From a virus, in the IMG/VR virus record IMGVR_UViG_3300005573_000064, positions 53,565 to 117,564 of that record: a DNA stretch of 64,000 bases. One strand, written 5' to 3'. How positions within the stretch are numbered: position 1 is the first letter of the stretch; the number at the start of each line of letters is the position of its first letter. The position numbers and the translations under genes were made by a program. The notes beneath the pieces were generated by a model. It was given only the letters and a program-made list of their open reading frames with translations, was not told where the DNA came from and did not search any database. This document shows positions 1 through 64,000 of the stretch, one piece after another.

Positions 1-2514
1 TCTTTCGATCTCCTGTCTGGCCTCCCACTCCGACATGGCCTTCTCGTACTCACGCTTGTACTCCGGGTCGGAAGCCAGCCTCTCCTCGTGAATCTTTCTT
101 TGCTCCTCTAACCGCTCTCGGAACGACCTGTCCTGCTCCTCCTGTAATTTTCTGAACTCCTCAAGCCTCTCGAATGTTGAAGGGGATTGTGGGGACTCGG
201 AGTTCAGCTTCGCGTAAATCTCCGCCCACCCGGTAGCACGCTTGGAGGTCCTTCTCCACATCGCCTCCACCTTACCGGGAATAGGAGTTGAGGCGCCATG
301 CTTTTTCTTCCACCATTCCGCCATCCGGTTGACATATGTTTCCTCGGGCTCGATAAGACCGGTCATGCGGCCTGTTAGAAGAGAGTGGTGGAACGCTATG
401 GTCCTTGGATTGCGCATGGACCTTTCAAAGGCCTCCATGGCCTCATCATATCCACCTTGGTGAATGATATCCATAGCGGACTCTATCTTCTTCTTCAGGA
501 GGGTCCCACTGGCGAGCGGCAAATCGCCACTGTAAGCGAGGGACATTAGGACCTCATAAGCAAACTTGTCCGCATAAACCTCGGCAGGGTTCTCCCTGTA
601 GAGGATGTTTCCGTATATGTTTCTGAGGTACGGGTTGGAGGATAACGTCTTGATCTCCTCGCTCTCTTTTCCCCACACCGTATTTATAATGTCCTCGAAC
701 GCCTTCCCGCTAAATACGTTTTTCTCCGCGTGGTACTCCTTTTTCCCTATATCCAGCAGTCTGTGTGCGTGTCCCATTTCATGAGTGAAAATAAACCTGG
801 ATATGGTTTCGTCATTAGGATCAAGTCCGGCACGTTCAATGAGACGTTTCAGGGGAAGTATGCGAGGGTCATAAATACTCGCCAGACGGTCCCCCTTTCT
901 TCCTAGCGGATATACCAACCTGTAATTCTCTATGGAGTTGGTCTTGCTGACGAATATACCAGGGATATTTTTCTTGGCCAATTCAGGATCGAATACCACA
1001 GGTATGGACACCAGTCTTGGATCTAACGCTATGGCCCTCGCGTACGCGCCTTTCAGATACTTAGGCAAGGACTGCAGCGTTCTCTGATACAACTCTTCCT
1101 GCTCCGCTGTCAGTACCGGTCTTGTGTAACCGCTCGCGGTTAGCTTGCCTTCATATATCCTTTTGGCCACGCCAAGCGCGGCTATTCGGGCCGCTGCGGC
1201 CACGGAATGGGACTTGTACGTGCCAAGCGCGTCCGCCTGAGCCCGGGAGTAAGGGCCTTTCTCCCCGACTCCCGCATGGGAGTAGGCGTAAGCCTGCGAT
1301 GCCGAGCTGGAGCCGCTCATAAGCCTTTTCTTTCTCTCGGCATCGCCTCTTCTTCCGGATAAGATATGATACAACCCGTAGCCCGCTCCGAGAATTCCCG
1401 CAGCGGCAAGGCCGTAACCTAAAAGACTTTTTACTTCGCCAAGTCCGCTGGAACTCAGGCTGCGCGCCAAACCGGAGGCCTGATTGTCGTCCTCGCTTTC
1501 GGCCTCAACCCCAAGCGTGCTTTTCACCGCCTTTTCCACTACGGTTTTCGCTTCAGCCGCTCGCGATTCTTCAGCCACCCTTTCAGTCGCTGTCGGAGCT
1601 TCGAATGCGCTTGCGCTTTTTGCCACAGGTTCACCCGCAGGCCTCGCTTCGGACCGTTCCAATCGACTTGAAAAATCACCCGATTTCTCCGTCTCTTTTC
1701 CGGGACTTACCTCCTCAGGCTTACCTACGGACTCACGCACATACGGTTCAAGTTCGGAGATGCGTTCTTGGAGATTCGCCATCATTTTGAGACGGACGTC
1801 ATCCAGAACCTGATCACCAAAATTCAGATTGCCGAGTTCCCTGTGGGATTGCTCCATCCATCCCTGAAACTCGGATACCCGTCTTCTTAGCTCCTCGTTC
1901 CCCGGCTCACCGTTATACTGTCGTACCCACTTGAGAAACTCAGATGTTCGGACGCCAAGCTCTCCCACAACTTGGGCGAAGAGAACGGACGGACGCTCCC
2001 GACCGGGGCCCAGACTGCGGGACACCTCTTCGGCTCCCTTCCGGGCGGCCTTTAACGGATCAACCTGTGAGTGGGACTTGTACGTACCCAGCTCCTCGGC
2101 CTGAGCTCTGGAGTAAGGGCCTTTTTCTCCAACCCCTGCATGAGAGTAGGCGTAGGCCTGAGACGCCAGACCGGAGCTTTCGCTAATATCAGTAAACAGA
2201 CTCCCTCTCACCGGGACGGGCACCGAATCCAACCCTCCGCTCCATACTCTATCGTCAGGAATCAGGAATGGGGAAAGAGCCAGCCTGTTTCTTTCCGGTT
2301 CGTAAAAGTGGGAGCCAAGACTTTTGGAACCAAGTCCTGAAACTAGAAAAGGCGCAGGAGCCCCGCTGTCATCGGGGGATGCCGAACGCATCGGGGAGGC
2401 CACATTAAAGGCGCCAAGATGCGCCCCCGAAAGTTGCGAACCTGTCTCAAGGTACGGCCTTGTCTCCCAATATACGCCTCGTCCTGCTATGCCTCTATCA
2501 TTAACAATTGACAT
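1..2514 (-). CDS. Large virion-associated protein, 5' part only (>838 aa, runs off the window); HEXXH zincin domain and a duplicated 32-aa motif
   Basis: Not in the ORF track. Manual translation from ATG at 2514 (MSIVNDRG..., GGAGA upstream) is open to base 1. Contains FIFTHEMGH (HEMGH at 769-783), a downstream PAEVYADKFA, and two SQAYAYSHAGVGEKGPYSRAQAxxLGTYKSHS copies. Confidence 0.8.
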   Translation of the reverse strand, partial: MSIVNDRGIAGRGVYWETRPYLETGSQLSGAHLGAFNVASPMRSASPDDSGAPAPFLVSGLGSKSLGSHFYEPERNRLALSPFLIPDDRVWSGGLDSVPVPVRGSLFTDISESSGLASQAYAYSHAGVGEKGPYSRAQAEELGTYKSHSQVDPLKAARKGAEEVSRSLGPGRERPSVLFAQVVGELGVRTSEFLKWVRQYNGEPGNEELRRRVSEFQGWMEQSHRELGNLNFGDQVLDDVRLKMMANLQERISELEPYVRESVGKPEEVSPGKETEKSGDFSSRLERSEARPAGEPVAKSASAFEAPTATERVAEESRAAEAKTVVEKAVKSTLGVEAESEDDNQASGLARSLSSSGLGEVKSLLGYGLAAAGILGAGYGLYHILSGRRGDAERKKRLMSGSSSASQAYAYSHAGVGEKGPYSRAQADALGTYKSHSVAAAARIAALGVAKRIYEGKLTASGYTRPVLTAEQEELYQRTLQSLPKYLKGAYARAIALDPRLVSIPVVFDPELAKKNIPGIFVSKTNSIENYRLVYPLGRKGDRLASIYDPRILPLKRLIERAGLDPNDETISRFIFTHEMGHAHRLLDIGKKEYHAEKNVFSGKAFEDIINTVWGKESEEIKTLSSNPYLRNIYGNILYRENPAEVYADKFAYEVLMSLAYSGDLPLASGTLLKKKIESAMDIIHQGGYDEAMEAFERSMRNPRTIAFHHSLLTGRMTGLIEPEETYVNRMAEWWKKKHGASTPIPGKVEAMWRRTSKRATGWAEIYAKLNSESPQSPSTFERLEEFRKLQEEQDRSFRERLEEQRKIHEERLASDPEYKREYEKAMSEWEARQEIER

Positions 2515-2528
2515 TTACATTCTCCATG

Positions 2529-5500
2529 CTACCCGAGTATTTTATGGACAACCTTTCCACGCTCTCTTTCCCTACCACTCCTATCCTCCGTCAAAGTCTG
2601 GCTTCTGTTGGTGGGGCTTGTAGTATGCATGTCAATGGCCGTATGAATGGCGTTAATGACATGCATGGGATTAAGAGTGCCGCCAATTTTTCCTCTAACT
2701 CTTATTCTCACTCTTTGGTGTTGAATATCCGCACGATGCTCCGTTTCCACCTTCCTCTCCTTGTCCTCCTTTTCCTTGGCCTCTTCATACTCACCTTCAT
2801 CCTTGGTGTTAACCGCATTAAGAGTCGCCATTATGACAAGGGCCGCCTTGGCCACTCCGGCCGCCACTTGGAATCGTTTGTTATGAAGGACGGCCCGTAT
2901 GCCCGATGATAACGCATCACTGGAGAGCTCCGTCCGGCCGGCCAATACGCCAACCAGGTCTCTGGCCTTGCCTGACACCCTGGCCCATGTATTGGCTCCC
3001 AAAAGCGCGGCTCTGGCCACAGAAGGCCCTTTTGATTCGGCATTTTTAATCTCCTGGTTAAGTGCAGCCACCACTGTCTTGGCCGGGGACATCCCAGCCC
3101 CCGGTCCCACCACGCCTACCGGAGATGGCACCGCAGGGTTGGCGTTGGTTCCGAAGTATATCTCTGCGGCCCTTTGAAGGTAGCCTGACAGCCTAAGATT
3201 GGCTCTGGCCTTTTGCAAAATCTCCTCGGCAGTTCCCGAGCGTAGGAAATCCTCGAAGCTTTGATGCCCCGAGGAGGACGGGACTATGGCCTTGCCTATA
3301 TCCACTAGCTCATCCTTGACTCTCACCGGGCGGATGACGCCACGGGATACGCCTTTGATGGCTTCGTCAAGATGCCTCCACTTTAGGAGCCTTTCTATTT
3401 CATCCTTCTGGTACATGTTCAGAAAAGAGGTGGAGGTCCCAAGCAAAGAGTCGCTGTATTCGCGCTCCGCGTTCCTTAGCAGCATGGAGGCCAGGACACC
3501 ATAACCCTCCTTTTCGTTTGAGGCCAGGTAACTCTGAGGGGTCTTGCCCAGAACCGAAGGGGCCCACTTGTTGTTCTTGAACATCTTCGGAATAAAAATA
3601 CTGCTGAATTTGAGCTGCTCCACCTTGCGTGCAGGGTTGGCCTCCCAGAGTCTGGCCTCCTCGCTCCTTATGAAGCCCTCCCTGACGTTCCTTGAGGAGA
3701 ACAGCCTCCACAGGCCCTGCTCATACTTGCGTATTTTTTCAATATTGGCTGCAGTGTCGGTGTATCCTTTCTCCTCCAAGGTTTTCCATAGTGGAACGCC
3801 TATGAACTCCTGGTTGAGAGATGGGTTGGTTCTGAGCTGCTCCTCCGCGTGTGTCTTGACGTATTCCCGTATTCTTCCGGCCATTTCCGAAACATCGCTT
3901 CCCAGATCCGATTTCGCGGGCATTTGTGCCGCTTCGGCCAGAAGGGCGGAGATAGTCTTGTTCTCAAAGGTGAATCCGGTGGAAATAAGATGAGAGGCGA
4001 TTCTCCCTCTCTTGGAGGTCTTATTCCCCGCGAATCTTCCGCTTTCAAGAAACTCCAGGGCCTCCCTTCTTGACAACCCCATGGAGGTTAGGAATGTGGC
4101 CCCCTTGTTTCTGTCCCCGCTAAACTTTCGTCTGAACGTTTGAAGCGCGAACTCCTCTATGTCATACCGGGTTTGGCCTACGTCTCCCACCCTTATTCTG
4201 TAGGAGTTGGTTATCCTCGGGGTTATTGTCCACTCGTGAAACGGCTTGACCACCTTCTCGGGAGTCGCGGGAAACCCTCTTCTGGCAAGAGCCTCTCCGC
4301 CTATACCATAGAGTTCACGATTTCTCCTATGTATGAGAAGTTCGGCCTCGTACCGGTCTATGTTGCCGGAGCGTATCTCCTCGCTGATTTTATCAAAGAA
4401 CGGTTTGTCATAAACCGAATATTGCTTGTCATACCAATACTTGCCCTCGACATATTGCTTCGCCATTCGGGGATCGTTTATAAGATAGTTTCTTATCCAC
4501 CTTATCCTTTCCGTCCCCTCCGCCACATTCTCCCCGTTTTCCACCATTCGCTCAAGATCCGCGACTTTGTCCAGTAACTCCTTGCGAGGCATGTTGGCGT
4601 ACTCCATTCGCCAATCAATAACTTCATGAACAAACGGAGAGTTGCCGCCCCTTTCCCCGGTGTATAGTCTGTGTAACTGTCTTTGGAATAGGTCCAGGGC
4701 TATCCTGTCGCTTTCAGCATTGGCTTGCTCCGGGGACAGGCCCGAAGGCTTAAGATTTTGAAGAATCACGGAAAGGTCAAGCGCGTCATTGGCTCTTATG
4801 ACTCTTGGGGCTTCACCCGACACATCGTTGACATGCAGGTAATACTCATGCCCCCCGGTGAGTTCATTCTCTGCGGAAAAGACACCCTCAACCTTGACCA
4901 TCCTATTGGATATGGGCAGATTGATGGGGTTGCCGAACGCATCCTTGCTTCGAGTGGGGCGCCCGTACATAATCGGATTGGTGATGTCATCGGACGAGAG
5001 CCTTTGCCACTCGTTCGGGTTAATACCCAAGTAATCCCCGGCTCCGGCCTCGAACACCTTGGCCGTGACAGCCGCATCATAAGCCGCTCCGTGCAGTTGA
5101 GCCTCCTCAATTTGTAACCCTCTGCCCAGGGCGGCATGCTCCAGGGATTGAAACCCTCCCTTGGGGTTCGCACCCTGCTCAAGAAACAGAACGTTTATGG
5201 CCCTATTTTCATTGGCCTCCTTGAATATGGCGGATGCTTTCTCCATTTCATCCGCCATAACCGTCTGTCCCTCCCCCTTTAGCCGTTTGGCGTGAGAGGC
5301 GGCCATGGCGGATAGTTTTCCAAGGTCAACGTCCTCATTGTATATCAGAACATGCAAATCCTTGTGCTTATCCAAGAGTTGAGACGCTTCGGACAGCATG
5401 CTGACCTCAGCCTCATCGGGGTTACCCATAGTAAGATCCGTAGGGGAGGATGGAAGGTTTCTCATGGTCTTCCATTTTAACCACGACCTGTCAAGAATGT

Positions 5501-8285
5501 TCGAGGCTGCGCCTCTCTCGGACTTGACAATCCCCACCGACCCAAGCCTTTCATAGGCGGGACCGTATGTCTCAATGTCAATCGCCAGGTATTTTCCCGA
5601 CTCGTAAGCCTTGCGGGCTCTTTGAATCTGTTCCTCCGGGCCGCCCTTCATTGACAGGCCAATCATGACATCGTCCTTGGTTTTCCATATCGGAAGTTCG
5701 GACATTCTTGTCGCCCCCTCGGGAACAATGGGAACGTTAAAATCCACCTGCTTCAGAAGGGATTGAGCGCCTAGCGTTGCCGTTCCGCCTTCCTCCAAGG
5801 CGTAGGATATTCCTGAATTCACGTCCACTATTCGATGAGGGCCTTGAGGGCGCTCCTCGATCATCGCGCCATGTATGCTCTCCGTAGGAGTCTTCGAGCC
5901 ACTATTAAAGGGGCTTTTGGCGGAGCCGCCTACGGTATTCCAATTCATCTCTATTTCAGCATTCTTGTCAGGCAATATGTAGGACGTGTTGGCGGTCCGT
6001 ATAAGCGTTCCAGTCTCTCCGTTAACCTCACCGGTTTCCAGATAGTCTTTCAATCTTTCCGCCAGATTAGGTACGCTGGCGTTATCGGTCTCAAAATATA
6101 GACGACCGTTCTCGTCCTGTTTAATATTTACCCCATTCCAGGTTGACGGATGGGTTTTGAAAAGCTCCGTTAACTGTGTAGTCCACTTCTCATTAATTTT
6201 TCCAAGCTTTTCCTTCTCCTCAGCCTCCTCCTCCTTTTGCAACATGGCTTGCTCGGGGCTCGGAGTGTATCCCATGGCCTGGGCCTCGGCTTCCAAAGTT
6301 TCTTGAGGATTCCCCTCCTCGTCCTCTCTCGATGCATTAAGACTTGTGACCTCTTCATCAGGCTGCCCTGTGATGGCGCCTCTTAGTCCATGCGTCCCGC
6401 CATGTCTGGCACGTGCAGTCTCCACTATCGCGCTTATAAATTCATTTCCGATCGCCCCTATGTTATCCATCTTAAACTTGGAACTTCTTAGTGTCCACAT
6501 AGTCTCCAAGTAAATGTTCGAGGCGATATCCTCGTTCAGGTCTCGATCCTCCCGCGGTGAGTAGGCGATCCTTTTAAGAAACGCTCTTCCGATCTCACTT
6601 TTGGAAAGCGCCCTGAACGAAGGCATCTCGCCTGATTCGCTCGTTAGTTTCAGATCAACCATGATCTGCTCCACCGATCTTTCCTTGCCACCCACCTTGA
6701 GTTCATTCCTGGTAAACGTCTCCACCTCCTCGCCAATAGCGCTTCTAGCGGCATTTCTTGCAACGGAGGGGATGAAATCTTCCGGTGGCTGCTCCGGGGA
6801 GCCGGCCCTCGCCACAATCTCCCGCACTAAGCTCTCTGGATCAAACCTAAGATATACTCTCGCTTTTTCCAGGCCATTCTCAGTTTCAGTAGTAAGGTTT
6901 TTCACCACGGGAGTCACCCTTTCAAACTTTTGGGTGAGAGGATTGAACCCCTCCAGCATGACGGCAAGCTTATCAGTTCGTCTTATCCCCATTCCCAGAG
7001 AGCTCGAGGAGGCCTCGTTCATTCGTTCTATGATATGAGAGGTCGTATCAGGGCTCCATGCAGTCTCCTCGGGCCTTCCGTACAGATCATGAATCAGGCT
7101 TCGGGTCCTCCACTGCGCGTCCCTGTCAACGGAGTTAAACATAATTCGTGATAATTCCGAAAGGTCCAGAGGATGATCGGACTTGGACATGATCTCCCTA
7201 AGCCTGTTCAAATCCGATCTTCTGCTGGATTCGTAGTACGAATACTCCGCATCCAGGTTCCCCCATCTTCTAAACTCATCCTCCCGGTTGGACGCCTCCT
7301 CCTGATAACCGCCTGCTGTGTGCGGGTTATACTCGTCCTGCAGGGCGTTGACGTCCTCAATCCCGAATCCTATGTTTTGAAGTATCGAACTGAGTCGAGC
7401 GCTCTTCTTATCCTCCTCCCTCTGCACATCTCTTATATTCCGCTGGGCCTCCTTGATTACGTCCGCGAGAGTTTTCTCCACCTCTACGGCATGTGCCGAC
7501 AGATGCCCTATCCCCTTTCCGGTTACATTGGTGTTTAAAGTCTTGAATATCCTGTCAACGCTATTGGCGGGCGTAATCTCCCCCGCCAACCCTCTTTTCA
7601 GAGTTTCTCGGAAGGATGGGGAGAACAGGTCGGAATAGTGGGCCGCACTTAGTCTGGAAACGATCGACTTGGCTCTCATAACCCAGTTCGTGATCTGGCT
7701 TCCGGCCCTGCCGAGAGTGTCATGAAGACCCACCACCGGCTCGCCTAGCTCCCCCATGATTCCGGTTTTGGCGTCCAGGGATATACGAACCGTGTGATCA
7801 CGCTCTATTGCGTCCAGAACGTGGGTCGGTAGATTCTCCACCAGAACGTGGGAGAGAAAATCCAAATCCGATTCGGTGACGCTGCCGTCCTTTGGAATCA
7901 GCTTGCTCTCCTCGAGAGAGTCCTTGATGATTTTTCTGGCGGTCTCGTAAGCCCCCGGGGCCTTCTGCCGAACGCCTAGCTTATCGGGCGGAGGAGTGTT
8001 GCCGGTTCTTATCTCCTCCTTGACGGAGGCGCGAGGCTCGGAAGGCGGGGGCTCCTTATGCGTAAATCCCTCGAAAGGTTTGCCGTTCCTGTACAGGATG
8101 GTCACATTCTCAGGTTTCCAATCCTCGTAGGTTCCCAAGGTCTTGACATAAACCTGCAAGGTGGCCCCGCCAGTGGCGTTCTTCTTGATGGCGCTAATTA
8201 CACCTACTCTGTGGGTTACGCGATCTCTAACCTTGTCACCTATCTTGTAATCATCCGGATTGAGGGAGTAAAATACGACTTTCAT
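2529..8285 (-). CDS. Giant (~1918 aa) tail-region protein with a DEDDh 3'-5' exonuclease-like domain and a sigma-like segment
   Basis: Start revised to MKVVFY (GGAGG RBS). ExoI LAIDIET, ExoII IYNEDVDL, ExoIII HGAAYD at ~5040-5600. Sigma2/3.2-like stretch at ~6200-6600. Confidence 0.7.
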   Translation of the reverse strand: MKVVFYSLNPDDYKIGDKVRDRVTHRVGVISAIKKNATGGATLQVYVKTLGTYEDWKPENVTILYRNGKPFEGFTHKEPPPSEPRASVKEEIRTGNTPPPDKLGVRQKAPGAYETARKIIKDSLEESKLIPKDGSVTESDLDFLSHVLVENLPTHVLDAIERDHTVRISLDAKTGIMGELGEPVVGLHDTLGRAGSQITNWVMRAKSIVSRLSAAHYSDLFSPSFRETLKRGLAGEITPANSVDRIFKTLNTNVTGKGIGHLSAHAVEVEKTLADVIKEAQRNIRDVQREEDKKSARLSSILQNIGFGIEDVNALQDEYNPHTAGGYQEEASNREDEFRRWGNLDAEYSYYESSRRSDLNRLREIMSKSDHPLDLSELSRIMFNSVDRDAQWRTRSLIHDLYGRPEETAWSPDTTSHIIERMNEASSSSLGMGIRRTDKLAVMLEGFNPLTQKFERVTPVVKNLTTETENGLEKARVYLRFDPESLVREIVARAGSPEQPPEDFIPSVARNAARSAIGEEVETFTRNELKVGGKERSVEQIMVDLKLTSESGEMPSFRALSKSEIGRAFLKRIAYSPREDRDLNEDIASNIYLETMWTLRSSKFKMDNIGAIGNEFISAIVETARARHGGTHGLRGAITGQPDEEVTSLNASREDEEGNPQETLEAEAQAMGYTPSPEQAMLQKEEEAEEKEKLGKINEKWTTQLTELFKTHPSTWNGVNIKQDENGRLYFETDNASVPNLAERLKDYLETGEVNGETGTLIRTANTSYILPDKNAEIEMNWNTVGGSAKSPFNSGSKTPTESIHGAMIEERPQGPHRIVDVNSGISYALEEGGTATLGAQSLLKQVDFNVPIVPEGATRMSELPIWKTKDDVMIGLSMKGGPEEQIQRARKAYESGKYLAIDIETYGPAYERLGSVGIVKSERGAASNILDRSWLKWKTMRNLPSSPTDLTMGNPDEAEVSMLSEASQLLDKHKDLHVLIYNEDVDLGKLSAMAASHAKRLKGEGQTVMADEMEKASAIFKEANENRAINVLFLEQGANPKGGFQSLEHAALGRGLQIEEAQLHGAAYDAAVTAKVFEAGAGDYLGINPNEWQRLSSDDITNPIMYGRPTRSKDAFGNPINLPISNRMVKVEGVFSAENELTGGHEYYLHVNDVSGEAPRVIRANDALDLSVILQNLKPSGLSPEQANAESDRIALDLFQRQLHRLYTGERGGNSPFVHEVIDWRMEYANMPRKELLDKVADLERMVENGENVAEGTERIRWIRNYLINDPRMAKQYVEGKYWYDKQYSVYDKPFFDKISEEIRSGNIDRYEAELLIHRRNRELYGIGGEALARRGFPATPEKVVKPFHEWTITPRITNSYRIRVGDVGQTRYDIEEFALQTFRRKFSGDRNKGATFLTSMGLSRREALEFLESGRFAGNKTSKRGRIASHLISTGFTFENKTISALLAEAAQMPAKSDLGSDVSEMAGRIREYVKTHAEEQLRTNPSLNQEFIGVPLWKTLEEKGYTDTAANIEKIRKYEQGLWRLFSSRNVREGFIRSEEARLWEANPARKVEQLKFSSIFIPKMFKNNKWAPSVLGKTPQSYLASNEKEGYGVLASMLLRNAEREYSDSLLGTSTSFLNMYQKDEIERLLKWRHLDEAIKGVSRGVIRPVRVKDELVDIGKAIVPSSSGHQSFEDFLRSGTAEEILQKARANLRLSGYLQRAAEIYFGTNANPAVPSPVGVVGPGAGMSPAKTVVAALNQEIKNAESKGPSVARAALLGANTWARVSGKARDLVGVLAGRTELSSDALSSGIRAVLHNKRFQVAAGVAKAALVIMATLNAVNTKDEGEYEEAKEKEDKERKVETEHRADIQHQRVRIRVRGKIGGTLNPMHVINAIHTAIDMHTTSPTNRSQTLTEDRSGRERERGKVVHKILG

Positions 8286-8312
8286 GAGGGCCTCCGAGGA
8301 CTTGTTTCTTAT

Positions 8313-8364
8313 ATTATAGCCCCCGACAAAAAAAGATCCTGAGTTTATTATGCGTAAACTCAGG
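8313..8364 (-). terminator. Intrinsic terminator followed by a GCTATAAT -10-like box
   Basis: Minus strand reads CCTGAGTTTA-cgcataa-TAAACTCAGG, then a T-run, then GGGGGCTATAAT upstream of the 8285 start. Confidence 0.65.
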
Positions 8365-8463
8365 ACCAAATACGGGATTTAGTACTAAATCCCTAGAGGA
8401 TATAATGAGAGGGTTGGAAAGGACAATGATTGCCGCTTGCGACCAGGGATATGCTCCCTTGGC

Positions 8464-8691
8464 CTAGGACGGACCGTAAATATCGGTTAAATCCATGTTG
8501 TTTCTTCTAAGAAGACTTCTACGACTGAGCGTGTTGAGATGCCCGGGTATTTGGCGGCCTTCGTTTTTAATCAGCGCCTGCATCTCATTCTTTTTTCGGA
8601 GAATCGCTTGCTCGGCTTCGGATAGCCTGGGCTTGCCGTTTGATGACTTCTCCTTGGTCAGAACTTTTCTCTTGTTTTTTCTCACGCTCAA
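8464..8691 (-). CDS. Small basic hypothetical protein (75 aa)
   Basis: ORF overlaps the upstream stop, has a GGAGGT RBS and is K/R-rich. Confidence 0.6.
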   Translation of the reverse strand: MSVRKNKRKVLTKEKSSNGKPRLSEAEQAILRKKNEMQALIKNEGRQIPGHLNTLSRRSLLRRNNMDLTDIYGPS

Positions 8692-9632
8692 TTTACAGCC
8701 ACCTCCTCGGATAAATATGACTTAAGATGAAATCTTATCATTTGATTATAATTATCGACCCACTCCATGAAGTTATATTTGACATGGTCAAAGGACAAGG
8801 CCTTGGTCGACCTTATGGCGTCCCATTCATCCGACTGCCCAAAGAAGACGGTATAGGGAAGGTTAAAAGCCCAGCCCAGCCAGGAAATCCAATTATCGGA
8901 GACCGTCAGCAAGCAGGAGGGGTTGCCGATTATGGCTAGCGTTTCACCCAGTGACAGCGACTCCGAGGTGTTTATAACCTTTCCCGACTTGTCAATGTAT
9001 ATGTTGATGACACCAGGGAGAGGGCGCTTGAGGGACATTTCCATATACGTGTCTCTTAGGGATTCATCTTCCAGCGCGATTATCGCGTAATTGTCGTCTC
9101 GCACGGGCGCGCCATCAAGCTCCCAGGCGATGATGGATTTTCTCAGTTTGCTTTTCACGCTCTTTAAATATCCGCGCGGAAAGGACGCATAAGGGGAGAG
9201 AGTCAACCTATCGGACTTCTTGGATATGGAGTACGAAGGTCTTACCGTTTTCAGAGCCTCCTCCATGGCCATCGACATTGATGACACCATGCCATAGGCC
9301 TGATCCGGAAGATCCTCCGGAGGAGCCTGCCCGGTCAGTCGTCTCATCTCCTCCATCCTGGCTCGGAGATCGGACTTGCCGAACAGAACGCCATCCTCTA
9401 TTGTAAGGTCCAGGTTAACCGCAACATCGTATGGATCAGGTGAAACCTTGCAATTAAAAACCCGGGAGGGAAGCCCGCTTAATACGGCCAACTCGCAAGC
9501 GCGTTCGTTCTCCAGGGATAGGTGAATGTCAAGAGCCTCGGGAAAATAGTCCATGCTTTCCCTCAGCGCCCTAAGGATGGCCAGGGTCTGCCTCTCGTCC
9601 CCCGTGGCCTCGATAAGAACCTTTTTCGCCAT
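8688..9632 (-). CDS. Divergent GT-B glycosyltransferase resembling family 9 (heptosyltransferase-like)
   Basis: N-terminal KKVLIEATGD..TLAILRALRE..FPEALDIHL and C-terminal LSLGETLAIIGN..LLTVSDNWISWLGWAFNLPYTVFFG follow the GT9 pattern. Confidence 0.5.
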   Translation of the reverse strand: MAKKVLIEATGDERQTLAILRALRESMDYFPEALDIHLSLENERACELAVLSGLPSRVFNCKVSPDPYDVAVNLDLTIEDGVLFGKSDLRARMEEMRRLTGQAPPEDLPDQAYGMVSSMSMAMEEALKTVRPSYSISKKSDRLTLSPYASFPRGYLKSVKSKLRKSIIAWELDGAPVRDDNYAIIALEDESLRDTYMEMSLKRPLPGVINIYIDKSGKVINTSESLSLGETLAIIGNPSCLLTVSDNWISWLGWAFNLPYTVFFGQSDEWDAIRSTKALSFDHVKYNFMEWVDNYNQMIRFHLKSYLSEEVAVN

Positions 9633-9703
9633 TATCAGTTCCTTTCCCGGACCTCAAAGTCCTTTCAATCGCTCCATTTATATTATAGCAGATTTTTATG
9701 CCG

Positions 9704-12700
9704 CTAGAGAAGAGATTTGATTGTGGCTTTAACAAGATGCTGAGTCACATCCCTTTCAAGTCTCACATCGGCATACGATTCGGTCTCATCGTCATTTGAC
9801 GCAACGGATACGTTCACGCTCAAGTCACTGACACCCACTCCGGCCAGAAGTCTGGATAGAGTCTCCCGTATGTTCGAGCTGCTTCCATGTATGAGAGGAG
9901 TGGGCACGCCCACCGATTCCTGCTTGGCCTGAGCCTCGTTTTGCGGATATATTCCCAAATCCTGAGGGTTTATCTTCTCGTACATTGCGGTCATTATTCT
10001 CGGATTGTTCAAGTCCACGCTTTCAAGCCAACCGGCCCAGCTCTCATCAGGCAGCTGATGCGATTTGAAATAGTCCTCAAGCGATTCCTTTGGCGGAATT
10101 CGGGAGGCCTTTATGCCCAGACTAGGTCCCAAGGCCGTCTTCTCCCTGTTGCTAAGCAGGCTGAAGAACTCCCTTTTCTCCTTGGCGGTTCCATTCGTGG
10201 CTATGTCCATGGCCAGCTCACGCTCATACCTGGGCAATCCCGCCATGGCGTCATTGAGAGGGGCTCCGGGTTTCGAGCCTATGAGGGTGTGCGCGGCCAT
10301 CTCCCTGTACATCAAGGCTCGGGCTCCCATCGGTCCGAGCCTGAAATGCATTCTATTCGCCTTGATTAAATTATTAACTTCTCTGATAAGTTTTTTGTTA
10401 GCCTTATCCTTGGAGGCCTCGCTCATATCGGACATAAGAATGCGTCTTCTCTCATCTATCAGACGGTGAAACTGCTGCTTGAACCTGGCGCCTCTTTCCT
10501 CCATTGCGGTGGCCAGGTTTTCAACATTTATATGCTCCCTTTCTCTGGCCTCTATCGCGTACTGCCTGTACAGTCGTGAGTATTTTACGTATTTTAACGT
10601 ATCATAGTACTCCTCTAGCTCACGTCTCTTTTTCACATCGGAGGGTATGTACTTTTTCCCGGTGAGTATCTCTCGGGCCATTCTTCTAATTGACGCCTCG
10701 CCCCCTATGGCGCCTCCGATAATCGCCCCTATCATCTTGCCCTTTTTGGTTCTTCCAAACAGGGAGCCTACGAACGCCCCCTCAGCCACCGCAAGAATCG
10801 GATTTCTTGCGGCCATGGCGTTCATGGTGGGTCTTATCCATGTTCTGTACGGAGAGCCCCAGTCCCCGGAGTTGGTGCCATACACCTGCCCTCTCTTGTA
10901 CTCCTCCAACGCGCTTCGAACATGCCAGAACTTGGTGTTAAACGGGGTGTCAAGATGGGCCGCCTTTTCCATGACGAACCCTATCGCCCGTTGAGTTCCG
11001 GTAAATCTGGCGGCAATTCCGGCAGCGGAATTGTCATTCGTCAACTCCCGGCCTACACCGGAGCGGATGAGGCTGAGGTTAACATTTTTACCGTTTACGT
11101 ATATTGCCGCATGCCGGGTGCCCAGCAGGTCGTTGGCCACCTGATTATCGGCACTCATAACCGCAGTTACTTCCGCGCCCGGCTTTATGCCATACAGACT
11201 GTAAAAGTAGGAGTTAAGGTCCTTGCCCCTGGGCTTTCTCAGTCCCGAGGCTCTCAAATACTCACGTATTCTTTCCTGTGAAACTCTGGTGCCGGCCAGA
11301 CGAATGGGATGTGAGCTCTCCTTAACCATAAAGGTGTTGGCGTCCATGATTTTCTTTATGGTTAATCTCTCGGTATGGGTTTTTCTACTAAACTTGTAGT
11401 CGTGCAGCTCGTAGAGTTTCTTTTGAATTGACGCCCTGTGAATGGCCTCTCTTATAAGTCGCCTGTCGACTTCGCCCCTTGTCTTGTCCTCGGAGTTGGC
11501 CACGACTCTGGCCTGAGCCACCGCTAGTTTGAATTCATCGGACCATGGAGCCACATCCGCTAGGATCTTAACTCTTTGAATAGCGGAGTATTGATTGTTC
11601 CCATGAAGCTTTTTGTAAGCCTCTCCTGGCAGTCTCAGCTCCCCGGACTGTATCAGGGCGTAGGGGTCGCCCTCCCTGAAGTTAATCATATAGTCAGAGC
11701 CGGGCAGCCAGTCGGGCATCGTATTGGGAACAGGGTCGTAGTACGAGGCGGTCCTATCCCGGTGAGGTATTACCCTGCGGATAAACTCGGAAACATCCCC
11801 GCCAACGGGCACTCCGGGAAGCACGGTGCCTCCAAGGTTTCTCTCCCAATACCTGCGCTCAAGTCCGTAAGCTCTGTCGGGAGTGGCCACTATCGGGTTG
11901 GAAATCGCGGATTGTCTAACTCCCAGGCTTTCCGCTATCGTTCTTATGCCATACCCGTAAATTCCGGATATGTCCCAGTATTGTTCGGCCAGTCTTCTAG
12001 TCTGAAGGATCGGATTATGCTGACTAATTGGGAGCTTGGCAAGAGAGTCGGCAGCTACGGCTCGGCTCTTTATCGGAACCTTCGCCCCTACGAGCTCCAA
12101 GGCGGCTTCCACCTGACCCTTTCCACCATGAACCCCTTTGTTTACTCCCGCGACAATGGCGTGTCCGCCTTTTCCTCCGCCCTTTCCGCCTGCGCCACCG
12201 CTAACTCCTGCGCTCGGGTAAGACCCCTGCATCACATCGGCTGGAACTCCGGCTGTCAGGGTGTACGCTCCCGACTGCGTAAAGTTCGCATATGCGGGAG
12301 CGGCCCCCTCATATTTGGTCGTCCCTCCGGTGTCTCCTTGCAGATATTCGGGATGGTAAACCCGAGTCGGCTTTATAATTCTTCCTACGGTGGAGTTAAG
12401 AACGTTCCCCCATATGGTGTTGGGATCGAAGGCCGGACCGGATTCCACATAAGGTCTGTCCTGTCGATGCTTGTTCTCCCACCAGTAAGGGTCAAGAAAA
12501 TGCCATAGGGTGGAAAGCGGGTGAGTCGGAGTGGGGAGCAGGCTATGGCTCCAGTAACTATCACTGTTCAGATCGGCAGTCGAAGTCTCCTGCCACTCGC
12601 TCATCTCCTTCCGATACCACGAAGGCGACCAGTACTGCACTCTGTTCCCGGTGAATGCCGTTCGTGAGCCTCCGAACCATCCCTTCCCTCTTCTTACCGG

Positions 12701-15676
12701 TTCGTATCCGTGGGCCAGATACTCCTTCTGCTCTTGATAGCTTCTAGGCTGCCAGTAATCTTCAAGGCCCGGAACAAGGGCCACGACTTTTTGCTCTAAG
12801 CCCGTCAGATGCAGTATGTCGGAGATCTTCGAGCCAGCAAGGGCGGCTCTCGCCCTTATGTTGGCAATCTCTTCGTCCGGGCCGCCTCCCAGATGCTTGT
12901 TCGTAAAATGATTGATGTACTTCCAGTACTCTATTCCGATGTATACAGGCAGAACCCGCTTGAATAGAAGGCTCTTGTATGCATCGGTCGTATTCTGCAT
13001 GTCCTTGGGATGAAGACCCAGACCGAACTCCGCAAGCATTCTATTCATTCTATAAGCGGAATGATACAATGCACCGGGGGTGACAGGCCCCTCGGAGTTA
13101 TTGGTGCCGAACAGGTAGTCCGAAATTGCGCTTAGGGTTGGATGGCGCAAATTTTGGGCCGCCATCGGAGACGAGGCTATGGTATTTCCGCGCGCAATGT
13201 AGGAAGGAAGCTTGGATATATCCGGAAGCTTTCTCTCTTTTATCGAAGTCAGGACGGTGTCAATAAGGGAGGTTGAGGCGGGCGTGGCGTAGGGGGTGGC
13301 TCCGACTCCTTCGATGGTCTCCTCCGTTATCGCGTGCCATACCGAGGATGCACCGAACTTCTTGCGCGTGACTTGCCTTATTACTCTTTGCAGTTCGGCA
13401 TTGTTTCTAATCTCGGAGGCTAAGGCTTCCGCCCGGTTACTTTGCTCGATGTAACTTGATCCAAGGCTCGATTCCGCTATGGCCTGCCATACTCTGGCTA
13501 GGGCGCTGTCGCCCTCCCTCCCTCCTATTTTCGAGGCATTGGCAAGTATATCCGACCTCACATTACTGAAGTTAGGGTTGGATACTATGGATCTTAAAAC
13601 CTCGTCATGAAAAACATCCCTGATCCTGTCGTAACCGGACAGGGCATCCTCCTCTCCCAGAATGTTGGCCAGGTTAATTACTTTCTCGGAGGACGAGCCG
13701 TAGTTCCCCTGAACCATGTATTCAATATCGCTTTGGGCTATGCGTCTTGCGGTAATTCTGGTGTGCAACCCTCTAAGGCTGTTTACATTGTTGGAGGAAA
13801 AGTACTTCTCGTAGCCTGTAGGGGGAGCCCCGGTCATCGCCCTGTCTATTTCGAGAGCCGCTTCGAGCACGGACTTATTTGACATATTCTCGTCAATAAG
13901 CCTTTCAAGACCGGAGCTAAGGCTAACCTTGCTTCTTATATCCCGCGTTATTATTTTGGAGAGCGGTATCTCTGACGAGATGTAAGCGGAGCCTCTTACG
14001 CCATGCAGAACTCTTTCAACATCGGCTACCGAGGAGGAGCCGTTAATAATATTTTGAAGGGCGGTGAGGGGATGGTCGGGGTATTCCTGCGGGCTAAGCA
14101 TCCGGTCCAGGGTGGACATAAACTTGGACAGGCGCGAACGCTCCTCGCCCTGGAGACCTTTCGCGCCTGTCATTCTGTTTATAAATCCGGTGAACTCGGC
14201 ATTGACTCTTTTGGCGGCCTCGTCAATGACCTCCCTTTCCTCCTTGGGGGTTTCCGCAACTAGGAACCTTTTTAGAAGAGAGAGGAATCCCGTCTTATCC
14301 TTATCCGAGGGTTTGCTAACGCCATGCTGTCTTATCTGCCTGAAGGCGGACTGGAATCCGTATCTTGCATCCTTGATTTTCCAATTAGCGGGGAGCGTCA
14401 CCGTGCCGCCATCCTCAAGAGTGAGGAACACATTGGAACCTATGTAATAGGCGTCTCGTCTTAGCTTCGCGCCTTCGCTGAACAAGGCCTCCTTAAGAGC
14501 GGGAGGAACGGCTTCGTAAAGCTCTCTCTGAAACGAACCGGCCCCAAGCGTGCCCGCAAAATCCCTGACTCCTCCTCTAGCCCATGGCATAAACTTAAGT
14601 GGCATCATGCCGCCAAAGCCTGGAGCCACCGGGAGGGTGAACTCATTGGCTAGAGCTTCGAATCCGGCCTTGGCCATGGACTTCCACGCCCTGGTGTTGT
14701 ACGCGATATTCTCGTGAGCCAGCACCTCGGTTGGAAGTCTGTTAACTATTTTCTCCCAGTCAGCCTCCCCGGCCATCTTTACGGAAAACGCGGCTTGAGC
14801 GTACAGATGCTCCGCCTCACTCATTCCAACACCGCCCAAGGCCGTGCTAAGATTGTTCATAAACAGGGTCTTGGACTCCCAGGGAACCTTCTGCATGGAC
14901 TGAGCGATTCTATCCGACTCCAGCTCGTCCTTCAACGCATCCATGAATGTCGAGGACACCATGTCCCCGAGATTCATTTTCCGTATGCCAAGTTGGGAGT
15001 ATATCTTGTTTGCAAAGGAGGATTCGTTGTTCCTGGCGGCCATCTCCTTGAGATGTTGGGCGAATAGTCTGTTCGCTTCAAGCACGCTCTCCGGGGAATG
15101 AACCTGACCTATGGATTTTGCAGCTTCTCGCGCCTCCGCCACCTGAGCGGCTCGCACCTCATCCACCGCACCGTAAGGATCTCTTCCGCTCATCCTATTC
15201 AGGATGCTTCTATAGTATGGATGGGCCAGCACCTCCTGATCAGAGGTATTGCTTAAAATATCGTAGGACCGGCCACTCTCCCTGAAGATGCTTTCCGCAT
15301 CCTCGCGACTCCAGGCGTGTCGCTCCATAAGATAGTTTACGCCTACATCCCTTTGCTCCTGACGGGAAAGATCGCGAGCGACAAATCTATTGAAGCTCTC
15401 CATCTCCTTTCCGAGAGAGCTTTCGGCCATCCGCATGTAATCCCCCGCATTATCCACGGAGGACGTTCCAAGTCTTACATGTTCGAGATTGCCGCCAAAG
15501 ACCGCAGCCTCAATATGAGAGCCAAGCGACTGGATCCCGCGCATAAGCAGGCCTCCGAGCATTTTTCGGTTGCCGGCATTAGCGAGGAACGCGCCCGCCC
15601 CTATGCCGAGGGCTATTCCTCCTATTATCTTGGCGTTTCTTTGCGCCTTTCTTTCCTCTTCATATGAACGTATCAT
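9704..15676 (-). CDS. Giant (1990 aa) tape-measure-like protein with a degenerate SNase/thermonuclease-like domain
   Basis: Lies downstream of tube and chaperone genes, with helical Ala/Gly-rich hydrophobic segments. IKKIMDANTF..PIRLAG..GTRHAAIYVNGKNVNLSLIRSG at ~11040-11380. Confidence 0.6.
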   Translation of the reverse strand: MIRSYEEERKAQRNAKIIGGIALGIGAGAFLANAGNRKMLGGLLMRGIQSLGSHIEAAVFGGNLEHVRLGTSSVDNAGDYMRMAESSLGKEMESFNRFVARDLSRQEQRDVGVNYLMERHAWSREDAESIFRESGRSYDILSNTSDQEVLAHPYYRSILNRMSGRDPYGAVDEVRAAQVAEAREAAKSIGQVHSPESVLEANRLFAQHLKEMAARNNESSFANKIYSQLGIRKMNLGDMVSSTFMDALKDELESDRIAQSMQKVPWESKTLFMNNLSTALGGVGMSEAEHLYAQAAFSVKMAGEADWEKIVNRLPTEVLAHENIAYNTRAWKSMAKAGFEALANEFTLPVAPGFGGMMPLKFMPWARGGVRDFAGTLGAGSFQRELYEAVPPALKEALFSEGAKLRRDAYYIGSNVFLTLEDGGTVTLPANWKIKDARYGFQSAFRQIRQHGVSKPSDKDKTGFLSLLKRFLVAETPKEEREVIDEAAKRVNAEFTGFINRMTGAKGLQGEERSRLSKFMSTLDRMLSPQEYPDHPLTALQNIINGSSSVADVERVLHGVRGSAYISSEIPLSKIITRDIRSKVSLSSGLERLIDENMSNKSVLEAALEIDRAMTGAPPTGYEKYFSSNNVNSLRGLHTRITARRIAQSDIEYMVQGNYGSSSEKVINLANILGEEDALSGYDRIRDVFHDEVLRSIVSNPNFSNVRSDILANASKIGGREGDSALARVWQAIAESSLGSSYIEQSNRAEALASEIRNNAELQRVIRQVTRKKFGASSVWHAITEETIEGVGATPYATPASTSLIDTVLTSIKERKLPDISKLPSYIARGNTIASSPMAAQNLRHPTLSAISDYLFGTNNSEGPVTPGALYHSAYRMNRMLAEFGLGLHPKDMQNTTDAYKSLLFKRVLPVYIGIEYWKYINHFTNKHLGGGPDEEIANIRARAALAGSKISDILHLTGLEQKVVALVPGLEDYWQPRSYQEQKEYLAHGYEPVRRGKGWFGGSRTAFTGNRVQYWSPSWYRKEMSEWQETSTADLNSDSYWSHSLLPTPTHPLSTLWHFLDPYWWENKHRQDRPYVESGPAFDPNTIWGNVLNSTVGRIIKPTRVYHPEYLQGDTGGTTKYEGAAPAYANFTQSGAYTLTAGVPADVMQGSYPSAGVSGGAGGKGGGKGGHAIVAGVNKGVHGGKGQVEAALELVGAKVPIKSRAVAADSLAKLPISQHNPILQTRRLAEQYWDISGIYGYGIRTIAESLGVRQSAISNPIVATPDRAYGLERRYWERNLGGTVLPGVPVGGDVSEFIRRVIPHRDRTASYYDPVPNTMPDWLPGSDYMINFREGDPYALIQSGELRLPGEAYKKLHGNNQYSAIQRVKILADVAPWSDEFKLAVAQARVVANSEDKTRGEVDRRLIREAIHRASIQKKLYELHDYKFSRKTHTERLTIKKIMDANTFMVKESSHPIRLAGTRVSQERIREYLRASGLRKPRGKDLNSYFYSLYGIKPGAEVTAVMSADNQVANDLLGTRHAAIYVNGKNVNLSLIRSGVGRELTNDNSAAGIAARFTGTQRAIGFVMEKAAHLDTPFNTKFWHVRSALEEYKRGQVYGTNSGDWGSPYRTWIRPTMNAMAARNPILAVAEGAFVGSLFGRTKKGKMIGAIIGGAIGGEASIRRMAREILTGKKYIPSDVKKRRELEEYYDTLKYVKYSRLYRQYAIEAREREHINVENLATAMEERGARFKQQFHRLIDERRRILMSDMSEASKDKANKKLIREVNNLIKANRMHFRLGPMGARALMYREMAAHTLIGSKPGAPLNDAMAGLPRYERELAMDIATNGTAKEKREFFSLLSNREKTALGPSLGIKASRIPPKESLEDYFKSHQLPDESWAGWLESVDLNNPRIMTAMYEKINPQDLGIYPQNEAQAKQESVGVPTPLIHGSSSNIRETLSRLLAGVGVSDLSVNVSVASNDDETESYADVRLERDVTQHLVKATIKSLL

Positions 15677-15735
15677 TTGTCAGCTTCCTGTCAAATATCC
15701 CGGTTTATGGTTGAGTTTAAACATGTCATTTTCCC

Positions 15736-16659
15736 TCAGCGGTCCGATGGACCACCCCCGGCCGTGAGGGGCTCGAAAAACTCCAGCACCAGCCTCTCCT
15801 CCGGTGAACTATCCGGAAAGAGGTAATAGTTCATTTTATTCCCAGGGTCGCGGATCAGCGCGAAATGTCTGATAAGATAATCATTGTCATACCGCACCGT
15901 GAATTTCTCTCCGAACTTCCCTCTCCCGTCCTCCAGAGACTCTCTTATCGATGGCGGCAGTCTTTTGTAATTTCCGTAAGTTATCGCGTACTCCCTTAGA
16001 GGATGCGCCTTGGCGAACGCCTCGAGCGTATCCCTGTCGTAAGCCTTCCATCGGGCGTTTTCCATGTCCGTTACGCCATAACCGGGAATAAGTTTTATTG
16101 TTATCCAGTCTCCATCCTTCGGCTCGCCTCCCGTCTTGTCCTCGACATCCTTAAGGTCGCTCTCAAGCCTATCCCCGGTGAAAGCCAGCTGTTGCATCTC
16201 GCCAACGCCTTTGGGGTAAAAGGAGCGCATCCTGTACTCCTTGGGAAGAAAGTTCGGATAGCAGCAGATTATCCTGTCAGCCTTGGCCATCAGCGGGGAT
16301 ATGTAACCATTCGGACAGTAATGCTGAAGCTCAATGGCTTCCGGTTTCGCTCCCCACATAAACACGCCATTCTCACCGCCAATAGGGATGGCGTGAAACA
16401 GGACGCCCGCCATATTATCCCAATCCTTGGTGTCGTAGCAGGCCGCCCTTTTCCACGCCCGCACCGCTTTCCTAAGGGCTTTGTTGGACAAGTAGTCCGT
16501 AATCAGAAAAGCTTTCACCGAGGACCTGGTGACGGTGGGGGATGTCATGCGATTAGCCATCCCACGGTCAAAAGCTCCTTGATGAGTGACAAGGCTTAGA
16601 ACGATGAAAGCCGCAACTTTTGCGAGTGAACTTGTGAAAATATTTGATAACGCTTGCAT
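15736..16659 (-). CDS. Hypothetical protein (307 aa) with an N-terminal hydrophobic segment
   Basis: Long co-oriented ORF; no family recognised. Confidence 0.6.
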   Translation of the reverse strand: MQALSNIFTSSLAKVAAFIVLSLVTHQGAFDRGMANRMTSPTVTRSSVKAFLITDYLSNKALRKAVRAWKRAACYDTKDWDNMAGVLFHAIPIGGENGVFMWGAKPEAIELQHYCPNGYISPLMAKADRIICCYPNFLPKEYRMRSFYPKGVGEMQQLAFTGDRLESDLKDVEDKTGGEPKDGDWITIKLIPGYGVTDMENARWKAYDRDTLEAFAKAHPLREYAITYGNYKRLPPSIRESLEDGRGKFGEKFTVRYDNDYLIRHFALIRDPGNKMNYYLFPDSSPEERLVLEFFEPLTAGGGPSDR

Positions 16660-16695
16660 GATTGTCTCGTGGAGTAATTCCCTTGAGGGAGGAAT

Positions 16696-17250
16696 TCATT
16701 GGCCCCTGGGTCTGTTTTCAGGCAGTGTCAAGGGAGGAGGAATCACCGGGGCGTTGGGGTCGGCCGGATTTGAGAATGTCGGACGTCTGGATGGTGTGGC
16801 TTTTCCGTCTCCGGGGGTCATATTAATGTATTTCTGGATATCCATTCCAAACATGGTGACCGCCAGGAGCTGAGAGGCCGCAGCCGTTCTGTACCATTCC
16901 TCGGGGTCCATGTTGGATATGACGGAGAGCGGAAGGTGAAAAACCCCCATCATCAGACTTTCGGTTTTTCCTGATGATGAAAGTATCCACTCCTGGGCCT
17001 CCTCCCAGAATTTCTTGGAGCTCTCCTCCGTCATTCCGGAGGCTTCAAGAATCTTCTCGGCCAGAGCGGTGGGTACTCCGGCCAGGATGTTATCCCAATC
17101 CACGTCCTTGGGCTGGAGTACGCAGAGGCGACATATCTCGTCCTCCTGCTCGACTTCGGACTCCATCCGAAGAATGCGCTCAATCTCGGCTCTGGTGGCT
17201 CCCCTGTATACGTACTCCACGCCTAAAACTGTCACCTTGTATTCTCTCAT
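16696..17250 (-). CDS. Tail assembly chaperone-like protein
   Basis: YVYRGATRAE..EDEICRLCVLQP..AGVPTALAEKILEASG. Located between the tube genes and the tape-measure-like gene; GGAG RBS before MREYK. Confidence 0.6.
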   Translation of the reverse strand: MREYKVTVLGVEYVYRGATRAEIERILRMESEVEQEDEICRLCVLQPKDVDWDNILAGVPTALAEKILEASGMTEESSKKFWEEAQEWILSSSGKTESLMMGVFHLPLSVISNMDPEEWYRTAAASQLLAVTMFGMDIQKYINMTPGDGKATPSRRPTFSNPADPNAPVIPPPLTLPENRPRGQ

Positions 17251-17252
17251 TA

Positions 17253-18779
17253 TTATCTCCACTCAGTCTTGTAACTTAAATTCACCGAGGAGGCGCCACC
17301 GGGGGAGTCGTTGTATGTGGATGACAGCGTTATAAAGTTTGTCGCGTTTATCTTGTTTGAGAATGATATCGTATCGGTGTTCCATCCAGATGAGCGGTAG
17401 GATGGCAACCCTCGCTCGCAGTTTACGGAAAGCGTGGTCACCTTTGACAGGTTTCCTGAAAAGCCGCCCGAAATTGACTCATCATATGTTCCCGGATTTT
17501 TTATTCTTGAGTATGAAAGACTCCAATTCAGACCCTCCCACTTCTCGGCAAATCCCAGAGTCGAGGTGGAACTCATCCCTATTTGCCGTATCAGCATGGA
17601 AAGAGAACCCGTCCGACCCAATCCCCCAAGAAGACTTAGCAGCCGAGATGAGGTTATCCCACTCGAGTACTGACCATCAAACTTGAACCCTTCAAATATC
17701 GGAAGGGAGAAATTTAAAAGCCGGGTGCGCGTGGCCGTATTTGAATTCACCGAGAAGGAGGCGTTCCTTAGCCCTAAGCCTGATGTCATGGTCATGGATG
17801 TCCCCGCAGCCGTCCCGTTCATTACTCGGGTAATTAGAAACTTGGTGGTCATTGGAAGAATCCCCGCCATTGAAAAAGTCTCCCCTATCCCTCCTACGTT
17901 CAAACCTTGAATATTGAAGAACTTGACGGGAGCGTGAAAATCCAACCCTTGATTGGCGCCCCCGATACCGTGCAGGAACATATTAGCCCCATGAAAAGTT
18001 GGCAGGGTTATGTCCATTCCCTGAGCCAGTCCTTCTCTGGCGTGGAAGGCGAACCCGTCCGCGATATAATCAAGCCGCATTTGATGCGCGGCCTGACCTA
18101 TGCTCGAACCGCTTATATTCAGCGACTTCGAGTGGGCGATATTAAGACTTGTTATTCCATGAGATCCGAAGGATACGTTCCTGCCGGTAAACTCCAGATT
18201 TCCCTTGACGAGACTTACTGAGGATGATTTTTCGGAAATAAAAGCCTGAGTCGCCACCTTGCCGTTAATCCTGGAAAGGTTGACGGACAGTCCGTGTTTT
18301 GAATAGTCAAAGGTCGAGTCCCCCATTCCCGTCAAACCCGCGTTTATTGCAGCGCTTGCACCACCGCCTTTAACGGCTATCAGGGCCGCCATGGGGTTGC
18401 CAGACGCCCTTGGCGTGCCCCGAACGAGCGGGGAGCGCGCTATGTTTCTTATGTTAAGAGACACTGACGTCCCCCTTACCCTATACCCTCCGGCTAGAGT
18501 GTAGGATAGTCCCCGCCACCCTCCGGTGACTGATACTATCCCCAGTCTCGAGACCAGACTTGCGGTAAGAGGAGTCCGGGTCAGAAGAGAGGATAGCCTA
18601 AGGGACTTAAGTTTTGATACGGAGTCCTGCGCGCTTTTCAAATCAAGAATCGGGGGAAGCGAGAAATAGCTTAAGTTAAAAGGTTTCAGACTAATGGAAA
18701 AATCCCGGGGGGTCTTGGTCTCCGCCCTTGACGCTCCCGGGAAAATTGCCAGCAGTATTATAAGCCATGCGAGTTTCAT
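17253..18779 (-). CDS. Secreted, beta-strand-rich protein (outer-membrane-barrel-like)
   Basis: Signal peptide MKLAWLIILLAIFPGASRA; Gly/Ser-rich alternating hydrophobic strands ending VNLSYKTEWR. Confidence 0.55.
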   Translation of the reverse strand: MKLAWLIILLAIFPGASRAETKTPRDFSISLKPFNLSYFSLPPILDLKSAQDSVSKLKSLRLSSLLTRTPLTASLVSRLGIVSVTGGWRGLSYTLAGGYRVRGTSVSLNIRNIARSPLVRGTPRASGNPMAALIAVKGGGASAAINAGLTGMGDSTFDYSKHGLSVNLSRINGKVATQAFISEKSSSVSLVKGNLEFTGRNVSFGSHGITSLNIAHSKSLNISGSSIGQAAHQMRLDYIADGFAFHAREGLAQGMDITLPTFHGANMFLHGIGGANQGLDFHAPVKFFNIQGLNVGGIGETFSMAGILPMTTKFLITRVMNGTAAGTSMTMTSGLGLRNASFSVNSNTATRTRLLNFSLPIFEGFKFDGQYSSGITSSRLLSLLGGLGRTGSLSMLIRQIGMSSTSTLGFAEKWEGLNWSLSYSRIKNPGTYDESISGGFSGNLSKVTTLSVNCERGLPSYRSSGWNTDTISFSNKINATNFITLSSTYNDSPGGASSVNLSYKTEWR

Positions 18780-18781
18780 AC

Positions 18782-19681
18782 CTAACCTACTTCGTCAATC
18801 TTGTCTTTCGCAAGGAAGGAGTACACCTCCATTACAGGCCTTCCGGAATCATCCACGGCCGTACCCACCCCGTTTATATTAACCCCGGTAAGGGAAAATA
18901 TTGTGCCGGTCTCATAAGGAGAAGCCGAAGGTCCGTTCCTTCCATATGTTATGCGCTCGTCCTTTCCGTTATCGATATCTCCGAATCTGAATATTATGGA
19001 GAACCCGTAACTTCCCCCGTAGAACATAGGGGCGTTGGGGACGTACTTAAACTGAGAGGTCGGGGACTTGCTAATTGCGGAGCCCCAAAAATTTGTCTGG
19101 TTGGCTCGCGCTATCTCGTCAAGCACGTCCAAATTCGGGCCGTTATCCCCGCCATTGTTTATCATCCCAAGCATCTGCTCAAGAGTTTTCGGAAGGGCTA
19201 TGTCCGCTTTCAAGGCGGATGGCGTCAAAGGCGATGTTCCCTTGCGACCAGATGTCTCCCCGGCCAAATACTCAAGGACGGATTTCATATACAGAGATCT
19301 CTTAAAATTAACGCTAAAGGAGCCTTGAATTATTCTAAATCCGTGCGCCATTGTTCTAACGGTGTAATCCCCCCATGACATAAGGGGCATTACGTTCTCC
19401 GTAATCTGATATTGAATATTAACTATGTCATCAATAAGCACGTCATTAAAAAATATGTTAAGGTCAAGACCGGACCAATACGAGGAATTGAACTGATCCA
19501 CCACTAGATTAGTCGTTGATCCGGCATTCACGTATGTCGGATTTTTAACCGGGAACGGAGTTGGTGAGATGGAGCTATTTCTAGTGACAGGCGAGGTTGG
19601 ATTACCACCATTGGAATATGCATTCAGGGTATTCTGGGAGGTTTGCAGGGTCGGATTGAAGAAAGATATTTTGGAACTCAT
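18782..19681 (-). CDS. Tail tube-like protein, paralog 3 (possible baseplate hub/tube initiator)
   Basis: WSGLDLNIFF..IQYQITENVMP..GFRIIQGSF..EVYSFLAK aligns with the two neighbouring tube-like genes. Confidence 0.65.
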   Translation of the reverse strand: MSSKISFFNPTLQTSQNTLNAYSNGGNPTSPVTRNSSISPTPFPVKNPTYVNAGSTTNLVVDQFNSSYWSGLDLNIFFNDVLIDDIVNIQYQITENVMPLMSWGDYTVRTMAHGFRIIQGSFSVNFKRSLYMKSVLEYLAGETSGRKGTSPLTPSALKADIALPKTLEQMLGMINNGGDNGPNLDVLDEIARANQTNFWGSAISKSPTSQFKYVPNAPMFYGGSYGFSIIFRFGDIDNGKDERITYGRNGPSASPYETGTIFSLTGVNINGVGTAVDDSGRPVMEVYSFLAKDKIDEVG

Positions 19682-19690
19682 TGCATATCC

Positions 19691-20356
19691 TCATTTAAAA
19701 AGCGGAAGGGATGAAATAAACCCGGAAGGATCGGGCATCGGAGCGTCCATTGAAGGAGGAGTGACTGCGCTTCCCGTTCCCGTTGAAAAGTCAAATGATT
19801 GAAATGGCAGTCTTCTGATGGCCATATAGGAATAAGTTTCCATAAGGGAGATATTATTAACCGAATAGGTCTCGCCTTCGTCCAGAATGGTGACGCCCAG
19901 CACCCCCGTATAGGATATGTGCCCGGAATTATTCACGAACGAGATACTGACATCGAAGGCGGGAAGCATATCGGGGAGTATGTTGTCAAGAGCGTTATTA
20001 CGGGGCGTATAGGGATTACTAGGGGCGGCCTTTCCGTTCGTGAATCCCGCAGACAGTATCAAATCCTGCCATACAGAGCGGTCAACCGAGGAGAACACCA
20101 TGGTTCCGGCAACCACCCTGTGTCCGTATGTAAACCCTTTAACTCCGACCTTTCCGCAGGATGTCACCGGGAACTTGTCCCTATGAGTCGAGATGTCAAA
20201 AAACCCAAGGGTGCCAAGAGTTACGCTTTTCCTTCCAGGCAGGGTGGCGTAAGCCACGATATCCGCGCTTGAAAACACCGACTTGCTCAAATTAAAGCCC
20301 GTAGGCAGGTATCCCGTGTCGGACACGAATGACACGGATGAAGAATCTTCGCTCAT
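19691..20356 (-). CDS. Tail tube-like protein, paralog 2
   Basis: FSSADIVA..ISTHRDKFPV..GHRVVAGTMVF..DMLPAFDVSI..GVTILDEG. Confidence 0.7.
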   Translation of the reverse strand: MSEDSSSVSFVSDTGYLPTGFNLSKSVFSSADIVAYATLPGRKSVTLGTLGFFDISTHRDKFPVTSCGKVGVKGFTYGHRVVAGTMVFSSVDRSVWQDLILSAGFTNGKAAPSNPYTPRNNALDNILPDMLPAFDVSISFVNNSGHISYTGVLGVTILDEGETYSVNNISLMETYSYMAIRRLPFQSFDFSTGTGSAVTPPSMDAPMPDPSGFISSLPLFK

Positions 20357-20386
20357 GTTTTCCCTCGTAATCTTTTCTCGTATCGT

Positions 20387-20429
20387 ATTATAGCCTAAAT
20401 GAATAAAGCCTCCCCGAAGGGAGGCTTTA
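20387..20429 (-). terminator. Terminator after the tube gene plus a GGCTATAAT box
   Basis: AAAGCCTCCC-TTCG-GGGAGGCTTT hairpin followed by AGGCTATAATA on the minus strand. Confidence 0.7.
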
Positions 20430-20442
20430 CCGTCCTACGGGA

Positions 20443-21237
20443 TTACGTAGGTATTCTAGCGGCTGATGCGTCATTCCAATATACGTTGGTGTTCGAGGAA
20501 TCCAGAATGCTGTCCAAAGGCACGACCGCTCTGGCTACGAACGTAAACGCGGCTTCGGGATTAAGATCGTCAAGCGTGTAACCCCAGCCTTCGTTTACAA
20601 GCTGAACGTACTGAATGGCCGTAAACGCGCACTGCCCCAGCTGGTTAACCATGGTGATGGTGACATCAAACGGAGGAACCTGGTCAGAGTATCTGAGCGT
20701 TCGAGAGGCCACAAGAGCGTACGTTTCAGCTAACTGCTGCTCTATGGCGCTCGCCAGGTCACTGCTGTTTGACAGGTCGAGACCCGGGTTGGGCTGCGAT
20801 GAGGTGCTGTTTCCAAACGCATTGGATAGGTTGGAAAGCGTCTGAGTCGCGGATGACTGTCCACTAATCAGCATGCTAGCGGGAACTTGAAATGTGGCGA
20901 GATCCCCTACGTGATTAACGTTGGTTGGCAATAGTCCCGACATTTTGAGAATAGCATGGCGATCAAACTGAGTAAACACCATGTTACCGGCAATTGCGCG
21001 CTTTCCCTGGACGAACGCAACCGGATTCGGATTTCCAAAGACGAAGATAGGCATCGTCTCTCTTGTAATTGATACTGTGATTCCCTGAAGGGAAGCCACT
21101 TTATTCGGCCCCATGTAGGCTATGATATCCGCTCCCGAAAAGGCGGAGTAAGTCATCTCACTTTCTTGCAGGGAAACTTGACCTTTCGGGCTTTGATTTA
21201 TAGCTGTATAGAGGCTCGACCCTAAGCTATTTGCCAT
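20443..21237 (-). CDS. Tail tube protein
   Basis: Immediately after the sheath. FSGADII..LQGITVSITRE..GKRAIAGNMVF..DQVPPFDVTI..FTFVAR. Confidence 0.75.
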   Translation of the reverse strand: MANSLGSSLYTAINQSPKGQVSLQESEMTYSAFSGADIIAYMGPNKVASLQGITVSITRETMPIFVFGNPNPVAFVQGKRAIAGNMVFTQFDRHAILKMSGLLPTNVNHVGDLATFQVPASMLISGQSSATQTLSNLSNAFGNSTSSQPNPGLDLSNSSDLASAIEQQLAETYALVASRTLRYSDQVPPFDVTITMVNQLGQCAFTAIQYVQLVNEGWGYTLDDLNPEAAFTFVARAVVPLDSILDSSNTNVYWNDASAARIPT

Positions 21238-21251
21238 GATGTCCTCCTTAA

Positions 21252-22949
21252 TTAGCTTGTAACGCTAACCACCACTTTGATATACTTGATTTGCAGGGCT
21301 GGCCGCAGGAATAGTGTGACAGTCACTTGACCCATTACCAGTTCCACGGGGTCGGACGAAATAGTGAACTTATACCCGTTACCGTCCCCTCCAATAAGAG
21401 CTCCCGCATTAACCAGAGTCCCAAGAGCGGTATTTATCTGCGTCTGCATGGCGGTTCTGGAGTCCACTCCATTCGGCTGTCCGATAAACGGCCGGCAGAC
21501 TGACTCAACCATGAACGTAGCGAGGTTACATATCCTCAAAACCTGGAGAGTGGCGTAATCCGAACTGCGTTGGGCGCAAGTGTTATCCGCAACCACTATG
21601 GGAGCTCCCAGGTAGTTGCTGTATCGGAAAGTTACATAAGCTGACCCGCCCGGTATGAACGGCTGCTGCTGATAACCCATTCCTTGATTAAGCTGTTCGT
21701 TGACGGATCTGGGATAGGCCCCATTAAGTCTTTTAATCGACCCGATAGCATGATTGGTTGTAGCCTGCTGGGCCGGCAGTGAGGTGATAAGCCCGGCATA
21801 AGCGGCCGCTCCGTTTTCCAGATAGAATCCCAAGTCCTTCTGAGAGAAGATAAGATCCGGTCCGGCAACCACAGACAGGTAGCGTCCGATATCCACCTGA
21901 GCTCCGGTGTCCGGGTCCGTTCCATAGAAGCCCTGAGCCATGAAATACCCAAAGTTTATCCATCTGGCGGTCTGAGAGTAGTAACCCGGATTAGGGTTAA
22001 GCAGATCATTGTTCGCGTAATTTGTGAGAGCGGGTGGAGCTGAAAGTCCCGTAGGTCTCAGCCCTATGACACCGTGAACCGGCTGTTGCTGGGTGGATAC
22101 GTTGTATAGGAAGTTGGCGAAGTCCCACGCCACGGACTGAGTTGTGGGGTTCGTATTGGAGACTTGATCATCGGCATATATGCCGGTCAGGACCGCAATA
22201 TCAAACGTAGCGTTTGATAGAACGCTGAATGTTCCATACGGTTGCGTAAGGAGATTGTAATATCCCGTCTCATTGCCCGAGAAGTCCTCGTTAGGCGCGC
22301 TAGTCCCGTTTGTTCCCTGGGTCGTACCGCTCAGGAATACGGTTCCCACTCCGATGCTTCCTATGGGGGACTGAAACATGGTTACGGGAATACTAAACAA
22401 GACCGTTGTATTTCTAGCGTCATTGTTCATAGTCGCTATGGCTTGCCCGGCAAAGGTCGTTGACGGAAAGGTCCAAGATACCGTGCCGTTTTTTGAGGCT
22501 GGCTGGTTTACCGTAAACGTATAACCTGTGGAGCCCGAGGACGATACGATGGTGACTGAGTTATACACTCTTCCCGGATACTTGGCGGTAATACTGACGT
22601 TTCCGCCTAGCACTCCAGTTGCGGATGCGGTGTTTCCTCCAACTCTCACTAACGCCAGATTACCGGCATTTCCAAGGATAGCCTCATAGGCGGCCTTGAC
22701 AAGAGTGTTGTCGGCATAATTGCCGTCCGCGACTCCGGTAAGAGGGTCTATATAGTCTCCGGTATAGGTAAGCGGACCAAATATGGCCTCGGCATCCGCC
22801 AGCGACTGGACATATATTGGAGTGTTTACCGGCCCGTCAAGGGCGTTTCCAATTATTAACAATTTTTCCGTAGTGGGGATAGTGACTGCCGGAGTCAGTC
22901 CCCCATCTCGATAAGCTACCACGAAGCCTGGTAATCTTTGATTAGCCAT
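21252..22949 (-). CDS. Contractile tail sheath protein
   Basis: LPG start, LIIGNALDGPVNTP..AEAIFG, C-terminal LQVLRI..FIGQPN..LRPALQIKYIKV; GGAGG RBS. Confidence 0.85.
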   Translation of the reverse strand: MANQRLPGFVVAYRDGGLTPAVTIPTTEKLLIIGNALDGPVNTPIYVQSLADAEAIFGPLTYTGDYIDPLTGVADGNYADNTLVKAAYEAILGNAGNLALVRVGGNTASATGVLGGNVSITAKYPGRVYNSVTIVSSSGSTGYTFTVNQPASKNGTVSWTFPSTTFAGQAIATMNNDARNTTVLFSIPVTMFQSPIGSIGVGTVFLSGTTQGTNGTSAPNEDFSGNETGYYNLLTQPYGTFSVLSNATFDIAVLTGIYADDQVSNTNPTTQSVAWDFANFLYNVSTQQQPVHGVIGLRPTGLSAPPALTNYANNDLLNPNPGYYSQTARWINFGYFMAQGFYGTDPDTGAQVDIGRYLSVVAGPDLIFSQKDLGFYLENGAAAYAGLITSLPAQQATTNHAIGSIKRLNGAYPRSVNEQLNQGMGYQQQPFIPGGSAYVTFRYSNYLGAPIVVADNTCAQRSSDYATLQVLRICNLATFMVESVCRPFIGQPNGVDSRTAMQTQINTALGTLVNAGALIGGDGNGYKFTISSDPVELVMGQVTVTLFLRPALQIKYIKVVVSVTS

Positions 22950-22970
22950 GTTCTTTTCCTCCATCCGAGA

Positions 22971-23900
22971 CTAGCTCGGAGTAGTTGACCCCTGGACGGA
23001 ATTTATCGGTAACGCGGGATTCATTATTCTGTAAAAGTAAGTTACGTAATAAGTCTGTCCAGGCATTGGGTGTAAGCCCTGAGGGAACCAGGTTATATTG
23101 GAGGTTCCCGTTGGTACGTCTACGGTCACGCAGAAATCGACTCCCTCCACGTATTGAACACCGGAGGATGAGTATGAGACGAAGGTTATTTGAGGGTTGG
23201 TGGTGGCCATCCATACGCTGGCGACCCAAGGATGTTGCAGGGTGTCAGTCGCGGTAAGTCCGCCTCTCACCACCGGCTCACTGTTAACAAGGTGGTAATA
23301 CATAACCCCTTGTTGAAGCTGTATGCTCTGAATGACAGGATTAGGTTTGATGAACTTTCTTTCCAGAATGCATCTGTATCTTAGCGTTCTTCTGTAAATT
23401 TCCTGAGAAGCCGCTCTCTCCAGCTCCGTGTCAGCCAGCTCCTCCTCGAATAGCCACTCGCTTACGCCAAACTTTTGAAGAAGAGGCGTTACGAAAAACA
23501 TCAGTTCATCAAACTCTTCGGTTAAACTATTAGTTGATTCGTTATCAATGTCATAGATGTCAAATTGGTAGAGTATCGTCATCCACTGAGCGTACTGCTC
23601 GGTGATTACTGTGGGGTCGCTTTCGGAAGTCGTTGAGCCCCTGTATCTAGGTTTCAAACTTTCCAGACCTTCCCTGCCCGCAACCCTCCTGTATATCTTC
23701 CAAACAATGGTGGGATGCTCCACATTCTCCCTGGGGTAGCTCTGCGAAAAGACCGCATCCTTGTAAGTCCACGAATTCTGAATAAGATCCCATATCAGCA
23801 GCGGCAGCTTGTACGGGGAAAGCGGGACGTACTGTTCCATATTTGAGAGATCGGGAACATTTCCGTCCGGTATGGGTATATTGTCTCCAAGGTTAGGCAT
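22971..23900 (-). CDS. Tail terminator/completion-like protein
   Basis: Position before the sheath; PTIVWKI..YQFDIY..EEFDELM..RTLRY. Confidence 0.5.
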   Translation of the reverse strand: MPNLGDNIPIPDGNVPDLSNMEQYVPLSPYKLPLLIWDLIQNSWTYKDAVFSQSYPRENVEHPTIVWKIYRRVAGREGLESLKPRYRGSTTSESDPTVITEQYAQWMTILYQFDIYDIDNESTNSLTEEFDELMFFVTPLLQKFGVSEWLFEEELADTELERAASQEIYRRTLRYRCILERKFIKPNPVIQSIQLQQGVMYYHLVNSEPVVRGGLTATDTLQHPWVASVWMATTNPQITFVSYSSSGVQYVEGVDFCVTVDVPTGTSNITWFPQGLHPMPGQTYYVTYFYRIMNPALPINSVQGSTTPS

Positions 23901-23901
23901 G

Positions 23902-25350
23902 TCACAGAGCCCTTGTAACCGCAAGATTTATCTGAATGTACTGAGTCTCACCATAGACCTGTACGAATATTACTATGTCCACCTCCTCGGTCCCAACGGA
24001 AACCGAGAAGTCATAGGAGCTTACATTGCCGAGACCCGCCAATGCGGAAGCCACCGCCTTGTATATCGAGTCCGGAGACATCGCGGGATTTCCAATCATC
24101 CGCTCCAAAGCGTTTTCAAGTCTGGCCGAGATGTCCATCTTGACCTTGGCCACCAATGGATTCTCCCCGTTAGTAGGAGAGCTTCTCCAAGGGGAGAGGC
24201 CGTTCAGTATGAAGTTGTTGAATACGCAACAACTTGCGCCCAGAGTGTCCACCTGCGTCTTGTTCCAGTAGGGGTACATGTCGACAAGATGCGTGGGCTT
24301 GTTGGTCGGAGCCGAGGAGTGAGAGTTCCACAGCGCTGCGAAAGTGTATGAGAGCGGTGTTTGATATCCGTTAACCGGTGTCCGACTTTCAACGCCCCAC
24401 CCCGGAACCAGGAACAGATGCTCGTCATTAAATCCCATCCCCTGCAACGCATTGAATATGTCCGAAGCCGGAGAGGTCATGAAGTAGGAAGGGATTCCGG
24501 CTATCAGTCTGCAGTTGGGAGCGACATCAAACGAATTGATATAAGACAAAGCCGAAGCCAGCGTTCCCGTGGCTGGATTACCCGCGATAAGAATGGTTCC
24601 TATGCTGTCAAGATCAAGCACCGAGAGGATGCTTGCGATAGTGGATTCGTTGATAACCCCGTTCGCCCCGCCAGTCGTATAATACGTGCCGACAGGTATT
24701 GACGGGTTTAAAACATTGCACGAAGCGGTGAGAGGATGCCTATTGACATACGCATCCGTGTTTATATTATTAACCAGAGTCGTTCCATATTGAGGAAGAG
24801 TGTAAGTAACTTCTCCGGATCCGTAGCTGTCCAAAGGATACCATATGGTCATGGATGTAGGGGCCACCGTTATCGCTATTCCATTATATTTTGAGCCGCT
24901 ATAGGGAGCCGTAAGAACAAGGTCCCCTATCGTAACCGAGGCCACCGACCCGGGCGCCCTGAGCAACGCGGCATTGGTGACACCATACGAGGAGAGTATG
25001 TTATAAGCCACCACTATATTGTCATCGTCAGGAACTCTTGCGTACTTGAACAGGTAGTTGCCGCTAACTCCCGGCTGTCCGAAAGTGAAATACGACCCGG
25101 AGGATTGGAGAGTGAAATTATATAGCGGGTTCTGGAAAAGATAGGTCTCCACCTGCTGATATACGCTTATCAGCTCTCCCCACACCGGAAACTCCGTAGC
25201 CCCGGAGGATTGCATAGGGGTTATCAGTTGCCACTCCCGGTGCCACCACCCGTAAATATTCTCGGCCTGATAAAGGCTGCGGGGAATCTGGAGGGTTCCA
25301 TCGGGACCGTCATCGGAAGACCCTAGTATGACAACAGGTAAAAAGCTCAA
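23902..25350 (-). CDS. Second, divergent sheath-like protein
   Basis: VILGSSDDGP..AENIYG, LTAPYSGSKYNGI and a sheath-like C-terminus (IGNP..VQVYGETQYIQI) parallel the sheath gene. Confidence 0.6.
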   Translation of the reverse strand: MSFLPVVILGSSDDGPDGTLQIPRSLYQAENIYGWWHREWQLITPMQSSGATEFPVWGELISVYQQVETYLFQNPLYNFTLQSSGSYFTFGQPGVSGNYLFKYARVPDDDNIVVAYNILSSYGVTNAALLRAPGSVASVTIGDLVLTAPYSGSKYNGIAITVAPTSMTIWYPLDSYGSGEVTYTLPQYGTTLVNNINTDAYVNRHPLTASCNVLNPSIPVGTYYTTGGANGVINESTIASILSVLDLDSIGTILIAGNPATGTLASALSYINSFDVAPNCRLIAGIPSYFMTSPASDIFNALQGMGFNDEHLFLVPGWGVESRTPVNGYQTPLSYTFAALWNSHSSAPTNKPTHLVDMYPYWNKTQVDTLGASCCVFNNFILNGLSPWRSSPTNGENPLVAKVKMDISARLENALERMIGNPAMSPDSIYKAVASALAGLGNVSSYDFSVSVGTEEVDIVIFVQVYGETQYIQINLAVTRAL

Positions 25351-25359
25351 TGTCCTCTC

Positions 25360-25947
25360 CTAAATCACTTTCTTAGGCGTCCACACGGATCCCAATTGAA
25401 GCATCCACTCCTCAAGATCCCCTATGGTGAAGTTGTACGTATCGCATCCGCACCCGAAGAACACTATCTCTCTGTCACTGAATCCTATGGCTTCGTCCAC
25501 TTGGTAGGCGTTTATAATCCTAATGGGTTTTCCGTACTGTTCTATGAGAGGCGGCTCCACATCCCATTCAACCTCCAGATACAGGTCCTTTGACTTAGGA
25601 TAGTAGTATCGGGGAGTGTATATTACGGTTCGAAACTTCGCCAGATATCCGAAAAGGTCCATGGGACTTTGAGCGGCTCCGGCCCCGATAACCCTTCGAA
25701 CCGCGTGCTTTTCATACTGAACCGAATAGCCCATTCCGAAACTCGTCTGGTCATCGGTATCGGGCGACCTTGTGGAAGGGTCATAGGACGTAGGGCTTGG
25801 AAATCTGGTGTCTCTTCTCACATACACAAGCCACATTGGATGGTCGGTTATGAAGGAGTTGAAGGACTCCCTGAGGGCGGTTGACGGGGACAGCTCGAAG
25901 GGGTTTGAAGTAATACCGCTTTCAAGATTGAATATGTCCTTACTCAT
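25360..25947 (-). CDS. Neck/head-closure-like protein
   Basis: Position between the capsid/adaptor and tail genes; aromatic-rich beta pattern. Confidence 0.45.
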   Translation of the reverse strand: MSKDIFNLESGITSNPFELSPSTALRESFNSFITDHPMWLVYVRRDTRFPSPTSYDPSTRSPDTDDQTSFGMGYSVQYEKHAVRRVIGAGAAQSPMDLFGYLAKFRTVIYTPRYYYPKSKDLYLEVEWDVEPPLIEQYGKPIRIINAYQVDEAIGFSDREIVFFGCGCDTYNFTIGDLEEWMLQLGSVWTPKKVI

Positions 25948-26479
25948 GAACTTTTCTCCTGAGTTTGACAGCGGTTCGCCACTTGCCTTTGACGGGCTTT
26001 CTCGATCCTATCGCCTCGGTCAACCATTCCGGTCTTTCAGTCTTGCACTTTACTTCTATGGTTCTCTTTATAAGGGGTATTATCACGCCATCCTTGTAGG
26101 AAAAAACGATATGCCTGTCGAGAGTCACCCTGACTCCGTTTTTCTCCCAGGCCGTGCGGTCGTAACTTGCGGTCAGCAAAGTCTCGACCTCCTTGAGTCT
26201 GGGATCTTCGGGGTCTATTTTCTCCCTGTGCTTTATGGTCTTGTCTCCGACTCTTTTCTTTGTTTCATACCACAGGGAGGGGTCCCCAACGTAGCGTCTG
26301 AGGCGAAACTTCGTATCTCCTCGTCCTTGACTCCACGTGCCGTTAGGATAGTCCAGATACTCCGTCCTTATCGAATAGGACTTGGGGGCGCCAAGATTCT
26401 TGTTAAGGGCCTTTTCCAGCTTATCCGTCTTTCCAAACCTGTATCTTATTTCCTGTCTTGAAAAGTTTTTGGCTATCAT
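25940..26479 (-). CDS. VTC-domain (CYTH/triphosphate tunnel metalloenzyme) protein
   Basis: Motifs in order: RQEIRY, YSIRTEYLD, KFRLRRY, YETKKR, YDRTAW, RVTLD, IEVK, PEWL. Confidence 0.75.
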   Translation of the reverse strand: MIAKNFSRQEIRYRFGKTDKLEKALNKNLGAPKSYSIRTEYLDYPNGTWSQGRGDTKFRLRRYVGDPSLWYETKKRVGDKTIKHREKIDPEDPRLKEVETLLTASYDRTAWEKNGVRVTLDRHIVFSYKDGVIIPLIKRTIEVKCKTERPEWLTEAIGSRKPVKGKWRTAVKLRRKVHE

Positions 26480-26534
26480 TACTTAAGTAATCCCCCTTTG
26501 ACATCTTCCCGGATCCGCAAGTTTTTATATGTCG

Positions 26535-28094
26535 TCAGAAGGAGTCCCTCCGCATTCCCTGCATCGAAAAGTCGGTTGAACGTTGCCATACCGGCCACTG
26601 CGAGGACTTTCTAGCGGTGCGAGGTCTGGCTCTATGCCTTGAGAACTCCGCAAGCCATGCCGTGGCCAGCTTCCTCTGGTTGGCTATCTCATCCGATAGC
26701 TGCTTTAGCAAATTGGAACTTTGACTTTCCTCGTAGTCCCCCAGTCTTTTTCTCTGGTCCACGGACTCCAGGAGTTCGTAATATCTGGTGGTAAGCACTC
26801 GAACAGCGGCTTCATGCTCGACCCACCGTTCCATCGCATACCCGACAATGAAAACCTGACCTCTGACCTGGGTCTCGGTTGGCCCCCCGATAAGAGGGTT
26901 GTAGTACAAAATCCAGTTTCTGTTTACATCAAGCGAAACTCTGTATATTTGAAAGTTCAGGATATCGTCCGGAACGTTTATAAGAAACTTGCCGAAGTTG
27001 GCCCTAAGAACATTCAGGCCCAGATACATCGGGCTGTATTTGGAAGTGAAGTACGCGCTCCAAGGTGCGACCAACTGATTTCCGTATATGTCGGCAAGGG
27101 GAGGATTCAGCCAAATAACGTAGCGACTGTTTGTAACTATGTTATCCGTAATATTTATGTATAACATAGTTCCGCTTGCAGTCACATTTATATTCGGATA
27201 CGTCCTTGAGGAGTCGGGCCATCCGTCCACCGACTCTCGCGTGACATACACCGTGGAGGAGTTAACAGTGTTTGGATCCACCGGGGAGCTGAACTGCAGC
27301 ATTATAGGCGGATAAGAGGATTGGTTGGACAGTCCGCTATTGGCGCCTATCCAACTGTTAATTTGGAACGGCACGGCTTGCGGATATGTCTGCTCGGTAC
27401 TTGGACTAGGCTGTAGGAATGTCCCATAGTACCAGACAAAAGGATCGGACCATTCTCCGACTCCGCTTCCAGCATCGGTGTAATACTCGCCCCTTACTCT
27501 CCAGAAGTAGTGCTGTCCGGGGTTTAGATAAACACCGGGCATCGCACTGGTGGCTGTCGTTAGCGTGGACCATCCGACACTGCTTACCGACTGAAACGCC
27601 ACGGTCCTGTCGAGCTCCACTCTGTACATCAGGGAGCCAGTCCCCCCGGTGGTGGACACTGATATCGCGGACCAGCTAAACGGGCCCACCGTGGAGGTGG
27701 ATGTGTAATTGGCAGGCTCCAGTAGCGTAACCTGCGGAATTTCACTCTGAGATACGACAAAAACAAATGACCTGTTAGCCGTTGCGGTACGGCCCTGACT
27801 GGATTGAATCGTGCTCAGTATCGTCACCTGATATGACGATCCAGGGTTTAAGGGTTCAACCGGAGTGAAGGTCAGCCAACGATTCTGATAGCTTATAAAA
27901 TGAACAGGTATGGTGCTATCGGTGCTTTCCTCCACCAGTATTATCTGCTGGTTCAGTTTTTCGTCCGAGTTTATAAGATCGACTAACAGGTCAATATTGA
28001 ACTGAACCGAAATTTGAGGCTGAGTTCCCACATATGGAGTTAGAATATTGGGCTCCATGTATATTGGAGCCGGAAAGAAATCAGTGAGCCTCAT
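26535..28094 (-). CDS. Virion protein with Ig-like/Fn3 domains and a C-terminal head-tail-adaptor-like region
   Basis: Big_5-like ISVQFN..LTFTPVEPLNPGSSYQVTI, Fn3-like YFWRVRG..GEWS, and KRLGDYEES; follows the major capsid gene. Confidence 0.65.
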   Translation of the reverse strand: MRLTDFFPAPIYMEPNILTPYVGTQPQISVQFNIDLLVDLINSDEKLNQQIILVEESTDSTIPVHFISYQNRWLTFTPVEPLNPGSSYQVTILSTIQSSQGRTATANRSFVFVVSQSEIPQVTLLEPANYTSTSTVGPFSWSAISVSTTGGTGSLMYRVELDRTVAFQSVSSVGWSTLTTATSAMPGVYLNPGQHYFWRVRGEYYTDAGSGVGEWSDPFVWYYGTFLQPSPSTEQTYPQAVPFQINSWIGANSGLSNQSSYPPIMLQFSSPVDPNTVNSSTVYVTRESVDGWPDSSRTYPNINVTASGTMLYINITDNIVTNSRYVIWLNPPLADIYGNQLVAPWSAYFTSKYSPMYLGLNVLRANFGKFLINVPDDILNFQIYRVSLDVNRNWILYYNPLIGGPTETQVRGQVFIVGYAMERWVEHEAAVRVLTTRYYELLESVDQRKRLGDYEESQSSNLLKQLSDEIANQRKLATAWLAEFSRHRARPRTARKSSQWPVWQRSTDFSMQGMRRDSF

Positions 28095-28180
28095 TCAAAT
28101 CCCCTTAAGGAGGGGTACGGTTTCCGCACCCCGCCATTTAATCTCGCCCTTCAGTCGAAAACGTTCTTAATTGATCTCAA

Positions 28181-29338
28181 TTAAGAAGGTGTGACTGTCA
28201 GGAAGCCTCCGGGAGGAGCCCAGTTCTGGTCTATACGAACATTATTGATGACCGCGATCGACCTGCCTCCGTTGATCGCATTAACCCCATAGCGCTCGCG
28301 CACTTTAAGATTAAGCAGATCTCTGCGCGGATCCTCGAACTGATCCGTCTCCATCGGGTCTCTCTGCAGAACGACTATTCCGTGATTTCTGTCCACGACA
28401 TATATGGAGGTCACGTTACAGGCTGCGAGCGAAGAGGCCGGTCCGTTGTTCAGAACAGTGTTGTAGCTGAACGGCACAAACGGGCTGACTTGGTACGCAA
28501 TTTGCCACGGCACGTTTACAGACTGATCAAAGGCCGGGAGGCTGCTCCAGACGGACTGTCCGATCTGGCCTTGCGTGAACATAACGTTGCGGAGAATCGG
28601 ATCCTTCGCGAACACCGCCCATGACAGAGGATGCATTATGATATCGGTGGGGACATACTCGTTCGCAACGAGCGCACCCATCGCATCGATAATATCATCA
28701 TAAGTCGCGGAATAGTTAAAGGATTGATTGTACGCCCGACCATGGGTCCACAGGGCTGGATTCGTGGTGTTGTTATCAAACACCTTGTGTCCCACCTGCT
28801 GGAAGGTGTTGAAGATCTTCTCCTCCTTGTGTCGGAGCATCGCGTATCCCGCACTCTCCAGGTAGAGAGCCACCAGATCCCACATGGAATCCTTGATAAG
28901 GTCTTCGCCAAGGGATACCATCAGACCGACTTTGTTCACCTTGATTTCAACCAGCTCCTCGGTGAAGGACGCCATCTGTTCTCGGTATTCCGAGGTATCG
29001 GCCATATCAAACGCTCTCATTGCGCCCATGGCCGGAAACTCGATGGAACGCACGTTATCAATTTGAATTGTACGACTGAGCAGCGTTTGCCCAATCATAA
29101 GCGGCTCTTTAGGTCTAATTAGAACATCCGATATAACTTTCGGGAAGAGAATGGAAAAGTCGGCCGCCCTCACAGCTTCCTCCATAGGAATGCGAGGACC
29201 CCTGTAGCTACCATCCGTTCTCAGCATGTTATTCAGGACCGCTATGTTATTCTCCATTTCCTGGGGATCGATACCGCCACGCTCCCTTGTCTTGGTAGCC
29301 ACATAGTCTCTTAGTATCTCTGAAAATTTTTGAGGCAT
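28181..29338 (-). CDS. Major capsid protein (HK97 fold)
   Basis: KVGLMVSLGEDLIKDSMWD, PTDIIMHPLSW, LKVRERYGV; strong RBS and canonical position. Confidence 0.88.
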   Translation of the reverse strand: MPQKFSEILRDYVATKTRERGGIDPQEMENNIAVLNNMLRTDGSYRGPRIPMEEAVRAADFSILFPKVISDVLIRPKEPLMIGQTLLSRTIQIDNVRSIEFPAMGAMRAFDMADTSEYREQMASFTEELVEIKVNKVGLMVSLGEDLIKDSMWDLVALYLESAGYAMLRHKEEKIFNTFQQVGHKVFDNNTTNPALWTHGRAYNQSFNYSATYDDIIDAMGALVANEYVPTDIIMHPLSWAVFAKDPILRNVMFTQGQIGQSVWSSLPAFDQSVNVPWQIAYQVSPFVPFSYNTVLNNGPASSLAACNVTSIYVVDRNHGIVVLQRDPMETDQFEDPRRDLLNLKVRERYGVNAINGGRSIAVINNVRIDQNWAPPGGFLTVTPS

Positions 29339-29386
29339 TGTTTTCTCCTTATGCCACTCGGAAACCGTACGTTTCCCTAAGCTGGC

Positions 29387-30643
29387 TTAATATATAATGC
29401 ATCTCAGGGAACCAATAACCCCTGCGATTTCCAAGTTGGCCGGTGTTCCTGGCACTCCGGAATACGTACCGTCAGTCAGTCCGATCACGCCAGGATTAAA
29501 GAGTCGACCGTCTCGGTAAGAGGTTTCAAAGCTGTAGCTTACGGTAACCGCGTTTACCACGACATTGTTAGAGAAGTACAGATCTCCCGTAACCGAGTTA
29601 ATCTGATAATACTGTCCCATGGTGTAATCCACCATAGGCATATCGGACGTGGACATGACAGTTCCGTTAAGTGGTGTCACGGACCCATCAGGATTGACCT
29701 GGGAACCGGTGACCGTAACGGTGATGTTAACCCATGGCGCGATAGGAACGTTGTTGAGACGATACCAGTTAACGCCCACCTGGGTTGGCACTTCGTTATT
29801 GATAGCCGTAGTTGGAACTCTCAGCAATTGCGGAGGATACTCCCACGCCAGGAAGTTATCGGTAACCCACTCCAACCATCCTGACAGGTGGTGTGCCGAG
29901 GAAATGGGCTCTATGCGAATCACCTCGCCCGCTATCTGGGCCGGCCCCTGTCCGAACGTGAACACGACAGTGTTCACCGCATTGGCGAAGGTTGCGGTCC
30001 AGCAATTCAGCGAGGTATTCCATGCAAGGCTCGCTCCGGTGGTGTACACCGTGCCGGCATTCATCGCGAAGATAATCTGCGGAGTGAACGCGGGATAGTT
30101 CGCTGACAGAAGATTCACTGTGGTTGAGGCCGTGCCGATATTCTGGCAATACACCTGCTTCTCAACCCACGCCACGATCTTGCCTTTGTCATTCGGGACG
30201 GGATTGGTGCTGGTGGCCGACCCGTAGTACGCGGTGATCTTTTGACCTGCGGCCAGGGTTCCGTACGCTCCGTTGATAGCCTGAACATAAGGAAGCTCGA
30301 TAAAGTCCTGTCTGTTCATGTTGGGCATCCACTGCTCCTTCTCCTGCCACTGTCTGAAGATATTGACCTCGGTGTAGCCTTGAGGATGATTGCTCACCCC
30401 ATCAGCTATGGTAAGAACGGCAAGCCCCGTGTACGAGGAGGTGTCCGGTCTTACGGCTATGATGCGCCCCCTGGGTATGACTATCTGGTCCGTGCTAGGA
30501 TACCTAGGGTCAGTGCCTAGTGGAATTAAGTTCGGATCGACCGTCCACTCCTCCGCAGGGGACAGCATCCCTGAGATTTTAACATCGGAGGTCCACTGCC
30601 GACCTTGGAAGCTTTCGGCTCCGCCTAAAACTGTATATGCCAT
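29387..30643 (-). CDS. Head decoration/minor capsid-like protein
   Basis: Lies between the protease-scaffold and major capsid genes; IVIPRGRIIA and beta-rich. Confidence 0.55.
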   Translation of the reverse strand: MAYTVLGGAESFQGRQWTSDVKISGMLSPAEEWTVDPNLIPLGTDPRYPSTDQIVIPRGRIIAVRPDTSSYTGLAVLTIADGVSNHPQGYTEVNIFRQWQEKEQWMPNMNRQDFIELPYVQAINGAYGTLAAGQKITAYYGSATSTNPVPNDKGKIVAWVEKQVYCQNIGTASTTVNLLSANYPAFTPQIIFAMNAGTVYTTGASLAWNTSLNCWTATFANAVNTVVFTFGQGPAQIAGEVIRIEPISSAHHLSGWLEWVTDNFLAWEYPPQLLRVPTTAINNEVPTQVGVNWYRLNNVPIAPWVNITVTVTGSQVNPDGSVTPLNGTVMSTSDMPMVDYTMGQYYQINSVTGDLYFSNNVVVNAVTVSYSFETSYRDGRLFNPGVIGLTDGTYSGVPGTPANLEIAGVIGSLRCIIY

Positions 30644-30691
30644 CTGATTTTCTCCTTGAGGCCTTATGCGAAGGCCATCATTACGTTGCCA

Positions 30692-32278
30692 TTAGGCAGC
30701 GGGTGTCGCTGAATCCGTTGAAGGTTTGCTAATCACTCTAAAGTATGCGTAGACACTATCGGAGGGGGTTTCCTCTATGTCTCCTACCGTACCTAGGTCT
30801 TTGCTCTCCTCAACGAGTTTTTCCGTGGCGGCTTGAGCCGCCTGAGTTTCGTCAGTTTTAATAACAGGGGAAGCGACCTTCTCAACACGTGTGATATCCA
30901 CGGGAGCGGAATCCCCAAACTCCGCCAAAAGATCCTCCAAAGTATCCTCCAATGAATGCGTGGTCCGCTTTCGCAACTCCTTGGCGAACTCCTCGGTGGT
31001 CTTGTTCCTGCTTACAGCCTTTCTTAGAATCTTCGATAGAATAGCCACTTCCATAGCTAACCTTTTGTGAGAGGTGTTAGCCAGTTCAAGACATTTATCC
31101 TCGAAGGAAGCTATCTGTTCTTTGTAGCTGGCGATCTCCAGTAGCAACGACTCTTTGACTTTTTGGAGACTTTCAAGGGTTTCAGTAACACCGGTCGCCC
31201 CTCCCTCCGCCACAGTATTGGAGATCGCGCTTGTCTCCACTTCCGGTTTTTTCATATTCGACTCCTTTAGTGTTATATCCGAATTCTCGGATTCAAGATC
31301 GGTCTCATTATTCTCACCGTTCTTGTTGTCGGTATTCTCCACGCCAGCTTCCTGAGACTGTACGGAAGACAAACTCTCGGATGCGACCAATGACGAAGAG
31401 ATATTTGGTTTAATCGGGGAGGGTTCGCTATTAACGCCAATAGCATCATCCTCCATTCCCTTAATCGAACTCTTTGCCGCCACCGGAGGGGTCCCGGCTT
31501 GAGCGACTATGGTCCTAGGGGGCGGCACGTCCTTGTTTCTGTTCCAGCTTTCCTTGATAAGTGCGAACCGTTCCTCCTTTCCCTTTATGGATATATCCCC
31601 GTCCCGCAGGCTTCTGACTCCCAGAAGAGGGATACTCTCGTTCTGCGTGGAGGACTTGCTTATAACTCTGGCCGTGGTGTCGCTTGGAATAGTCACAAAC
31701 GATATCTCCTCGAACCACACCGGACCGATAACTCTATAGCACTCCTTGGGCGTTCCATCTATGATATAAATGTTTCCCGGTATGTGCGTGCAGGAATCGT
31801 TCGCACCCTCCTCGGCACCGCATATGGAGCATTTCACCGATGAGGTCTCAATGCCTATTGACACCGTTAGAAATCTCTCGGATAATATCATCTGAATCGC
31901 ATACGGGTCACTTATCTCGGGAACCACGGAGACGTATCCACCACCCCCTCCGTCACTTACGAACTTTGCGTACTTGACTCGGCCATATACTGGAGAGGTG
32001 TCTCCGCCCAGCATTCCCGGGACGGCATTGTGGTCCTTTATTATGGGTTTGGGATAGGGTTCAAGCAGACTGTATATTCCGTTTCCAATCGCGCTATCGC
32101 CTATGAGGCTCTCGGCAGGGTAGTATGTTTTATTACGTGTGACTCTTGCAGCGGTTATCACTCTTATCTCAGGATATATGGCGTCAATATCGCCCTTGTA
32201 TTCCTCAAGTAATTTTCTTGCGTGCCCTCCGGATTGGGGCGACATAAGAGTCGATTCGACTATTTGTATTCTTCCCAT
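30692..32278 (-). CDS. Prohead protease fused to a scaffold region
   Basis: IIKDHN, VYGRV, FLTVSIG, CSICG..CTH, EISFVTIPSD, then an acidic coiled-coil C-terminus. Confidence 0.85.
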   Translation of the reverse strand: MGRIQIVESTLMSPQSGGHARKLLEEYKGDIDAIYPEIRVITAARVTRNKTYYPAESLIGDSAIGNGIYSLLEPYPKPIIKDHNAVPGMLGGDTSPVYGRVKYAKFVSDGGGGGYVSVVPEISDPYAIQMILSERFLTVSIGIETSSVKCSICGAEEGANDSCTHIPGNIYIIDGTPKECYRVIGPVWFEEISFVTIPSDTTARVISKSSTQNESIPLLGVRSLRDGDISIKGKEERFALIKESWNRNKDVPPPRTIVAQAGTPPVAAKSSIKGMEDDAIGVNSEPSPIKPNISSSLVASESLSSVQSQEAGVENTDNKNGENNETDLESENSDITLKESNMKKPEVETSAISNTVAEGGATGVTETLESLQKVKESLLLEIASYKEQIASFEDKCLELANTSHKRLAMEVAILSKILRKAVSRNKTTEEFAKELRKRTTHSLEDTLEDLLAEFGDSAPVDITRVEKVASPVIKTDETQAAQAATEKLVEESKDLGTVGDIEETPSDSVYAYFRVISKPSTDSATPAA

Positions 32279-32310
32279 TAGTTCCTCTCCAAGGAGATGT
32301 CTCCTTTTCA

Positions 32311-32616
32311 TCAGTTCCTGTTGAAATTCTCACGCTCCGCTAGTAAAAGCTCGGCTTTGGCTAGTTTTACTGAAAGATCAAGATTGTCTTTTTGAAGTTG
32401 CAGAATATTAGCTCTCAGTCTGTCGATTTCATCTCTAAGGTTTTTTATTTCAATCCACAGCTCACCTGTCAATTTGGCTCTATCTTCTATCTCAGCAACT
32501 TCAATAGCGGCATTCGACTCTCTAAGCTTCTCACCCCTTACGATTACTCTGCCAAGAAGGAACACGGTTATGGTACTGACCACCGAGGCCAAGGCGGGCA
32601 AGTAATCTCTTATCAT
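32311..32616 (-). CDS. Membrane-anchored coiled-coil protein (holin-like)
   Basis: One N-terminal TM segment followed by heptad repeats. Confidence 0.45.
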   Translation of the reverse strand: MIRDYLPALASVVSTITVFLLGRVIVRGEKLRESNAAIEVAEIEDRAKLTGELWIEIKNLRDEIDRLRANILQLQKDNLDLSVKLAKAELLLAERENFNRN

Positions 32617-32634
32617 TATCCCCTCCCCCCGCTA

Positions 32635-33045
32635 TTAAATATTTCTTTGCAATCTCTCCAATATTTTCGTAAGCCTTAGATATACCAATCCGGAGGATAA
32701 TACAAAAGTGAGGGAGAGAATGGCGAACATGTCATGTCTGCGCCATATCGCCACGGTTAGGTATGTCCATAGAGCGCACGAGACCAGAGAACTCACTCTT
32801 CTTAATTTCAGTTCACCGAAGGAAAGGCCGATGAAATGCAATATCGCGATTGCAAACACCACAAGGGTTAATAGCTCAAGCCCGAATATCTTAGGGGTCA
32901 CCAGATAGAGGGAACTGTTGGGCGGGGCGAGCCCAAAGAGGAGAAACACCGCTAACAGTATTATAGCCAAAATGGATTGAAGCTCTGCAATTTCTATATC
33001 CCAATAGTACAGGAGGTTCCTTACTAATCCTCTGATACGTTGCAT
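32635..33045 (-). CDS. Four-TM membrane protein (holin-like)
   Basis: Four hydrophobic segments. Confidence 0.5.
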   Translation of the reverse strand: MQRIRGLVRNLLYYWDIEIAELQSILAIILLAVFLLFGLAPPNSSLYLVTPKIFGLELLTLVVFAIAILHFIGLSFGELKLRRVSSLVSCALWTYLTVAIWRRHDMFAILSLTFVLSSGLVYLRLTKILERLQRNI

Positions 33046-34799
33046 TGTACGCCCTCCTCGACCAGCATCCTAGTAAGCGCGGAGTGCTCGGAAAGAAGTT
33101 TAGAGCGCACGTTAATTGCTCCGATATCCCTAGGCTTCTTGGCGGCTAATTCGATTATTTGATTGCAGAAGTTGTTGATCCACGCCTCATCACCGGTCAG
33201 ATCGTAAAATAATTCCTTTCTCATACTCTCAGGAGTTAGTTTACCTTCTCTAATATCACCTAACCTTGAAATAACTCTGTCCGACAGCTCCCGCACCCTG
33301 TCTTCCGGATACGATAAGGTGATTGCGCTACCACCCTTCTTGTTCGTGGGAGTCGTTATATTCAATCCGGCCTTCCCGGTGGTGTCCTTCCTGTCCTTTC
33401 TCGGGGCTCTGCCTTTGGTGTCGGACTGCGGGAGGTCGGGAGACTTATCGGTAAGAATGTTAACTCCGAATCTGGAGGCTATGGCCTGTGGAATCTGCAC
33501 CTTGCTCACATAGCCTTCGCCCCAATCCATCTTGCCCTTGAATCCCAAGCCCTCTCTTAGCTCCTCCGAGGTTATGCCATTCATAGTCCATAAATTCATA
33601 AGGTGGGTCTGCATCTTGATCAAATCATCGGTATCCAGGGTGGGCCATTCAAGAACGACTCTGTCATCGGGATTGTTAATTGGATCATATCCGGCTTCAA
33701 TAAGGAGTTCGTCAAAAATATAAGAAGTAATATACGATGATAGCATTGACTGATAAGCTCCGGCCCGCTTATGAGTCTGGGCGGCCAGGTGATCCGCTGC
33801 CCCTTGGGAAATCTCCCCGCTTATGTCCCCTATGTCCATATTGGACACGCCCAGTCCGGTAAGAACCCGAGCTTTGAACATTTGAAGGTAGCCTTCGGCC
33901 CGGATCGCCTGACTCTCGGCTCCTATGACTTTTATGGTGTGGCCGGGAGGAGTTATGATAAATCCGTCCGGTGCGCTTGTTCGGTAGGCATTGACGACAT
34001 CGTCTATGTCCTCCTGCCTGCCCTCCCCGGTGCCCGTTATATCGGGAACGGTTTGGTGAATCATAGGGTTAAGGTATTTGTAAATCAGCTTTATTACATT
34101 CTCCTCCATCTGTCGGAGAGCCCTTATGTCCTCTATGACGGTTACCACTGGAGGGATACCCCATATGCCGCCCGCCTCCTTGTCATAGGTGAAGTGGAGA
34201 ATGTCCTTGGGATCGAACTCCCTTGTCTCCTGCTTCACTCTCTGCTGCCATTTTATAACCTCCCCTTCGGGAGACAGCACCGGTGTCATCTGGAAAGCCG
34301 GTATGTTAAAGTACGCCCCCACCGGCTTTGTTCCCGGCTGGAAGTACATCCCGGGTATGGGATTGTCAGTGGTGAATCTAACCTTTACCAGAAAACAGTT
34401 TCCGTATTTGACAAAGTCGGAAACAAGGGTTCTAAATGTGATATCCCAGTCCTGACCGGAGGTGTATCTGAACAGCTGAAGTCTTTTGCGAATATAGGCC
34501 GTGGTCTCCTTGCCGCCCTTAAGGTCCCAGCCGTTATCAAATATAGTCTCAATATACTTATCCAACCCTTGATGGATATATGAATCCACAAGATAGGCGC
34601 TTCTAACGGCCATTATATCGAAAGGCGGGGCGGTACCGACTTTGGTCGCTCTAACGCCCGAACCGGCCTGATACTTAAGTATTGGATTGCTAAGAGTCTT
34701 AGGACGAGATTTTGCCGGAATCGTTCCCGTGGACCGTCTGATCGCCCCGGACATTCCGGTTCTAACAGGAGCCTTCACATTATATTCGGCCATTCTCAA
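33024..34799 (-). CDS. Portal protein
   Basis: DFVKYGNCFL, DILHFTY..WGIPPV..DIRALRQMEE, GITSEELREGLG. Confidence 0.88.
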   Translation of the reverse strand: MRMAEYNVKAPVRTGMSGAIRRSTGTIPAKSRPKTLSNPILKYQAGSGVRATKVGTAPPFDIMAVRSAYLVDSYIHQGLDKYIETIFDNGWDLKGGKETTAYIRKRLQLFRYTSGQDWDITFRTLVSDFVKYGNCFLVKVRFTTDNPIPGMYFQPGTKPVGAYFNIPAFQMTPVLSPEGEVIKWQQRVKQETREFDPKDILHFTYDKEAGGIWGIPPVVTVIEDIRALRQMEENVIKLIYKYLNPMIHQTVPDITGTGEGRQEDIDDVVNAYRTSAPDGFIITPPGHTIKVIGAESQAIRAEGYLQMFKARVLTGLGVSNMDIGDISGEISQGAADHLAAQTHKRAGAYQSMLSSYITSYIFDELLIEAGYDPINNPDDRVVLEWPTLDTDDLIKMQTHLMNLWTMNGITSEELREGLGFKGKMDWGEGYVSKVQIPQAIASRFGVNILTDKSPDLPQSDTKGRAPRKDRKDTTGKAGLNITTPTNKKGGSAITLSYPEDRVRELSDRVISRLGDIREGKLTPESMRKELFYDLTGDEAWINNFCNQIIELAAKKPRDIGAINVRSKLLSEHSALTRMLVEEGVQCNVSED

Positions 34800-35235
34800 T
34801 CTCCTTTAGTTTAAGTCTTATCGACTCTTCGCTTACCGGCTCGTCCCATCCTATGATGATAAAAGGAATATGCAACTCCTTAAGGATAATGATGGTGTTT
34901 GACACTATTTGATTGGCCAGCTCCCATGACTTTTTGTCATAGCAGAATCTTTTTCTTTTATCCCAGTCCCCTATCTCGGGACCTAGAACATGGACGACCA
35001 ACGGCCTTTCCGGAAACACAAGGGTGATAGGATAAGCAACACCGTTAAGCGCATTCCAGCTCCATTTGCCGTCCATCACCCACGGCTCCATTTCATCCTC
35101 TCTGACAGCCAGGAACATCGAGACCACGGTGTTTCTTCGTTTGGCGTATTCATCAAATAGTTTATTTCCCCCAAGAAATTTCCATCGAAGGAGAAGGTAT
35201 AATGATCTAAGTTTTCGCATGAAAATCCTTTCCAC
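34780..35235 (-). CDS. Hypothetical protein, possibly degenerate DUF559/Vsr-like fold
   Basis: LVFPERPLVVHVLG..LKELHIPFIIIGWDEP; weak resemblance only. Confidence 0.4.
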   Translation of the reverse strand: MERIFMRKLRSLYLLLRWKFLGGNKLFDEYAKRRNTVVSMFLAVREDEMEPWVMDGKWSWNALNGVAYPITLVFPERPLVVHVLGPEIGDWDKRKRFCYDKKSWELANQIVSNTIIILKELHIPFIIIGWDEPVSEESIRLKLKEIENGRI

Positions 35236-35329
35236 GAATTTCCCAGGACCTTCCTTTGAATCGCCCTGACATCCCAGGCTTGAACCGCCCAGTCGCGAAC
35301 GCCTTACCGCCCGCTGAATTCGGTATTCG

Positions 35330-36562
35330 TTATATCCTGGAGGAAAGATTCCGCATTATCCAGGAGGCCCCCTTTGATATTTCAATGGAGGGCAGCACCT
35401 CGGCTATTCTGGATAGTATGTTAATTTGGTTGATGTCACTGACTCTGGATACCGACATGTCCGTCATGGAGTCAAGCATTCCATACTTCCTTTCAAGCTC
35501 GTTCTCCCAGACATACATTTTATATATAAGATCCGTTTCCAGTTCGCTGACGGAGTTCGATATCGCGGAGATAAGACCGTCAAAAACCGGGCACTCTCCT
35601 AGGAGATTGGCGGACATAATGCTGGTTCCAATCCGAAGAATCGGAGAGCTCACCTTGTCATATATGGCGGAGGCCAGACTGTTAAGTATGTCAAGGGACT
35701 CTCCAACCAAAAGAGACAGAGTCAGTCTTCTAATCTCATCTCCTATGGCTTTCCATTTGCGCTCCTTTGGTCGAGAGGAGGCTTTTAAAACCACCGATGC
35801 CGCGCTTAACGAATAGGCTATGGACGCAGCGTTCATCGGAGCGCTCAGTGCGGCCATGGTTGCAATCCCCTCGGCCTGAAGGGTGGCCTCCTGAGAGGAA
35901 TAAACTCCCGGCTTGCTCCTTAGATCGGCAATTATCCGATTAACCTCCTGGACGTTTACACCTTCGGCCAGGCAGTCTATAAGTCTCGCCATCTGGCTTA
36001 GGAAGCAGTCACCTGCGGAATTCCAAACGGAGTTGACGGCACCGCTTACAAGTCTGGATAGGAACGACCCGGCAAAGTCAACACGTCTCTGGAATATGCG
36101 CCTTACCTCCGGTGTTATAATCCATGACGCGGCATCCGGACCAAGACTGTAAAGATAATCATGCGACTGGATGATATCCCGCTCCACGCTTTGAATACCT
36201 GCGTACATCATATCCATCACGCTGGTTCCCCGATCCCAGGCTGCGGCTTCGTATTCAGAGGAGGCCTGAGCCCAGAGAGAGCAGTCACTAACTATCAGGG
36301 AGTCAAGGGAAGCGGCTGATATCGAGGTCACTCCCCGGGATGCCAAGGAGGGGGAGGAGGCTATCGATTCGTTGGAAACCTTGGATTTCACATCCGAGAT
36401 AAGTTGCAGCAGGTTTTGGTGAGCGGATAGCAGACTTGTGTTTTCCACATAGTCAAGGTTGGTCACCACCGGAGGGGCTATGCTGGTCTGAACACTTCCA
36501 ATACCGGTGGCCGGAGGGTCGGCAACCAGTTTTTTCTTCTTGGTAATATCGGAGAGGTTCAC
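35330..36562 (-). CDS. Hypothetical helical protein (410 aa)
   Basis: ORF between terminase and portal with a GGAGG RBS. Confidence 0.7.
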   Translation of the reverse strand: MNLSDITKKKKLVADPPATGIGSVQTSIAPPVVTNLDYVENTSLLSAHQNLLQLISDVKSKVSNESIASSPSLASRGVTSISAASLDSLIVSDCSLWAQASSEYEAAAWDRGTSVMDMMYAGIQSVERDIIQSHDYLYSLGPDAASWIITPEVRRIFQRRVDFAGSFLSRLVSGAVNSVWNSAGDCFLSQMARLIDCLAEGVNVQEVNRIIADLRSKPGVYSSQEATLQAEGIATMAALSAPMNAASIAYSLSAASVVLKASSRPKERKWKAIGDEIRRLTLSLLVGESLDILNSLASAIYDKVSSPILRIGTSIMSANLLGECPVFDGLISAISNSVSELETDLIYKMYVWENELERKYGMLDSMTDMSVSRVSDINQINILSRIAEVLPSIEISKGASWIMRNLSSRI

Positions 36563-36571
36563 GCAATCCTC

Positions 36572-38161
36572 CTAGAACGAGGACCTGGAAATATTTCCTA
36601 TCGACCCTCTTGAAAAGCCGGACCAAATTCCCCTGTCGGTCATGCCGCCTCGCATCCCCCTGAACATATCCTTCTCCAACTTTAACGTCCTTTTGGATGG
36701 AACGATTTTGGGAAGAGGCAGCGCATAGCTCTTCGTGGCTTTGACGTACTGCAGCTTGTCCTGATAATGAGAATGAAGAGCATAACACGCCAGACCGCAC
36801 GCATCGATTATATGTTCGTTTCTTCTGGTGGTCCTTATTATATTGGACCCCATCCCCACGATCTTGTAGTCCTTGAGCTGCTTGTCAAATATTCTATCGT
36901 AAACGCTAATCTCAAGCAGACCGTCCTCAAGGAGCTTCAACAGAGTATTTATCATGACGGTCTTAAATTGTTTTTTTACAGGCTTTCCGTCAACCGGGTC
37001 GTTGATTACGACATTCTCATTAAAGTTAAATCCCACGACTTTGGTGGCCAGTCCGGAGGAGGCGTTATTCTTTCCGTACAGTTTAAGCTCCTCGACCGCA
37101 TGTTCGCCATATCCCCTGTCCACATATATGAACTCAGGATCGAACGATTCGTTCAGCGCGATAACCCTCTTGACTGCATTGGTCAAAGTGTAATCGCTTC
37201 GGGGAACCTCCTCCCTGTAGATAAGCCTGTACTTTGTCTGGCCCGGCACGAGCTCCACTATGCAGATATTGACCCCGGCCTGATACTTATCCCAGTCCAC
37301 GCCCATCGCCCTATGAGCGCTCCCTCTTGGCGAGCCCCTCTCCACATATCTGTAATCAACCTTGGCTCTTTCTATGTCCTTCACTCTGAAGGCGCTGAAC
37401 CCGGCTTCAAGAAACTCAGCCAGATACTCGCAGGTGAACTCCATGTCGGTGGACAGGCTCCGTCTCTCGTCTATGTCCTCCTCAGTGAAGTCGGGGTTCT
37501 CGGTAATGGGAACGTGTATCTGATACCACTGTCCGGAAGTGTCACTGCACCATTCAAAAAATCTTCCCTTTTGCTCGGCAGGCGTGCTGCCTATGATGGC
37601 CCTTACTTCAAGACCGTCCGCGCTCTTGTACTTGTCTCCAAGTATGATAGGGGTCAAAGCCTTGAAGTCTCCATCCTGCATATAAGCGGCCTCGTCAACC
37701 AGCACCATGTTCGCACCCTTGCCTCGAAGGGCGCGGCCTTCCTTGTTGCCGCCCGTTCCAGTGGTCCTTCCCTTTATGGTGGAGCCGTTCTTAAACTTAA
37801 TCAGGTGGGGGAATTTGGTTCTTTCCTGGAGAGCATCGGATAGAACCGGGGTGGAGTTTATAAACTCATTGATAACTTCAAACAGCTCGGTCACCTTGTC
37901 ATCATCGGGACAGGCTATAAGCACATCATAATACTTATGAACGGAGACGGCCCACAGAGCCAGCACCGCCATGGAATACGACTTGCCTCCGCGTCTATGG
38001 GCCCTTATCACAATCCTCTTCTCATTACAAGATAGGATTCTTCTTTCCAAATAGTTGGCTTTGAAATTCTCTCCGCTTGCCGGATCCTTAAGAAAAGCTT
38101 CGGCCCACAGCAGAGGGGATGATAAGATTTCGCCTAGTTTTCTTACATCCTCGGAATCCAT
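36572..38161 (-). CDS. terL: Terminase large subunit
   Basis: Walker A HRRGGKS, Walker B VLVDEAA, GSTP, nuclease MGVDW and EHIIDA. Confidence 0.93.
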   Translation of the reverse strand: MDSEDVRKLGEILSSPLLWAEAFLKDPASGENFKANYLERRILSCNEKRIVIRAHRRGGKSYSMAVLALWAVSVHKYYDVLIACPDDDKVTELFEVINEFINSTPVLSDALQERTKFPHLIKFKNGSTIKGRTTGTGGNKEGRALRGKGANMVLVDEAAYMQDGDFKALTPIILGDKYKSADGLEVRAIIGSTPAEQKGRFFEWCSDTSGQWYQIHVPITENPDFTEEDIDERRSLSTDMEFTCEYLAEFLEAGFSAFRVKDIERAKVDYRYVERGSPRGSAHRAMGVDWDKYQAGVNICIVELVPGQTKYRLIYREEVPRSDYTLTNAVKRVIALNESFDPEFIYVDRGYGEHAVEELKLYGKNNASSGLATKVVGFNFNENVVINDPVDGKPVKKQFKTVMINTLLKLLEDGLLEISVYDRIFDKQLKDYKIVGMGSNIIRTTRRNEHIIDACGLACYALHSHYQDKLQYVKATKSYALPLPKIVPSKRTLKLEKDMFRGMRGGMTDRGIWSGFSRGSIGNISRSSF

Positions 38162-38163
38162 TC

Positions 38164-38433
38164 CTACTTCCCGTTGGAACTTTGGTAGCTGTCATAGTTC
38201 GGAGGCATGCCAATCTTATTGGCGAGAGCGGGTTTGACTCTGTTGCCGCCATTCTTCGCTGGAACTCCGGGGCCACCCTGACCGTCACCGGCACCGTACG
38301 TGGACTTGTAGTCGGGCGGAACCTTGTCCAGTTTCTTCGTAATCGGGGACACTCTGGGTACCTGGGCGGTTCCACTGTTTCCACCGCCTTTTGCAGGAAC
38401 GCTCTTCGGTGATCGCTTGTCTACGTTTGCCAT
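38164..38433 (-). CDS. Small Gly/Pro/Lys-rich protein
   Basis: AAGGAG RBS, upstream GCTATAAT box, stop abuts the terL start. Confidence 0.65.
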   Translation of the reverse strand: MANVDKRSPKSVPAKGGGNSGTAQVPRVSPITKKLDKVPPDYKSTYGAGDGQGGPGVPAKNGGNRVKPALANKIGMPPNYDSYQSSNGK

Positions 38434-38469
38434 TATTTTCTCCTTGGAGAACTTGTTCTCTCCTCTGTA

Positions 38470-38781
38470 TTATAGCCTCAGTTGCTCTATGAATCTTAAT
38501 TGAAAATTAGGTTGGGTGGGATCATAGGCTCCCACGGGATAGGTAATCCGAGCAACCCATCCTATCAAAGGATTAACCACCTGGTTAAAGGATATCGAAG
38601 CCTCCCCCGCCACGTTGGTGTATGTGCTGTAGACAATAGGCCCCGGATTGGTCACCGACCCCGACCCTGGAAACACCTCGATAAGAACACCGGATACCGC
38701 AGTGGAGTATCCGCGCGCGTCAGGTTTGCTCGGGTAAGGTCCGAATGTTATTGTAGTGCTTACTTGGTTATCTCCCTGCAT
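38470..38781 (-). CDS. Small beta-rich (Ig/transthyretin-like) protein
   Basis: GAGGAG RBS; STYTNVAGEASISF. Confidence 0.6.
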   Translation of the reverse strand: MQGDNQVSTTITFGPYPSKPDARGYSTAVSGVLIEVFPGSGSVTNPGPIVYSTYTNVAGEASISFNQVVNPLIGWVARITYPVGAYDPTQPNFQLRFIEQLRL

Positions 38782-38806
38782 GTCCGTCTCCTCGAAGCAT
38801 AAATCT

Positions 38807-39226
38807 TTATTGTCTTCTGGCGTATCTCCTAGCCATCGCTCCGGCCTCCGACCCCAGCATGGAGTTCGCCCCGTTCAAAGTTTGGAGCCCTCTTTGTTGC
38901 GCTCTCAATGTCCAGTCCGAATGCTCGAAGCTTTGAGAGAAGGGCGTGGACGCCATTCTGAACTGGGTGTTTCTCGCCTGCACCAGTCCGGATGAAAGGT
39001 GAATCACAGCCGGAGTCATCGATAGTATCTGTCCGGCAATATACCCAAGACCCGCCTCCGAAGTTCCTATCAACGCCACGGTAAGCCAGTTCTTGGCCAC
39101 TATATCCTTTGTTGCCGCCCAAAACGCGCTATGATGCTGAGCCTTGGCCTCCCTCCCCGCACGTATCGCGGATTCGGCCGCTCCGATATAGTTGTATGCA
39201 TTCAGACTAAATCTTATGGGATCCAC
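38807..39226 (-). CDS. Hypothetical virion-type protein (139 aa)
   Basis: FEHSDWTLRAQQRGLQ..LGSEAGAM C-terminus; co-oriented. Confidence 0.6.
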   Translation of the reverse strand: MDPIRFSLNAYNYIGAAESAIRAGREAKAQHHSAFWAATKDIVAKNWLTVALIGTSEAGLGYIAGQILSMTPAVIHLSSGLVQARNTQFRMASTPFSQSFEHSDWTLRAQQRGLQTLNGANSMLGSEAGAMARRYARRQ

Positions 39227-39238
39227 GTTGCGCTCCTA

Positions 39239-40009
39239 TCACTTGTTATTATAGTACATCGATAAGGCCAGATATCCATCACCGCCTAAATCCGGGCCCG
39301 ACAGCGACAGAGGGGTGATCACACGCTGTCGCTTCCTGTCCTCCTTTGGCGAATCCCAATAGTTTCGTATGGTGAAGTATGCCGCTGAAAGAGCCGCGCC
39401 TTGAAATAGTCTTTTTCTAAGAGTCCTGTTTAGAACGTAATGGTACCTCGAGCGCGCACGTCTTTGCTCGAAAGCCTCATCACTCTCACCCGGCCCTTGC
39501 TCATATTTGTAACCTAACTTGTCAAGAAGATTCTTCTCATCCGAGGTGAAGTTCTCCGGATGTAGCGAGGCCCCCTCTCCTCTGTTCTCTATGGTCCGAA
39601 GAACGGCTGTGATTCTAGGATCCTCCTTCAATCTCATCGGGGCCGGATCCCCTCCCATCATCACACGCTCCCAGAACCCCACAGCCATCAAAGGAACGCT
39701 TAAAATGGCTTTTCCGATCTTTTTCAGGCCTTCACCTCTGTTCCGTCTTACAACTGAGCCATCGGAACCAATTCCAAACTCAAGTCTGGAAATCCCTACA
39801 GCTACCGCACGGATACCCCCAATAGTGGCGCTAAACATGCCTTTGACTGCGTTACCGGCCCCTTTCCAAAGATAATCCTCGAGATTGCTTCGAATTATCA
39901 TGGAGCGAGTCCACAGGGGATATGCGACATGATCCCTCAGCGGAGCCCAAACATGGTCGCCCATGTAGCGCTTGAATGCCGACCATAGTCCTCTGAAATA
40001 TCCGTTCAT
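39239..40009 (-). CDS. Hypothetical protein (256 aa)
   Basis: Co-oriented ORF ending GGDGYLALSM. Confidence 0.6.
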   Translation of the reverse strand: MNGYFRGLWSAFKRYMGDHVWAPLRDHVAYPLWTRSMIIRSNLEDYLWKGAGNAVKGMFSATIGGIRAVAVGISRLEFGIGSDGSVVRRNRGEGLKKIGKAILSVPLMAVGFWERVMMGGDPAPMRLKEDPRITAVLRTIENRGEGASLHPENFTSDEKNLLDKLGYKYEQGPGESDEAFEQRRARSRYHYVLNRTLRKRLFQGAALSAAYFTIRNYWDSPKEDRKRQRVITPLSLSGPDLGGDGYLALSMYYNNK

Positions 40010-40078
40010 AAATTTTACGGCTCAAGCCCTCCGCTGTTTAAACAGCGCAAGGCGCATGCCGCCTCCTTTTCAACAATT

Positions 40079-40273
40079 CTATTTTCGAGGGAGCAGTTCC
40101 CCTAGCAGGGGATCCGCTATGATAACCGACTGGGTTTTAAGATTACCTAACACTTTGGAGGGGTCTGTTGCGGTTGGCGTCCAATTCTTTTTGAGCGAGG
40201 GGCTGTTATTTCTAGAGCCGGAAGGCGAGGGCTTTGAATTGGACGGCCGGCCTCCGCCAGGTTTTTTACTCAT
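40079..40273 (-). CDS. Small basic protein (64 aa)
   Basis: TGATG overlap with the upstream gene; AAGGAG RBS. Confidence 0.5.
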   Translation of the reverse strand: MSKKPGGGRPSNSKPSPSGSRNNSPSLKKNWTPTATDPSKVLGNLKTQSVIIADPLLGELLPRK

Positions 40274-41028
40274 CAGTCTGTCTCCTTGTCCGAAGAATCA
40301 TCCTTGGAGGATCCTCTTCCTCCGCGGAGCGATTCCATCTTCCTTTCCGAATTATATTGCGCAAGCACCTGAGTCATCACGTTCGTTATATCGCTTTCGC
40401 CCATGGACTTTCTCTCGGCCTCTTTTCTAGCCTGCCGTGACGCCAATAGAAGCTGATAGTGTTTGTTTATATCCTGTCTTAGCCTTCTCTGCTGTTCCAG
40501 GAGCTGGCTTGGTTGCCTGGAGTTATGTCTCAGTCCCGTCTTGGAGTCCGTACCTGCAACCATAACCTCCACCGGAGCCTCCTTGCGCTTAAGCTTGTCG
40601 CACTCCGTAAGTTGTATCTGCAGCCTTACAAGGTCGTTCACCATTTGAATGTCGGTGTAGTCCTCGGGCCTTATATCCAAATCATTGACATACCCGGCAA
40701 AATGTCTGAAGGCGTCCACTATCTCCAACGGGCATCCGTGCCCCACCCATCTTCCAACAGTGGAATTTTTAACCAAGGGGCACTCACCGCTGAAGTCGCA
40801 CTCCTCGCCTTTGCAAAGCAGGGGCACCGTGGTGTAAATCGTTAGCTGCTCCTCCACATTGGAAAGCTCCTCGGCACTCCAGTTAAGGACATAGTACCGC
40901 TTTCTTCTCATCTGAATGACTTCGGGCGGCCTGTAGTAATACTCTCCGGACTCGTCCTTCACATCGAAATTGGAGAAGTCTATTCTCAACGAGCCCATAA
41001 CAGTCTTTATATTTTTCTTTGACGCCAT
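40273..41028 (-). CDS. Putative terminase small subunit
   Basis: PLLCKGEEC..CPL..CPLE Cys cluster and helical C-terminus LLASRQARK; upstream of terL. Confidence 0.5.
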   Translation of the reverse strand: MASKKNIKTVMGSLRIDFSNFDVKDESGEYYYRPPEVIQMRRKRYYVLNWSAEELSNVEEQLTIYTTVPLLCKGEECDFSGECPLVKNSTVGRWVGHGCPLEIVDAFRHFAGYVNDLDIRPEDYTDIQMVNDLVRLQIQLTECDKLKRKEAPVEVMVAGTDSKTGLRHNSRQPSQLLEQQRRLRQDINKHYQLLLASRQARKEAERKSMGESDITNVMTQVLAQYNSERKMESLRGGRGSSKDDSSDKETD

Positions 41029-41052
41029 ATATTCCTCTTACAGGTAGCTCAC

Positions 41053-41185
41053 GTCCCTCGAGTTACAAGTAACCCGCGTCCCTCGAGTTGCAATCAACTC
41101 GCGTCCCTCGAATTACAAGTAATTCGAGTCTCCGTGAGTTATAACTAACTCACGGGTCCCTCGAGTTACAAGTAACTCGAGTCTC
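41053..41185. repeat. Five tandem ~25-bp units, each with the palindrome GAGTTAC-AA-GTAACTC
   Basis: gtccctcgagttacaagtaacccgc / gtccctcgagttgcaatcaactcgc / gtccctcgaattacaagtaattcga and two further units. Confidence 0.9.
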
Positions 41186-41322
41186 TGGTAAGTCGGTTCC
41201 TCCAAGGTACACTAATAAGTAGCGGACGAAAACAATTGTTTTCATTAAGATTGCGACTGGCCGCTAAAATGCGAAGACCGTAGTGTGAGGAAACTTAACG
41301 GAACAAGGAAGTCAGGTCCCGA

Positions 41323-41976
41323 TTACTTGCGTGATCTCACCGAACCGGATCTCCGTCTATTGAGAGAATTCAGATCGTAATCGAACTTTCTAAAGGTGAC
41401 CACGTATACTATGGTTCTTAAGGAAATATCGGACCCAAAACCTTTCCTGGAAGACTTAAAGCTATCACCGGAGGAGTGGGCCGAGCTATTGATAAGGTAT
41501 TTGAAGTAGTTGACCACCGCTCGCCCGCTATTGATATTCTCTATGGCGTTGTCATAATCCTCCTGGGATATGTTGGAGATGGCGCACTTCTTAATGCTTA
41601 TCACTTCAAGCAGCCCTTTTCTTCGGTTCTCGCTTTTCGTGCGCACGTCAATGATGTCTCCGAGAAGCAACGCATCCTGAAGGCCGCTGCTGGCCGCGTT
41701 TAGGGAGTAGCCGTTTCGGGAATCCGTAGGGTTGGACTCATGACCTCTCGGGACGGGAGAATTACTTTGTAAATCTCCCGGGGTCGGGGACTCGGCTTGC
41801 AAATCCCCCCGGTCAGGGCGGCTCGGATCCTCCGGGATGACGTAGCCTGCGGACTCCGTCCGTCCGCCATGCCGTCCGGCCCTGGCGGGATCACGCTCGG
41901 CCATTACGAATATGGATATGCGATCCATTTTTTCATATCGATCAAGCAGCGACTCGGGAATAACAAAAGTGCGCAT
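41323..41976 (-). CDS. Divergent ASCH/PUA-like protein with a low-complexity insertion
   Basis: GDIIDV..LEVISIKK..ISNISQEDY..VYVVTFRK. Confidence 0.45.
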   Translation of the reverse strand: MRTFVIPESLLDRYEKMDRISIFVMAERDPARAGRHGGRTESAGYVIPEDPSRPDRGDLQAESPTPGDLQSNSPVPRGHESNPTDSRNGYSLNAASSGLQDALLLGDIIDVRTKSENRRKGLLEVISIKKCAISNISQEDYDNAIENINSGRAVVNYFKYLINSSAHSSGDSFKSSRKGFGSDISLRTIVYVVTFRKFDYDLNSLNRRRSGSVRSRK

Positions 41977-42144
41977 GGCGTTTATCCTATCGAAATTTCA
42001 TTGACCGCAATCCGGGGTGGTAACCAAATCCCGTACGTCTTGGGACATAGGCCCCACTATGGCTTAGGGCCGGCCCACCTCCCCCGGTGTAATCCAAAAA
42101 TCATCCTATTCAAAGTGTCACACTCATATTATAGGCTATTTTCC

Positions 42145-42356
42145 TCAGGGCGTGAGATGACGCACACCCATGCAAATCACATCGTACGCCACCAATAACC
42201 CCATCACGATCAGATACCCCCGCAAAACATAAAGGGAGAACTTGACGCTCCTGCTCATTGGCATCGGACCAAGGGCGTCCGCGCTGACCTTCTCCTCCGG
42301 CTCATCAAACAGAGGATGCACTACGTAATAAACTTCGTCCCGTCTTGACTCCCCAT
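42145..42356 (-). pseudogene. Frameshifted small membrane-protein gene
   Basis: GGGAGG RBS and ATG lie out of frame (at ATGGGG) with the open frame YYVVHPLFDEPEEKV..FSLYVLRGYLIVMGLLVAY. Confidence 0.4.
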
Positions 42357-42536
42357 TGTCTTACCCTCCCTAGCCGGAACAACTCGGCCCCTTCGTAAAA
42401 GATTGTTTACACACCTGTTAGATTTATGCAAGCAGCTAATACGCCAATTCAAGTCCGCCATCGGACCGATCGATGCACCTAGCGAGGATTGTCGGAGGAG
42501 AGAGCGGGGTTGCGGTTCAGCCCCGCTCTCGGGGTG

Positions 42537-42720
42537 TGAGTTACAAGTAACCCACAGGATGGGGATATAAAGCGAAGTTACCGTGTCTCACTTTAATTAT
42601 AGCACATATAATCTCACCTCATGAGTCATAACTAACTCATGGAGGCGTGAGTTACAAGTAACTCACGGGTCCCTCGAATTACAAGTAATTCGCGTCCCTC
42701 GAGTTACAAGTAACTCGAGC
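42537..42720. repeat. Second cluster of GAGTTACAAGTAACTC palindromes (about five copies)
   Basis: One copy at ~42538 and a tandem run at 42616-42720; the last copy supplies the stop codon of 42704..43366. Confidence 0.88.
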
Positions 42721-43366
42721 CCCTGAATTTCCTCAAACGTCTTATCGGAACCACCAGGCATATGTCCCTCTCCAAAGGCTTTCCGGGCAAGCTCTCCTTA
42801 AGATTGAGATGCTTGTAGCTAACCCTCCCGACCTTCAGGAACTCCCCCACGCTCATCCACCCGAGAAGCGAAGCCTCTAGAATCCTGAACCTCACATTCG
42901 AACCCCTAAGTTGTTCCAAGCCGTAGGATTTATAAAGTAATTCTCCCATCTCAAGCCCATTACAAGATGACGAACAATCACCGGAGAGGTGGCCGGGCTT
43001 ATTCTCAATCTTCGGAGCCACGCCAATCCTGACCGCAACGACAACGGAGTTAAGTCCCGCCCTAAGCAGACACACCTTTGGTATCCACACACTGTCAAGC
43101 TGAGGCCCTATCGACTTGCAAACAACCCCTCTTCCATCCGGAAGAACCCCATCCACATTCGACCCATCCCCCTTTCCTCCGTAAGCGTTGAAGTCCATTG
43201 TCGCTCCCAGCATCAGTTCGACAAGAAGCTCCCCCACCGCTCCCATGAAATGCTTTTCCAAAGGCGTCCTTCCCCTGCATACCGTCTGGTTCGTCTTCGC
43301 CCCGTTCCTCTCCAAGGCTATGCGCAAAGCTCTTTCCTCTATTTGTTTTATTTTGTCAATTTCCAT
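42704..43366 (-). CDS. Hypothetical protein, PD-(D/E)xK nuclease-like
   Basis: GAVGELLV..GDG..VDG..VCKS pattern; TTGCTT-18-TATAAT upstream (43374-43403). Confidence 0.45.
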   Translation of the reverse strand: MEIDKIKQIEERALRIALERNGAKTNQTVCRGRTPLEKHFMGAVGELLVELMLGATMDFNAYGGKGDGSNVDGVLPDGRGVVCKSIGPQLDSVWIPKVCLLRAGLNSVVVAVRIGVAPKIENKPGHLSGDCSSSCNGLEMGELLYKSYGLEQLRGSNVRFRILEASLLGWMSVGEFLKVGRVSYKHLNLKESLPGKPLERDICLVVPIRRLRKFRGSSYL

Positions 43367-43468
43367 AATTCCAATTATACCTAGTTTTCCATGGAAAAAG
43401 CAACCCGTAAGTTAGTTATAACTTACGCCTCCGTGAGATTTACGCAAGTAATTCTCACGTCTTGACGC

Positions 43469-43630
43469 TTCAAATCTCAAGTTCAGTACTTCAAACCTGG
43501 AATTCAGCTTTTCAAATCCAGAATTCAGTACTTCAAAATCTCAAGTTCAGCCCTTTAAATCTGGAATTCAAATCCTGAAGTCAGTCCTTAAAATCTGGAA
43601 TTCAGTACTTTAAAGCCGGAATTCAGTACT
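43469..43630. repeat. Degenerate ~21-bp tandem repeat (about 7-8 units) at the strand-switch point
   Basis: Consensus approximately CTTCAAATCTGGAATTCAGTA. Confidence 0.85.
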
Positions 43631-43738
43631 AGGTGTACTGGTGGGGAATACGGGGGGATATTCCCGTTTTGCCCACGGTAACATCACGTGGCGACTTTGG
43701 GACAAGCCAACGCGCCCCCACGCCACAAGGAGACTCAA

Positions 43739-43948
43739 ATGAAACGCTTTCTCGTTGTTGTTGGTTTTGTTACCATCCTTGCGGTCCTCGTGACCGCAAC
43801 GCTGTTGTTTGTCGAGAGATTCACATCACACAAGCCCATGACCGCGTTGCGGTTATGGGTCAAAGACGTCCGCGCTATGGCGGACGCGGGCGTCACTGCA
43901 GCGAAAGCTGCAGCACCGAAAAAGGCCAAACCGACCGCGAAGAAGTAA
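43739..43948 (+). CDS. Small single-TM protein, family A copy 1 (69 aa)
   Basis: AAGGAG RBS before MKRFLVV; TM segment and basic tail. Confidence 0.85.
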   Translation: MKRFLVVVGFVTILAVLVTATLLFVERFTSHKPMTALRLWVKDVRAMADAGVTAAKAAAPKKAKPTAKK

Positions 43949-44050
43949 CTCGCGGTCGATGAGGATTGGGAGGGTCTAACGACCCTCCCTTTCCTCATGT
44001 GTGGCGATTGGACCAAAGGGCATAGCCCTCCACGCCACAAGGAGACTCAA

Positions 44051-44260
44051 ATGAAACGCTTTCTCGTTGTTGTTGGTTTTGTTACCATCCTTGCGGTCCT
44101 CGTGACCGCAACGCTGTTGTTTGTCGAGAGATTCACATCACACAAGCCCATGACCGCGTTGCGGTTATGGGTCAAAGACGTCCGCGCTATGGCGGACGCG
44201 GGCGTCACTGCAGCGAAAGCTGCAGCACCGAAAAAGGCCAAACCGACCGCGAAGAAGTAA
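44051..44260 (+). CDS. Family A copy 2, identical to copy 1
   Basis: Exact nucleotide duplicate offset by 312 bp. Confidence 0.85.
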   Translation: MKRFLVVVGFVTILAVLVTATLLFVERFTSHKPMTALRLWVKDVRAMADAGVTAAKAAAPKKAKPTAKK

Positions 44261-44374
44261 CTCGCGGTCGATGAGGATTGGGAGGGTCTAACGACCCTCC
44301 CTTTCCTCATGTAACGTGGCGAACTACTATGGGACAAGCCAACGCGCCCCCACGCCACGAGAAAGGACGTAAAG

Positions 44375-44935
44375 ATGTTGTTGATAGTCGTTGTTATTTC
44401 CCTCCTGGCCCTTTACGGGCTCGGAGTGGCCATCATCTCCGCTTCGAAAGAGGCGGAGAGCTTTATCTCCGCCTCATTGGCGGAGATCGCTAAAGCTTCT
44501 ATCTCCCAGGCTTCAACCTGGGAGGCGGATGGTAAGAACATCCGCTTTTCGTTTCTACGGGGAACCAACCTGCACTTTGGGGTGCAGGGCGATACCGCAT
44601 TTGTTCTGGTACCCGATGCGGGTACCGGTGAATTTATCACCGTCCGCCTCAACGCCCGGGCATACGCCCGGGCTAAGGCGGTCTGTTACGGTGAGCTCCC
44701 CCCAGCGGCTGAGCTGGAGGGAGAGACCTGGATACCGGACTCCAGAGGTATGAGGTTCTCCATGCAAATGGGAGAGAACCTCGTGCACTTTGGAGTGCAC
44801 GAGGGAGTCCCCTACCTCGTGGCGGGTGATCCCGCCACGGGGGTTGTAGTTCGTCTGACGGAGCGGGCTTATGCCCGCTTCGAGGGGGAATTCTTCCGCA
44901 TTCATGCGGGAGAAATTCCCAACCGCTGGAGATAA
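44375..44935 (+). CDS. TM-anchored protein with an internal domain duplication
   Basis: W..D...RFS....HFGV......D..TG..VRL..RAYAR occurs twice. Confidence 0.8.
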   Translation: MLLIVVVISLLALYGLGVAIISASKEAESFISASLAEIAKASISQASTWEADGKNIRFSFLRGTNLHFGVQGDTAFVLVPDAGTGEFITVRLNARAYARAKAVCYGELPPAAELEGETWIPDSRGMRFSMQMGENLVHFGVHEGVPYLVAGDPATGVVVRLTERAYARFEGEFFRIHAGEIPNRWR

Positions 44936-45018
44936 GCGGAAGGGGATTGAGGATTGGGAGGGTCTAACGACCCTCCCTTTTCTCATGTGACATCCTAAAC
45001 GGAAAGGAGGTGATTAGG

Positions 45019-45159
45019 ATGCTGTGGCTCATGATGTTGGGAATGGTGGTCCTCGCGGTGGAGTTAGCTGTCCACCGCGGGTGGATCGATTTCTCGGGCT
45101 ACCCGGCTGATCCGGATAAATACGTTCCGGACCAGCCTATCGACTGGCCCGAGGACTAA
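45019..45159 (+). CDS. 46-aa membrane peptide (below the ORF-track cutoff)
   Basis: AAAGGAGGTGA RBS; MLWLMMLGMVVLAVELAVHRGW...DWPED; flanked by the repeat element. Confidence 0.75.
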   Translation: MLWLMMLGMVVLAVELAVHRGWIDFSGYPADPDKYVPDQPIDWPED

Positions 45160-45233
45160 GAGGATTGGGAGGGTCTAACGACCCTCCCTTTCCTCGTGTG
45201 AGATTTTAAATTCATAAGAAAGGAGCGAGGAAG

Positions 45234-45527
45234 ATGAAGCTCTTCCACGGAACGAACCAGGTTCTATCGGAGCTGCTCCCTCCCTGTGACACGGGGAATC
45301 AGAGAGAGCTCCGCAGCCGTAACCTGGGAGTGGTCTTCGCCACTTCCGACTTTGGCGTGGCTCTGCGCTATGCGCAGGACGCTGCCAAGCGGTTGGGCGG
45401 CAGCCCGGTAGTTCTTGAGGTTACCGGTGACTTCCGGCCGTGGAAGAATAAGCCCGGATGCACTATCTTCATCGCTCCTTCCGCTCAGGTTGTCGGTATT
45501 AGAAAGGAGGTGAGGGGAAATGAATAG
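45234..45527 (+). CDS. Minimal ADP-ribosyltransferase (Arr-like fold)
   Basis: LFHGT, VFATSD, ALRYA, G.PVVLEV. Confidence 0.7.
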   Translation: MKLFHGTNQVLSELLPPCDTGNQRELRSRNLGVVFATSDFGVALRYAQDAAKRLGGSPVVLEVTGDFRPWKNKPGCTIFIAPSAQVVGIRKEVRGNE

Positions 45528-46077
45528 TATTAGTCTTGGACTAGTGGCGGAAGCCCTGGACTATGTGTCCTGGGAATCCGACCTGATCGCTAAGCTTCAA
45601 GACGAGCCCGTACTATCGTTCCCCTTCACCTCCTCTGTTGACTTAGGCCTTGGTCTGGCTTGGGAGTATTATGCCAAGGCTATGTCTCGAAGACGCGAGC
45701 CGCTTTCCGAGGAGCGGTTCGTGCGTCATTTCTCCCGCCAGGATGGCGTGGCCTACGGGGATATTTTCTCCGGTTGGCTGTTGGGGTCCCAAGTCGGAGA
45801 CCTATTCGCCATCTCGCACTTCGCCCCCGCTTCGATGCGGAGTGGTGTGAAGTTGCTTGAGGCCTTGGCGGGAGAATCCATCAAGTCCGTCATGATGGTG
45901 ACGGACGATCTGGTCGGTATGCTCGACCGTATCTCCGGCTGGCACCTGATTGCCTCCGGGATTCCTATGACCTTCCGTGATGAAGTGGTCATGAAGACAG
46001 TCTTTGTGAATGACTGTCTGTTCTCGGAAGGGCGTGCCGCATTGTTCCAGCGCATGGGGCAGTTGCTTGGACGATAG
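45520..46077 (+). CDS. Hypothetical protein (185 aa)
   Basis: AAGGAGGTG RBS; overlaps the ART gene. Confidence 0.75.
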   Translation: MNSISLGLVAEALDYVSWESDLIAKLQDEPVLSFPFTSSVDLGLGLAWEYYAKAMSRRREPLSEERFVRHFSRQDGVAYGDIFSGWLLGSQVGDLFAISHFAPASMRSGVKLLEALAGESIKSVMMVTDDLVGMLDRISGWHLIASGIPMTFRDEVVMKTVFVNDCLFSEGRAALFQRMGQLLGR

Positions 46078-46253
46078 CCCCTTATGTGTTGGAAGTATCA
46101 CCGGGAAGTGGCCGGGCATAGGGATTAGCCTGAGCCCTTGTTAGGCCGTTGTATCGGCCGGCTTCCTGGCTCGGGGTCTAACGACCCTCCCTTTTTTCAT
46201 GTGTGGCGTATGGGATAAAGGCCAACGTGCCTCCCTCGCCATAGGAGAATATT

Positions 46254-46667
46254 ATGGAAGTAGTTTACTATACGGCAGTTTTTATACTGTCGTATGCATT
46301 GATTCGCTGGGCGGTGGGCCTTCCCCGCCCGGCTGTCAAGCAGTTGGAGTTGAGGAGTCTGGTACTCCTCAGCTATGTCGTGTCTCAGGACATGTCTGAC
46401 TTTTATGAGAAATCGGACATGTCCTATCTGCAGAGCTTTTTAATCGATGTTTCCAGCGAAGTTGTGAGTAGCTGGAGACAGCTTAAGTCCAGAGATCCAG
46501 ATTCGTTATTTAGATCCCTGGATTCGAGCATAGCCCGCCTTAAGGACTATGCGTCTGTGGTTGCCGACATGGAGGGAGACGAGGCTTATGTAAGCCTCGT
46601 GGACTCCATGGGGCACAATTTGAAAGTGATGTTAGAGTATACCCTCGTTCAAGAGGGTATACTCTAG
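46254..46667 (+). CDS. TM-anchored helical protein
   Basis: AGGAG RBS after the leader hairpin. Confidence 0.75.
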   Translation: MEVVYYTAVFILSYALIRWAVGLPRPAVKQLELRSLVLLSYVVSQDMSDFYEKSDMSYLQSFLIDVSSEVVSSWRQLKSRDPDSLFRSLDSSIARLKDYASVVADMEGDEAYVSLVDSMGHNLKVMLEYTLVQEGIL

Positions 46668-46929
46668 TTTCTTATCACCGGAGGGTGGGCCGAGACACAC
46701 CTCTTCCGGCTCGATTACGTGACGCATTACTTAAGTAATGCATCGCGTATTCGGTGCCGGGCTCGGCCCAAGGGGTTCGTGATTATCCCCTCTGCCCGGC
46801 CCACTCCCCGGTGGTTTACTATTCACCTCTTGACGGGTGAATACGTTGAGGGTCTAACGACCCTCCCTTTTCTTATGTATGGCGAAACTGGACTAAAGGG
46901 CATAGCCCTCCACGCCATAGGAGGAAACC

Positions 46930-47133
46930 ATGAAACGGTTTCTGTTTCTTGTTGGGCTGCTTGCAACTCTTGCAGCCCTGGGGGTTGCGGTTCTGTTATT
47001 GATTGAGCGGGTTACCTCCCGCAAGCCACTCAAAGCCTCGATGCTCTGGGTGGCTGATCTCCGCGCGATGTACCGCGCGGGGGTTAGTGCAGCGAAAGCT
47101 GCACGCCCGAAGGAGACCACCACTAAGAAGTAA
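46930..47133 (+). CDS. Family A copy 3 (diverged)
   Basis: MKRFL..ER.TS.KP..LWV.D.RAM..AGV.AAKAA.PK. Confidence 0.85.
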   Translation: MKRFLFLVGLLATLAALGVAVLLLIERVTSRKPLKASMLWVADLRAMYRAGVSAAKAARPKETTTKK

Positions 47134-47232
47134 GTGGTGGTGATCGGATTGGGAGGGTCTAACGACCCTCCCTTTTTTCATGGATGGCGATAGGATTAAA
47201 GGGCATAGCCCTCCACGCCATGGGAGAATACG

Positions 47233-47835
47233 ATGATTATAAGAATCATCGTAAATGCCCGGATTCGCTCCGGGCGTTTTCTGGAGCACCTGATGAAGCA
47301 GGTGCTCCGCAGTGAGGACAGAGTCCTCACTTCTAACTCCCCGTTGGTCGGGGAGTTAGCGGCCAGGAATGGCTGGCCGTTTGTCCCCTTTGATAGAAAT
47401 GTGAAGTACGAGGGCGTACTTCACATCGCCCTTGAAGGCGATATGAAGGACTCCCAAATGAGGGAGTTCTTCTCGGCCCGCTTTGGGCCGAAATATGTGG
47501 AGCGGGTTGTTCCCGCTCCGATGAGCGTGGCCGCTGAAATGGCGGCCAATAAATTGTTCGCTCTCCCGGTTGTCCCCGGGAGGGTGAACTATGTTGACTT
47601 TGTTTCCAATGGACGGAAGTTCCGTCTGTTGGACCAGAACCCCAAGACGGGTTCCGTGTTTGCTAGAGCCCTGACAAAGGGCTGGCGAATCGCCTGGGTC
47701 ATTGACCCGGGCGTGAATGGTCCGGGCTACACCGGGGATGCTGTCTGGACTATCCCCGGTGATAGTCAAGTTTGTTTTGGCACCAAGGCCATGTTGAAGG
47801 CCTTGGTGACCGGTCAGGAGGTGATGCCCTTCTGA
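47233..47835 (+). CDS. Hypothetical protein (200 aa)
   Basis: GGAG RBS after the leader hairpin. Confidence 0.75.
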   Translation: MIIRIIVNARIRSGRFLEHLMKQVLRSEDRVLTSNSPLVGELAARNGWPFVPFDRNVKYEGVLHIALEGDMKDSQMREFFSARFGPKYVERVVPAPMSVAAEMAANKLFALPVVPGRVNYVDFVSNGRKFRLLDQNPKTGSVFARALTKGWRIAWVIDPGVNGPGYTGDAVWTIPGDSQVCFGTKAMLKALVTGQEVMPF

Positions 47836-48147
47836 CCGGAACGGGAGTCAGTTTCCCCGGTCGACTGACTCCCGGCTGTCATGACCGGGTTGACCGTTCC
47901 CCGGTCATTCTGATTGTGCCTTCGGCACTTTAGAATGGCCGGAGTGTGTCGGATCCACGAAGGAATTTGAACAAGGTTTTTAGGTTTTTCAATAAAAAAC
48001 CTTTAAAAACCTTTAAAAACTCCAAATCCCGATGGACTAGGGGGATTTGAAGCCCTGGTGGGTTTCAAATACTCTGGTCCCAGGGATCCGATTATGATAA
48101 AATTATTTTTATAGGGGCTTAAGGAAGCCCCGGAAAGGAAAAATGAA

Positions 48148-48693
48148 ATGCAAAAGTTCGAGCAATACTTTGATCTTCTCTTCCAAGCGGAAGAGCTGGT
48201 CTGGGGGATGGCAACCCCGGACCAAAAGTTGTTTGTCCACAAGTTTGCCCGTGCATACGGGCACTTGTGGGCTGTATCGATTTCTGAGGAAGAGGCTTTA
48301 AGCCTTTCCCTCAGTGAGATTAAATTGATCGCTGCCTCTCGGCAGCGACCGAACCTCCCAGCTGGGATAGAATATCCCAGCGTAGCCCAAGGGTGGTCCA
48401 TTGCGGGCCACGGGCTGGGATACATTCATACCACCCAAACGGGGCGAATTCACGTATTCGTCCCATTTGGGGCGGATACGGATTGGGTCTCCGTTGCGGT
48501 CGCAAGACCCGGGGGGGCCTATCTCGAGACGGCCCTCGACTATGAGGGCCACGTCTTGGCCTTTGATCTGCGGGGTGACCGCTGGTTCAAGCGCCATGAG
48601 CGCGCTTGGGCTAATGTAATCCGGGCATTGTTCCCGGACTTGAGGGGTGGGGAGTTTCCACAATTCCCCGTTGAAGTAGAGTTTGATGACTGA
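48148..48693 (+). CDS. Hypothetical protein (181 aa)
   Basis: Hairpin-GGAAAGGA leader. Confidence 0.75.
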   Translation: MQKFEQYFDLLFQAEELVWGMATPDQKLFVHKFARAYGHLWAVSISEEEALSLSLSEIKLIAASRQRPNLPAGIEYPSVAQGWSIAGHGLGYIHTTQTGRIHVFVPFGADTDWVSVAVARPGGAYLETALDYEGHVLAFDLRGDRWFKRHERAWANVIRALFPDLRGGEFPQFPVEVEFDD

Positions 48694-48702
48694 ACGGGGA
48701 AC

Positions 48703-48844
48703 TTCGGGGCGGAGAAATCCGCCCCGATTTTTTTATGTATGCCGGGGGTTTGGACCGGCATACACTTAGAAATGTCGTTCGGGGCGGAGAAATCCGTCCC
48801 GGTTTTTTTATGCGTGCCGGTCGTTAGGACCGGCATACACTTAA
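48703..48844 (+). repeat. Tandem ~75-bp duplication: terminator-like hairpin + T7 + ATG + second hairpin
   Basis: TTCGGGGCGGAGAAATCCGYCCCGR-TTTTTTT-ATGYRTGCCGG..CCGGCATACACTTA, twice. Confidence 0.85.
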
Positions 48845-48881
48845 AAAATTTCTTATTGGGGCTTGGAAAGCCCCGGAAAGG

Positions 48882-49607
48882 ATGAATGAAATGAGTACAA
48901 TAGAAATTGGGATTTTCGGCTATGACGAGGAGCAGTTCTCGATAACTGCTCAACCCGTCCGAGGTAAACCCTCAACCCGGGAAGACCGGGAGGAGGGTTG
49001 GGTCCTCAAAACCGAGGACGATCCCCGAGGTGGGACGTATTGTCTCACTTTGAAGGACTGTCTTCGGGTGGCCAAATCCTTGGACGGGGTTGTCATAGAC
49101 CCCGCAGCCGAGGAAAAGGCTGGTGCGGAATGGGAGGACTTGAAAAAGTCCTACCTGTTCCCCATAACCGGCTCTAAAGCCGGTGTTATTCGGGATGAGG
49201 AGAACAATCTCCTCATCATGAGATGGGGGTGGATGAAGGGAATACCCTTCGTGACGACCTCAGCGGAGATTTTTCCCTCCGATATAGGGAGGGAGGAAAT
49301 CCTGAGTTTCGAAGAAATTAATCCGGACGAGGTAGCCGCGAGGCTGCTCAATCCGGACCAATTTACCCCCATCAATTACTTCCACACCTACAAGGTGTGG
49401 ACAGCATGTACGGAGGTTGAGGTGACCGTTTGCACCGGTCCAACCTCCGTTTCCCCCTCGGAGAGCGCCTTGCAAGCGCTCAACGAGGCTTACGAGATTG
49501 AAGGAGAGGGCCATGGATACGCCCAGGCTCTCGAAGCCTTCCTGGACGCCAAGGAGGACGAAAGTCTTGCCTTGGTGGAGAAAGAAATCGAGGGGGAAGA
49601 GGGCTGA
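48882..49607 (+). CDS. Acidic hypothetical protein
   Basis: Hairpin-GGAAAGGA leader; very Glu-rich. Confidence 0.75.
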   Translation: MNEMSTIEIGIFGYDEEQFSITAQPVRGKPSTREDREEGWVLKTEDDPRGGTYCLTLKDCLRVAKSLDGVVIDPAAEEKAGAEWEDLKKSYLFPITGSKAGVIRDEENNLLIMRWGWMKGIPFVTTSAEIFPSDIGREEILSFEEINPDEVAARLLNPDQFTPINYFHTYKVWTACTEVEVTVCTGPTSVSPSESALQALNEAYEIEGEGHGYAQALEAFLDAKEDESLALVEKEIEGEEG

Positions 49608-49673
49608 AATGTCAGACCTCTGACCCCTCACTATGAAGGGAGGAGACAGGCTCCTCCCGGAAAGGTTAGTGAA

Positions 49674-49994
49674 ATGTATACATACTTGAGTAATGCGTTC
49701 TCCATCCAAATGCTGGATGGAGACGTCACTGTCTCCTTCGCACGAATTAGTGCGGAGGAGGCTCGAGAGATATTATCCTATGGCTTTACATCGGCCATAG
49801 GACACCCGGACACCGCGAATGTGGTGTCGGGGATCTTGAGGATACCGGTACCCGTTAACCGGATATCGGTGAAATTAGGCAATGACGATCGGTTAATCGT
49901 GGCTCAGTATGTTGGGCCACGATTGCCGGAGGGGGCGACAGAGCTCCCTTCGGGAGCGCGGATAGAATTCTACAAGGTCGTTCTGTCCAAGTGA
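49674..49994 (+). CDS. acrIII-1: DUF1874 / AcrIII-1 family viral ring nuclease (anti-type III CRISPR)
   Basis: YLSNAFSIQML, SAIGHPDTA (catalytic His), NRISVKL, PRLPEG. Confidence 0.88.
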   Translation: MYTYLSNAFSIQMLDGDVTVSFARISAEEAREILSYGFTSAIGHPDTANVVSGILRIPVPVNRISVKLGNDDRLIVAQYVGPRLPEGATELPSGARIEFYKVVLSK

Positions 49995-50135
49995 CGGGAC
50001 GGCCAAGATCAATTTACGAGAGGGACCGGTTGGAAAACCGGTTCCTTTCGTGTCCGAGAGTTACAAGTAACTCTCGTCTTTTCAATTCATACAATTCATA
50101 GGGGTTAAGGAGCCCCGGAAAGGACAGTTAGAAAA

Positions 50136-50879
50136 ATGTACGAGTTTATTAAGAAGTCCGAGCAGCCCGAGTGGTTGAGGGCGGCTCTAAAGGAAGTTGC
50201 TGGAAACTCGCTGGACGGCAGAGTTTACGTGATCAAGCCGTCCACTGGATCGAATGACCCCGATTATGGGGTCGACATTGATCCCGTTCTTCAGGGTGCG
50301 GTTACCCTGATGAACAAAGTTCGGGTTGAGTTTAGCGGGGAGTTCTTCCTCGCCACGCAACTCGAACGAGTAGGGCAGGCCGCAAGACCGGTCTGCCGGT
50401 GCATCGTACAAGCCAAAGAGGGTGCAGCTCGCTTCCCGGTCATCAATGGCCGGTTCGGGCTGTTCCCACAATCGTTGCTCATCCGTTCGAGCAACGTTAT
50501 AGCAATATTGGAAACTCCGGAGGCAAAGTTGAAGTCTCTGCTGTCCGGTGGCAAGTTAATTGACCCGAACGGGATTTATGCATCCCTTCGGGCGATTGAA
50601 GAGTGGAAGCAGTTCTACTCTTCATACGCAAGAAAGAATGGTCAGTATTGGAACTGGCTTGGCGTGTCTCTAACGCCATCCAGTAGGTCAGTACTGGCCC
50701 AAGCTTCCGCCCAAGTGGCGGATGTCGTGATTAAAATCGGAGGGGCTGAATACCCCTTCGTGCCTAGCATTAATACTCGGACGGTGGCACCGGAAACACC
50801 GGTGTTACCGTTCGAGGAAATACCGGAGCGCGCTTTCGAAGCTGACGCTCCGGAAGTGAAGCAGGGGGTATTGGGATAA
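50136..50879 (+). CDS. Hypothetical protein (247 aa) directly upstream of the RNAP genes
   Basis: Hairpin-GGAAAGGA leader; GAGTTACAAGTAACTC palindrome at 50055-50076. Confidence 0.75.
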   Translation: MYEFIKKSEQPEWLRAALKEVAGNSLDGRVYVIKPSTGSNDPDYGVDIDPVLQGAVTLMNKVRVEFSGEFFLATQLERVGQAARPVCRCIVQAKEGAARFPVINGRFGLFPQSLLIRSSNVIAILETPEAKLKSLLSGGKLIDPNGIYASLRAIEEWKQFYSSYARKNGQYWNWLGVSLTPSSRSVLAQASAQVADVVIKIGGAEYPFVPSINTRTVAPETPVLPFEEIPERAFEADAPEVKQGVLG

Positions 50880-50951
50880 TACCCCTTTTGGTAACTGGAA
50901 AGGATCAGTCCACGGAAGGATTGATCCTTTCCTTTTTCGAGAGATGGAGGT

Positions 50952-52544
50952 ATGATGATGCCTCAGGAGTTCTTTGTAAAAGAACCCTCCCTGTGCCCCA
51001 GGGAGGGTAACGTGTTCACCATTCGGATTGACAATCCGGAAAAGCTGGTGAACACGGTTCTTCACCAGATCGCAAGACCGGAAGAAATTCCGGTCTTTAA
51101 AATCGGGGGAGCTCGAGTGAAGCTTCCCCCGATCGAAGTTTTCGGCCTCATCCCGCAGGATTTGTGGGACGGGGAAGGGCATAAAGTCGGGACGGTTGTG
51201 GAACTGCCCGACAGCTTGCGGGCTCTCGACACCCTGCTTGGAAATGTTAAAGCAGGGCGGTTGAGCGAGGGGCAGAGAGATCGGGCTCTGTCCTTGGTAT
51301 TGGGCGGTATGAAAGCTCATGTGTATGAGCTTACCCATCCCCGCGTTAAAACCCCCGGGCTGATGGGCTTCGCCCTTGGGGCGGACAGTCAGCTCGGGGA
51401 GAAAGAAATAGCAATCAGCTCCCGCCAAGCGGGAAGACTGATTGCAAAGTTATTTCGCACCGGAGACAGGGGCGGCCTACTCGAGTATTTGCTTACTCGG
51501 GTTGAGCCGTTCCTGGCGCTGGCGGGGCGCGACCTGTCCTCCAGGCTTCGTTCCGGTGCGCGCCCGAGCGAGGAGGACAGGAAAGTAATCCGTCAAATAG
51601 CCCTCGGGCTCGATGGGGTGGCTGTCTTTGGCGTTCGATATCCGAATGCCAGCAGTACGTCCCACGAGCTGAAGACGCTCCGGATTTATAAAGGAGCGCC
51701 CGGGGACTATATTTATATCTCCCCAGTCGCCCTGGTGCGGAGGCATCAGGGCGATTGTGATGGGGACCGTCTGGGAATTCACTTCGTCCCCCGTGTGGTG
51801 GACGGGGTGACCAAGTCCCCGCATCCCCTCATTTGGAGACGCGAATATCAAAGCGCGCATTCCGCTTTCAATCTTGACGATTTAGTTGTCCCCGAGGGGA
51901 AATCCGACCTTGAAATCATGGCCGGGTTCTCCGAGCGGGGCCGGTGGGTCGGGATGCTCACCTATAATTTCTGGCTTCTCTTCCTAGCGCTTTCCAATCA
52001 TTGGAGGGAGCTAGGAATGGAGGCACCGGACAAGCTCTGTCCGGTTGTCCTTGACCTATTCACGCCTCTGGTCGAGGGCGTCATGAACGCCCGAAAGGGC
52101 CAAGGGGCCGGTACGATAGATGGCGAGAGCCTGGCCGCTCAGGTCTGCGAGATGTTCGCAGGCCAACGAGATATGGACAGGGTTCTCGCCCGTCTTCCCA
52201 TGAAGGAAGACGAAAGTGAATATGATGAGGAGAAGTTCTCCAAGTCTCAGTTAAGATTTCTGAGACGAGGGCTTCTCCTCGTCTCCGGGGGGAACCAACG
52301 GGTTCGGTTGAATGCGGCCAATGCCGCGTGTTCGGACCCGGTTCGCCTCGCATTCGCCCTCCGGTTCAAAGAGAGGGCGATGAAAATGCTAATAAACCAA
52401 ATCGGAGAGCGGAGCCTCTCCGAAACTATCCTAAATAGCTTGCTGGTCCAAGGCAAGCTTCCGTGGAAGGCCGGCAGGACGCTGACCTTCGCGGATGTCA
52501 ATGGAACCTCGGCTGATTTCATATCGGCCGAGGAGGAGTTTTAG
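50952..52544 (+). CDS. Two-barrel RNA polymerase, beta'-like catalytic subunit
   Basis: EIAIS, VFGVRYP (RxP), IYISP..RHQGDCDGDRL (DxDGD at 51753-51767), later VGMLTY and VMNARK. Confidence 0.8.
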   Translation: MMMPQEFFVKEPSLCPREGNVFTIRIDNPEKLVNTVLHQIARPEEIPVFKIGGARVKLPPIEVFGLIPQDLWDGEGHKVGTVVELPDSLRALDTLLGNVKAGRLSEGQRDRALSLVLGGMKAHVYELTHPRVKTPGLMGFALGADSQLGEKEIAISSRQAGRLIAKLFRTGDRGGLLEYLLTRVEPFLALAGRDLSSRLRSGARPSEEDRKVIRQIALGLDGVAVFGVRYPNASSTSHELKTLRIYKGAPGDYIYISPVALVRRHQGDCDGDRLGIHFVPRVVDGVTKSPHPLIWRREYQSAHSAFNLDDLVVPEGKSDLEIMAGFSERGRWVGMLTYNFWLLFLALSNHWRELGMEAPDKLCPVVLDLFTPLVEGVMNARKGQGAGTIDGESLAAQVCEMFAGQRDMDRVLARLPMKEDESEYDEEKFSKSQLRFLRRGLLLVSGGNQRVRLNAANAACSDPVRLAFALRFKERAMKMLINQIGERSLSETILNSLLVQGKLPWKAGRTLTFADVNGTSADFISAEEEF

Positions 52545-52546
52545 TC

Positions 52547-54454
52547 ATGAAGAACATGAAAATTCACTCATTTAAGGAAGCCCTCGGCTTCCTTGAAAAA
52601 GCGGGGATAAAGTTCACCCCGCTAACGGGTGTAAGAGGTGACATCGATACGGTCGATGTCATCTATCGAGGGGTTCGTTTTCCCCTCATAGTCCCGACTG
52701 TCACTCCTTTAGGAGACGACACGTTCGGGGAGATTGTTGAGGTCGGAGAGGCCCATGAAGGCCCCGATGGCCTCGTTAGAACGCGTAGGATATTTCATCC
52801 TACGCTAAATAACTCCGAAGTCAGGAAGCTTCGGAGATTTATGGCAGAGGAGGACGTAAAATCCGTCCTCGCTTCCGGAAGCTGGTTCGTTACAGGCTTC
52901 TGGAACGCATATGCGGAGGCGCTCGCGAAGGCGCACTTCTCCGCTGAAGCGATGCCGAGGCTTAGCTCCTCGTGGGCGGCTAGCCTCTTCAACAAGAATG
53001 TTCAGATTTTGCTGGCTTCTCTCGAGCTAGTAAAATCCGATGCCCACGCCCAGGCCCATGGACGGGTTTGGGTTCTCGCGTATCCCGGAAGGGATACAGC
53101 TCAGTCTCATGGAGGAGCGATAATCTCCGACCGCCTCAGCCCGGAGGTGGTCGAATATACTAGAAGGGCTTTCCACAAATTCGCAGCGGAACATCGTTGC
53201 GATATTATCACCACCGGGAAGGGCCACCCCGGTCGGAAGGTTGTATTCGCCCCGAAAGGGGTGAGCCCGAGCCTCTCAAGGCTCTGGGTCTGGCCGAATT
53301 TTGGCTGTCAAGCGCGGTCGCCACGTGAAATGTTCACTGGCGTCCCGAACGCCCAACAGTTTGTTAACGACCGAGGCGTTACGCCTCGGGTGACCTCCCT
53401 TGAGGGAGGGCCGGACTTCCTATCCGGTCGCATAAAATTCGTCAATGCTGCATTTCTAAGCTTTGACGAAGTAGTAACAAAAGATCCGGACGGGAAACCG
53501 TTGAATGTTGACCAGGTCCTTGGTACGGGCTGGTCCCACATCGATGGCATGTTCGATAGCCATCGAGACGAAACGCTCCTCGTCCCGTTCAAGGGCGAGA
53601 GCGTGGAGGATATTAAAGCCGCCTTCGGGACGGAATATGTCACGAAGGTATCCCGTCCCGTAGGGAACCTCCAGGAGGTTTCCTGGCAGATTATAAGAAG
53701 GGCAACAAATAGGTCCTCAAGAGGGTGGAAGGCCCTCAATCCGGACGCGGTAAAGGGGATGGTCATCCCTGAGCGCGCCCTATTACTAGAGAAGCGGGAT
53801 AATGAGGACTTCTTCCGTCCGATTTATCTAGTCTTCGCGAGCGAGGCGGTTGTGAAGAAGGAGGCGTCTCGCTCTGTATTGCGGATGCTGGCGTCCCGGC
53901 TTCCGCAACCCAAGCAGTTCGACCCTGCAACCCCAAGGGAGAAATTTGGGGAGGTTCTTGCGGGGATACGGGGGGAGCTGAAAGAGATAGGGGATAGCGG
54001 ATATTCCCGGATCTTCCGCCTTCTCCCGGTGCTCCACGATGAGCACGAGCTAATCAAATCCGCCCTTGAGGTGAAGGTCCTTGGCTTCACCGAGGGGGTG
54101 GATGAAGCAGGAGAGCCGATCATTCTCCCGATAGGGGAGAATGAAGTCGGCACGCTCCATGGCGGCCTCGTCCCCGTCATGGATGGAACGTCCGAAGCTA
54201 AGGCGGTGGTTGGCGAAATGCCAATCATGCGGATGCCGGAGGACGAACAGTTCGGAGAAGAACTCCGGCTGGATGTGTTACATAACGGGATCCGAATGGA
54301 CCCGTTTATGGTTCTGGGGAAGGACGAGCTCGAATTCCCCAAGGATGAAAAGATATCGGAGCTTCTGGACTTCGAAGCTCGTCTGGCTCGGGCGATCGAG
54401 CAGCAGCCGGTAATGGCCGCTCGTGAACTCGAAGCGGAGGACTGGCTTTCGTAG
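52547..54454 (+). CDS. Two-barrel RNA polymerase, beta-like subunit
   Basis: GWSHIDGM (cf. GYNFEDS), GWKALNPDAVKGMV (cf. GDKx7KGV), PIYLVFASEAV (cf. PVDIVLNP); starts 2 bp after the DxDGD gene. Confidence 0.65.
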   Translation: MKNMKIHSFKEALGFLEKAGIKFTPLTGVRGDIDTVDVIYRGVRFPLIVPTVTPLGDDTFGEIVEVGEAHEGPDGLVRTRRIFHPTLNNSEVRKLRRFMAEEDVKSVLASGSWFVTGFWNAYAEALAKAHFSAEAMPRLSSSWAASLFNKNVQILLASLELVKSDAHAQAHGRVWVLAYPGRDTAQSHGGAIISDRLSPEVVEYTRRAFHKFAAEHRCDIITTGKGHPGRKVVFAPKGVSPSLSRLWVWPNFGCQARSPREMFTGVPNAQQFVNDRGVTPRVTSLEGGPDFLSGRIKFVNAAFLSFDEVVTKDPDGKPLNVDQVLGTGWSHIDGMFDSHRDETLLVPFKGESVEDIKAAFGTEYVTKVSRPVGNLQEVSWQIIRRATNRSSRGWKALNPDAVKGMVIPERALLLEKRDNEDFFRPIYLVFASEAVVKKEASRSVLRMLASRLPQPKQFDPATPREKFGEVLAGIRGELKEIGDSGYSRIFRLLPVLHDEHELIKSALEVKVLGFTEGVDEAGEPIILPIGENEVGTLHGGLVPVMDGTSEAKAVVGEMPIMRMPEDEQFGEELRLDVLHNGIRMDPFMVLGKDELEFPKDEKISELLDFEARLARAIEQQPVMAARELEAEDWLS

Positions 54455-54554
54455 CCCAAAGCTCCACTTATGATGTTAAAATGTTTTCATAAATCGCCAC
54501 CGGAGAGTTGGCCAGGGGCTCGCATCTGCGAGACCACTCTTCCGGTTGGCGATG

Positions 54555-54603
54555 AAATGGCGATCCTGCGTCTCGTGAGGGATGCAGGGTCGCCATTTTT
54601 TTT
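54555..54603 (+). terminator. Strong intrinsic terminator
   Basis: AAATGGCGATCCTGCGTCTC-gtga-GGGATGCAGGGTCGCCATTT followed by a T-run. Confidence 0.85.
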
Positions 54604-54723
54604 GCGGCCTGCGGGAAGGGACTGGCATTAAGCCGAGTCTCGAAATCCGGAAGCCGCCCGCTGAGTTTGAAATCGATTACTTGAGTAATCCTTCCGAGGA
54701 ATTACTTGAGTAATTTTTTAATA

Positions 54724-54880
54724 AGATTTGGAAAGTGAAAGGAAGTCCCGGACTGCAGGCGTGAGTGAAAAGTCTCTCGCCTCTGTCCGGCCCGTGATCG
54801 GAGCGGGAAAACGGGAGGGACACGATGAAAGGGAGCATTGGATGCGTTCGAGTCGCGCCCATCTGTCCCTCTCTTCCGAT
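54724..54880 (+). ncRNA. Putative structured ncRNA, copy 1, with a T-loop module
   Basis: Multi-stem fold that covaries with copy 2; GCG-TTCGAGT-CGC T-arm. Confidence 0.65.
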
Positions 54881-54890
54881 ACGCAATTAT

Positions 54891-55053
54891 AGATTTGGCA
54901 AGTGAAAGGAAGTTCCGGGTGTCGTGCGCGATGGGTGAAATATCCCCTCGCCTCCGCGCCCCGGCCCGTGATCGGAGCGGGAAAACGGGAGGAGCGGGAT
55001 GAAGGGAGCATTGGATGCGTTCGAGTCGCGCCCATCCTCTCCTCTCTTCCGAT
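54891..55053 (+). ncRNA. Putative structured ncRNA, copy 2
   Basis: Junctions and most loops match copy 1; stems show compensatory changes. Confidence 0.65.
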
Positions 55054-55100
55054 GATTTGGAATACAATATCTGACATAATATTAATTGGAGTGAATTGGA

Positions 55101-55517
55101 ATGGAAAAGACAACTGTTATGGAAGATAGGGTCGTCAAAGTTGGCGACTGGTGGGATGGAGCGAAGCACATTGAATGCTTCGCCATAGAGCACCCGAGCG
55201 GATGGGAGATTGAGAAGCGGGTGACACGGTGCATGCCGCATGTGCGCTATCAATCCCTGAATGAAGTGGCTCAGGCCGTCCGAACCCTTTCGGAGGGCAA
55301 GGCCGTCATCCATGAACTCATGGGTGAATATACCGCCCCTGATGGCTTGCGGCTGAATATCTACGCACGCCCCTTGGCGGAAAACCTATGGGGCGTGGAG
55401 ATAGAGAAGACCGGAAAGTCGGAATGGCATCCGGACACCTTCTCTAGTCTGTCAGAAATTAAGGAAATGTTAGGAAGCGGGAAGTTGTTTCCCGCTAATG
55501 AGCCAAGCCGGGTATAA
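55101..55517 (+). CDS. Hypothetical protein, family B copy 1
   Basis: Paralog of 57473..57877 (GW.I.K, Y.S, G.. IYA.P...WGVE, F.SL). Confidence 0.75.
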   Translation: MEKTTVMEDRVVKVGDWWDGAKHIECFAIEHPSGWEIEKRVTRCMPHVRYQSLNEVAQAVRTLSEGKAVIHELMGEYTAPDGLRLNIYARPLAENLWGVEIEKTGKSEWHPDTFSSLSEIKEMLGSGKLFPANEPSRV

Positions 55518-55601
55518 GGAAAGACGACTTGGCTGAAATTTTTAGCTACTAGGGCGTTCGTATCGGACCAAATAGTCCGGGCGCCCGGAAAGGACGATAA
55601 A

Positions 55602-55826
55602 ATGCATAGATTAGCCTTTTTGGTGGGAGTTGTGATGCTTTCACTCGTTGGACTCGTAATCGTGCTGTTGATTATTCAGCACTTTACGAATCGCAAGCCG
55701 CTTAGAGAGACGGTTGATGCGATAAAGGCTGTAGTTACGGCCTTCAAGGATGGAGCGAAGGCTGGATGGAACTCGACAAAGCAGCCGAACGCTCCCTCAG
55801 GAGCTCCGGCCGCTGGCAAGGCCTGA
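55602..55826 (+). CDS. Family A copy 4 (distant)
   Basis: M.R..FLVG TM segment..FT.RKPL..GAKA; hairpin-GGAAAGGA leader. Confidence 0.75.
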   Translation: MHRLAFLVGVVMLSLVGLVIVLLIIQHFTNRKPLRETVDAIKAVVTAFKDGAKAGWNSTKQPNAPSGAPAAGKA

Positions 55827-56005
55827 AAATCGAGGCGAATACCCCTCCGGGGGTTGATTTTAACGAGGCATCGGGTTGGGCGACCCCCGGTGCCTCTTTT
55901 TTTATTGGAACGGGCTATTTTTCACCGGATCCAACATATATGGAGCTCAATATTCTAACTCCATATATGTTGGGGCCGAGAACCGCCCGAATCAAGGAGA
56001 AAATT

Positions 56006-56608
56006 ATGGAAATCAAGGGATTTTCCGAGCCGAAAGGCCTTATCGGATCGAAGGATGCGAGACGAAGCGATCCGAACAACCAACTTTTCGGTACGCTCGT
56101 CAGAATTAAGAGAAAAGGAGCTCTTCTGGCCTTCAGGGAGCTGAAAAACAAGTGGGAGGGGATGAAATCCGCCTTCCACGATGTTATTTCGGGGATTTCA
56201 GCCGCCCATCGGGCGGAAATCGAGGACTCCTTCGAGGATTTGCTGGTCTGGATAATGACGGACCTGGATTTCCTCAAGGAATCGTACGAAAAACTGGAAA
56301 GAGCGGACAATTTGGAGGATTTGGCCCTCCGAACCCGGGAATATGACTCCAGAAACCAAAAATTGTCATTGGATGTCGAGAAAATGATAGTTCTTACTGG
56401 CGATTTGTATGATTATGTTGAGGATGTTCGGTATTTCTACGTAATCGAGGCCATAATCGCCACAATAGGGGGATTTCTGGGTGATTTGAACAAAATGTTT
56501 GAGTGGACGGAGGAGATCGTACGGGAAACGACATTAAGACTGGCCATTGAAAAGGCCCAAAGCGCCCTGTCGAAGGGTTCCGCGCTCAAAACCGATGTTT
56601 TATGGTGA
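56006..56608 (+). CDS. Helical hypothetical protein (~200 aa)
   Basis: Start revised to MEIKG (AAGGAG RBS), downstream of a terminator at ~55845-55904. Confidence 0.7.
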   Translation: MEIKGFSEPKGLIGSKDARRSDPNNQLFGTLVRIKRKGALLAFRELKNKWEGMKSAFHDVISGISAAHRAEIEDSFEDLLVWIMTDLDFLKESYEKLERADNLEDLALRTREYDSRNQKLSLDVEKMIVLTGDLYDYVEDVRYFYVIEAIIATIGGFLGDLNKMFEWTEEIVRETTLRLAIEKAQSALSKGSALKTDVLW

Positions 56609-56641
56609 TTATTAACGCAAAACCGCGTAAGCGGTTCTCAC

Positions 56642-56968
56642 TTGATGAAAGGATGTGAAATGATGACTGTTTTATTTGATATTTTCGCTGTTACTGCCCT
56701 GATCCTTTCGATTTTAGGGCTTCGCAATGCGAAAATAACGAAGCCAAAGGAGGAAAAGGGAAGCGGAAAGCGCCTGACGCTCGAAGTCAAGGACGGGACG
56801 CTTACTATGGGCACCGATACGGGCTATTCGGTGATCATTCCAGGTGAAAATCTGTCTGAAAAGTCCCTGAAACTTGAAATTACGCACTCGGAGGAGGGCG
56901 TAAGCGTGCGAGCGGGGGACGCTTCCGTTGAAAAGGGGACAGGGAAGAGCAAAAATCTTCTGCTGTAG
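56642..56968 (+). CDS. TM-anchored small protein
   Basis: N-terminal TM segment; AAAGGA RBS near 56650. Confidence 0.65.
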   Translation: MMKGCEMMTVLFDIFAVTALILSILGLRNAKITKPKEEKGSGKRLTLEVKDGTLTMGTDTGYSVIIPGENLSEKSLKLEITHSEEGVSVRAGDASVEKGTGKSKNLLL

Positions 56969-57025
56969 CCCGAATTTTTACTAAAAAGACCGAATTTTTG
57001 GATTCGGAGAAAGGAAAAAAGAGAA

Positions 57026-57217
57026 ATGCTTGACTTTGACAAACTAAAAGCCCGAATAGGGCGCGAGAACAAACTGCTTGGGAGGGTTGGAAGAAAAAAT
57101 CAGCGGCTCGAGGCGCTTACGGAGGAACTGAAGGCCGCGATAGCGGACCTTGAGAGGAACATAGCCGAGGCCGAGGAGGCTATAAGGGAGTACGTAAGCT
57201 ATGAGAGTGAGAATTAG
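57026..57217 (+). CDS. Coiled-coil protein (63 aa)
   Basis: Heptad pattern; GAAAGGA RBS. Confidence 0.65.
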   Translation: MLDFDKLKARIGRENKLLGRVGRKNQRLEALTEELKAAIADLERNIAEAEEAIREYVSYESEN

Positions 57218-57419
57218 GCGAATTCCAGTGTTTCCGAACACAAACATGCCGATTTATCGGAGGCCTATCGCTTGCATACGGAATGCCGAGGGCGTCCGGG
57301 CTTTAATCCTTGCGGGATTCGGCTGGAGAGTGGATATTGGGAACGAAAAGCACTTTGTGATTCAGGAGGATATGGAGAGGCGTGCCGAAATCATACTCGG
57401 CATCCTCTCCGGTGAATAA
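57201..57419 (+). CDS. Hypothetical protein (72 aa)
   Basis: Overlaps the previous ORF; GGGAG RBS. Confidence 0.55.
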   Translation: MRVRIRRIPVFPNTNMPIYRRPIACIRNAEGVRALILAGFGWRVDIGNEKHFVIQEDMERRAEIILGILSGE

Positions 57420-57472
57420 CTTAAGGCGACTGAGAGCCTTTTATGAAAATTCGAGAAAGGAGGTGAGGCTTT

Positions 57473-57877
57473 ATGCCGGTTATGAAACCGATAAAGGTGG
57501 CCGAGAAGTTCTCCGAGGATGGAAATAGGAGAACGGAATATTATGCCGTCCGGTATTTGGACGGTTGGAAGATTCAAAAAATAATTACAAAAAGGAAGGA
57601 GGATGTGAGTTACAAGTCCTACGAGGACGCGGTGGACGTCATCCAGGCTATGGGCCGAAACCTGACAATGTTCGAGTTCATAGGTGACTTCACCAATGAA
57701 TATGGGCGAACCGTGCCTATTTACGCGACACCGATAGATGATGGAATGTGGGGCGTGGAGTACGGAAGAGCGGGGACTATTGAGAGGGAGTCAATGGCTT
57801 TTGAAAGTCTGGATGCGGTAAGAGAGTGGGCCGAGTGGAAGTATGCGAAGAGTAATTTTCGGTCTTACACTCCCTGA
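57473..57877 (+). CDS. Hypothetical protein, family B copy 2
   Basis: AAAGGAGGTG RBS; paralog of 55101..55517. Confidence 0.8.
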   Translation: MPVMKPIKVAEKFSEDGNRRTEYYAVRYLDGWKIQKIITKRKEDVSYKSYEDAVDVIQAMGRNLTMFEFIGDFTNEYGRTVPIYATPIDDGMWGVEYGRAGTIERESMAFESLDAVREWAEWKYAKSNFRSYTP

Positions 57878-57898
57878 CACATTACGAAAGAGACGATA

Positions 57899-58606
57899 AT
57901 GACTAGGAAGGCGACAGCGGCCCTCATTCCCGTCAGTGAGAATATGTTAATAGATATTATTAATAATCACCGGGGGAGTGGCCGGGCTCATTGCGAGAAC
58001 GAGGTGCCGCTTGATTTGACGAGACATGACCTGAGCGGCCTTGATTTGTCGGGTTTGGACCTGAGAAAATGCATTCTGTACGGGTGCAACCTAACTGGAA
58101 GCGGTCTCAGGGGGTCTAATTTGTATAGGGCGGACCTAAGGAAGGTTACCGCGCCTGGTGCAATCTTTGACGGTGCGGTTCTGGTAGGGGCGAAGCTTGA
58201 CGGAGCCATGCTTCGGGAGGCGTCCTTCAGAAACGCGAAGCTGACGAAGGCGGTGCTGACGGGTGCGGTTCTGTGTGACGCGGTTCTTGACGGGGCGTGC
58301 ATGTTCAAAAGCCGGCTGAGAAAAGCGGACCTCACCCGCGCCAGCTTGAAGGGGGCGGACATGTCGTTTTCCGACATAATCGGAGCCATGTTCGCAAACG
58401 CCATCCTTGACGGCTCCGTTATGCTTGACGTGCGCGCCTATCATGCCGACTTCACCCGCGCCAGCCTGAGAAACGTGATGCTTTCATCGAATAGCTATTG
58501 CTGCCCCAATATCGAGACGGCCGACTTTACGGGCGCTGAGATTGAGGGCTTCGTTGACGGCTTCGCGGAAACTGTTTTGAGGAAGGCGTGCGCATTACCT
58601 AAGTAA
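57899..58606 (+). CDS. Pentapeptide repeat protein
   Basis: A(D/N)Lxx repeats throughout. Confidence 0.92.
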   Translation: MTRKATAALIPVSENMLIDIINNHRGSGRAHCENEVPLDLTRHDLSGLDLSGLDLRKCILYGCNLTGSGLRGSNLYRADLRKVTAPGAIFDGAVLVGAKLDGAMLREASFRNAKLTKAVLTGAVLCDAVLDGACMFKSRLRKADLTRASLKGADMSFSDIIGAMFANAILDGSVMLDVRAYHADFTRASLRNVMLSSNSYCCPNIETADFTGAEIEGFVDGFAETVLRKACALPK

Positions 58607-59077
58607 TGTAGCACGGACCGAGTATGTCATGCATATTTACTAAGAGTAATGGCATACACCGGAGGGATGGCCGGGCATAGGGGTAAACAGCCGAAGCGCG
58701 TTCCCGGGAAGCCATTCCCCGCGCGCGATTACTCAAGTAATTAGGGGTGCCAAGCTCAGCAATAAACGGGGTGCATTACTTAAGTAATGTGCAACCAAGC
58801 TCAGCCGTAAGTGGATGCATTCGCGCGCGATTTTCTAAGCGGAAAACGGGCTCGGCTGGACGCGCCTAGGCCCGACAAAGACGCGGCTTATTTTGGCCTA
58901 TTGCGGCCCGTACTCCCCGGTGTAGGTTTGCTCTTCCCGTAGGGAAGAACAAACCGTTATCCCTAGTAATGTGTAACCAAGCTCATCAATAAGCGAGGCA
59001 AACCTCACGGGGACATGCCTGAAGGTATGCCCCCCGGCCTCACTCCCCCGGTGATAAAAAATATTTTTTTCACGGGC

Positions 59078-59106
59078 TTGCACATCCATGAAAAGTATGC
59101 TATAAT
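59078..59106 (+). promoter_or_regulatory. Sigma70-type promoter
   Basis: TTGCAC-17 bp-TATAAT with extended TG and an AT-rich UP-like region; flanked by a GCTTGCAC/GTGCAAGC inverted repeat. Confidence 0.8.
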
Positions 59107-59111
59107 GTATG

Positions 59112-59310
59112 TGCAAGCTGAAAAATGCTTGCGGCCGATAAGCCCGATCCGATCAGATGGTTAGATGCCGAGGCCCACTAACGGAATTCTGGTTGCGTAG
59201 GACTTAGCCCGACATGAAAAACGGGCTGAACGAATGCGGCCTACCACCCGTTAGAGGGGGACACGCTTGGCATGGTGGTGAGGACAGGATCCTTAGGGGG
59301 GGATTATGCC
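59112..59310 (+). ncRNA. Putative rod-shaped structured RNA (~200 nt)
   Basis: Nested pairings GATCC/GGATC, ATGCCGAG/CTTGGCAT, CTAACGG/CCGTTAG, GTAGG/CCTAC, AGCCCG/CGGGCT. Confidence 0.55.
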
Positions 59311-59560
59311 CAAACTGCGTCCGAAGCAGGGGGATAGCGAAGTTAAACGCTACGCGATCTACGCTCAGCCTTCGGCTTCGCGTCAATCTCAGCCTTCGGC
59401 TTCGATTGATTAATAAATAATAAATTAAAATAAAATAAAAGGTTTAAGTACGTGGGCGTCACGTACTTAAAGAAACGGGGTTGGCACGGGACCCCGCTAG
59501 ACAGGGAGGCTTGAAACATAGCCTCCCTTTCGCATATGTGACATCATGAAAGGACAGAAA

Positions 59561-59980
59561 ATGGAGAACGATAACGGGAAGGATTGCGCCATGTTATGGG
59601 TTGACGGGGCGTGTTCCGGCAACCCCGGGCCCGGAGGATGGGCCGCGCTTGCAATCATTGGCGGAAGAGAGGTGACCGCAAAGGGAAGCGCGCCAGAGAC
59701 AACCAATAATAGAATGGAGCTTATGGCGCTGCTTCAAGGCCTTAAACTGGTTCCCAAAGAGTTGCCGGTGGTGGTGAAAACGGACAGTGCGTATATCATC
59801 ACCTGCACAAGGCACTGCAAGGAGCCGGACTGGATTGCAGCCCACAAGAACCCCGGGCTAGTATTGAAAATAGCCAGAGAGCTTGAGGGAAGAAAGGTTC
59901 GGATTGAAAAGGTGAAGGCTCATAACGGAGTCCTCATGAACGAGACCGTTGACAGAATGGCCCGTTCCATGATTAGATAG
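59561..59980 (+). CDS. rnhA: Ribonuclease HI
   Basis: VDGACSGNPGPGGW, TTNNRMEL, TDSAY, KVKAH, NETVDRMA. Confidence 0.95.
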   Translation: MENDNGKDCAMLWVDGACSGNPGPGGWAALAIIGGREVTAKGSAPETTNNRMELMALLQGLKLVPKELPVVVKTDSAYIITCTRHCKEPDWIAAHKNPGLVLKIARELEGRKVRIEKVKAHNGVLMNETVDRMARSMIR

Positions 59981-59994
59981 TAACGGAGGCCGAT

Positions 59995-60357
59995 ATGGAC
60001 GATGAATTGAACATATCCGTATTTGAAATAACGGGCGATTCGCATTGCGTGACTTCAAGTGCCGGCCAAAAGGTTTACGACCGACTGGCGCTCGCCCTGA
60101 GAAACAAGCGAAACGTCACGCTCTCATTCTGCAATGTAACCGTACTCACCCCGGTGTTTCTTAATACGGCAATCGGCCAGTTGTACGGGAAATTCGACAG
60201 AGAGCAAATACGTTCAATGCTCAAGGTCCGGGACTTTCCACCCGATGACCTTGCGCTACTGAAGCGCGTGGTTGACAACGCTACGCAATATTTCAGCGGT
60301 CTGCGTAAATTTCCACGGACCGAGGGTGAGGATTCGAAGCGCGAGACTTCAAACTAA
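59995..60357 (+). CDS. STAS-like (DUF4325) protein
   Basis: GQKVYD..VTLSF.NV..LTPVFLNTAIGQLYG. Confidence 0.8.
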   Translation: MDDELNISVFEITGDSHCVTSSAGQKVYDRLALALRNKRNVTLSFCNVTVLTPVFLNTAIGQLYGKFDREQIRSMLKVRDFPPDDLALLKRVVDNATQYFSGLRKFPRTEGEDSKRETSN

Positions 60358-60364
60358 TTTGCAA

Positions 60365-60394
60365 TTGACATCGAACGGAATGTCAGGGTATAAT
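60365..60394 (+). promoter_or_regulatory. Sigma70-type promoter
   Basis: TTGACA-18 bp-TATAAT; contains a TGACA/TGTCA inverted repeat. Confidence 0.75.
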
Positions 60395-60426
60395 CAAGGC
60401 AATAAAGGCTTTCGGAGGAGAATCGC

Positions 60427-61020
60427 ATGGAACCTAACGAAACTATCGAGGATTTAAAGGATCAGTATCGTTCCATACTGGCCAGCGAGGTTGACAATAA
60501 CTGGGTGCGCGGTGACATCGCCACCATTGTGACTTCGCTGCACGATGCGGAGATCGAGAAGAATGGAAAGTCGGGCATTATTGACGACTTTCTGGAGTCA
60601 ACCGGGGAGAGTCGCAGCGCGTTCTCCCAGTATCGGTGGGTTGCCGGAATATTCAATGACGACAGCCTGCGAGCCCTTCCCGTAACCTGGACCCACTACC
60701 GCGTTTGCGCTGGTTTGGAGGACAGGGACGAGGCCATCAAGTGGCTTATTAAATCCAGCGATGAGGGGTGGAGTTGCTCAAGACTTATCGAGGAGCTCAA
60801 AGGCGCCAAGCTGAACAAGGCCATCGATGAAGGCCTAAGGTGTTCCCAATGCGACAAGTCGGTGACCAAGGAGATATCCGTTTCGCTATCAATCAATCGC
60901 AAGGGCAGGAGACCCGAGAAGAGAACATTCTGTTCGATTAACTGCGCCTGGCTTCACCTTTCGGAACTCCATCAGGAGGAGCTGGCCGCCAACTCCTCGG
61001 TGGAGATATTTGCAACATAA
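60427..61020 (+). CDS. Putative DNA-binding protein: DUF1016/YhcG-N-like helical domain plus C-terminal Zn finger
   Basis: VTWTHYR..WL...EGWSCSRL; CSQC...FCSINC. Confidence 0.55.
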   Translation: MEPNETIEDLKDQYRSILASEVDNNWVRGDIATIVTSLHDAEIEKNGKSGIIDDFLESTGESRSAFSQYRWVAGIFNDDSLRALPVTWTHYRVCAGLEDRDEAIKWLIKSSDEGWSCSRLIEELKGAKLNKAIDEGLRCSQCDKSVTKEISVSLSINRKGRRPEKRTFCSINCAWLHLSELHQEELAANSSVEIFAT

Positions 61021-61093
61021 CGTAAGTAAATAGCATGTAACATAACCACGGCCGAGGCTAACCACCCTCGGCTTTTTGGACGGAGGATTTTAT

Positions 61094-61312
61094 ATGAAAA
61101 ACGAAGCCGAGTTGGAAAAGGTTTACGCCACAACTCAAAGGTTGTGCAAGACCAGGAAGATGGACTACATAGGCATCCAACTTATGAATGGAACCCCTAT
61201 GTTTTACACCTCGGACATTGCAAGGAAGGAGGTGGGAGACCTGGTGAAGGTCCCCAAGGACACTCCCTGGTCCGAAGTGCTTGAGCATCTTAACAATAGC
61301 ACCCTCGAGTAA
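61094..61312 (+). CDS. Hypothetical protein (72 aa)
   Basis: GGAGG RBS before MKNEAE; follows a terminator at ~61052-61077. Confidence 0.65.
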   Translation: MKNEAELEKVYATTQRLCKTRKMDYIGIQLMNGTPMFYTSDIARKEVGDLVKVPKDTPWSEVLEHLNNSTLE

Positions 61313-61449
61313 ATGGGAAGTAATGGTTGGAGGCGGTAAGGTTAACAAGTATTTGTTCTAAAAGGGGATAGCTTTGGCTACCCCTGTTTTTTATAGTTAG
61401 CAAAAATAAAGATCCGCTTATGAGAAAAATTAGGAAAGGAGTGCGAGAA

Positions 61450-61563
61450 ATGACACTTGATACGGTTCTTATGGCTATCACCCTGGGTGTTATGCTTTTT
61501 GAATTTATCATCAGCATGATAACGGTGATGCAGGCCGCAAAGTCGGAAGCTCAGGAGGCGTAG
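61450..61563 (+). CDS. 37-aa membrane peptide
   Basis: AAAGGAG RBS; MTLDTVLMAITLGVMLFEFIISMITV. Confidence 0.5.
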   Translation: MTLDTVLMAITLGVMLFEFIISMITVMQAAKSEAQEA

Positions 61564-61577
61564 AAGTACGCGATTAG

Positions 61578-62126
61578 GTGAAACTAAAATACAAGGAAAG
61601 GAGGGGCATCAATCCGTCACCCTTCGGGGAGTCGGATTCCAGCCGAAAAGTTATGAGAGGACACTCCATAAAGTCCATAGGCTTATGGGACTACGAGGAG
61701 GTCAGGGAGAAGCTTCTGAGAGGCGACTTGGAATTTGTGTCCGGAGGGGTGAGTTACGGAATAAGACCGGACCTTATGAAGAGGTACGCTGTTTTTCTCA
61801 AGGACCCCTATTGCAAAGGATGCGGGTTAAGGATAAACTACGCTATCCTGCATATCGATATGGACAATCCGAACGATAAGTATAGAGAGGCGTACCTGAG
61901 ATTTTACGGATACAACGGACGGCTTATGACGGTGGATCATATAATTCCGAAATCCCAAGGCGGAACGAACGATCCCGATAATCTCCAGACCATGTGCGTT
62001 AAATGCAACATGTGGAAGAAAGACGACTTGTCCTGGAGATACTATATGAGCATAAAGGTTAGGAACTGGAGGCTCAAACATCCGGAATGGTACGCGACTG
62101 AAGTAGTGGAGGGGTTGGCTAAATGA
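61578..62126 (+). CDS. HNH endonuclease
   Basis: CKGCG..MTVDHIIPKSQGGTNDPDNLQTMCVKCN. Confidence 0.92.
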   Translation: MKLKYKERRGINPSPFGESDSSRKVMRGHSIKSIGLWDYEEVREKLLRGDLEFVSGGVSYGIRPDLMKRYAVFLKDPYCKGCGLRINYAILHIDMDNPNDKYREAYLRFYGYNGRLMTVDHIIPKSQGGTNDPDNLQTMCVKCNMWKKDDLSWRYYMSIKVRNWRLKHPEWYATEVVEGLAK

Positions 62127-63112
62127 ATGCTTACGAAGTATTGGGAGTGAGCCCGACCGCCACCGAGGAGGAGGTGCGCAGGGCTTACCGTGACAAGGCC
62201 AGGGACCTTCATCCCGATCAGGGTGGAGACGAGGAGCGAATGAAGGAGCTTAACGTAGCTCGTGACATCCTGGTCGACCCCGAGAAGAGGATGAAACACG
62301 ATATCGAGAACGGCCTTGCGTCCAATCCAAATCCCTTTCCCGTCTTCGAGGTTCCCTTCGGGGATGCGTTCTTCGGCCCCGGAGGGTTCTTCAGCATCGA
62401 CATAGGGAACATCATGAATACGATGTTCAACAGGGGTCAACCGGAAAAGTCGATTGACATAACGACAAGGGTGACCGTTCCCCTGGATGTCATGCTAAAG
62501 GGCGGGGAGACCGAGGTCCGGTATCAGCGAGCGGGAAAGTGTGAGAAGTGCAACGGGACCGGGTCGAAGGATGGGGTCATTGTTTCATGCGGTAATTGCA
62601 ACGGAACCGGCATCGTGACTATAACGGAGGGGGTTTCCGGAGGAAGAATGACCTACATGCGACCCTGTTCGGTTTGCAACGGGACTGGAAAAGCCCCGTC
62701 CGAACCATGCTCCGAGTGTAATGGAAAGGGAACCGTTCCCGAATCGAGGACGGTGTCGGTAAGGTTTCCCGCCAGGAGCGAGGATGTCTTCGGATACCGG
62801 ATAGATGATGGGGGCGACTGGTCCCCGCGATTACTCAAGTATGGGAACCTGCACGTTGGCTTCGATGTTCTCCCGGTGGACGGCTTTTCACTGACGGGAC
62901 TGTCAGTGAGGGACGTGATTATCGAGGGAACAGTCATGGTAAGGCTTGGCGATATAGTCGATGGAAAGGCGAAGGTTGATTTGCCAGCGGGCGAGGCGAC
63001 CATAACCGTCATTGACAAGGACCAATCTTTGAAAAATACGATTGATGTCAATGTCGGAGGATGGGAGCACAGGCTGAATGTGAAGTATGTCATGGATGAC
63101 AAACGGTCCTGA
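62123..63112 (+). CDS. dnaJ: DnaJ-like co-chaperone
   Basis: J domain with HPD and four CxxCxGxG repeats. Confidence 0.92.
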   Translation: MNAYEVLGVSPTATEEEVRRAYRDKARDLHPDQGGDEERMKELNVARDILVDPEKRMKHDIENGLASNPNPFPVFEVPFGDAFFGPGGFFSIDIGNIMNTMFNRGQPEKSIDITTRVTVPLDVMLKGGETEVRYQRAGKCEKCNGTGSKDGVIVSCGNCNGTGIVTITEGVSGGRMTYMRPCSVCNGTGKAPSEPCSECNGKGTVPESRTVSVRFPARSEDVFGYRIDDGGDWSPRLLKYGNLHVGFDVLPVDGFSLTGLSVRDVIIEGTVMVRLGDIVDGKAKVDLPAGEATITVIDKDQSLKNTIDVNVGGWEHRLNVKYVMDDKRS

Positions 63113-63182
63113 CGCCTGTTTGCGATAACCAAATTTTTATTAATCAGAGAGGAGTGAGCTGTAATGAGCAAGGAGGAGTGAC

Positions 63183-63587
63183 ATGGAGTGGAATGAAATA
63201 TCAAAAACATATGATAAAATAACATACCATAGCCTCGAAGGGTGGTGTTCCCCGGTGATTGTTGTTACCGAGGAGAATAGTCTGACTAAGTCAACAACCG
63301 TCCTTCTAGTTTGTGAGTATATGACCGTTTATTATCTTAACGGAAATGTTCAATTTTACACGAGCCATAAGAGTCCGAAGCTGAACGACCTTCTGGATCT
63401 TGACGCGGCTATGGTCAAGAGGTTCGATGTGCAACTGCCGGAGTCCGTGTTTGACCCGTACGGAGCCGAGGACTGGTACGAAATAGAGCGGAACATGGAT
63501 ATGGAAGTTCCGCCCGATTTCGATGAGAAAATGAATAGTATTCTTGAGAAATTCCTTAAGGAGAAGGGGGATGGGGAGGAAATATGA
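63183..63587 (+). CDS. Hypothetical protein
   Basis: GGAGGAG RBS. Confidence 0.7.
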   Translation: MEWNEISKTYDKITYHSLEGWCSPVIVVTEENSLTKSTTVLLVCEYMTVYYLNGNVQFYTSHKSPKLNDLLDLDAAMVKRFDVQLPESVFDPYGAEDWYEIERNMDMEVPPDFDEKMNSILEKFLKEKGDGEEI

Positions 63588-63900
63588 ATTTCAACATATA
63601 TCATTTGATGTCCAGGTGGCGAATGATGCGCGCGATAGTCAAGGGCAGACCCCTTCAGTACATGTATCATCGCCAGGTTATGCTGACTTTCATGGGCATG
63701 GCCAGAAAGTTTATGAGGATGACAGGGAGGTTCATACGGTGAAGGAAATGAAAAGTCAGGATGATACCATCGTTGTAAAAAGAAGAGTGTTTGAGCTGAT
63801 GAGTCTGGTGCTTGACGCGGTTGGATGGTTCTGCAGGGAGCCCGGACCGGACTCGATCAGATATCTCAGGGAATGCTACGAAAGGTACGAAAATGAATGA
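63571..63900 (+). CDS. Hypothetical protein
   Basis: AAGGAG RBS before MGRKYEF; overlaps both neighbours. Confidence 0.6.
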   Translation: MGRKYEFQHISFDVQVANDARDSQGQTPSVHVSSPGYADFHGHGQKVYEDDREVHTVKEMKSQDDTIVVKRRVFELMSLVLDAVGWFCREPGPDSIRYLRECYERYENE

Positions 63901-64000
63901 GGATACGAACAAGGACAAGGGAATTGAAAACAGTGACTATCCGAAGTGCGCCAAGTGCGGAAGTCACAACATAGGAACCAAAACGGTGCAAAGAATAGGG
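63893..64000 (+). CDS. Partial zinc-ribbon protein
   Basis: MNEDTN..PKCAKCGSHNI, open to the window end. Confidence 0.5.
   Translation, partial: MNEDTNKDKGIENSDYPKCAKCGSHNIGTKTVQRIG

Follow-up and report, generated by a model that had tools for sequence, protein, structure and literature searches.

What does a near-identical hairpin do when it recurs between the small genes of a large uncultured phage? The question arises in a 64-kb window (the whole stretch analysed, 64,000 nt of a 117,564-b viral record), where GGGTCTAACGACCCTCCC occurs seven times with 0 mismatches and on the + strand only. Shuffling gave a chance expectation of 0.04, and 0/100 shuffles reached seven copies. Over the entire record, the count was 7 forward and 0 reverse with up to two mismatches allowed. 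Each copy forms a stable intergenic stem-loop (HP1) between small ORFs, with a ribosome site and a start codon downstream (Table 1). An alignment and an anchored table showed that GGGTCTAACGACCCTCCCTTT is unchanged across 7/7 copies. It is followed by YYTY, giving exactly seven pyrimidines (Y7) in every copy, and then by ATG (six copies) or GTG (one copy). A first-pass annotation of this DNA had described the seven copies with their Y7 and RTG, an invariant loop, right arm and spacing, and a left arm decaying in copies 5 and 6, and all of this was borne out. The stem has 9 bp in five of the seven copies, 7 bp in copy 6 and, in copy 5, 6 bp on the + strand (one G-T pair included) and 5 bp on the - strand.

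Table 1. Positions of the hairpin modules, their leaders and the associated genes in the window.
Feature	Position	Strand	Details
CCCACGGTA block	43672-43680	+	precedes the HP2-type leader of the first + strand gene
Leader of the first + strand gene (43739-43948)	43672..43738	+	HP2-type hairpin, without HP1
HP1 copy 1	43959..43999	+	Y7 TTTCCTC, ATG at 43997; lower stem AUGAGGA/UCCUCAU, UU/UU internal loop, 9-bp GGGAGGGUC/GACCCUCCC, UAAC loop
HP2 leader of copy 1	44000..44050	+	UGUGGCG...CGCCACA with inner stems, then AGGAG ribosome site; start codon 44051
HP1 copy 2	44271..44311	+	in the 283-bp exact duplicate of copy 1
Leader of copy 2		+	GUGGCG...CGCCAC, unlike that of copy 1; gene 44375-44935
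HP1 copy 3	44948..44987	+	Y7 TTTTCTC, ATG at 44985; gene 45019-45159
Leader of copy 3		+	ATGTGACATCC..., not HP2-type
HP1 copy 4	45160..45198	+	immediately 3' of stop codon TAA (45157-45159); GTG at 45196
Cassette headed by copy 4		+	two genes, 45234-45527 and 45520-46077
HP1 copy 5	46173..46201	+	stem shortened to GGGGUC/GACCCU, 6 bp with one G-U; ATG at 46199
After copy 5		+	HP2, then gene 46254-46667
HP1 copy 6	46848..46877	+	7-bp stem; behind an inserted structured element; ATG at 46875
After copy 6		+	HP2 (UAUGGCG...CGCCAUA), then gene 46930-47133
HP1 copy 7 (last of array)	47151..47182	+	Y7 TTTTTTC, ATG at 47180
After copy 7		+	HP2, then gene 47233-47835
Sister family 2, two tandem modules	48704..48812	+	UCGGGGCGGA-GAAA-UCCGYCCCGR, U7, AUG
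Second hairpin of family 2		+	(U/C)(A/G)UGCCGG...CCGGCAUA, after AUG
Sister family 3	50015..50076	+	17-bp hairpin, GGAA loop; stem takes in UCCUUUC and GUG
Second hairpin of family 3		+	CGAGAGUUAC..GUAACUCUCG, ahead of the 247-aa gene and the polymerase genes
Candidate phage RNA polymerase genes	50955..54454	+	P0001 (beta'-like, HQGDCDGDR) adjoining P0002
Diverged copy before rnhA	59504..59545	+	GGGAGGC-10 nt loop-GCCUCCC, UUUCGCAU, AUG, UGACAUC

Folding showed that Y7 is not a free tail in copies 1-4. Past a UU/UU internal loop, a GAGGA further upstream pairs with five of the pyrimidines, and this lower stem reaches another 1-2 nt, into the RTG, in copies 1-3. The total stem of copies 1-4 is 9 bp, a 2x2 loop and 5-7 bp; copies 5-7 are without the lower stem and retain the core. 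A second hairpin (HP2) begins 1-5 nt past the RTG in all five window copies that have one. The distance from the upstream stop codon to HP1 is 96 nt for copy 5 and 182 nt for copy 6, that to the downstream leader is as usual, and in both copies the element goes with the downstream gene. Gene 46254-46667 ends in a 16-bp hairpin of its own.

Copies 1 and 2 lie within an exact 283-bp duplication (offset 312; 43718-44000 = 44030-44312), leaving six independent copies of HP1, and cassettes have therefore been copied along with the element. The duplication ends in the element, just past the RTG. The first gene of the array has HP2 and no HP1, and is preceded by the CCCACGGTA block, both here and in the related phage described below; by sequence, its product resembles a small membrane protein. 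Sigma-70-like matches in the cassette block (42500-50500) were at or below chance, with two weak sites against 4.9 expected. Neither site lies in the element, and no -35/-10 pair fits in or after HP1.

The layout of hairpin, Y7, RTG and second hairpin is also found at three other hairpins, at 48704 and 48779 (GAAA loops) and at 50025 (GGAA loop), so that the window holds ten modules in series, in three families. A genome-wide layout scan, in which the stem had to end directly before Y7, returned eight matches on the + strand, all within 43968-50025, and one on the - strand; with this criterion five of the seven family-1 copies are recovered, copies 5 and 6 being missed. In family 2 the U tract is a perfect U7, and there is no ORF between the two modules. 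The looser relative that had been noticed before rnhA is indeed present. In DNA letters it reads GGGAGGC-10 nt-GCCTCCC-TTTCGCAT-ATG-TGACATC, its tail being 8 nt long and not pyrimidine throughout, and its UGACAUC leader is like that of HP1 copy 3.

A related phage, with an RNA polymerase about 45% identical, carries 20 copies of the element in series (14 long, 5 short and 1 short variant). CTAACG-N15-NTG was found in 27/27 copies over the two phages, the T and G being invariant, and the C-TAAC-G loop with its closing pair is unchanged in 26-27 of the 27. The GGG/CCC arms are retained through compensatory changes: T-A is replaced by G-C beside the loop, position 9 has A-T for G-C, and the short type has A-U for G-C. 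Both sides have changed in 7/18 stem pairs. Pairing in the alignment cells amounted to 82.5%, versus 73.7% when shuffled (0/500 shuffles reached the observed value) and 48-61% when slid. By contrast with this retention, tblastn of seven cassette proteins against the relative matched none of them (0/7).

The 14 long copies of the relative differ from the window copies in their tails. UCUUGGG is paired, leaving no free U tract, and CTG stands in place of RTG; thus neither intrinsic termination of the classical kind nor the RTG motif is conserved as such. The T of the CTG is the last base of HP1, its G opens the stem of HP2 (GAGUGU/GCACUC, which covaries with GAGCAC/GUGCUU), and 0-1 free nt lie at the junction. 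The relative's six short copies retain the core without a lower stem; in the short copies UCCUUUUU follows a 5-bp stem. No single spacing ruler fits all copies, since the relative's short copies keep N15 from the loop, whereas in families 2 and 3 of the window the constant is 7 nt, counted from the end of the stem. All differences among the variants are substitutions, so the N15 spacing may have been inherited rather than selected.

The first-pass annotation had proposed a template-strand promoter hairpin like that of coliphage N4, and the strand on which the element pairs bears directly on this. Pairing in the relative's long copies is 98.0% on the + strand versus 83.7% on the - strand. Their stem reaches 18 bp on the + strand in 12/14 copies and only 9 or 8 bp on the - strand, where G-T pairs shorten it. 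On the - strand AATCCTC, and no T tract, comes after the hairpin. The GAAA and GGAA loops of the sister families become TTTC and TTCC on the template strand; as RNA, all three loops (UAAC, GAAA, GGAA) are GNRA-like (UMAC; excerpt of PMC12550061). The + strand-specific 18-bp stem and the sister loops point to a + strand RNA hairpin rather than an N4-style DNA hairpin. The earlier argument from unusually stable d(cGNNAg) loops does not carry over to the sister families with their TTTC and TTCC template loops. In an N4-style promoter, supercoiling would extrude the inner 9-bp inverted repeat, and an injected polymerase would bind the GTTA-loop hairpin of the template strand and start at RTG. The inner 9 bp are in fact Watson-Crick on both strands in most copies (5/7 in the window and 13/14 of the relative's long copies), which is compatible with either strand. 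The loop and spacing are invariant, and the N4 promoters P1-P3 also combine a conserved hairpin and loop with a fixed distance to the start at the head of early genes (excerpt of PMC4496689). However, the stem extension and copy 5 pair only on the + strand, and the sister template loops are not GNNA. N4 promoters are described in the same excerpt as having a 3-nt loop, a 5-7 bp stem, a GC-rich heptamer centred at -11 and conservation from -17 to +1, whereas here the stem has 9 bp in most copies, the loop has 4 nt and the loop centre lies about 18 nt before the A of the ATG. The N4 arrangement of a template-strand DNA hairpin, a need for gyrase and SSB, and a T7-like virion polymerase, as given there, does not fit here in any of its parts.

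The polymerase that is present also speaks against an N4-style promoter, which we consider very unlikely. The candidate RNA polymerase annotated earlier at 51-54 kb proved real at the fold level: a model of P0001 (pLDDT 67) matched RNAP beta' chains in Foldseek (E 6e-6, prob 1.0, TM 0.19), and the motifs RYPNASS.S and HQGD.DGDR..H are invariant in its family. P0001, P0002 and the product of the upstream 247-aa gene are 45%, 49% and 37% identical to their counterparts in the relative. The P0001-family profile had no match among solved-structure sequences at E up to 10. This beta'-like protein was the sole polymerase-like one found. PF00940 (T7/N4-type polymerase) had no match in the record, which is 65% complete, nor in the control genomes, so that this negative is a weak one. 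The DxDGD motif is absent from the giant proteins, and we found no evidence for packaging of a polymerase in the virion. The polymerase genes lie downstream of the cassette array, and thus a non-virion enzyme could not transcribe the array first.

Ordinary intrinsic terminators or attenuators, made identical by recent cassette duplication and recombination and producing a read-through gradient along the array, would be a rival explanation. The 9-bp GC stem has a calculated stability of -18.1 kcal/mol at 37 C (-7.9 at 75 C) and is followed by UUU(U), the tails in the window ranging from UUUCCUC to UUUUUUC. A terminator consensus scan called 4/7 HP1 copies (two at full stem length) and both family-2 hairpins terminator-like. 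The exact duplication, which copied a cassette with its element, and the perfect U7 of family 2 are in line with termination, as are the PeSL stem-loops of T4-type phages, described as terminators and recombination points in an excerpt of PMC2839356. Nevertheless, ten terminators in series in the window, or 20 in the relative, would leave almost no distal expression, and the relative's main type lacks a free U tract. Conservation of the sequence between phages with unrelated cassette genes argues against mere recent copying, and the remoteness of copies 5 and 6 from the upstream gene, together with the separate end hairpin of gene 46254-46667, does not suit terminators of the preceding gene. 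We regard this explanation as unlikely, though a serious rival. The first-pass annotation had already taken the element for more than a plain terminator. That judgement is upheld by the loop, inner arms and spacing kept in 27/27 copies between phages whose polymerases are about 45% identical, by the element outlasting the unmatched cassette proteins, by the usual downstream distance of copies 5 and 6, and by the shortage of sigma-70-like sites.

RNA processing would also generate separate messages. One long transcript would arise from a promoter region before the first gene, the element itself containing none, and a nuclease would cut at or near the HP1/HP2 junction, leaving a 3' hairpin on the upstream RNA and a 5' hairpin on the downstream RNA. 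Candidates would be host RNase III, with the 16-18 bp stem as its substrate, and a single-strand-specific or phage-encoded enzyme. RNase III processing sites lie between the T7 early genes, and those of T7 and SP82 are alike in shape but not known to be near-identical in sequence. Like HP1, they are hairpins between cistrons that span about two helical turns, in some cases interrupted by an internal loop, and leave a 3' hairpin upstream, but here a third of the copies have no lower stem. (The SP82 early mRNA sites are those cited in an excerpt of PMC4838370.) The outer stem exists only in + strand RNA, the stems measure about 16-18 bp (copies 1-4 with an internal loop, 17 bp in family 3, 18 bp in the relative), and the relative has the close HP1/HP2 junction noted above. 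The first gene does without HP1, and the CCCACGGTA block before it is conserved in both phages. The stem expected of an RNase III site, about 20 bp of double-stranded RNA and often with an internal loop, would be available in copies 1-4, family 3 and 14/20 of the relative's copies, but not in copies 5-7 or the relative's six short copies, which nonetheless keep the core. RNase III has little sequence specificity and so does not explain why the loop and arms persist between phages with about 45% protein identity. Pfam searches of 30 proteins and PHROGs searches of 10 identified no nuclease. We therefore think it rather doubtful, without dismissing it, that processing is the only function of the element.

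The invariant loop could instead be read by a protein, as in the boxB RNA hairpins. A boxB has a short stem, occurs once per operon and acts with boxA and host Nus factors, and a genome has only a few nut sites, whereas the hairpins here, with their long GC stems, come one to a gene. A phage protein on the UAAC loop would switch the array as a block, through polymerase read-through or through control of stability or translation, and the single conserved upstream block could be the sole promoter. The loop and closing pair are invariant in 26/27 copies, and UMAC loops with a GNRA-like fold occur in phage boxB RNAs, the CUAACC loop of phi21 being bound by the N peptide (excerpt of PMC12550061). 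On the other hand, neither an N-like protein nor any other RNA binder turned up among the proteins tested, and the first gene product resembles a small membrane protein. Of all the explanations considered, this one appears the least probable.

We tentatively favor a composite stop/start punctuation module that would work mainly through the + strand transcript, a reading that seems to us quite possible on the sequence comparisons, if short of probable. HP1, with its GC-rich stem, cUAACg loop and often a purine/pyrimidine lower stem, would form in the RNA of the upstream cassette, where it would terminate or attenuate transcription and protect the 3' end so made. The next RNA would start at or beside the invariant TG, eight nucleotides beyond the 9-bp stem, and fold immediately into HP2, a 5'-terminal hairpin right before the ribosome site. 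Each cassette would thus yield a message of its own, bounded by hairpins at its 5' and 3' ends. The restart would be a start-site-type promoter, most likely for the phage's split beta'/beta-like RNA polymerase, which is probably the enzyme acting here; it can be likened to the phiKZ nvRNAP, which initiates at the G of TATG (excerpt of PMC12809450). With 20 modules in series in the relative, ten in the window and few sigma-70-like sites, restarts or cuts would be needed. Against a stop/start module count the missing free U tract and the CTG in the relative's long copies, the inclusion of part of the RTG in the HP1 stem in family 3 and copies 1-3, and the first array gene with HP2 but without HP1 in both phages, as do the lack of one spacing ruler for all copies, an N15 spacing that may be inherited, and the position of the polymerase genes downstream of the array. 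The UAAC loop alone need not mark a specific factor, since cUAACg-loop hairpins with T tracts are also found in an unrelated AT-rich phage, L036.

Cassette signals are already known in other phages, and the almost invariant hairpin module between small accessory genes here is a new form of them. By analogy, the closest precedents appear to be the conserved CCCTCCC/GGGAGGG terminators of phiKZ, followed by TATG, and the PeSLs of T4-type phages. In phiKZ, 61 mapped termination sites share BCCYCCCCHWWDGGGRRGGBYTTATKYYGT, i.e., CCYCCCC-loop-GGGRRGG-TTAT (excerpt of PMC10914365). Our motif scan of the phiKZ genome gave 45+35 matches, versus 1+0 for a reversed control, and TATG lay within 10 nt after 38/73 such hairpins. 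Both phages have a beta/beta'-like polymerase of their own (here from the P0001 fold match), dozens of GC-rich, nearly identical hairpins composed of the heptamers CCCTCCC/GGGAGGG with 4-5 nt loops, and a short T-rich stretch and ATG after the hairpin, and RNA is the level at which both motifs are taken to act. They differ in the arm order (purine arm first here, pyrimidine arm first in phiKZ), in the spacing (7 nt before RTG here, the G of TATG 4-5 nt past the stem in phiKZ) and in the UAAC loop found here. The present element also has a second hairpin behind it and is confined to a single array of cassettes.

The PeSLs, as excerpts of Arbiol et al. 2010 (PMC2839356) describe them, combine a terminator stem-loop and a promoter in repeated intergenic cassettes, ahead of a ribosome site and a start codon, and flank small non-essential ORFs in variable regions. 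Recombination shuffles and duplicates genes there, which resembles the 283-bp exact duplication ending in the element, and here too cassette genes differ between two phages while the element is kept. However, according to the same excerpts PeSL promoters have a sigma-70 consensus for the host polymerase, whereas no -35/-10 pair fits here, and PeSL stem-loops vary in sequence and position, whereas the loop, arms and spacing are fixed here. In the pre-early region of Thermus phage P23-45, a unique 26-nt motif common to seven termination sites has been read as a sign that termination works in an unusual way (excerpt of Chaban et al. 2024, PMC10770324). That phage can be likened by description, with its two-barrel polymerases and clustered promoter motifs (14 AT-rich, 7 GC-rich). 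Its enzymes, in the excerpted text, are single chains, one fused to the tape measure; the giant proteins here have no DxDGD.

The leftward late genes carry CTATAATA instead of the module (12 on the - strand versus 1 on the + strand). One hairpin ahead of a leftward gene, near window position 20400, is of the exact phiKZ type (GCCTCCC-TTCG-GGGAGGC-TTTAT).

A search for GGGTCTAACGACCCTCCC recovered the seven exact copies claimed by the first-pass annotation, with 0 mismatches and on the + strand only, against 0.04 expected from shuffles. No further copy was found elsewhere in the 117,564-b record with ≤2 mismatches allowed; the window makes up the right-hand 64 kb of this record, which has a completeness rating of 65%. 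An anchored alignment of the seven copies of HP1, the GC-rich hairpin with a TAAC loop that heads each cassette, gave GGGTCTAACGACCCTCCCTTT as the invariant block. The YYTY after this block completed exactly seven pyrimidines (Y7) in 7/7 copies and led into ATG six times and GTG once, as had been described. The full 9-bp stem (GGGAGGGTC/GACCCTCCC) was present in five of the seven, and the reported decay of the left arm was borne out in copies 5 (6 bp, one G-T) and 6 (7 bp). Because an exact duplication of 283 bp (offset 312) contains copies 1 and 2, the window holds six independent copies. In RNA folds, the stem of copies 1–4 extended below the 9 bp through a UU/UU internal loop, after which an upstream GAGGA paired with UCCUC/UUCUC of Y7; in copies 1–3 this lower stem reached 1–2 nt into the RTG. 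The looser element before rnhA had also been described correctly and has a 10-nt loop and an 8-nt tail.

HP1 keeps a constant distance from the downstream leader in all window copies. The upstream stop codon lies 11–24 nt away in five copies, 96 nt in copy 5 and 182 nt in copy 6, where structured elements are inserted between the upstream gene and HP1. A plain terminator does not explain why copies 5 and 6 remain close to the gene that follows them. A recurring motif, CACCGGRGRGTGGCCGGGC, stands at the head of larger structured inserts, and two such inserts lie between cassette genes and copies 5 and 6; these inserts could be mobile or RNA elements. The RTG was rejected as a start codon, as it is in frame with the gene only in copy 1 and copies 2–4 read ATG-TAA, ATG-TGA and GTG-TGA. 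Integron attC, CRISPR-like and H-DNA readings were dropped on anatomy: each gene has a single short palindrome, genes take the place of spacers, and the repeat is inverted, not mirror.

Directly 3' of the RTG, the RNA folds of copies 1, 2, 5, 6 and 7 contained a second hairpin (HP2) with an outer stem of (U)GUGGCG/CGCCAC(A) or (U)AUGGCG/CGCCAU(A). Its pairing was taken from single folds; a MAFFT alignment of the leaders misaligned the TGGCG arms. An AGGAG-type ribosome site follows HP2, and the start codon lies 34–66 nt past the RTG. Copies 3 and 4 have a leader of another kind. An RNase P-like structure was dropped for HP2, the T-loop-like loop and the CCA both being absent. The first rightward gene carries an HP2-type leader without HP1, in the window and in the relative alike. 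The block CCCACGGTA lies just ahead of that leader in both phages and is intergenic at no other place.

Two sister families of hairpin modules follow the array (table below). A record-wide scan for a perfect hairpin, exactly seven pyrimidines and RTG gave eight matches on the + strand, all within 43968–50025, and one on the – strand; it picked up 5/7 of the HP1 copies. The unit between the tandem family-2 modules would have the shape of a small RNA gene, if the AUG is a start. A third leader type and palindromic boxes were also noted. The boxes cluster in regulatory intergenic regions and look like operators of a dimeric DNA-binding protein; the second hairpin of family 3 is such a box.

Positions (window coordinates unless stated) and anatomy of the hairpin modules and accompanying features
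Feature	Position	Strand	Anatomy
Long HP1 type, n = 14	relative		AGCCTGAGGAGGAGGGGC-TAAC-GCCCCTCCTTCTTGGGCT
Short HP1 type, n = 5	relative		AGGGC-TAAC-GCCCT-TCCTTTTTAT
Family 2, two tandem modules	48704 and 48779	+	GAAA loops, U7, AUG, then UGCCGG...CCGGCA hairpin
75-nt unit between family-2 modules	48735-48809		5' hairpin, no ORF, second hairpin and U7 at end
Family 3 module	50015-50076	+	GGAA loop, HP1-like layout
Third leader type	48100-48147, 48850-48890, 49625-49673, 50090-50135, 55570-55601		AT-rich, ending ATAG/ATTG/ATGAAG; hairpin GGGGCUU..AAGCCCC (or variant); GGAAAGGA; start codon
Palindromic boxes	42640-42720, 43405-43460, 46725-46745, 50055-50076, ~54690-54760, ~58700-58800		(R)TTAC-N4-6-GTAA(Y), e.g. 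GAGTTACAAGTAACTC
Recurrent motif	~46100, 46677, 54510, 57985, 58660 (+), also 42985		CACCGGRGRGTGGCCGGGC
Iteron-like direct repeats	43470-43640		AATCTGGAATTCAGTACTTCAA and variants
Octamer, examples	8319, 9688, 20393, 32966, 38475, 39254, 42134	-	CTATAATA
Hairpin of phiKZ terminator type	~20400-20435	-	GCCTCCC-TTCG-GGGAGGC-TTTAT
P0001	50955-52544		HQGDCDGDR
Sigma-70-like promoter	60365-60394		perfect TTGACA-18-TATAAT

A scan of IMG/VR contigs with the polymerase-family alignment yielded two contigs that are identical over 21,461 b and were therefore counted as one relative; scanning viral contigs with a single polymerase protein had found no relatives. Three short metagenome contigs also matched the family alignment, and the HP1 element is absent from them. 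The polymerase subunits of the relative are 45% and 49% identical to those of the window and synteny is kept, while 0/7 cassette proteins have a match there. Upstream of its polymerase, the relative carries 20 HP1 elements (14 long, five short and one intermediate). The gapless alignment of 27 rows from both phages gave the invariant columns GG.CTAA.G.CC.TC..T.T.....TG. The spacing CTAACG-N15-NTG was kept in 27/27 copies, NTG being CTG or TTG in the relative, and past the stem nothing but T(–1)/G(+1) was invariant in both phages.

Over 26 distinct rows, 82.5% of the cells paired, compared with 73.7% in shuffles (0/500 reached the observed value) and 48.5–60.9% with the partner slid. Both sides change in 7/18 HP1 pairs; the compensatory changes include T-A to G-C beside the loop (7 vs 19 rows) and, in the short type, G-C to A-U. 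They would be left unexplained by a promoter acting purely as double-stranded DNA. The long stem of the relative ends at the T of CTG, whose G is the first base of HP2, and HP2 also covaries there (GAGTGT/GCACTC vs GAGCAC/GTGCTT). A free U tract is missing from this long form, which predominates in the relative, and a plain terminator would not explain its absence. Neither would a plain terminator account for loop, arms and spacing kept across phages with unrelated cassette genes, nor for 10 to 20 signals in series.

The strand on which the stem is selected could be read from the long copies, where 247/252 cells pair on the + strand and 211/252 on the – strand. The contiguous stem was 18 bp on the + strand in 12/14 copies and 9 bp (once 8) on the – strand. 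G-T pairs also occur in copy 5 of the window and in the second copy of family 2. The + strand loops are UAAC, GAAA and GGAA, and UMAC loops fold like GNRA loops (PMC12550061); a GNNA loop occurs in all three families on no single DNA strand, and AATCCTC follows the hairpin on the – strand. The wobble pairing, the loop types and the – strand sequence after the hairpin thus argue that the outer stem is selected on the + strand. The simplest carrier of this selection would be the transcript. Owing to their symmetry, the inner 9 bp can be assigned to neither strand. The N4-like promoter put forward by the first-pass annotation, a hairpin acting on the template strand of the DNA, does not account for the + strand wobble pairs; the defining N4 promoter features that we tested were not found, and we consider this reading highly improbable. 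A boxB-like site, at which the hairpin would be bound by a protein, has a very slim chance.

Judged from anatomy, an RNA end between the two hairpins would fit all copies, with the 3' end closed by HP1 and the 5' end opening into HP2. Such ends could come from termination plus re-initiation or from cleavage. We tentatively favor, at somewhat less than an even chance, a composite of termination and a start-site-type promoter for the phage polymerase: HP1 would terminate the upstream RNA and the polymerase would start the next one at the invariant TG, leading straight into HP2. This preference is based on the lack of any other visible promoter in the cassette block, on T(–1)/G(+1) alone being invariant downstream of the stem in both phages, and on analogies with phiKZ and P23-45. 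A Y(–1)R(+1) preference is general background.

The 61 experimentally mapped phiKZ terminators share the motif CCYCCCC-loop-GGGRRGG-TTAT (PMC10914365). Scanning the phiKZ genome for this hairpin, we obtained 45+35 matches, while the reversed control gave 1+0; the hairpins were followed by TATG in 38/73 cases, TATT in 17 and TATA in 15. Transcription by the phiKZ nvRNAP begins with the G of TATG, and the enzyme's beta-like subunit recognizes TATG on the non-template strand (PMC12809450); in P23-45 a conserved 26-nt motif marks seven termination sites (PMC10770324). The conserved phiKZ terminators come nearest to HP1 in sequence logic, with the order of the arms reversed. PeSL has the same regulatory-cassette architecture, but its sigma-70 promoter (PMC2839356) is missing from the window element.

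Several findings count against the composite of stop and start. RTG as such is not conserved, the relative having CTG, and it is partly paired inside HP1 in several copies. Families 2 and 3 keep a constant 7 nt counted from the end of the stem, and the short copies of the relative 15 nt counted from the loop, so that one common ruler does not cover all copies; since the variants differ by substitutions only, the N15 spacing could also be inherited. The array also lies upstream of the polymerase genes and hence could not be read first by a polymerase that is not packaged. RNA processing alone, in which cleavage would create the ends, is rather unlikely, and attenuation alone less probable still.

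A further variant has the polymerase release its RNA at every HP1, stay on the template and re-initiate at the TG a few nucleotides on, much as at gene junctions in non-segmented negative-strand RNA viruses. This variant would need a single entry promoter before the first gene (the CCCACGGTA block) and a minimal two-barrel polymerase, and would yield graded monocistronic messages with a hairpin at both ends of each. Such a mode would account for the HP1-less first gene, the fused stop and start with fixed spacing, and 10 to 20 successive units without any other visible promoter; we nevertheless give it little credence.

The candidate polymerase is encoded downstream of the array. The family of P0001, the subunit that carries the motif listed in the table, has only eight members in a collection of 5.8 billion proteins, with RYPNASS.S and HQGD.DGDR..H invariant. 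Its AlphaFold model (pLDDT 67, pTM 0.40) matched RNAP beta' chains in Foldseek (E 6e-6, probability 1.0, TM ~0.19). DxDGD is absent from every other ORF of the record, including all six ORFs >1000 aa, and no T7-like polymerase was found in the record, which is a weak negative. Pfam (30 proteins), PHROGs (10 proteins), PDB sequence searches (two polymerase proteins and the family profile) and Atlas (a 181-aa protein) gave no function bearing on HP1. The contig encoding the homologue P0004 measures 225 kb. At the start of a short metagenome contig that encodes a polymerase homologue (L011:1-330), a 37-nt repeat, GTTTCAATCC...GGTGCAAC, occurs three to four times with spacers, like a small CRISPR array.

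The HP1 module is tied to this rare minimal polymerase family, which has no known promoter or terminator; the modules are short candidates for both signals. There are 10 of them in this phage and 20 in the relative, and loop, stem length, strand and spacing are already uncoupled among the natural variants. Should the TG be a primary start, the promoter logic of the phiKZ nvRNAP start site would extend to a far smaller enzyme, and fused terminator/start signals would recur among phages equipped with a multisubunit-type polymerase of their own. Should the ends arise by cleavage, a phage would possess a sequence-specific processing system. Under either reading, the module marks sites of accessory-gene swapping in the clade.

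In a rough ORF map, nearly all genes up to record position ~96.9 kb are on the – strand and all genes from window position 43739 onward are on the + strand. The cassette array starts at the divergent intergenic region, which is rich in direct repeats; iteron-like repeats fill it between the leftward and rightward blocks. Sigma-70-like matches numbered 2 in 42500-50500 (4.9 expected) and 15 in 50000-64000 (9.9 expected), including a perfect promoter before the gene at 60427-61020; this gene is kept in the relative, though at the opposite flank of the array. Over the whole record, the – strand carries 12 occurrences of the octamer CTATAATA and the + strand a single one. They lie mostly just upstream of leftward (structural) genes, often with G or GG in front, which makes the octamer a candidate late promoter motif of the –10-only kind. 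In at least two places, a terminator-like hairpin lies 8–14 nt before it. One – strand hairpin, 14 nt before an octamer, matches the phiKZ terminator type letter for letter. The – strand block includes ORFs of 4662, 2629, 1990 and 1918 aa. The first (record 42090-56078, –) has an HExxH peptidase match near residue 2285 and the second (record 34201-42090, –) a VanY at its C terminus.

Within the reach of two degenerate patterns, HP1 arrays were found among 2.9 million IMG/VR viral contigs solely in this phage and the two contigs of the relative. Other loci were single matches, several of them not hairpins, and the exact element matched once, in plain terminator context on an unrelated 222-kb contig. 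Rfam gave nothing near threshold in 42500-51000, and a phage collection contained no close DNA relatives of the window. Across 185,579 species genomes, the degenerate pattern gave no arrays and no host or prophage clue, only 30 single matches in unrelated taxa, about the number we estimate for chance. Four cUAACg hairpins with T tracts lie on an unrelated AT-rich viral contig (L036:3490-4800, 33% GC), so this loop alone may be just a favorable tetraloop. There, TTTTTACTATT is repeated directly after three of the four hairpins and the left flank AGGTCGGAG is common to two, making up another compact design of hairpin plus motif.

Follow-up and report, generated by a model that had tools for sequence, protein, structure and literature searches.

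The nvRNAPs of jumbo phages are built from four beta/beta' pieces and a fifth subunit, with about twice the total mass of the 1165-aa pair described here. The viruses with LEF-9/LEF-8 infect insects and their enzyme has four subunits. The reference positions of two-barrel enzymes are R446, P448 and the DFDGD loop of Rpb1, D837 and K979/K987 of Rpb2, and K1065/K1073 of E. coli beta. The subunit split of the jumbo-phage nvRNAPs is described in PMC7824862, and eight residues are listed by Ruprich-Robert and Thuriaux in 2010 (PMC2919709) as invariant in all two-barrel RNAPs. In the same paper, LEF-9/LEF-8 have a beta'-like subunit of ~500 aa and have lost most parts other than the barrels, switch 2 and the funnel, whilst the yeast killer-plasmid Rpb2::Rpb1 and Corynebacterium NCgl1702 beta::beta' are given as natural fusions in mobile elements (PMC2919709). 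YonO and gp64 are proven DNA-dependent RNAPs according to PMC5467207 and PMC10770324, and YonO, gp64, gp96, crAss-like gp66 and QDE-1 belong to a second major clade, without beta lobes and the msRNAP clamp architecture (PMC10770324, PMC7824862).

Here, a 64,000-nucleotide window (the whole stretch of DNA analysed) from an uncultured hot-spring phage, a large contractile-tailed one, was examined. Its 530-aa and 635-aa ORFs most probably encode a split, two-barrel heterodimeric polymerase on the plan of cellular multisubunit RNAPs. The preliminary description had proposed such an enzyme, beta'-like subunit first and beta-like second, and the folds, catalytic residues, gene fusions and predicted composite site all speak for it. 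The three ORFs and their motifs lie where that description had put them, all on the + strand. The features are as follows:

50136..50879, + strand: 247-aa ORF, a possible accessory or specificity factor and a doubtful member of the enzyme
50897..50937, + strand: terminator-like hairpin separating the 247-aa ORF from the beta'-like gene, with 15 pairs and then TTTTT
50952..52544, + strand: gene for the 530-aa beta'/Rpb1-like subunit (from Foldseek, VIA and motif residues)
52530..52549, + strand: translational-coupling junction with the GAGGAGGAG ribosome-binding site, TAG stop, 2 nt and ATG (from the sequence)
52547..54454, + strand: gene for the 635-aa beta/Rpb2-like subunit (from VIA, K395/K403 and the complex model)
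54555..54608, + strand: strong intrinsic-terminator-like hairpin of 20 pairs followed by a T run, closing the polymerase operon

The 635-aa ORF had been placed 2 bp downstream of the 530-aa ORF, and stop and ATG are indeed 2 nt apart; its ribosome-binding site sits within the 3' end of the 530-aa ORF. The two genes are translationally coupled, so that both chains should be made in equal amounts.

The 530-aa protein contains V228-R-Y-P231 and then H265-QGDCDGD272, with 34 residues from P231 to H265. The 117,564-bp record has 256 stop-to-stop ORFs of 100 aa or more; this is the only one of them with D-x-D-[GA]-D, which it has a single time, and R-x-P precedes it by 39 residues. Moreover, R229, P231, D268, D270 and D272 are invariant in 10/10 aligned members, including both of the fusions described below. 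The motif is therefore more than a chance occurrence. Judged by its predicted model, the protein has the beta'/Rpb1 fold of RNAPs. A Foldseek search with this model, suggested in the preliminary description, recovered that fold: there were 331 PDB hits at E<=1e-3 (best 8x6f_D, 6.1e-6), and the best 50 of the 331 are all largest RNAP subunits. VIA aligned residues 4-288 with Rpb1 29-517 (Z 9.4-10.1) and the barrel, 131-286, with Rpb1 344-516 (rmsd 3.6-4.3 A over 117-125 residues); the barrel also aligns to the p97 N domain. In BFVD there were 20 matches at E<=1e-3, and 7 of the 9 named ones are viral RNAP subunits. In the model, a clamp-like N-terminal part (~4-130) is followed by a switch-2-like segment and then by a double-psi barrel (~131-288) that would carry both R229-Y-P231 and D268-C-D270-G-D272, in line with the proposal of R-x-P and D-x-D-G-D on one barrel. 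A greedy hhalign comparison of the family with E. coli beta' was not significant (E 0.035); it is colinear over 161 columns, places residues 90-169 on beta' 301-380 and sets RYP on R-A-P and DCDGD on DFDGD.

The 635-aa protein carries, in order, GWSHIDGM (residues 328-335), GWK395-ALNPDAV-K403-GMV and PIYLVFAS (425-432). K395 and K403 are K in 19/19 members, with the same spacing of eight as K979/K987 in Rpb2, which bears out the K-x7-K expected on the second barrel; G404 is G in 18/19. The acidic residue had been taken to be D333 of GWSHIDGM, and this assignment does not hold: D333 is D in just 4 of 6 close relatives, whereas D322 is D in 16/19, being G in the 3 most distant members. D322 also lies in the predicted interface, adjoining residues 268-271 of the 530-aa chain, and is the better candidate for the catalytic acidic residue. 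E261 is the alternative, invariant in 19/19 members yet outside the confident predicted contacts. Seven of the eight residues listed in PMC2919709 are invariant here; the eighth, acidic position would be that of D322.

The fold of the 635-aa protein was approached through a monomer model of low confidence (pLDDT 55.6). Foldseek gave no match for it at E<=1e-3, nor did hhalign match its family to E. coli beta. In a wide, exhaustive VIA search of 48,161 chains, only 9 reached a Z of at least 5; of the 12 best, ranks 1-11 all belong to RNAP entries, the nvRNAPs of phages AR9 and PhiKZ among them. A second look with VIA gave best 50 matches that are all second-largest RNAP subunits, with Z of 5.0-7.0; beta scores are at most 7.0, and a Z below 8 can reflect a common arrangement. 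The match is colinear, residues 4-181 falling on the beta lobes (with Z 7.0 on B. subtilis beta 35-494, 147 residues at rmsd 3.8 A) and residues 260-564 on yeast Rpb2 767-1096 (rmsd ~4.0 A over ~132 residues). The lobe-like part also matches the isolated beta1 and B1-B2 domains of 3mlq_A and 4kbj_A. On fold only, the protein would be a shrunken beta/Rpb2, with a predicted N-terminal lobe-like part (~4-240) and a catalytic region (~260-564) holding D322, K395 and K403. Only ~70 residues separate D322 from K395; an SBHM 'flap' inserted in the beta barrel is a feature of the multisubunit-RNAP clade (PMC7824862). In the model, residues 338-388 form a small alpha+beta unit resembling assorted small domains in VIA.

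Two relatives join the chains into one protein. In P0030 (1235 aa) the beta'-like part precedes the beta-like part (hhalign prob 99.5, E 1.6e-22) and in P0023 (1185 aa) the order is reversed (prob 100, E 1.7e-47). Adjacency of a beta'-like and then a beta-like gene recurs in 5/5 further distinct loci (L001, L002, L005, L006 and L007; L003 and L004 repeat the contigs of L001 and L002 and are not counted apart). Moreover, a complex prediction for the 530-aa and 635-aa proteins, another check suggested beforehand, found an interface and set the catalytic loops of both chains face to face. The median ipSAE was 0.80 (0.75, 0.80, 0.82), whereas none of 3 controls scored above 0.00; among solved complexes 58 of 80 attain this mark, and among mismatched pairs 2 of 110. 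At least 76% of the contacts are common to the runs, with a partner pLDDT of 78 or more. The predicted interface takes in residues 226, 228, 232 and 268-271 of the 530-aa chain and 318-320, 322-323, 395 and 403-405 of the 635-aa chain, whose C-terminal residues 565-623 clasp the N-terminus of the 530-aa subunit in the model. Such a score measures likeness, not binding, and may reflect the model's memory of many solved beta/beta' complexes. The expectation of two double-psi barrels forming one site is borne out on predicted models, by the VIA alignments of both proteins and by the interface that joins their catalytic loops.

On the proposed scheme, the chains would join across a very large predicted interface. 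The C-terminus of the beta-like chain would clasp the clamp at the N-terminus of the beta'-like one, and both double-psi barrels would come together in one active site. By analogy with cellular RNAP, D268, D270 and D272 would bind the catalytic Mg2+ and R229 would lie next to the incoming NTP, K395 and K403 would point towards the 3' end of the RNA and the phosphates of the NTP, and D322 may help to hold a second metal. We infer RNA synthesis on DNA, and likewise template, product, timing and promoters: the most likely job would be DNA-dependent transcription of phage genes, independent of the host RNA polymerase. Phage-specific promoters would then be read with some specificity factor, for which the 247-aa protein is one candidate. 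The link drawn in the preliminary description to nearby promoter-like repeats and ncRNAs is not supported in that form: sigma-70-like promoters were not enriched (4 found against 4.2 expected), and an Rfam search gave no match.

The two proteins appear to represent an undescribed family of minimal, msRNAP-type two-barrel polymerase of 1165 aa in total. The preliminary description had called the enzyme less than half the cellular size, and 1165 aa is 42% of E. coli beta plus beta' (1342 + 1407 aa). It had also called it highly divergent, a view that the Pfam, PHROG and PDB sequence searches, all without a match, confirm. Pfam gave none at E<=1 for the 530-aa and 635-aa proteins or for 10 relatives, and a six-frame Pfam search of the whole record, with controls positive in 14/14 genomes, found neither RNA_pol_Rpb1_2 (PF00623) nor RNA_pol_Rpb2_6 (PF00562). 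PHROGs and PDB sequence and profile searches were equally empty for both proteins, tblastn against 50,697 GenBank phage records showed no relative, and none was found in the species genomes of GTDB. A set of 1.84 billion cluster representatives yielded only 22 relatives. The family is rare, and none of the collections searched contains an annotated relative. One could picture the pair as a catalytically dead or structural relic, such as a host-factor decoy, or as ORFs of some other kind, the 635-aa one being Cas8b-like. An ESM Atlas feature search does rank Cas_TM1802 (Cas8b/Csh1) clusters first (score 0.94, 199/256 features), but 4 to 10 in 100 shuffled proteins also score 0.9. However, Pfam has no Cas match at E<=1, and the metal-binding and basic catalytic residues are invariant in relatives as low as 16-23% identical, which makes these readings very improbable.

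The polymerase can be compared with several known systems. Like the nvRNAPs of PhiKZ (PDB 7ogp) and AR9 (PDB 7s00), it is encoded by a large contractile-tailed phage, is split and probably of beta/beta' type, and would work without alpha or omega; AR9 7s00_c (Z 6.0) and PhiKZ 7ogp_E (Z 5.3) are among the 9 best VIA matches of the 635-aa model. It differs from them in consisting of two chains (530 and 635 aa), each made of N-terminal domains and a barrel, with no separate beta' C-terminal subunit identified, and tblastn against the 50,697 phage records detected no sequence similarity. It shares with LEF-9/LEF-8 of baculoviruses and nudiviruses a pair of strongly reduced beta'-like and beta-like subunits, and the BFVD matches of the 530-aa model include a nudivirus RNAP (rank 11) and LEF-9 (rank 45), although no sequence relation is detectable. 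SPbeta YonO, P23-45 gp64/gp96, crAss-like phi14:2 gp66 and QDE-1 are likewise small or minimal two-barrel RNAPs and carry the eight catalytic residues of which seven are invariant here, and the fused members P0023 and P0030 are single chains of ~1200 aa, as YonO-type enzymes are single-chain. However, the present proteins, as modelled, align over their length with cellular beta and beta', unlike the YonO/QDE-1 clade, and no chain of YonO, gp64, gp96, gp66 or QDE-1 is among the structural matches listed. P0023 has the same order, beta then beta', as the killer-plasmid and NCgl1702 fusions; the present family differs in also having the opposite fusion (P0030) and in being mostly split, and again no sequence relation to those fusions is detectable.

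These comparisons also bear on the chemistry. A two-barrel polymerase might instead replicate the phage genome as a PolD-like DNA polymerase or primase, or it might be an RNA polymerase like QDE-1 that is RNA-dependent or makes primers. Its catalytic residues would fit, being common to the whole superfamily, PolD included, in the available text of PMC10770324, and an RNase H gene lies 5 kb downstream of the polymerase genes. Neither PolA nor PolB genes were found in the source record and two related records (G000, G001, G002), so redundancy gives no argument against a DNA-synthesising role. However, the three records are only 65-79% complete, so a conventional DNA polymerase may sit on the missing part. 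Moreover, the best structural matches are throughout multisubunit RNAP subunits, and no PolD, QDE-1 or crAss gp66 chain is among the best 50 listed from Foldseek and VIA. In the models, the beta-like protein has N-terminal lobes and the beta'-like protein a clamp and a switch-2 region, the latter a mark of DNA-dependent transcription enzymes (PMC2919709). A different chemistry is improbable.

The heterodimer may be extended by a third subunit, which would add to the two-chain explanation and not exclude it. The 247-aa protein would then bind to it and serve in promoter specificity or assembly, in the manner of gp226 in AR9 and gp68 in PhiKZ. Its ORF has 37% identity (E 6e-46) to the ORF in the same position in L001, where 22 nt separate the homologue from the beta'-like gene. 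In a comparison taking in all + strand ORFs of 60 aa or more that lie beyond 43 kb in the window, the three-gene block is the sole strong, colinear match to this 21-kb locus. However, values for L001 and L002 are identical, so the ORF is found in one independent relative only. No homologue lies upstream in L005, where the 417 bp before the beta'-like gene are non-coding repeats, or in L007, where the ORF is unrelated, and in the window a terminator-like hairpin stands between the 247-aa ORF and the polymerase genes. Pfam (E<=1), PHROG and further homologue searches with the 247-aa ORF found nothing, and hhalign did not match it to E. coli beta or beta'. The earlier description of this ORF as a specificity or accessory subunit is thus not sustained, with synteny in one related virus and absence upstream in two loci, and we regard a three-subunit enzyme as possible but doubtful.

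A further-reaching reading of the heterodimer, offered tentatively and at somewhat less than an even chance, is that it is the smallest enzyme yet with the cellular beta/beta' architecture. It would be a self-sufficient, 1165-aa heterodimer of a thermophilic phage, working without alpha, omega or sigma, and probably without the C-terminal half of beta' including the trigger loop, on its own promoters, perhaps with the 247-aa protein, in a lineage fused both ways. If true, it would offer a natural minimal core for probing the essential parts of a multisubunit-type RNA polymerase, and heterodimeric or fused ancestors from before LUCA could be modelled on it. In the 530-aa protein, the C-terminal ~240 residues (289-530) fall outside every VIA alignment among the matches listed. 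When residues 290-470 were compared by hhalign with E. coli beta' 480-1000 there was no match, and no bridge helix or trigger loop was found. R329, R381 and K382 in this part are invariant among relatives.

The polymerase genes lie on G000, the whole IMG/VR record, which is linear, 117,564 bp long and 65% complete by CheckV; the window covers its bases 53,565-117,564. All three ORFs of the locus, and every motif quoted for them in the preliminary description, were located as described there. Only 2 nt separate the end of the 530-aa ORF from the start of the 635-aa ORF, whose ribosome-binding site (GAGGAGGAG) sits within the 3′ end of the 530-aa ORF. A 20-pair hairpin and then a T run lie downstream of the 635-aa ORF. 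The minus strand of the window carries a virion module from 1 to ~43 kb, gene direction is plus from ~44 kb, and the polymerase genes sit in this plus-strand block, as follows.

21252-22964, minus strand, tail sheath
33024-34799, minus strand, portal
36572-38161, minus strand, large terminase
49674-49994, plus-strand block, STIV B116-like protein (PF08960, E 1.3e-13)
50136-50879, plus strand, 247-aa ORF, candidate third subunit
50952-52544, plus strand, 530-aa ORF, beta′-like protein
52547-54454, plus strand, 635-aa ORF, beta-like protein
within 57899-63112, pentapeptide-repeat protein, RNase H, STAS-like DUF4325 protein, HNH nuclease and DnaJ homologue

Giant minus-strand ORFs of 4662, 2630, 1991, 1949, 1273 and 1219 aa occupy window 1-15676 and the part of the record upstream of it; for the two within the window (1946 and 1990 aa), neither Pfam nor PHROGs gave a credible match. 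Window DNA, including 50136-54600, is present in two metagenome runs from hot springs, each belonging to a different study; the sampled-word share is 0.98 in one, which may be the source, and 0.45 in the other. The phage is probably thermophilic. Among public runs, no RNA dataset is listed as containing the polymerase stretch. Of the record's 256 ORFs with 100 aa or more, only the 530-aa ORF contains the pattern D-x-D-[GA]-D, a single time, and R-x-P precedes it by 39 residues. A search of the record for a T7-like RNAP domain detected none, but the control for the same family gave no signal anywhere, and this blank is uninformative.

The 530-aa protein was not recognised by Pfam, PHROGs or sequence (phmmer) and profile searches of the PDB, and has seven relatives among 5.8 billion clusters, one of them on a 225-kb contig. 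An AlphaFold2 model built from an alignment with those relatives (pLDDT 67) gave 331 Foldseek matches in the PDB at E<=1e-3, and the best 50 of the 331 were all largest RNAP subunits, bearing out the beta′-like fold proposed from its motifs. Those 50 belong to bacterial, plastid or eukaryotic RNAPs (best 8x6f_D, 6.1e-6). With VIA-align, residues 4-288 superpose on Rpb1 29-517 (Z about 10), and the barrel at 131-286 fits Rpb1 344-516 with an rmsd of 3.6-4.3 Å over 117-125 residues. A viral structure library yielded 20 matches at E<=1e-3; nine of these carry a name, seven being RNAP subunits of viruses, drawn from records of jumbo phage, marseillevirus, nudivirus and other giant viruses (identity 9-16%). 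Greedy hhalign of the family against E. coli beta′ was not significant (E 0.035); this nonsignificant alignment is colinear across 161 columns and places R229-Y-P231 onto R-A-P and D268-C-D-G-D272 onto DFDGD. The C-terminal 240 residues of the 530-aa protein have no assigned fold, and neither a bridge helix nor a trigger loop was found. Aligning this C-terminal part to E. coli beta′ 480-1000 with hhalign returned nothing, so an ARKG tetrapeptide that it shares with E. coli beta′ was dropped as a sign of a bridge helix.

A search with the 635-aa protein recovered five close relatives, and its profile retrieved only 22 proteins from 1.84 billion cluster representatives. A Pfam and PHROG scan of the three ORFs and their neighbours gave no match for it, ten distant relatives contained no Pfam domains, neither phmmer nor profile searches found a match in the PDB, and hhalign detected no similarity between the beta-like family and E. 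coli beta. The monomer model is poor (pLDDT 55.6 overall, <50 over residues 220-341 and 387-411). Foldseek returned no match to it at E<=1e-3, with two RNAP second-largest-subunit chains at ranks 12 and 14 (prob 0.23 and 0.09). In an exhaustive VIA search across 48,161 representative chains, rows 1-11 were all RNA polymerase chains. Only 9 of the 48,161 reached Z>=5, including Xanthomonas beta, ASFV RPB2, AR9 and PhiKZ non-virion RNAP chains, A135, vaccinia Rpo132 and isolated beta1 and B1-B2 lobes. When VIA was applied to the Foldseek top 1000, the best 50 listed were all second-largest subunits, with Z-scores of 5.0-7.0; these are modest, as values below 8 can reflect a widespread arrangement. 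The alignment is colinear, pairing residues 4-181 with the beta lobes and 260-564 with yeast Rpb2 767-1096 (rmsd about 4.0 Å, about 132 residues), a stretch that contains D837, K979, K987 and R1020 (numbering of PMC2919709). Because the matches are uniform and colinear, the protein is assigned to beta, with no single score carrying weight. A structure search of the ESM Atlas, whose model of the protein is very poor (pLDDT 0.30), produced unrelated folds, and Cas8b/Csh1, suggested by ESM Atlas features, was rejected with nothing else in its support.

Eight residues are invariant in all two-barrel RNAPs, according to Ruprich-Robert & Thuriaux 2010 (PMC2919709). R229, P231, D268, D270 and D272 of the 530-aa protein are kept in 10/10 family members, and K395 and K403 of the 635-aa protein, spaced eight residues, in 19/19. 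The eighth, acidic residue is probably D322, which is D in 16/19 and G in the three most distant members. The residue originally picked for this role, D333, is D in only 4/6 and has been set aside. K225, R257, R260, E261 and K438 of the 635-aa protein are also invariant in 19/19. K403 and K438 are 35 residues apart, and Rpb2 K987 and R1020 are 33 apart, a similar spacing; K438 may be the counterpart of R1020.

The beta-like gene comes immediately after the beta′-like gene in 5/5 further distinct loci (L001, L002, L005, L006 and L007), although in L007 the beta-like gene is split over two frames (contig coverage 3.3x). The two proteins also occur as natural single-chain fusions in both orders. 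In P0030 (1235 aa) the beta′-like part spans 9-547 (hhalign prob 99.5, E 1.6e-22) and the beta-like part 756-1095, while in P0023 (1185 aa) a beta-like part at 115-645 precedes a beta′-like part at 665-1175 (hhalign prob 100, E 1.7e-47); the sequences of their metal loops are QGDYDGD and HQGDDDGD, respectively. A complex of beta′ 1-460 with beta 200-635 was modelled with ipSAE values of 0.75, 0.80 and 0.82, whereas three controls scored 0.00 at best. In calibration, 58/80 solved complexes and 2/110 mismatched pairs attained the mark set by the pair, counts that hold only roughly here because our own alignments were used. The runs share at least 76% of contacts, with a partner pLDDT of at least 78 and 458-504 contacts in the predicted interface. 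As expected if both chains form one active site, beta′-like residues 226, 228, 232 and 268-271 meet beta-like residues 318-320, 322-323, 395 and 403-405. The predicted interface also pairs the beta-like C-terminus (565-623) with the beta′-like N-terminal part (51-146), as in cellular RNA polymerase. Because solved beta/beta′ complexes are numerous, the performance of the complex model may stem from likeness to them.

We conclude that the polymerase is real and, with good confidence, that it is a heterodimeric DNA-dependent RNAP. The two-barrel superfamily also takes in RNA-dependent RNAPs and archaeal PolD, and a two-barrel enzyme with a DNA-synthesising role was kept as an alternative because G000 and two related records, all three of them incomplete, yielded neither a PolA nor a PolB domain. 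However, uniform matching to msRNAPs and the presence of lobes, a clamp and a switch-2-like region point to DNA-dependent transcription and make DNA synthesis improbable.

The 247-aa ORF had been put forward as a possible specificity or accessory subunit of this RNAP. Its position is kept in L001 and L002, where a relative (37% identity, E 6e-46) lies 22 nt upstream of the beta′-like gene. When plus-strand window ORFs from 43 kb on were compared with the 21 kb of L001, only the three-gene block gave strong colinear matches, suggesting that the ORF and the pair form a linked module. However, the ORF is not upstream of the pair in L005, which has non-coding repeats there, or in L007, which has an unrelated ORF, and a terminator-like hairpin of 15 pairs stands between it and the polymerase genes in the window. 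Its membership of the enzyme is doubtful. The ORF has no Pfam or PHROG family match, a word-indexed protein search gave no homologues, leaving the L001/L002 relative as the only one known, and hhalign of this pair against E. coli beta and beta′ found nothing. The L005 upstream region (1-417) is non-coding and repetitive, and the same peptide-like words recur in its translations.

Phage two-barrel RNAPs are a well-known kind of enzyme, and YonO, crAss gp66, P23-45 gp64 and gp96, and the PhiKZ and AR9 enzymes show which parts of the universal transcription enzyme are dispensable. The present variant looks new in being a two-chain, 1165-aa, beta′-then-beta enzyme of msRNAP architecture and thermophilic origin, with fusions in both orders. 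Four queries found no relatives in 50,697 GenBank phage records, and none were found in GTDB species-representative prokaryote genomes; searches recovered them on only two contigs in IMG/VR and on three short JGI/ENA metagenome contigs. No description was found in the literature, although the family may be among the 23 two-barrel RNAP families listed with PMC10770324 and in Drobysheva et al. 2021. Phage annotation pipelines miss the family because Pfam, PHROGs and BLAST are blind to it. The beta/beta′ plan of lobes, clamp and two barrels is kept in only 1165 residues and two chains, and would add a data point on the evolution of the two large RNAP subunits. Hot-spring origin favours stable proteins for structural work, with split and fused natural versions on hand for comparison. 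The enzyme would be a compact transcription module with its own promoters, probably rifampicin-insensitive.

Several repeat families surround the locus. An array of ~21-nt units (TTCAAATC..GAATTCAGTACT) in the divergent intergenic region at 43469-43630 (D3) looks iteron-like, and the strand-switch region at 43715-44312 (D1) holds an exact 286-nt direct duplication (start-to-start 312 nt). Between 43970 and 47190, seven copies of a GC-rich hairpin, GAGGGTC-TAAC-GACCCTC, each lead into a run of pyrimidines and an ATG or GTG (family D4). They precede the first plus-strand genes and may serve as hairpin promoters, perhaps for this enzyme, or as intrinsic terminators. Just after the polymerase terminator, at 54724-55062, come two units of about 170 nt in tandem (D8, D14, D16, D20); no Rfam match was found in 43-64 kb, these units included. 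A short hairpin with variable paired stems and, after it, an invariant CCCGGAAAGG occurs at 48127, 48870, 49656, 50112 and 55584, directly before the start codons of five plus-strand genes, including the 247-aa ORF; these elements too are possible promoters of the polymerase. The 12-mer has three exact copies vs 0.72 expected.

Follow-up and report, generated by a model that had tools for sequence, protein, structure and literature searches.

A promoter with operator-like repeats and a putative hairpin-dense leader upstream of an RNase HI gene in an uncultured hot-spring phage

What is the function of the largest gene-free stretch of a phage contig, when that stretch ends at a gene for RNase HI? 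The contig (117,564 bp) comes from an uncultured hot-spring phage and is 65% complete, with ~35% of the genome missing. Intergenic DNA makes up ~6% of it, and the largest gene-free island, 58607-59560, immediately precedes rnhA. Positions are those of the window, i.e., the whole 64,000-nt stretch that was analysed, except where the genome is named. The original prediction had assembled a promoter, a folded RNA, a G-tract, two short repeats, an A/T tract, an inverted repeat and rnhA into an RNA-primed replication origin, and had offered a 6S-like decoy of RNA polymerase as the alternative. Our own reading, in which belief and doubt are about evenly balanced, is that the island serves the control of transcription, as an operator-flanked promoter followed by a ~450-nt, hairpin-dense untranslated leader that feeds rnhA.

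No coding capacity was found in the island. No convincing ORF was present between 58607 and 59560 under any of three genetic codes (table 11, TAG=Q or TGA=W). The ORF at 59214-59420 scored as non-coding (codon score -0.119, versus 0.241 +/- 0.099 for in-frame gene pieces), and the score of 0.109 obtained for the minus-strand ORF at 58898-59116 lies inside the spread of other spurious minus-strand ORFs in this region (-0.09 to 0.13). Neither a tRNA nor a tmRNA was detected in the island, and no Rfam family was found there at the gathering score. When 1.2 kb (58500-59700) was searched at E up to 10, Rfam returned mir-19, Glutamine-II and ALIL, all three at chance level, and nothing else. The features that were recognized are collected in Table 1.

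Table 1. Features of the gene-free island and of the genes that follow it, in window coordinates
Feature	Position	Strand	Remarks
14-bp palindrome ATTACYYRAGTAAT, three copies	58594-58607, 58728-58741, 58775-58788		upstream half of the island
A/T run, 17 bp, pure	59054-59070	+	just 5' of the -35, UP-element-like position
Inverted repeat GCTTGCACATCCAT / ATGTATGTGCAAGC	59076-59118		brackets the -35 and the predicted RNA start; operator-like
Sigma-70-type promoter	59078-59106	+	-35 TTGCAC/TGCACA; extended -10 TGCTATAAT at 59098-59106
5'-end hairpin, 6 bp	59113-59132	+	GCAAGC-8 nt-GCUUGC; in MFE and centroid folds, 37 and 65 C
Rod RNA, predicted	59133-59310	+	outer stem, 14/13 internal loop, core hairpin
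Two hairpins with the 17-mers	59337-59381, 59382-59410	+	one 17-mer CTCAGCCTTCGGCTTCG in each
A/T tract, 32 bp, pure	59409-59440		plus strand A-rich; no pairs predicted in the RNA
Perfect palindrome, 12-bp arms	59443-59454 / 59460-59471	-	100% complementary, 5-nt loop, tail CCTTTTATTT...
Leader hairpins, predicted	59476-59496, 59503-59528	+	UUUCGCAUAU comes after the second hairpin
rnhA (RNase HI)	59561-59980	+	start probably at 59561; upstream ATG at 59546
DUF4325 gene, STAS-like	59995-60357	+	probably in the same transcription unit as rnhA
Next consensus promoter	60365-60394	+	after the DUF4325 gene

The near-consensus promoter of the original prediction was recovered at its place: TGCACA, a 16-nt spacer and TATAAT, with TG ahead of the -10, give 10/12 matches, and the RNA would start at ~59112-59114. 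Sites that score at least 10/12 number 15 in the contig; only three of them are intergenic, and two of these three, at 59079 and 60365, both face downstream genes. The extended -10 9-mer has five copies in the contig, with three further copies intergenic. From 59106 to the start of rnhA the scan revealed no further promoter-like site, and on the minus strand of 58400-60500 none of at least 9/12. Within that interval two promoter-like sites were counted versus 1.9 in shuffled sequences, and two terminator-like sites versus 2.5; the sites are notable for their quality and position, not for their number. The promoter appears host-like, because it resembles those of the 6S genes of the likely host, where TTGnCA, a ~17-nt spacer and a TG-extended -10 were found upstream in two of three candidate genomes. 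The A/T run in front of it is tied third-longest in the contig. The inverted repeat that brackets it has 14-nt arms, 93% complementary and 15 nt apart, and the 14-bp palindrome recurs at 15 places in the contig (script search, up to 2 substitutions). Both repeats look operator-like and may serve as operators.

The proposed nested rod with its 14/13-nt bubble is also borne out by the centroid fold. In 59110-59330 a GAUCC/GGAUC helix is followed by the internal loop (59151-59164 / 59274-59286) and then by a core hairpin (59165-59273), which itself contains a 6/6 internal loop (59185-59190 / 59242-59247). With an MFE of -81.2 kcal/mol, 59110-59330 has a z of -2.29; its fold was equalled by 5/200 shuffles. 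For the core, the plus strand gave a z of -3.24 (3/200 shuffles) versus -1.54 for the minus strand (15/200), and in sliding windows the values were -4.33 and -1.19, respectively. The structure signal is hence plus-strand-specific, and the z-scores of the rod are moderate. The core hairpin survives folding at 65 C; the outer closing stem is less robust and shifts with fold context and temperature. The G7 run at 59296-59302 is present, but it did not hold up as a notable element: there are four such runs in the contig, both strands counted, and this one is paired in the predicted fold, within the 3' arm of the outer stem. No second copy of the rod was found in the contig, and it matched no Rfam family.

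The segment 3' of the rod, 59330-59545, folded with a z of -5.45, and none of 200 shuffles was as good. The two repeats noticed at 59364 and 59388 are identical 17-mers (59364-59380 and 59388-59404), 24 bp apart, that adjoin the A/T tract; the chance expectation for the pair is 0.04, and 0/100 shuffles gave two matches. The pairing context of the 17-mer differs between its two hairpins. Identical 17-mers that fold differently suggest that their sequence itself is recognized, and a plain leader has no need of this. On the minus strand they can form the predicted GAA-loop mini-hairpins, but during R-loop formation this template strand would lie in the RNA-DNA hybrid and not be free. The A/T tract, likewise as predicted, is the longest of 20 runs of at least 12 in the 117,564 bp (next 20, 17 and 17), and its 60-nt window is tied for the lowest GC (0.22). 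The tract may serve to unwind the DNA, or may supply the T-run of a minus-strand terminator. The inverted repeat beyond it is present, as predicted, and is perfect; with the T-run it has the sequence of a textbook minus-strand intrinsic terminator, which weakens the chain of steps proposed for an origin.

On the plus strand no terminator-like site was seen in the scan between the promoter and rnhA; UUUCGCAUAU, after the last hairpin, is at most an attenuator or a weak terminator. Canonical plus-strand terminators are common in other parts of the block, with 44 sites versus 22.1 +/- 4.5 expected. The product of rnhA matched Pfam RNase_H (PF00075) with an E of 3.8e-25, and its alignment to Escherichia coli RNase HI (E 1e-19) brought D, E, D, H and D into register. 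The RNase HI gene named in the original prediction thus appears to be intact, with family and catalytic residues kept. The gene after the DUF4325 gene (60427-61020) encodes a 197-aa protein; over 110 of its first 130 residues the predicted fold resembles the DNA-binding domain of ParB/Noc/KorB (Z 10.7, rmsd 2.9), a match that lies within the chance range for helical domains and has a Foldseek E of just 0.044. A candidate site-specific DNA binder is therefore at hand next door, although this fold is not that of an initiator family. No Pfam or PHROG replication family was found among the neighbour genes of the island.

We propose that the promoter, which is of the host sigma-70 type and bracketed by an operator-like inverted repeat, fires rightward. 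The transcript would carry, in this order, the 5' hairpin, the rod, the two 17-mer hairpins, the unpaired A-rich tract and three more hairpins, and would read through into rnhA and then into the DUF4325 gene. Because a good fold is formed only on the plus strand, the rod would act as RNA, whether by stabilising the transcript, by directing its processing or by binding a protein. The palindrome with its T-run would halt leftward (antisense) transcription. Some observations do not sit well with such a leader. A pure A/T stretch of 32 bp far exceeds what a terminator needs. No minus-strand gene or promoter-like site that needs the terminator was found to its right, where the sole minus-strand ORF (61058-61348) scored -0.014, i.e., non-coding, and the overlapping plus-strand ORF 0.317. 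Finally, the phage encodes its own RNA polymerase, for which homologues were found, so that rnhA may be transcribed otherwise.

Relatives of the island were then sought. Comparison with phage records by blastn produced none, exact-pattern scans gave 0 hits in viral contigs and 0 in metagenome contigs, and two neighbouring proteins used as queries returned no loci. The island had no match in two relative phages (G004 and G005), nothing meaningful in 160 rnhA loci (blastn and nhmmer), and in three candidate host genomes only matches of up to 34 nt (E at least 0.04). Since the rod has no homologue anywhere that was searched, its fold is without covariation support. Relatives of the RNase H reach at most 43% identity in viral contigs and 45% in metagenome contigs; in a set of 5.8 billion proteins there was one cluster at 99%, followed by values of up to 47%. 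Two contigs, of 964 nt and 1,933 nt, carry a near-identical RNase H. The nearest relative phage has an RNA polymerase 49% identical to that of our phage and shares 43 of 102 ORFs. In its 122 kb it has neither rnhA nor a comparable island: no RNase_H was found, the longest A/T run is 19, and no gene-free gap exceeds 317 nt except two of 833 and 526 nt near the contig start.

Other rnhA loci were compared. The median upstream gap was 34 nt (n=141); 20 of the 160 loci were excluded, 19 of them for being shorter than 3,500 nt. The script took the match start as position 3001, an assumption that fails for a few loci. Two loci with long gaps (L002 and L029) gave z-scores of -1.04 and -1.80 and are not clearly structured, and Rfam recognized only two tRNAs, in locus L003. 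With this median and these two gaps, a recurrent module of an RNA before rnhA was rejected.

Natural variation was available from other runs. Run X2 is identical to the island wherever it covers it. Run X3 is ~96% identical and covers just 59020-59170 and 59459 onward; here 10 of the 12 stem pairs of the palindrome are kept, the loop and the A/T tract differ, and 59111 G>A falls in the inverted repeat at 59076-59118, with no compensating change listed. The interval 59401-59445 was masked as a repeat, so that breaks in it prove nothing. Among the three runs found with the phage, none was listed as RNA, and contigs cannot show RNA ends. The host probably belongs to the Chthonomonadales (Armatimonadota). 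None of the 90 spacers from MAG arrays matched the phage over more than 17 nt, which leaves a single chimeric-looking contig as the basis of the host link.

Several known systems resemble parts of the island. The early mRNA of phage T7, with its RNase III sites, and the lambda N leader are long structured early leaders with double-stranded processing hairpins. In them as in our locus, transcription from strong host-type promoters would pass through untranslated sequence, with hairpins that contain internal loops, ahead of the first gene; our locus differs in its identical 17-mers and its 32-nt A-rich tract. In ColE1, RNA II is a folded primer RNA with a G-rich segment that is cut by RNase H in a persistent hybrid and extended by DNA polymerase I; the antisense RNA I, whose promoter is its own, overlaps the 5' end of the primer. 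The idea of such a primer is common to both, but no RNAI was found by Rfam at E up to 10, no minus-strand promoter-like site of at least 9/12 was found in 58400-60500, the G7 is ordinary, and the two have no sequence relationship. At lambda ori a palindrome lies on the far side of the AT-rich stretch. In a T4-type origin the RNA of a persistent R-loop primes the leading strand. The RNase H of T4 itself belongs to another protein family than RNase HI, and the oriF promoter of T4 reportedly serves a downstream gene too. T4 origins combine a promoter with an unwinding element rich in A+T; priming goes through an R-loop that RNase H processes, and minimal origins take up ~100 bp, the unwinding element directly following the promoter (PMC3016281). 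In our locus, too, transcription from a promoter with a sigma-70-type -10 would enter A+T-rich DNA, and RNase H is the proposed trimmer of the primer; in contrast to T4, ~296 nt of folded RNA separate promoter and tract, versus ~100 bp for the whole origin (PMC3016281). In lambda ori, which is activated by transcription from pR, four iterons of 18 bp adjoin an AT-rich sequence of 38 bp (PMC3349717). In our locus direct repeats likewise adjoin an A/T stretch (32 versus 38 bp) 3' of a strong promoter, but there are only two repeats and no recognisable initiator gene, and the site lies outside genes (PMC3349717).

How do other explanations compare with the leader? That the island is a replication origin, transcription-primed or initiator-driven, seems doubtful to us, and either form could coexist with a leader role. 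In the transcription-primed form, RNA from the 59078 promoter would hybridise in the A/T tract and be trimmed by the phage RNase HI, as at T4 oriF/oriG. In the initiator-driven form the 17-mers would be iterons, the tract the unwinding element and the promoter a source of transcriptional activation, as at lambda ori. By sequence, the prerequisites of the first form appear to be present, i.e., a promoter, an A/T tract in its unit, abutting repeats and an intact RNase HI gene ~120 nt downstream. That the tract is the contig's longest, is low in GC, is flanked by the 17-mers and a perfect palindrome, and lies in the largest gene-free stretch fits either form, and T4 (PMC3016281) and lambda (PMC3349717) provide precedents. 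The GC skew proposed as a check, however, spoke against an origin: it is positive on both sides of the island without a turn, and the cumulative minimum lies at window ~43.4 kb, at a strand switch. Real tandem arrays of 5 to 8 units occur in that ~43.4 kb region and at genome 1849-2095, versus two repeats here. The tract lies ~296 nt after the predicted RNA start, while an entire minimal T4 origin measures ~100 bp (PMC3016281). The G7 is paired and ordinary, the minus-strand mini-hairpins would sit in the hybrid, and the palindrome reads as a plain terminator. The nearest relative phage lacks both an RNase_H and a long A/T run, and among the other rnhA loci the upstream A/T run exceeds the local background in just 19 of 141. 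Since no DNA polymerase, DnaB helicase or Prim-Pol gene is recognisable in the 117.5-kb contig (65% complete), there is no replication module to which an origin could be anchored. Sequence alone cannot show that replication starts at the island. We regard as unlikely the full chain in which a host-polymerase transcript through the rod hybridises in the 32 bp that would melt most readily in the genome, is trimmed by the phage's own RNase HI and primes DNA synthesis at a phage origin where the 17-mers and the palindrome position proteins.

The rod could also be released as a stand-alone, trans-acting small RNA of ~200 nt that acts on the host, possibly as a 6S-like decoy whose 14/13 loop mimics an open promoter. 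Length and topology (closing stem, internal loop and long terminal hairpin in the centroid fold) would fit 6S RNA (RF00013), which binds the sigma-70 holoenzyme and is a template for product RNA; the structure is plus-strand-specific, and a strong host-type promoter stands in a phage with its own RNA polymerase. Against this, the 6S covariance model found nothing in the window at the gathering score or in the 1.2 kb at E up to 10, although it does find 6S in all three candidate host genomes (55.5, 39.8 and 39.1 bits). A three-gene model of the host 6S, run on 57000-61000 with filters off, gave at best 5.5 bits, on the palindrome hairpin, and inside the rod just a 0.7-bit, 29-nt piece. In host 6S the 5' half of the bubble comprises ~19 unpaired nt, whereas the outer stem of the rod is short and unstable across contexts, its 3' end is undefined, and no terminator follows it. 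The 6S identity offered as the alternative in the original prediction found no support in either model, and we judge a small RNA of this kind improbable. A further account is that the island is mostly incidental DNA, with a terminator for leftward transcription, a promoter for rnhA, and a functionless rod and repeats. The minus-strand terminator, a 12-bp stem with a T-rich tail, is a textbook one, 3 to 5 of 200 shuffles match the moderate fold of the rod, no relative conserves the island, and promoter-like and terminator-like sites are as numerous as in shuffles. We nevertheless consider this account quite unlikely: chance would hardly produce the identical 17-mers or an A/T run of 32 bp, phages leave little DNA unused and this stretch is the contig's largest without genes, run X2 is identical wherever it covers the island, and 10 of the 12 palindrome stem pairs are kept in run X3.

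If the leader reading is true, the island is an element of an ordinary kind, in which an early promoter under regulation makes a structured RNA that is not translated, and would be of some note because this phage lineage is barely sampled. If the island were instead an origin, its coupling to an RNase HI gene of the same phage would be rare, and it would give a handle on the replication of a phage without a recognisable polymerase in 117.5 kb; in the full chain described above, the origin would be compact and bring its own processing enzyme, a type that is not known from phages. Under either reading, the 17-mers, the promoter dyad and the 14-bp palindromes stand out as defined sites for assays of binding and transcription.

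The largest gene-free stretch of the whole contig (the island) lies between a pentapeptide-repeat gene and rnhA, which encodes an RNase HI. The 117,564-bp IMG/VR virus contig is rated 65% complete, and the window, its final 64 kb, or near-identical sequence is present in DNA runs of three hot-spring metagenome studies. The original prediction closed its series of elements with rnhA, and the Pfam match supports this; in an alignment, the acidic residues and histidine of the phage enzyme line up with their E. coli RNase HI counterparts. The gene was placed from the second ATG because this is the start in database copies of this RNase HI. All convincing genes between 55.7 kb and the contig end are on the plus strand. 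Where ORFs overlap, at 61058-61348, the plus-strand ORF (61076-61312) had a gene-like codon score of 0.317 and the minus-strand ORF one of -0.014, which is not gene-like. Elsewhere in the window, 49674-49994 matches Pfam STIV_B116-like (DUF1874; E 1.3e-13), which fits an AcrIII-1-type ring nuclease.

Features of the island and its surroundings (window coordinates unless stated)
Feature	Coordinates	Strand	Remarks
Pentapeptide-repeat gene	57899-58606		left neighbour of the island
Island	58607-59560		gene-free
Core hairpin of the rod	59165-59273	+	109 nt, 6/6 internal loop; centroid fold
RNase HI gene (rnhA)	59561-59980	+	Pfam RNase_H, E 3.8e-25; right neighbour of the island
197-aa protein gene	60427-61020	+	behind the 12/12 promoter at 60365
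ATTACYYRAGTAAT sites, among others	26478, 46726, 54676, 54701, 58594, 58728, 58775
Tandem arrays at the strand switch	43468-43630, 42649-42724, 41038-41185
Array near the contig start	genome 1849-2095		eight 31-bp units

A near-consensus promoter had been proposed within the island, and a scan recovered it as TGCACA, a 16-nt spacer and TATAAT with a TG extension (10 of 12 matches). Sites with at least 10/12 matches number 15 contig-wide, three of them in intergenic DNA, which makes up ~6% of the contig; two of these three are the island promoter and the 12/12 promoter, and both point toward downstream genes. A 14-nt inverted repeat flanks the -35 element and the predicted start site, and a 17-bp A/T run is located directly upstream of the promoter. 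The exact 9-mer TGCTATAAT has five copies in the contig, and three further copies are in intergenic DNA (window 9690 and 42604, and genome 34188 on the minus strand), within the minus-strand block. It is possible that TGCTATAAT represents an extended -10 promoter class.

The centroid fold of 59110-59330 reproduced the predicted rod and its bubble: a 5-bp helix, a 14/13-nt internal loop (59151-59164 / 59274-59286) and the core hairpin. The z-score was -2.29 for the whole piece, -3.24 for the core hairpin on the plus strand versus -1.54 on the minus strand, and -4.33 versus -1.19 in a sliding-window scan. At 65 °C the core hairpin was kept, and the outer closing stem, G7 included, shifted with context. 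The G7 run is indeed present, but it is one of four in the contig and hence not special. The two 17-mer repeats are identical, as had been noted, and two matches were obtained in none of 100 shuffles; the region 59330-59545 folds with a z-score of -5.45. No ORF spans the gap under table 11, TAG=Q or TGA=W, and a 68-codon ORF crossing the rod had a codon score of -0.119, versus 0.241 ± 0.099 in real reading frames. No tRNA was detected in the island, and Rfam gave no family there at gathering score; with the limit relaxed to E 10, only three chance-level rows appeared, with neither 6S nor RNA I among them. Natural variation was visible in two metagenome runs. One (X2) is identical to the contig wherever the island is covered. 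The other (X3, ~96% identical in rnhA) has one substitution listed (59111 G>A) and, at 59035-59055, four indels of a single base each; in the palindrome, 10 of 12 stem pairs are preserved, while the loop and the A/T tract have changed.

The original prediction read these elements, all of which were confirmed, as an R-loop origin of replication, a reading that is weak in several specifics, that we consider unlikely, and that could coexist with a leader role. The 32-bp pure A/T tract is, as claimed, the longest in the contig (next 20, 17 and 17), and it adjoins the identical direct repeats and the inverted repeat, a perfect palindrome with 12-bp arms, within a strong transcription unit and beside an intact RNase HI gene. 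Such anatomy has precedents: PMC3016281 describes T4 oriF and oriG as combining a promoter with an A+T-rich unwinding element, with R-loop priming and RNase H processing, and PMC3349717 describes a 38-bp AT-rich stretch joined to four 18-bp iterons at lambda ori. However, the A/T tract lies ~296 nt past the predicted RNA start, whereas the entire T4 minimal origin, in that account, spans ~100 bp; the GAA-loop mini-hairpins belong to the template strand, and an R-loop started at the island promoter would occupy that strand; and in a terminator scan the palindrome and T-run read as a textbook minus-strand terminator. GC skew did not turn at 59.4 kb, where it is positive on either side, and the cumulative skew has its minimum at ~43.4 kb, the strand switch. 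True tandem arrays at the strand switch and near the contig start are at least equally origin-like, and are candidates for alternative origin or packaging sites. A 0.23-GC window also falls at the strand switch. DNA polymerase A, DNA polymerase B, DnaB and Prim-Pol were not found in the contig, so that an origin has no replication module as its anchor. That the island is mostly incidental DNA is quite unlikely in our judgement. A module joining a folded RNA, an AT tract and an RNase H did not recur in a sample of 141 other rnhA loci. In one of those loci (L029, 2494-2949), part of the 456-nt gap ahead of another phage's rnhA is tRNA-like, showing a T-arm and an acceptor-like end, and received no Rfam call at gathering score.

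A 6S-like decoy had been offered as the alternative. In a contig of run X1, phage sequence is fused, at 58423 within the pentapeptide gene, to 29 repeat-like letters. This 29-mer recurs as the CRISPR array repeat (up to 36 copies) of three MAGs, of which two bear the label Chthonomonadales or Chthonomonadaceae; this would fit an Armatimonadota host that carries a spacer targeting the phage. None of 90 spacers from these arrays matched the phage, so the link to a Chthonomonadales-type host is suggestive only. The Rfam 6S model detected a 6S gene in all three MAGs (55.5, 39.8 and 39.1 bits; each ~184 nt, the latter two under the Rfam gathering threshold). Each adopts the classic shape, and compensatory changes occur at 11 of 65 pairs. 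In two of the three MAGs, TTGnCA, a ~17-nt spacer and a TG-extended -10 stand upstream of the gene, a layout that matches the island promoter. In these 6S RNAs, the 5′ strand of the bubble has ~19 unpaired nt; the rod has a 14/13 loop. A clade model built from the three genes, run with filters off over 57000-61000, scored at most 5.5 bits, at the palindrome hairpin, with no match across the rod. Membership of the 6S family was rejected on both models, and a functional 6S mimic, though conceivable, has no support. That the rod is a trans-acting small RNA is very unlikely; no plus-strand terminator was listed between the promoter and rnhA.

Five relatives of the phage RNA-polymerase subunit were identified (33-61% identity), and one of them is carried by two nearly identical IMG/VR contigs, G004 (122 kb, 79% complete) and G005. 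G004, the nearest relative among available phages, has 43 of 102 ORFs in common with this contig, most of them belonging to the structural block. It is syntenic there and in the RNA-polymerase operon (35-70% protein identity), and the plus-strand accessory genes are unrelated: among the plus-strand genes right of 43.6 kb, G004 has counterparts only of the 197-aa gene and of the three genes in the polymerase operon. G004 has no RNase_H match, no DNA match to the island and no gene-free gap >317 nt except two near its start (833 and 526 nt); the island is therefore in a variable accessory region. The longest A/T run of G004 is 19. Neither PolA nor PolB was found in it, and 114331-114645 gave a weak DnaB_C-like match (20.4 bits, under cut-off).

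The 197-aa protein has three database relatives plus the G004 homologue, which is located at that contig's strand switch. In its structure model (pLDDT 88.7), residues 1-130 resemble the DNA-binding domain of Spo0J, ParB, Noc and KorB with a Z of 10.7 (rmsd 2.9 over 110 residues), a value that helical domains easily reach; Raf1 is also similar (Z 9.7), and the best Foldseek match had an E of only 0.044. A C-terminal zinc ribbon and an invariant LPVTWTHYR motif were also observed. The 14-bp palindrome ATTACYYRAGTAAT has 15 sites in the contig, three within the island, and its four perfect copies each lie at a gene boundary. This scatter resembles the dispersed operators of a KorB-like regulator, and the modelled fold makes the 197-aa protein a candidate binder of ATTACYYRAGTAAT.

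The simplest reading is a leader feeding rnhA and the DUF4325 gene, because neither a plus-strand terminator nor a promoter-like site other than the island promoter was found before rnhA; elsewhere in the block, canonical plus-strand terminators are abundant (44 sites versus 22.1 expected). Transcription would start near 59113, with a 6-bp terminal hairpin at the 5′ end of the RNA, followed by the rod and by two hairpins containing the 17-mers; beyond an A-rich tract that is left unpaired, another three hairpins would reach the rnhA ribosome-binding site. We judge the chances evenly balanced that the island, from its sequence features, is a regulated promoter whose structured leader of ~450 nt would lead into rnhA and the DUF4325 gene.
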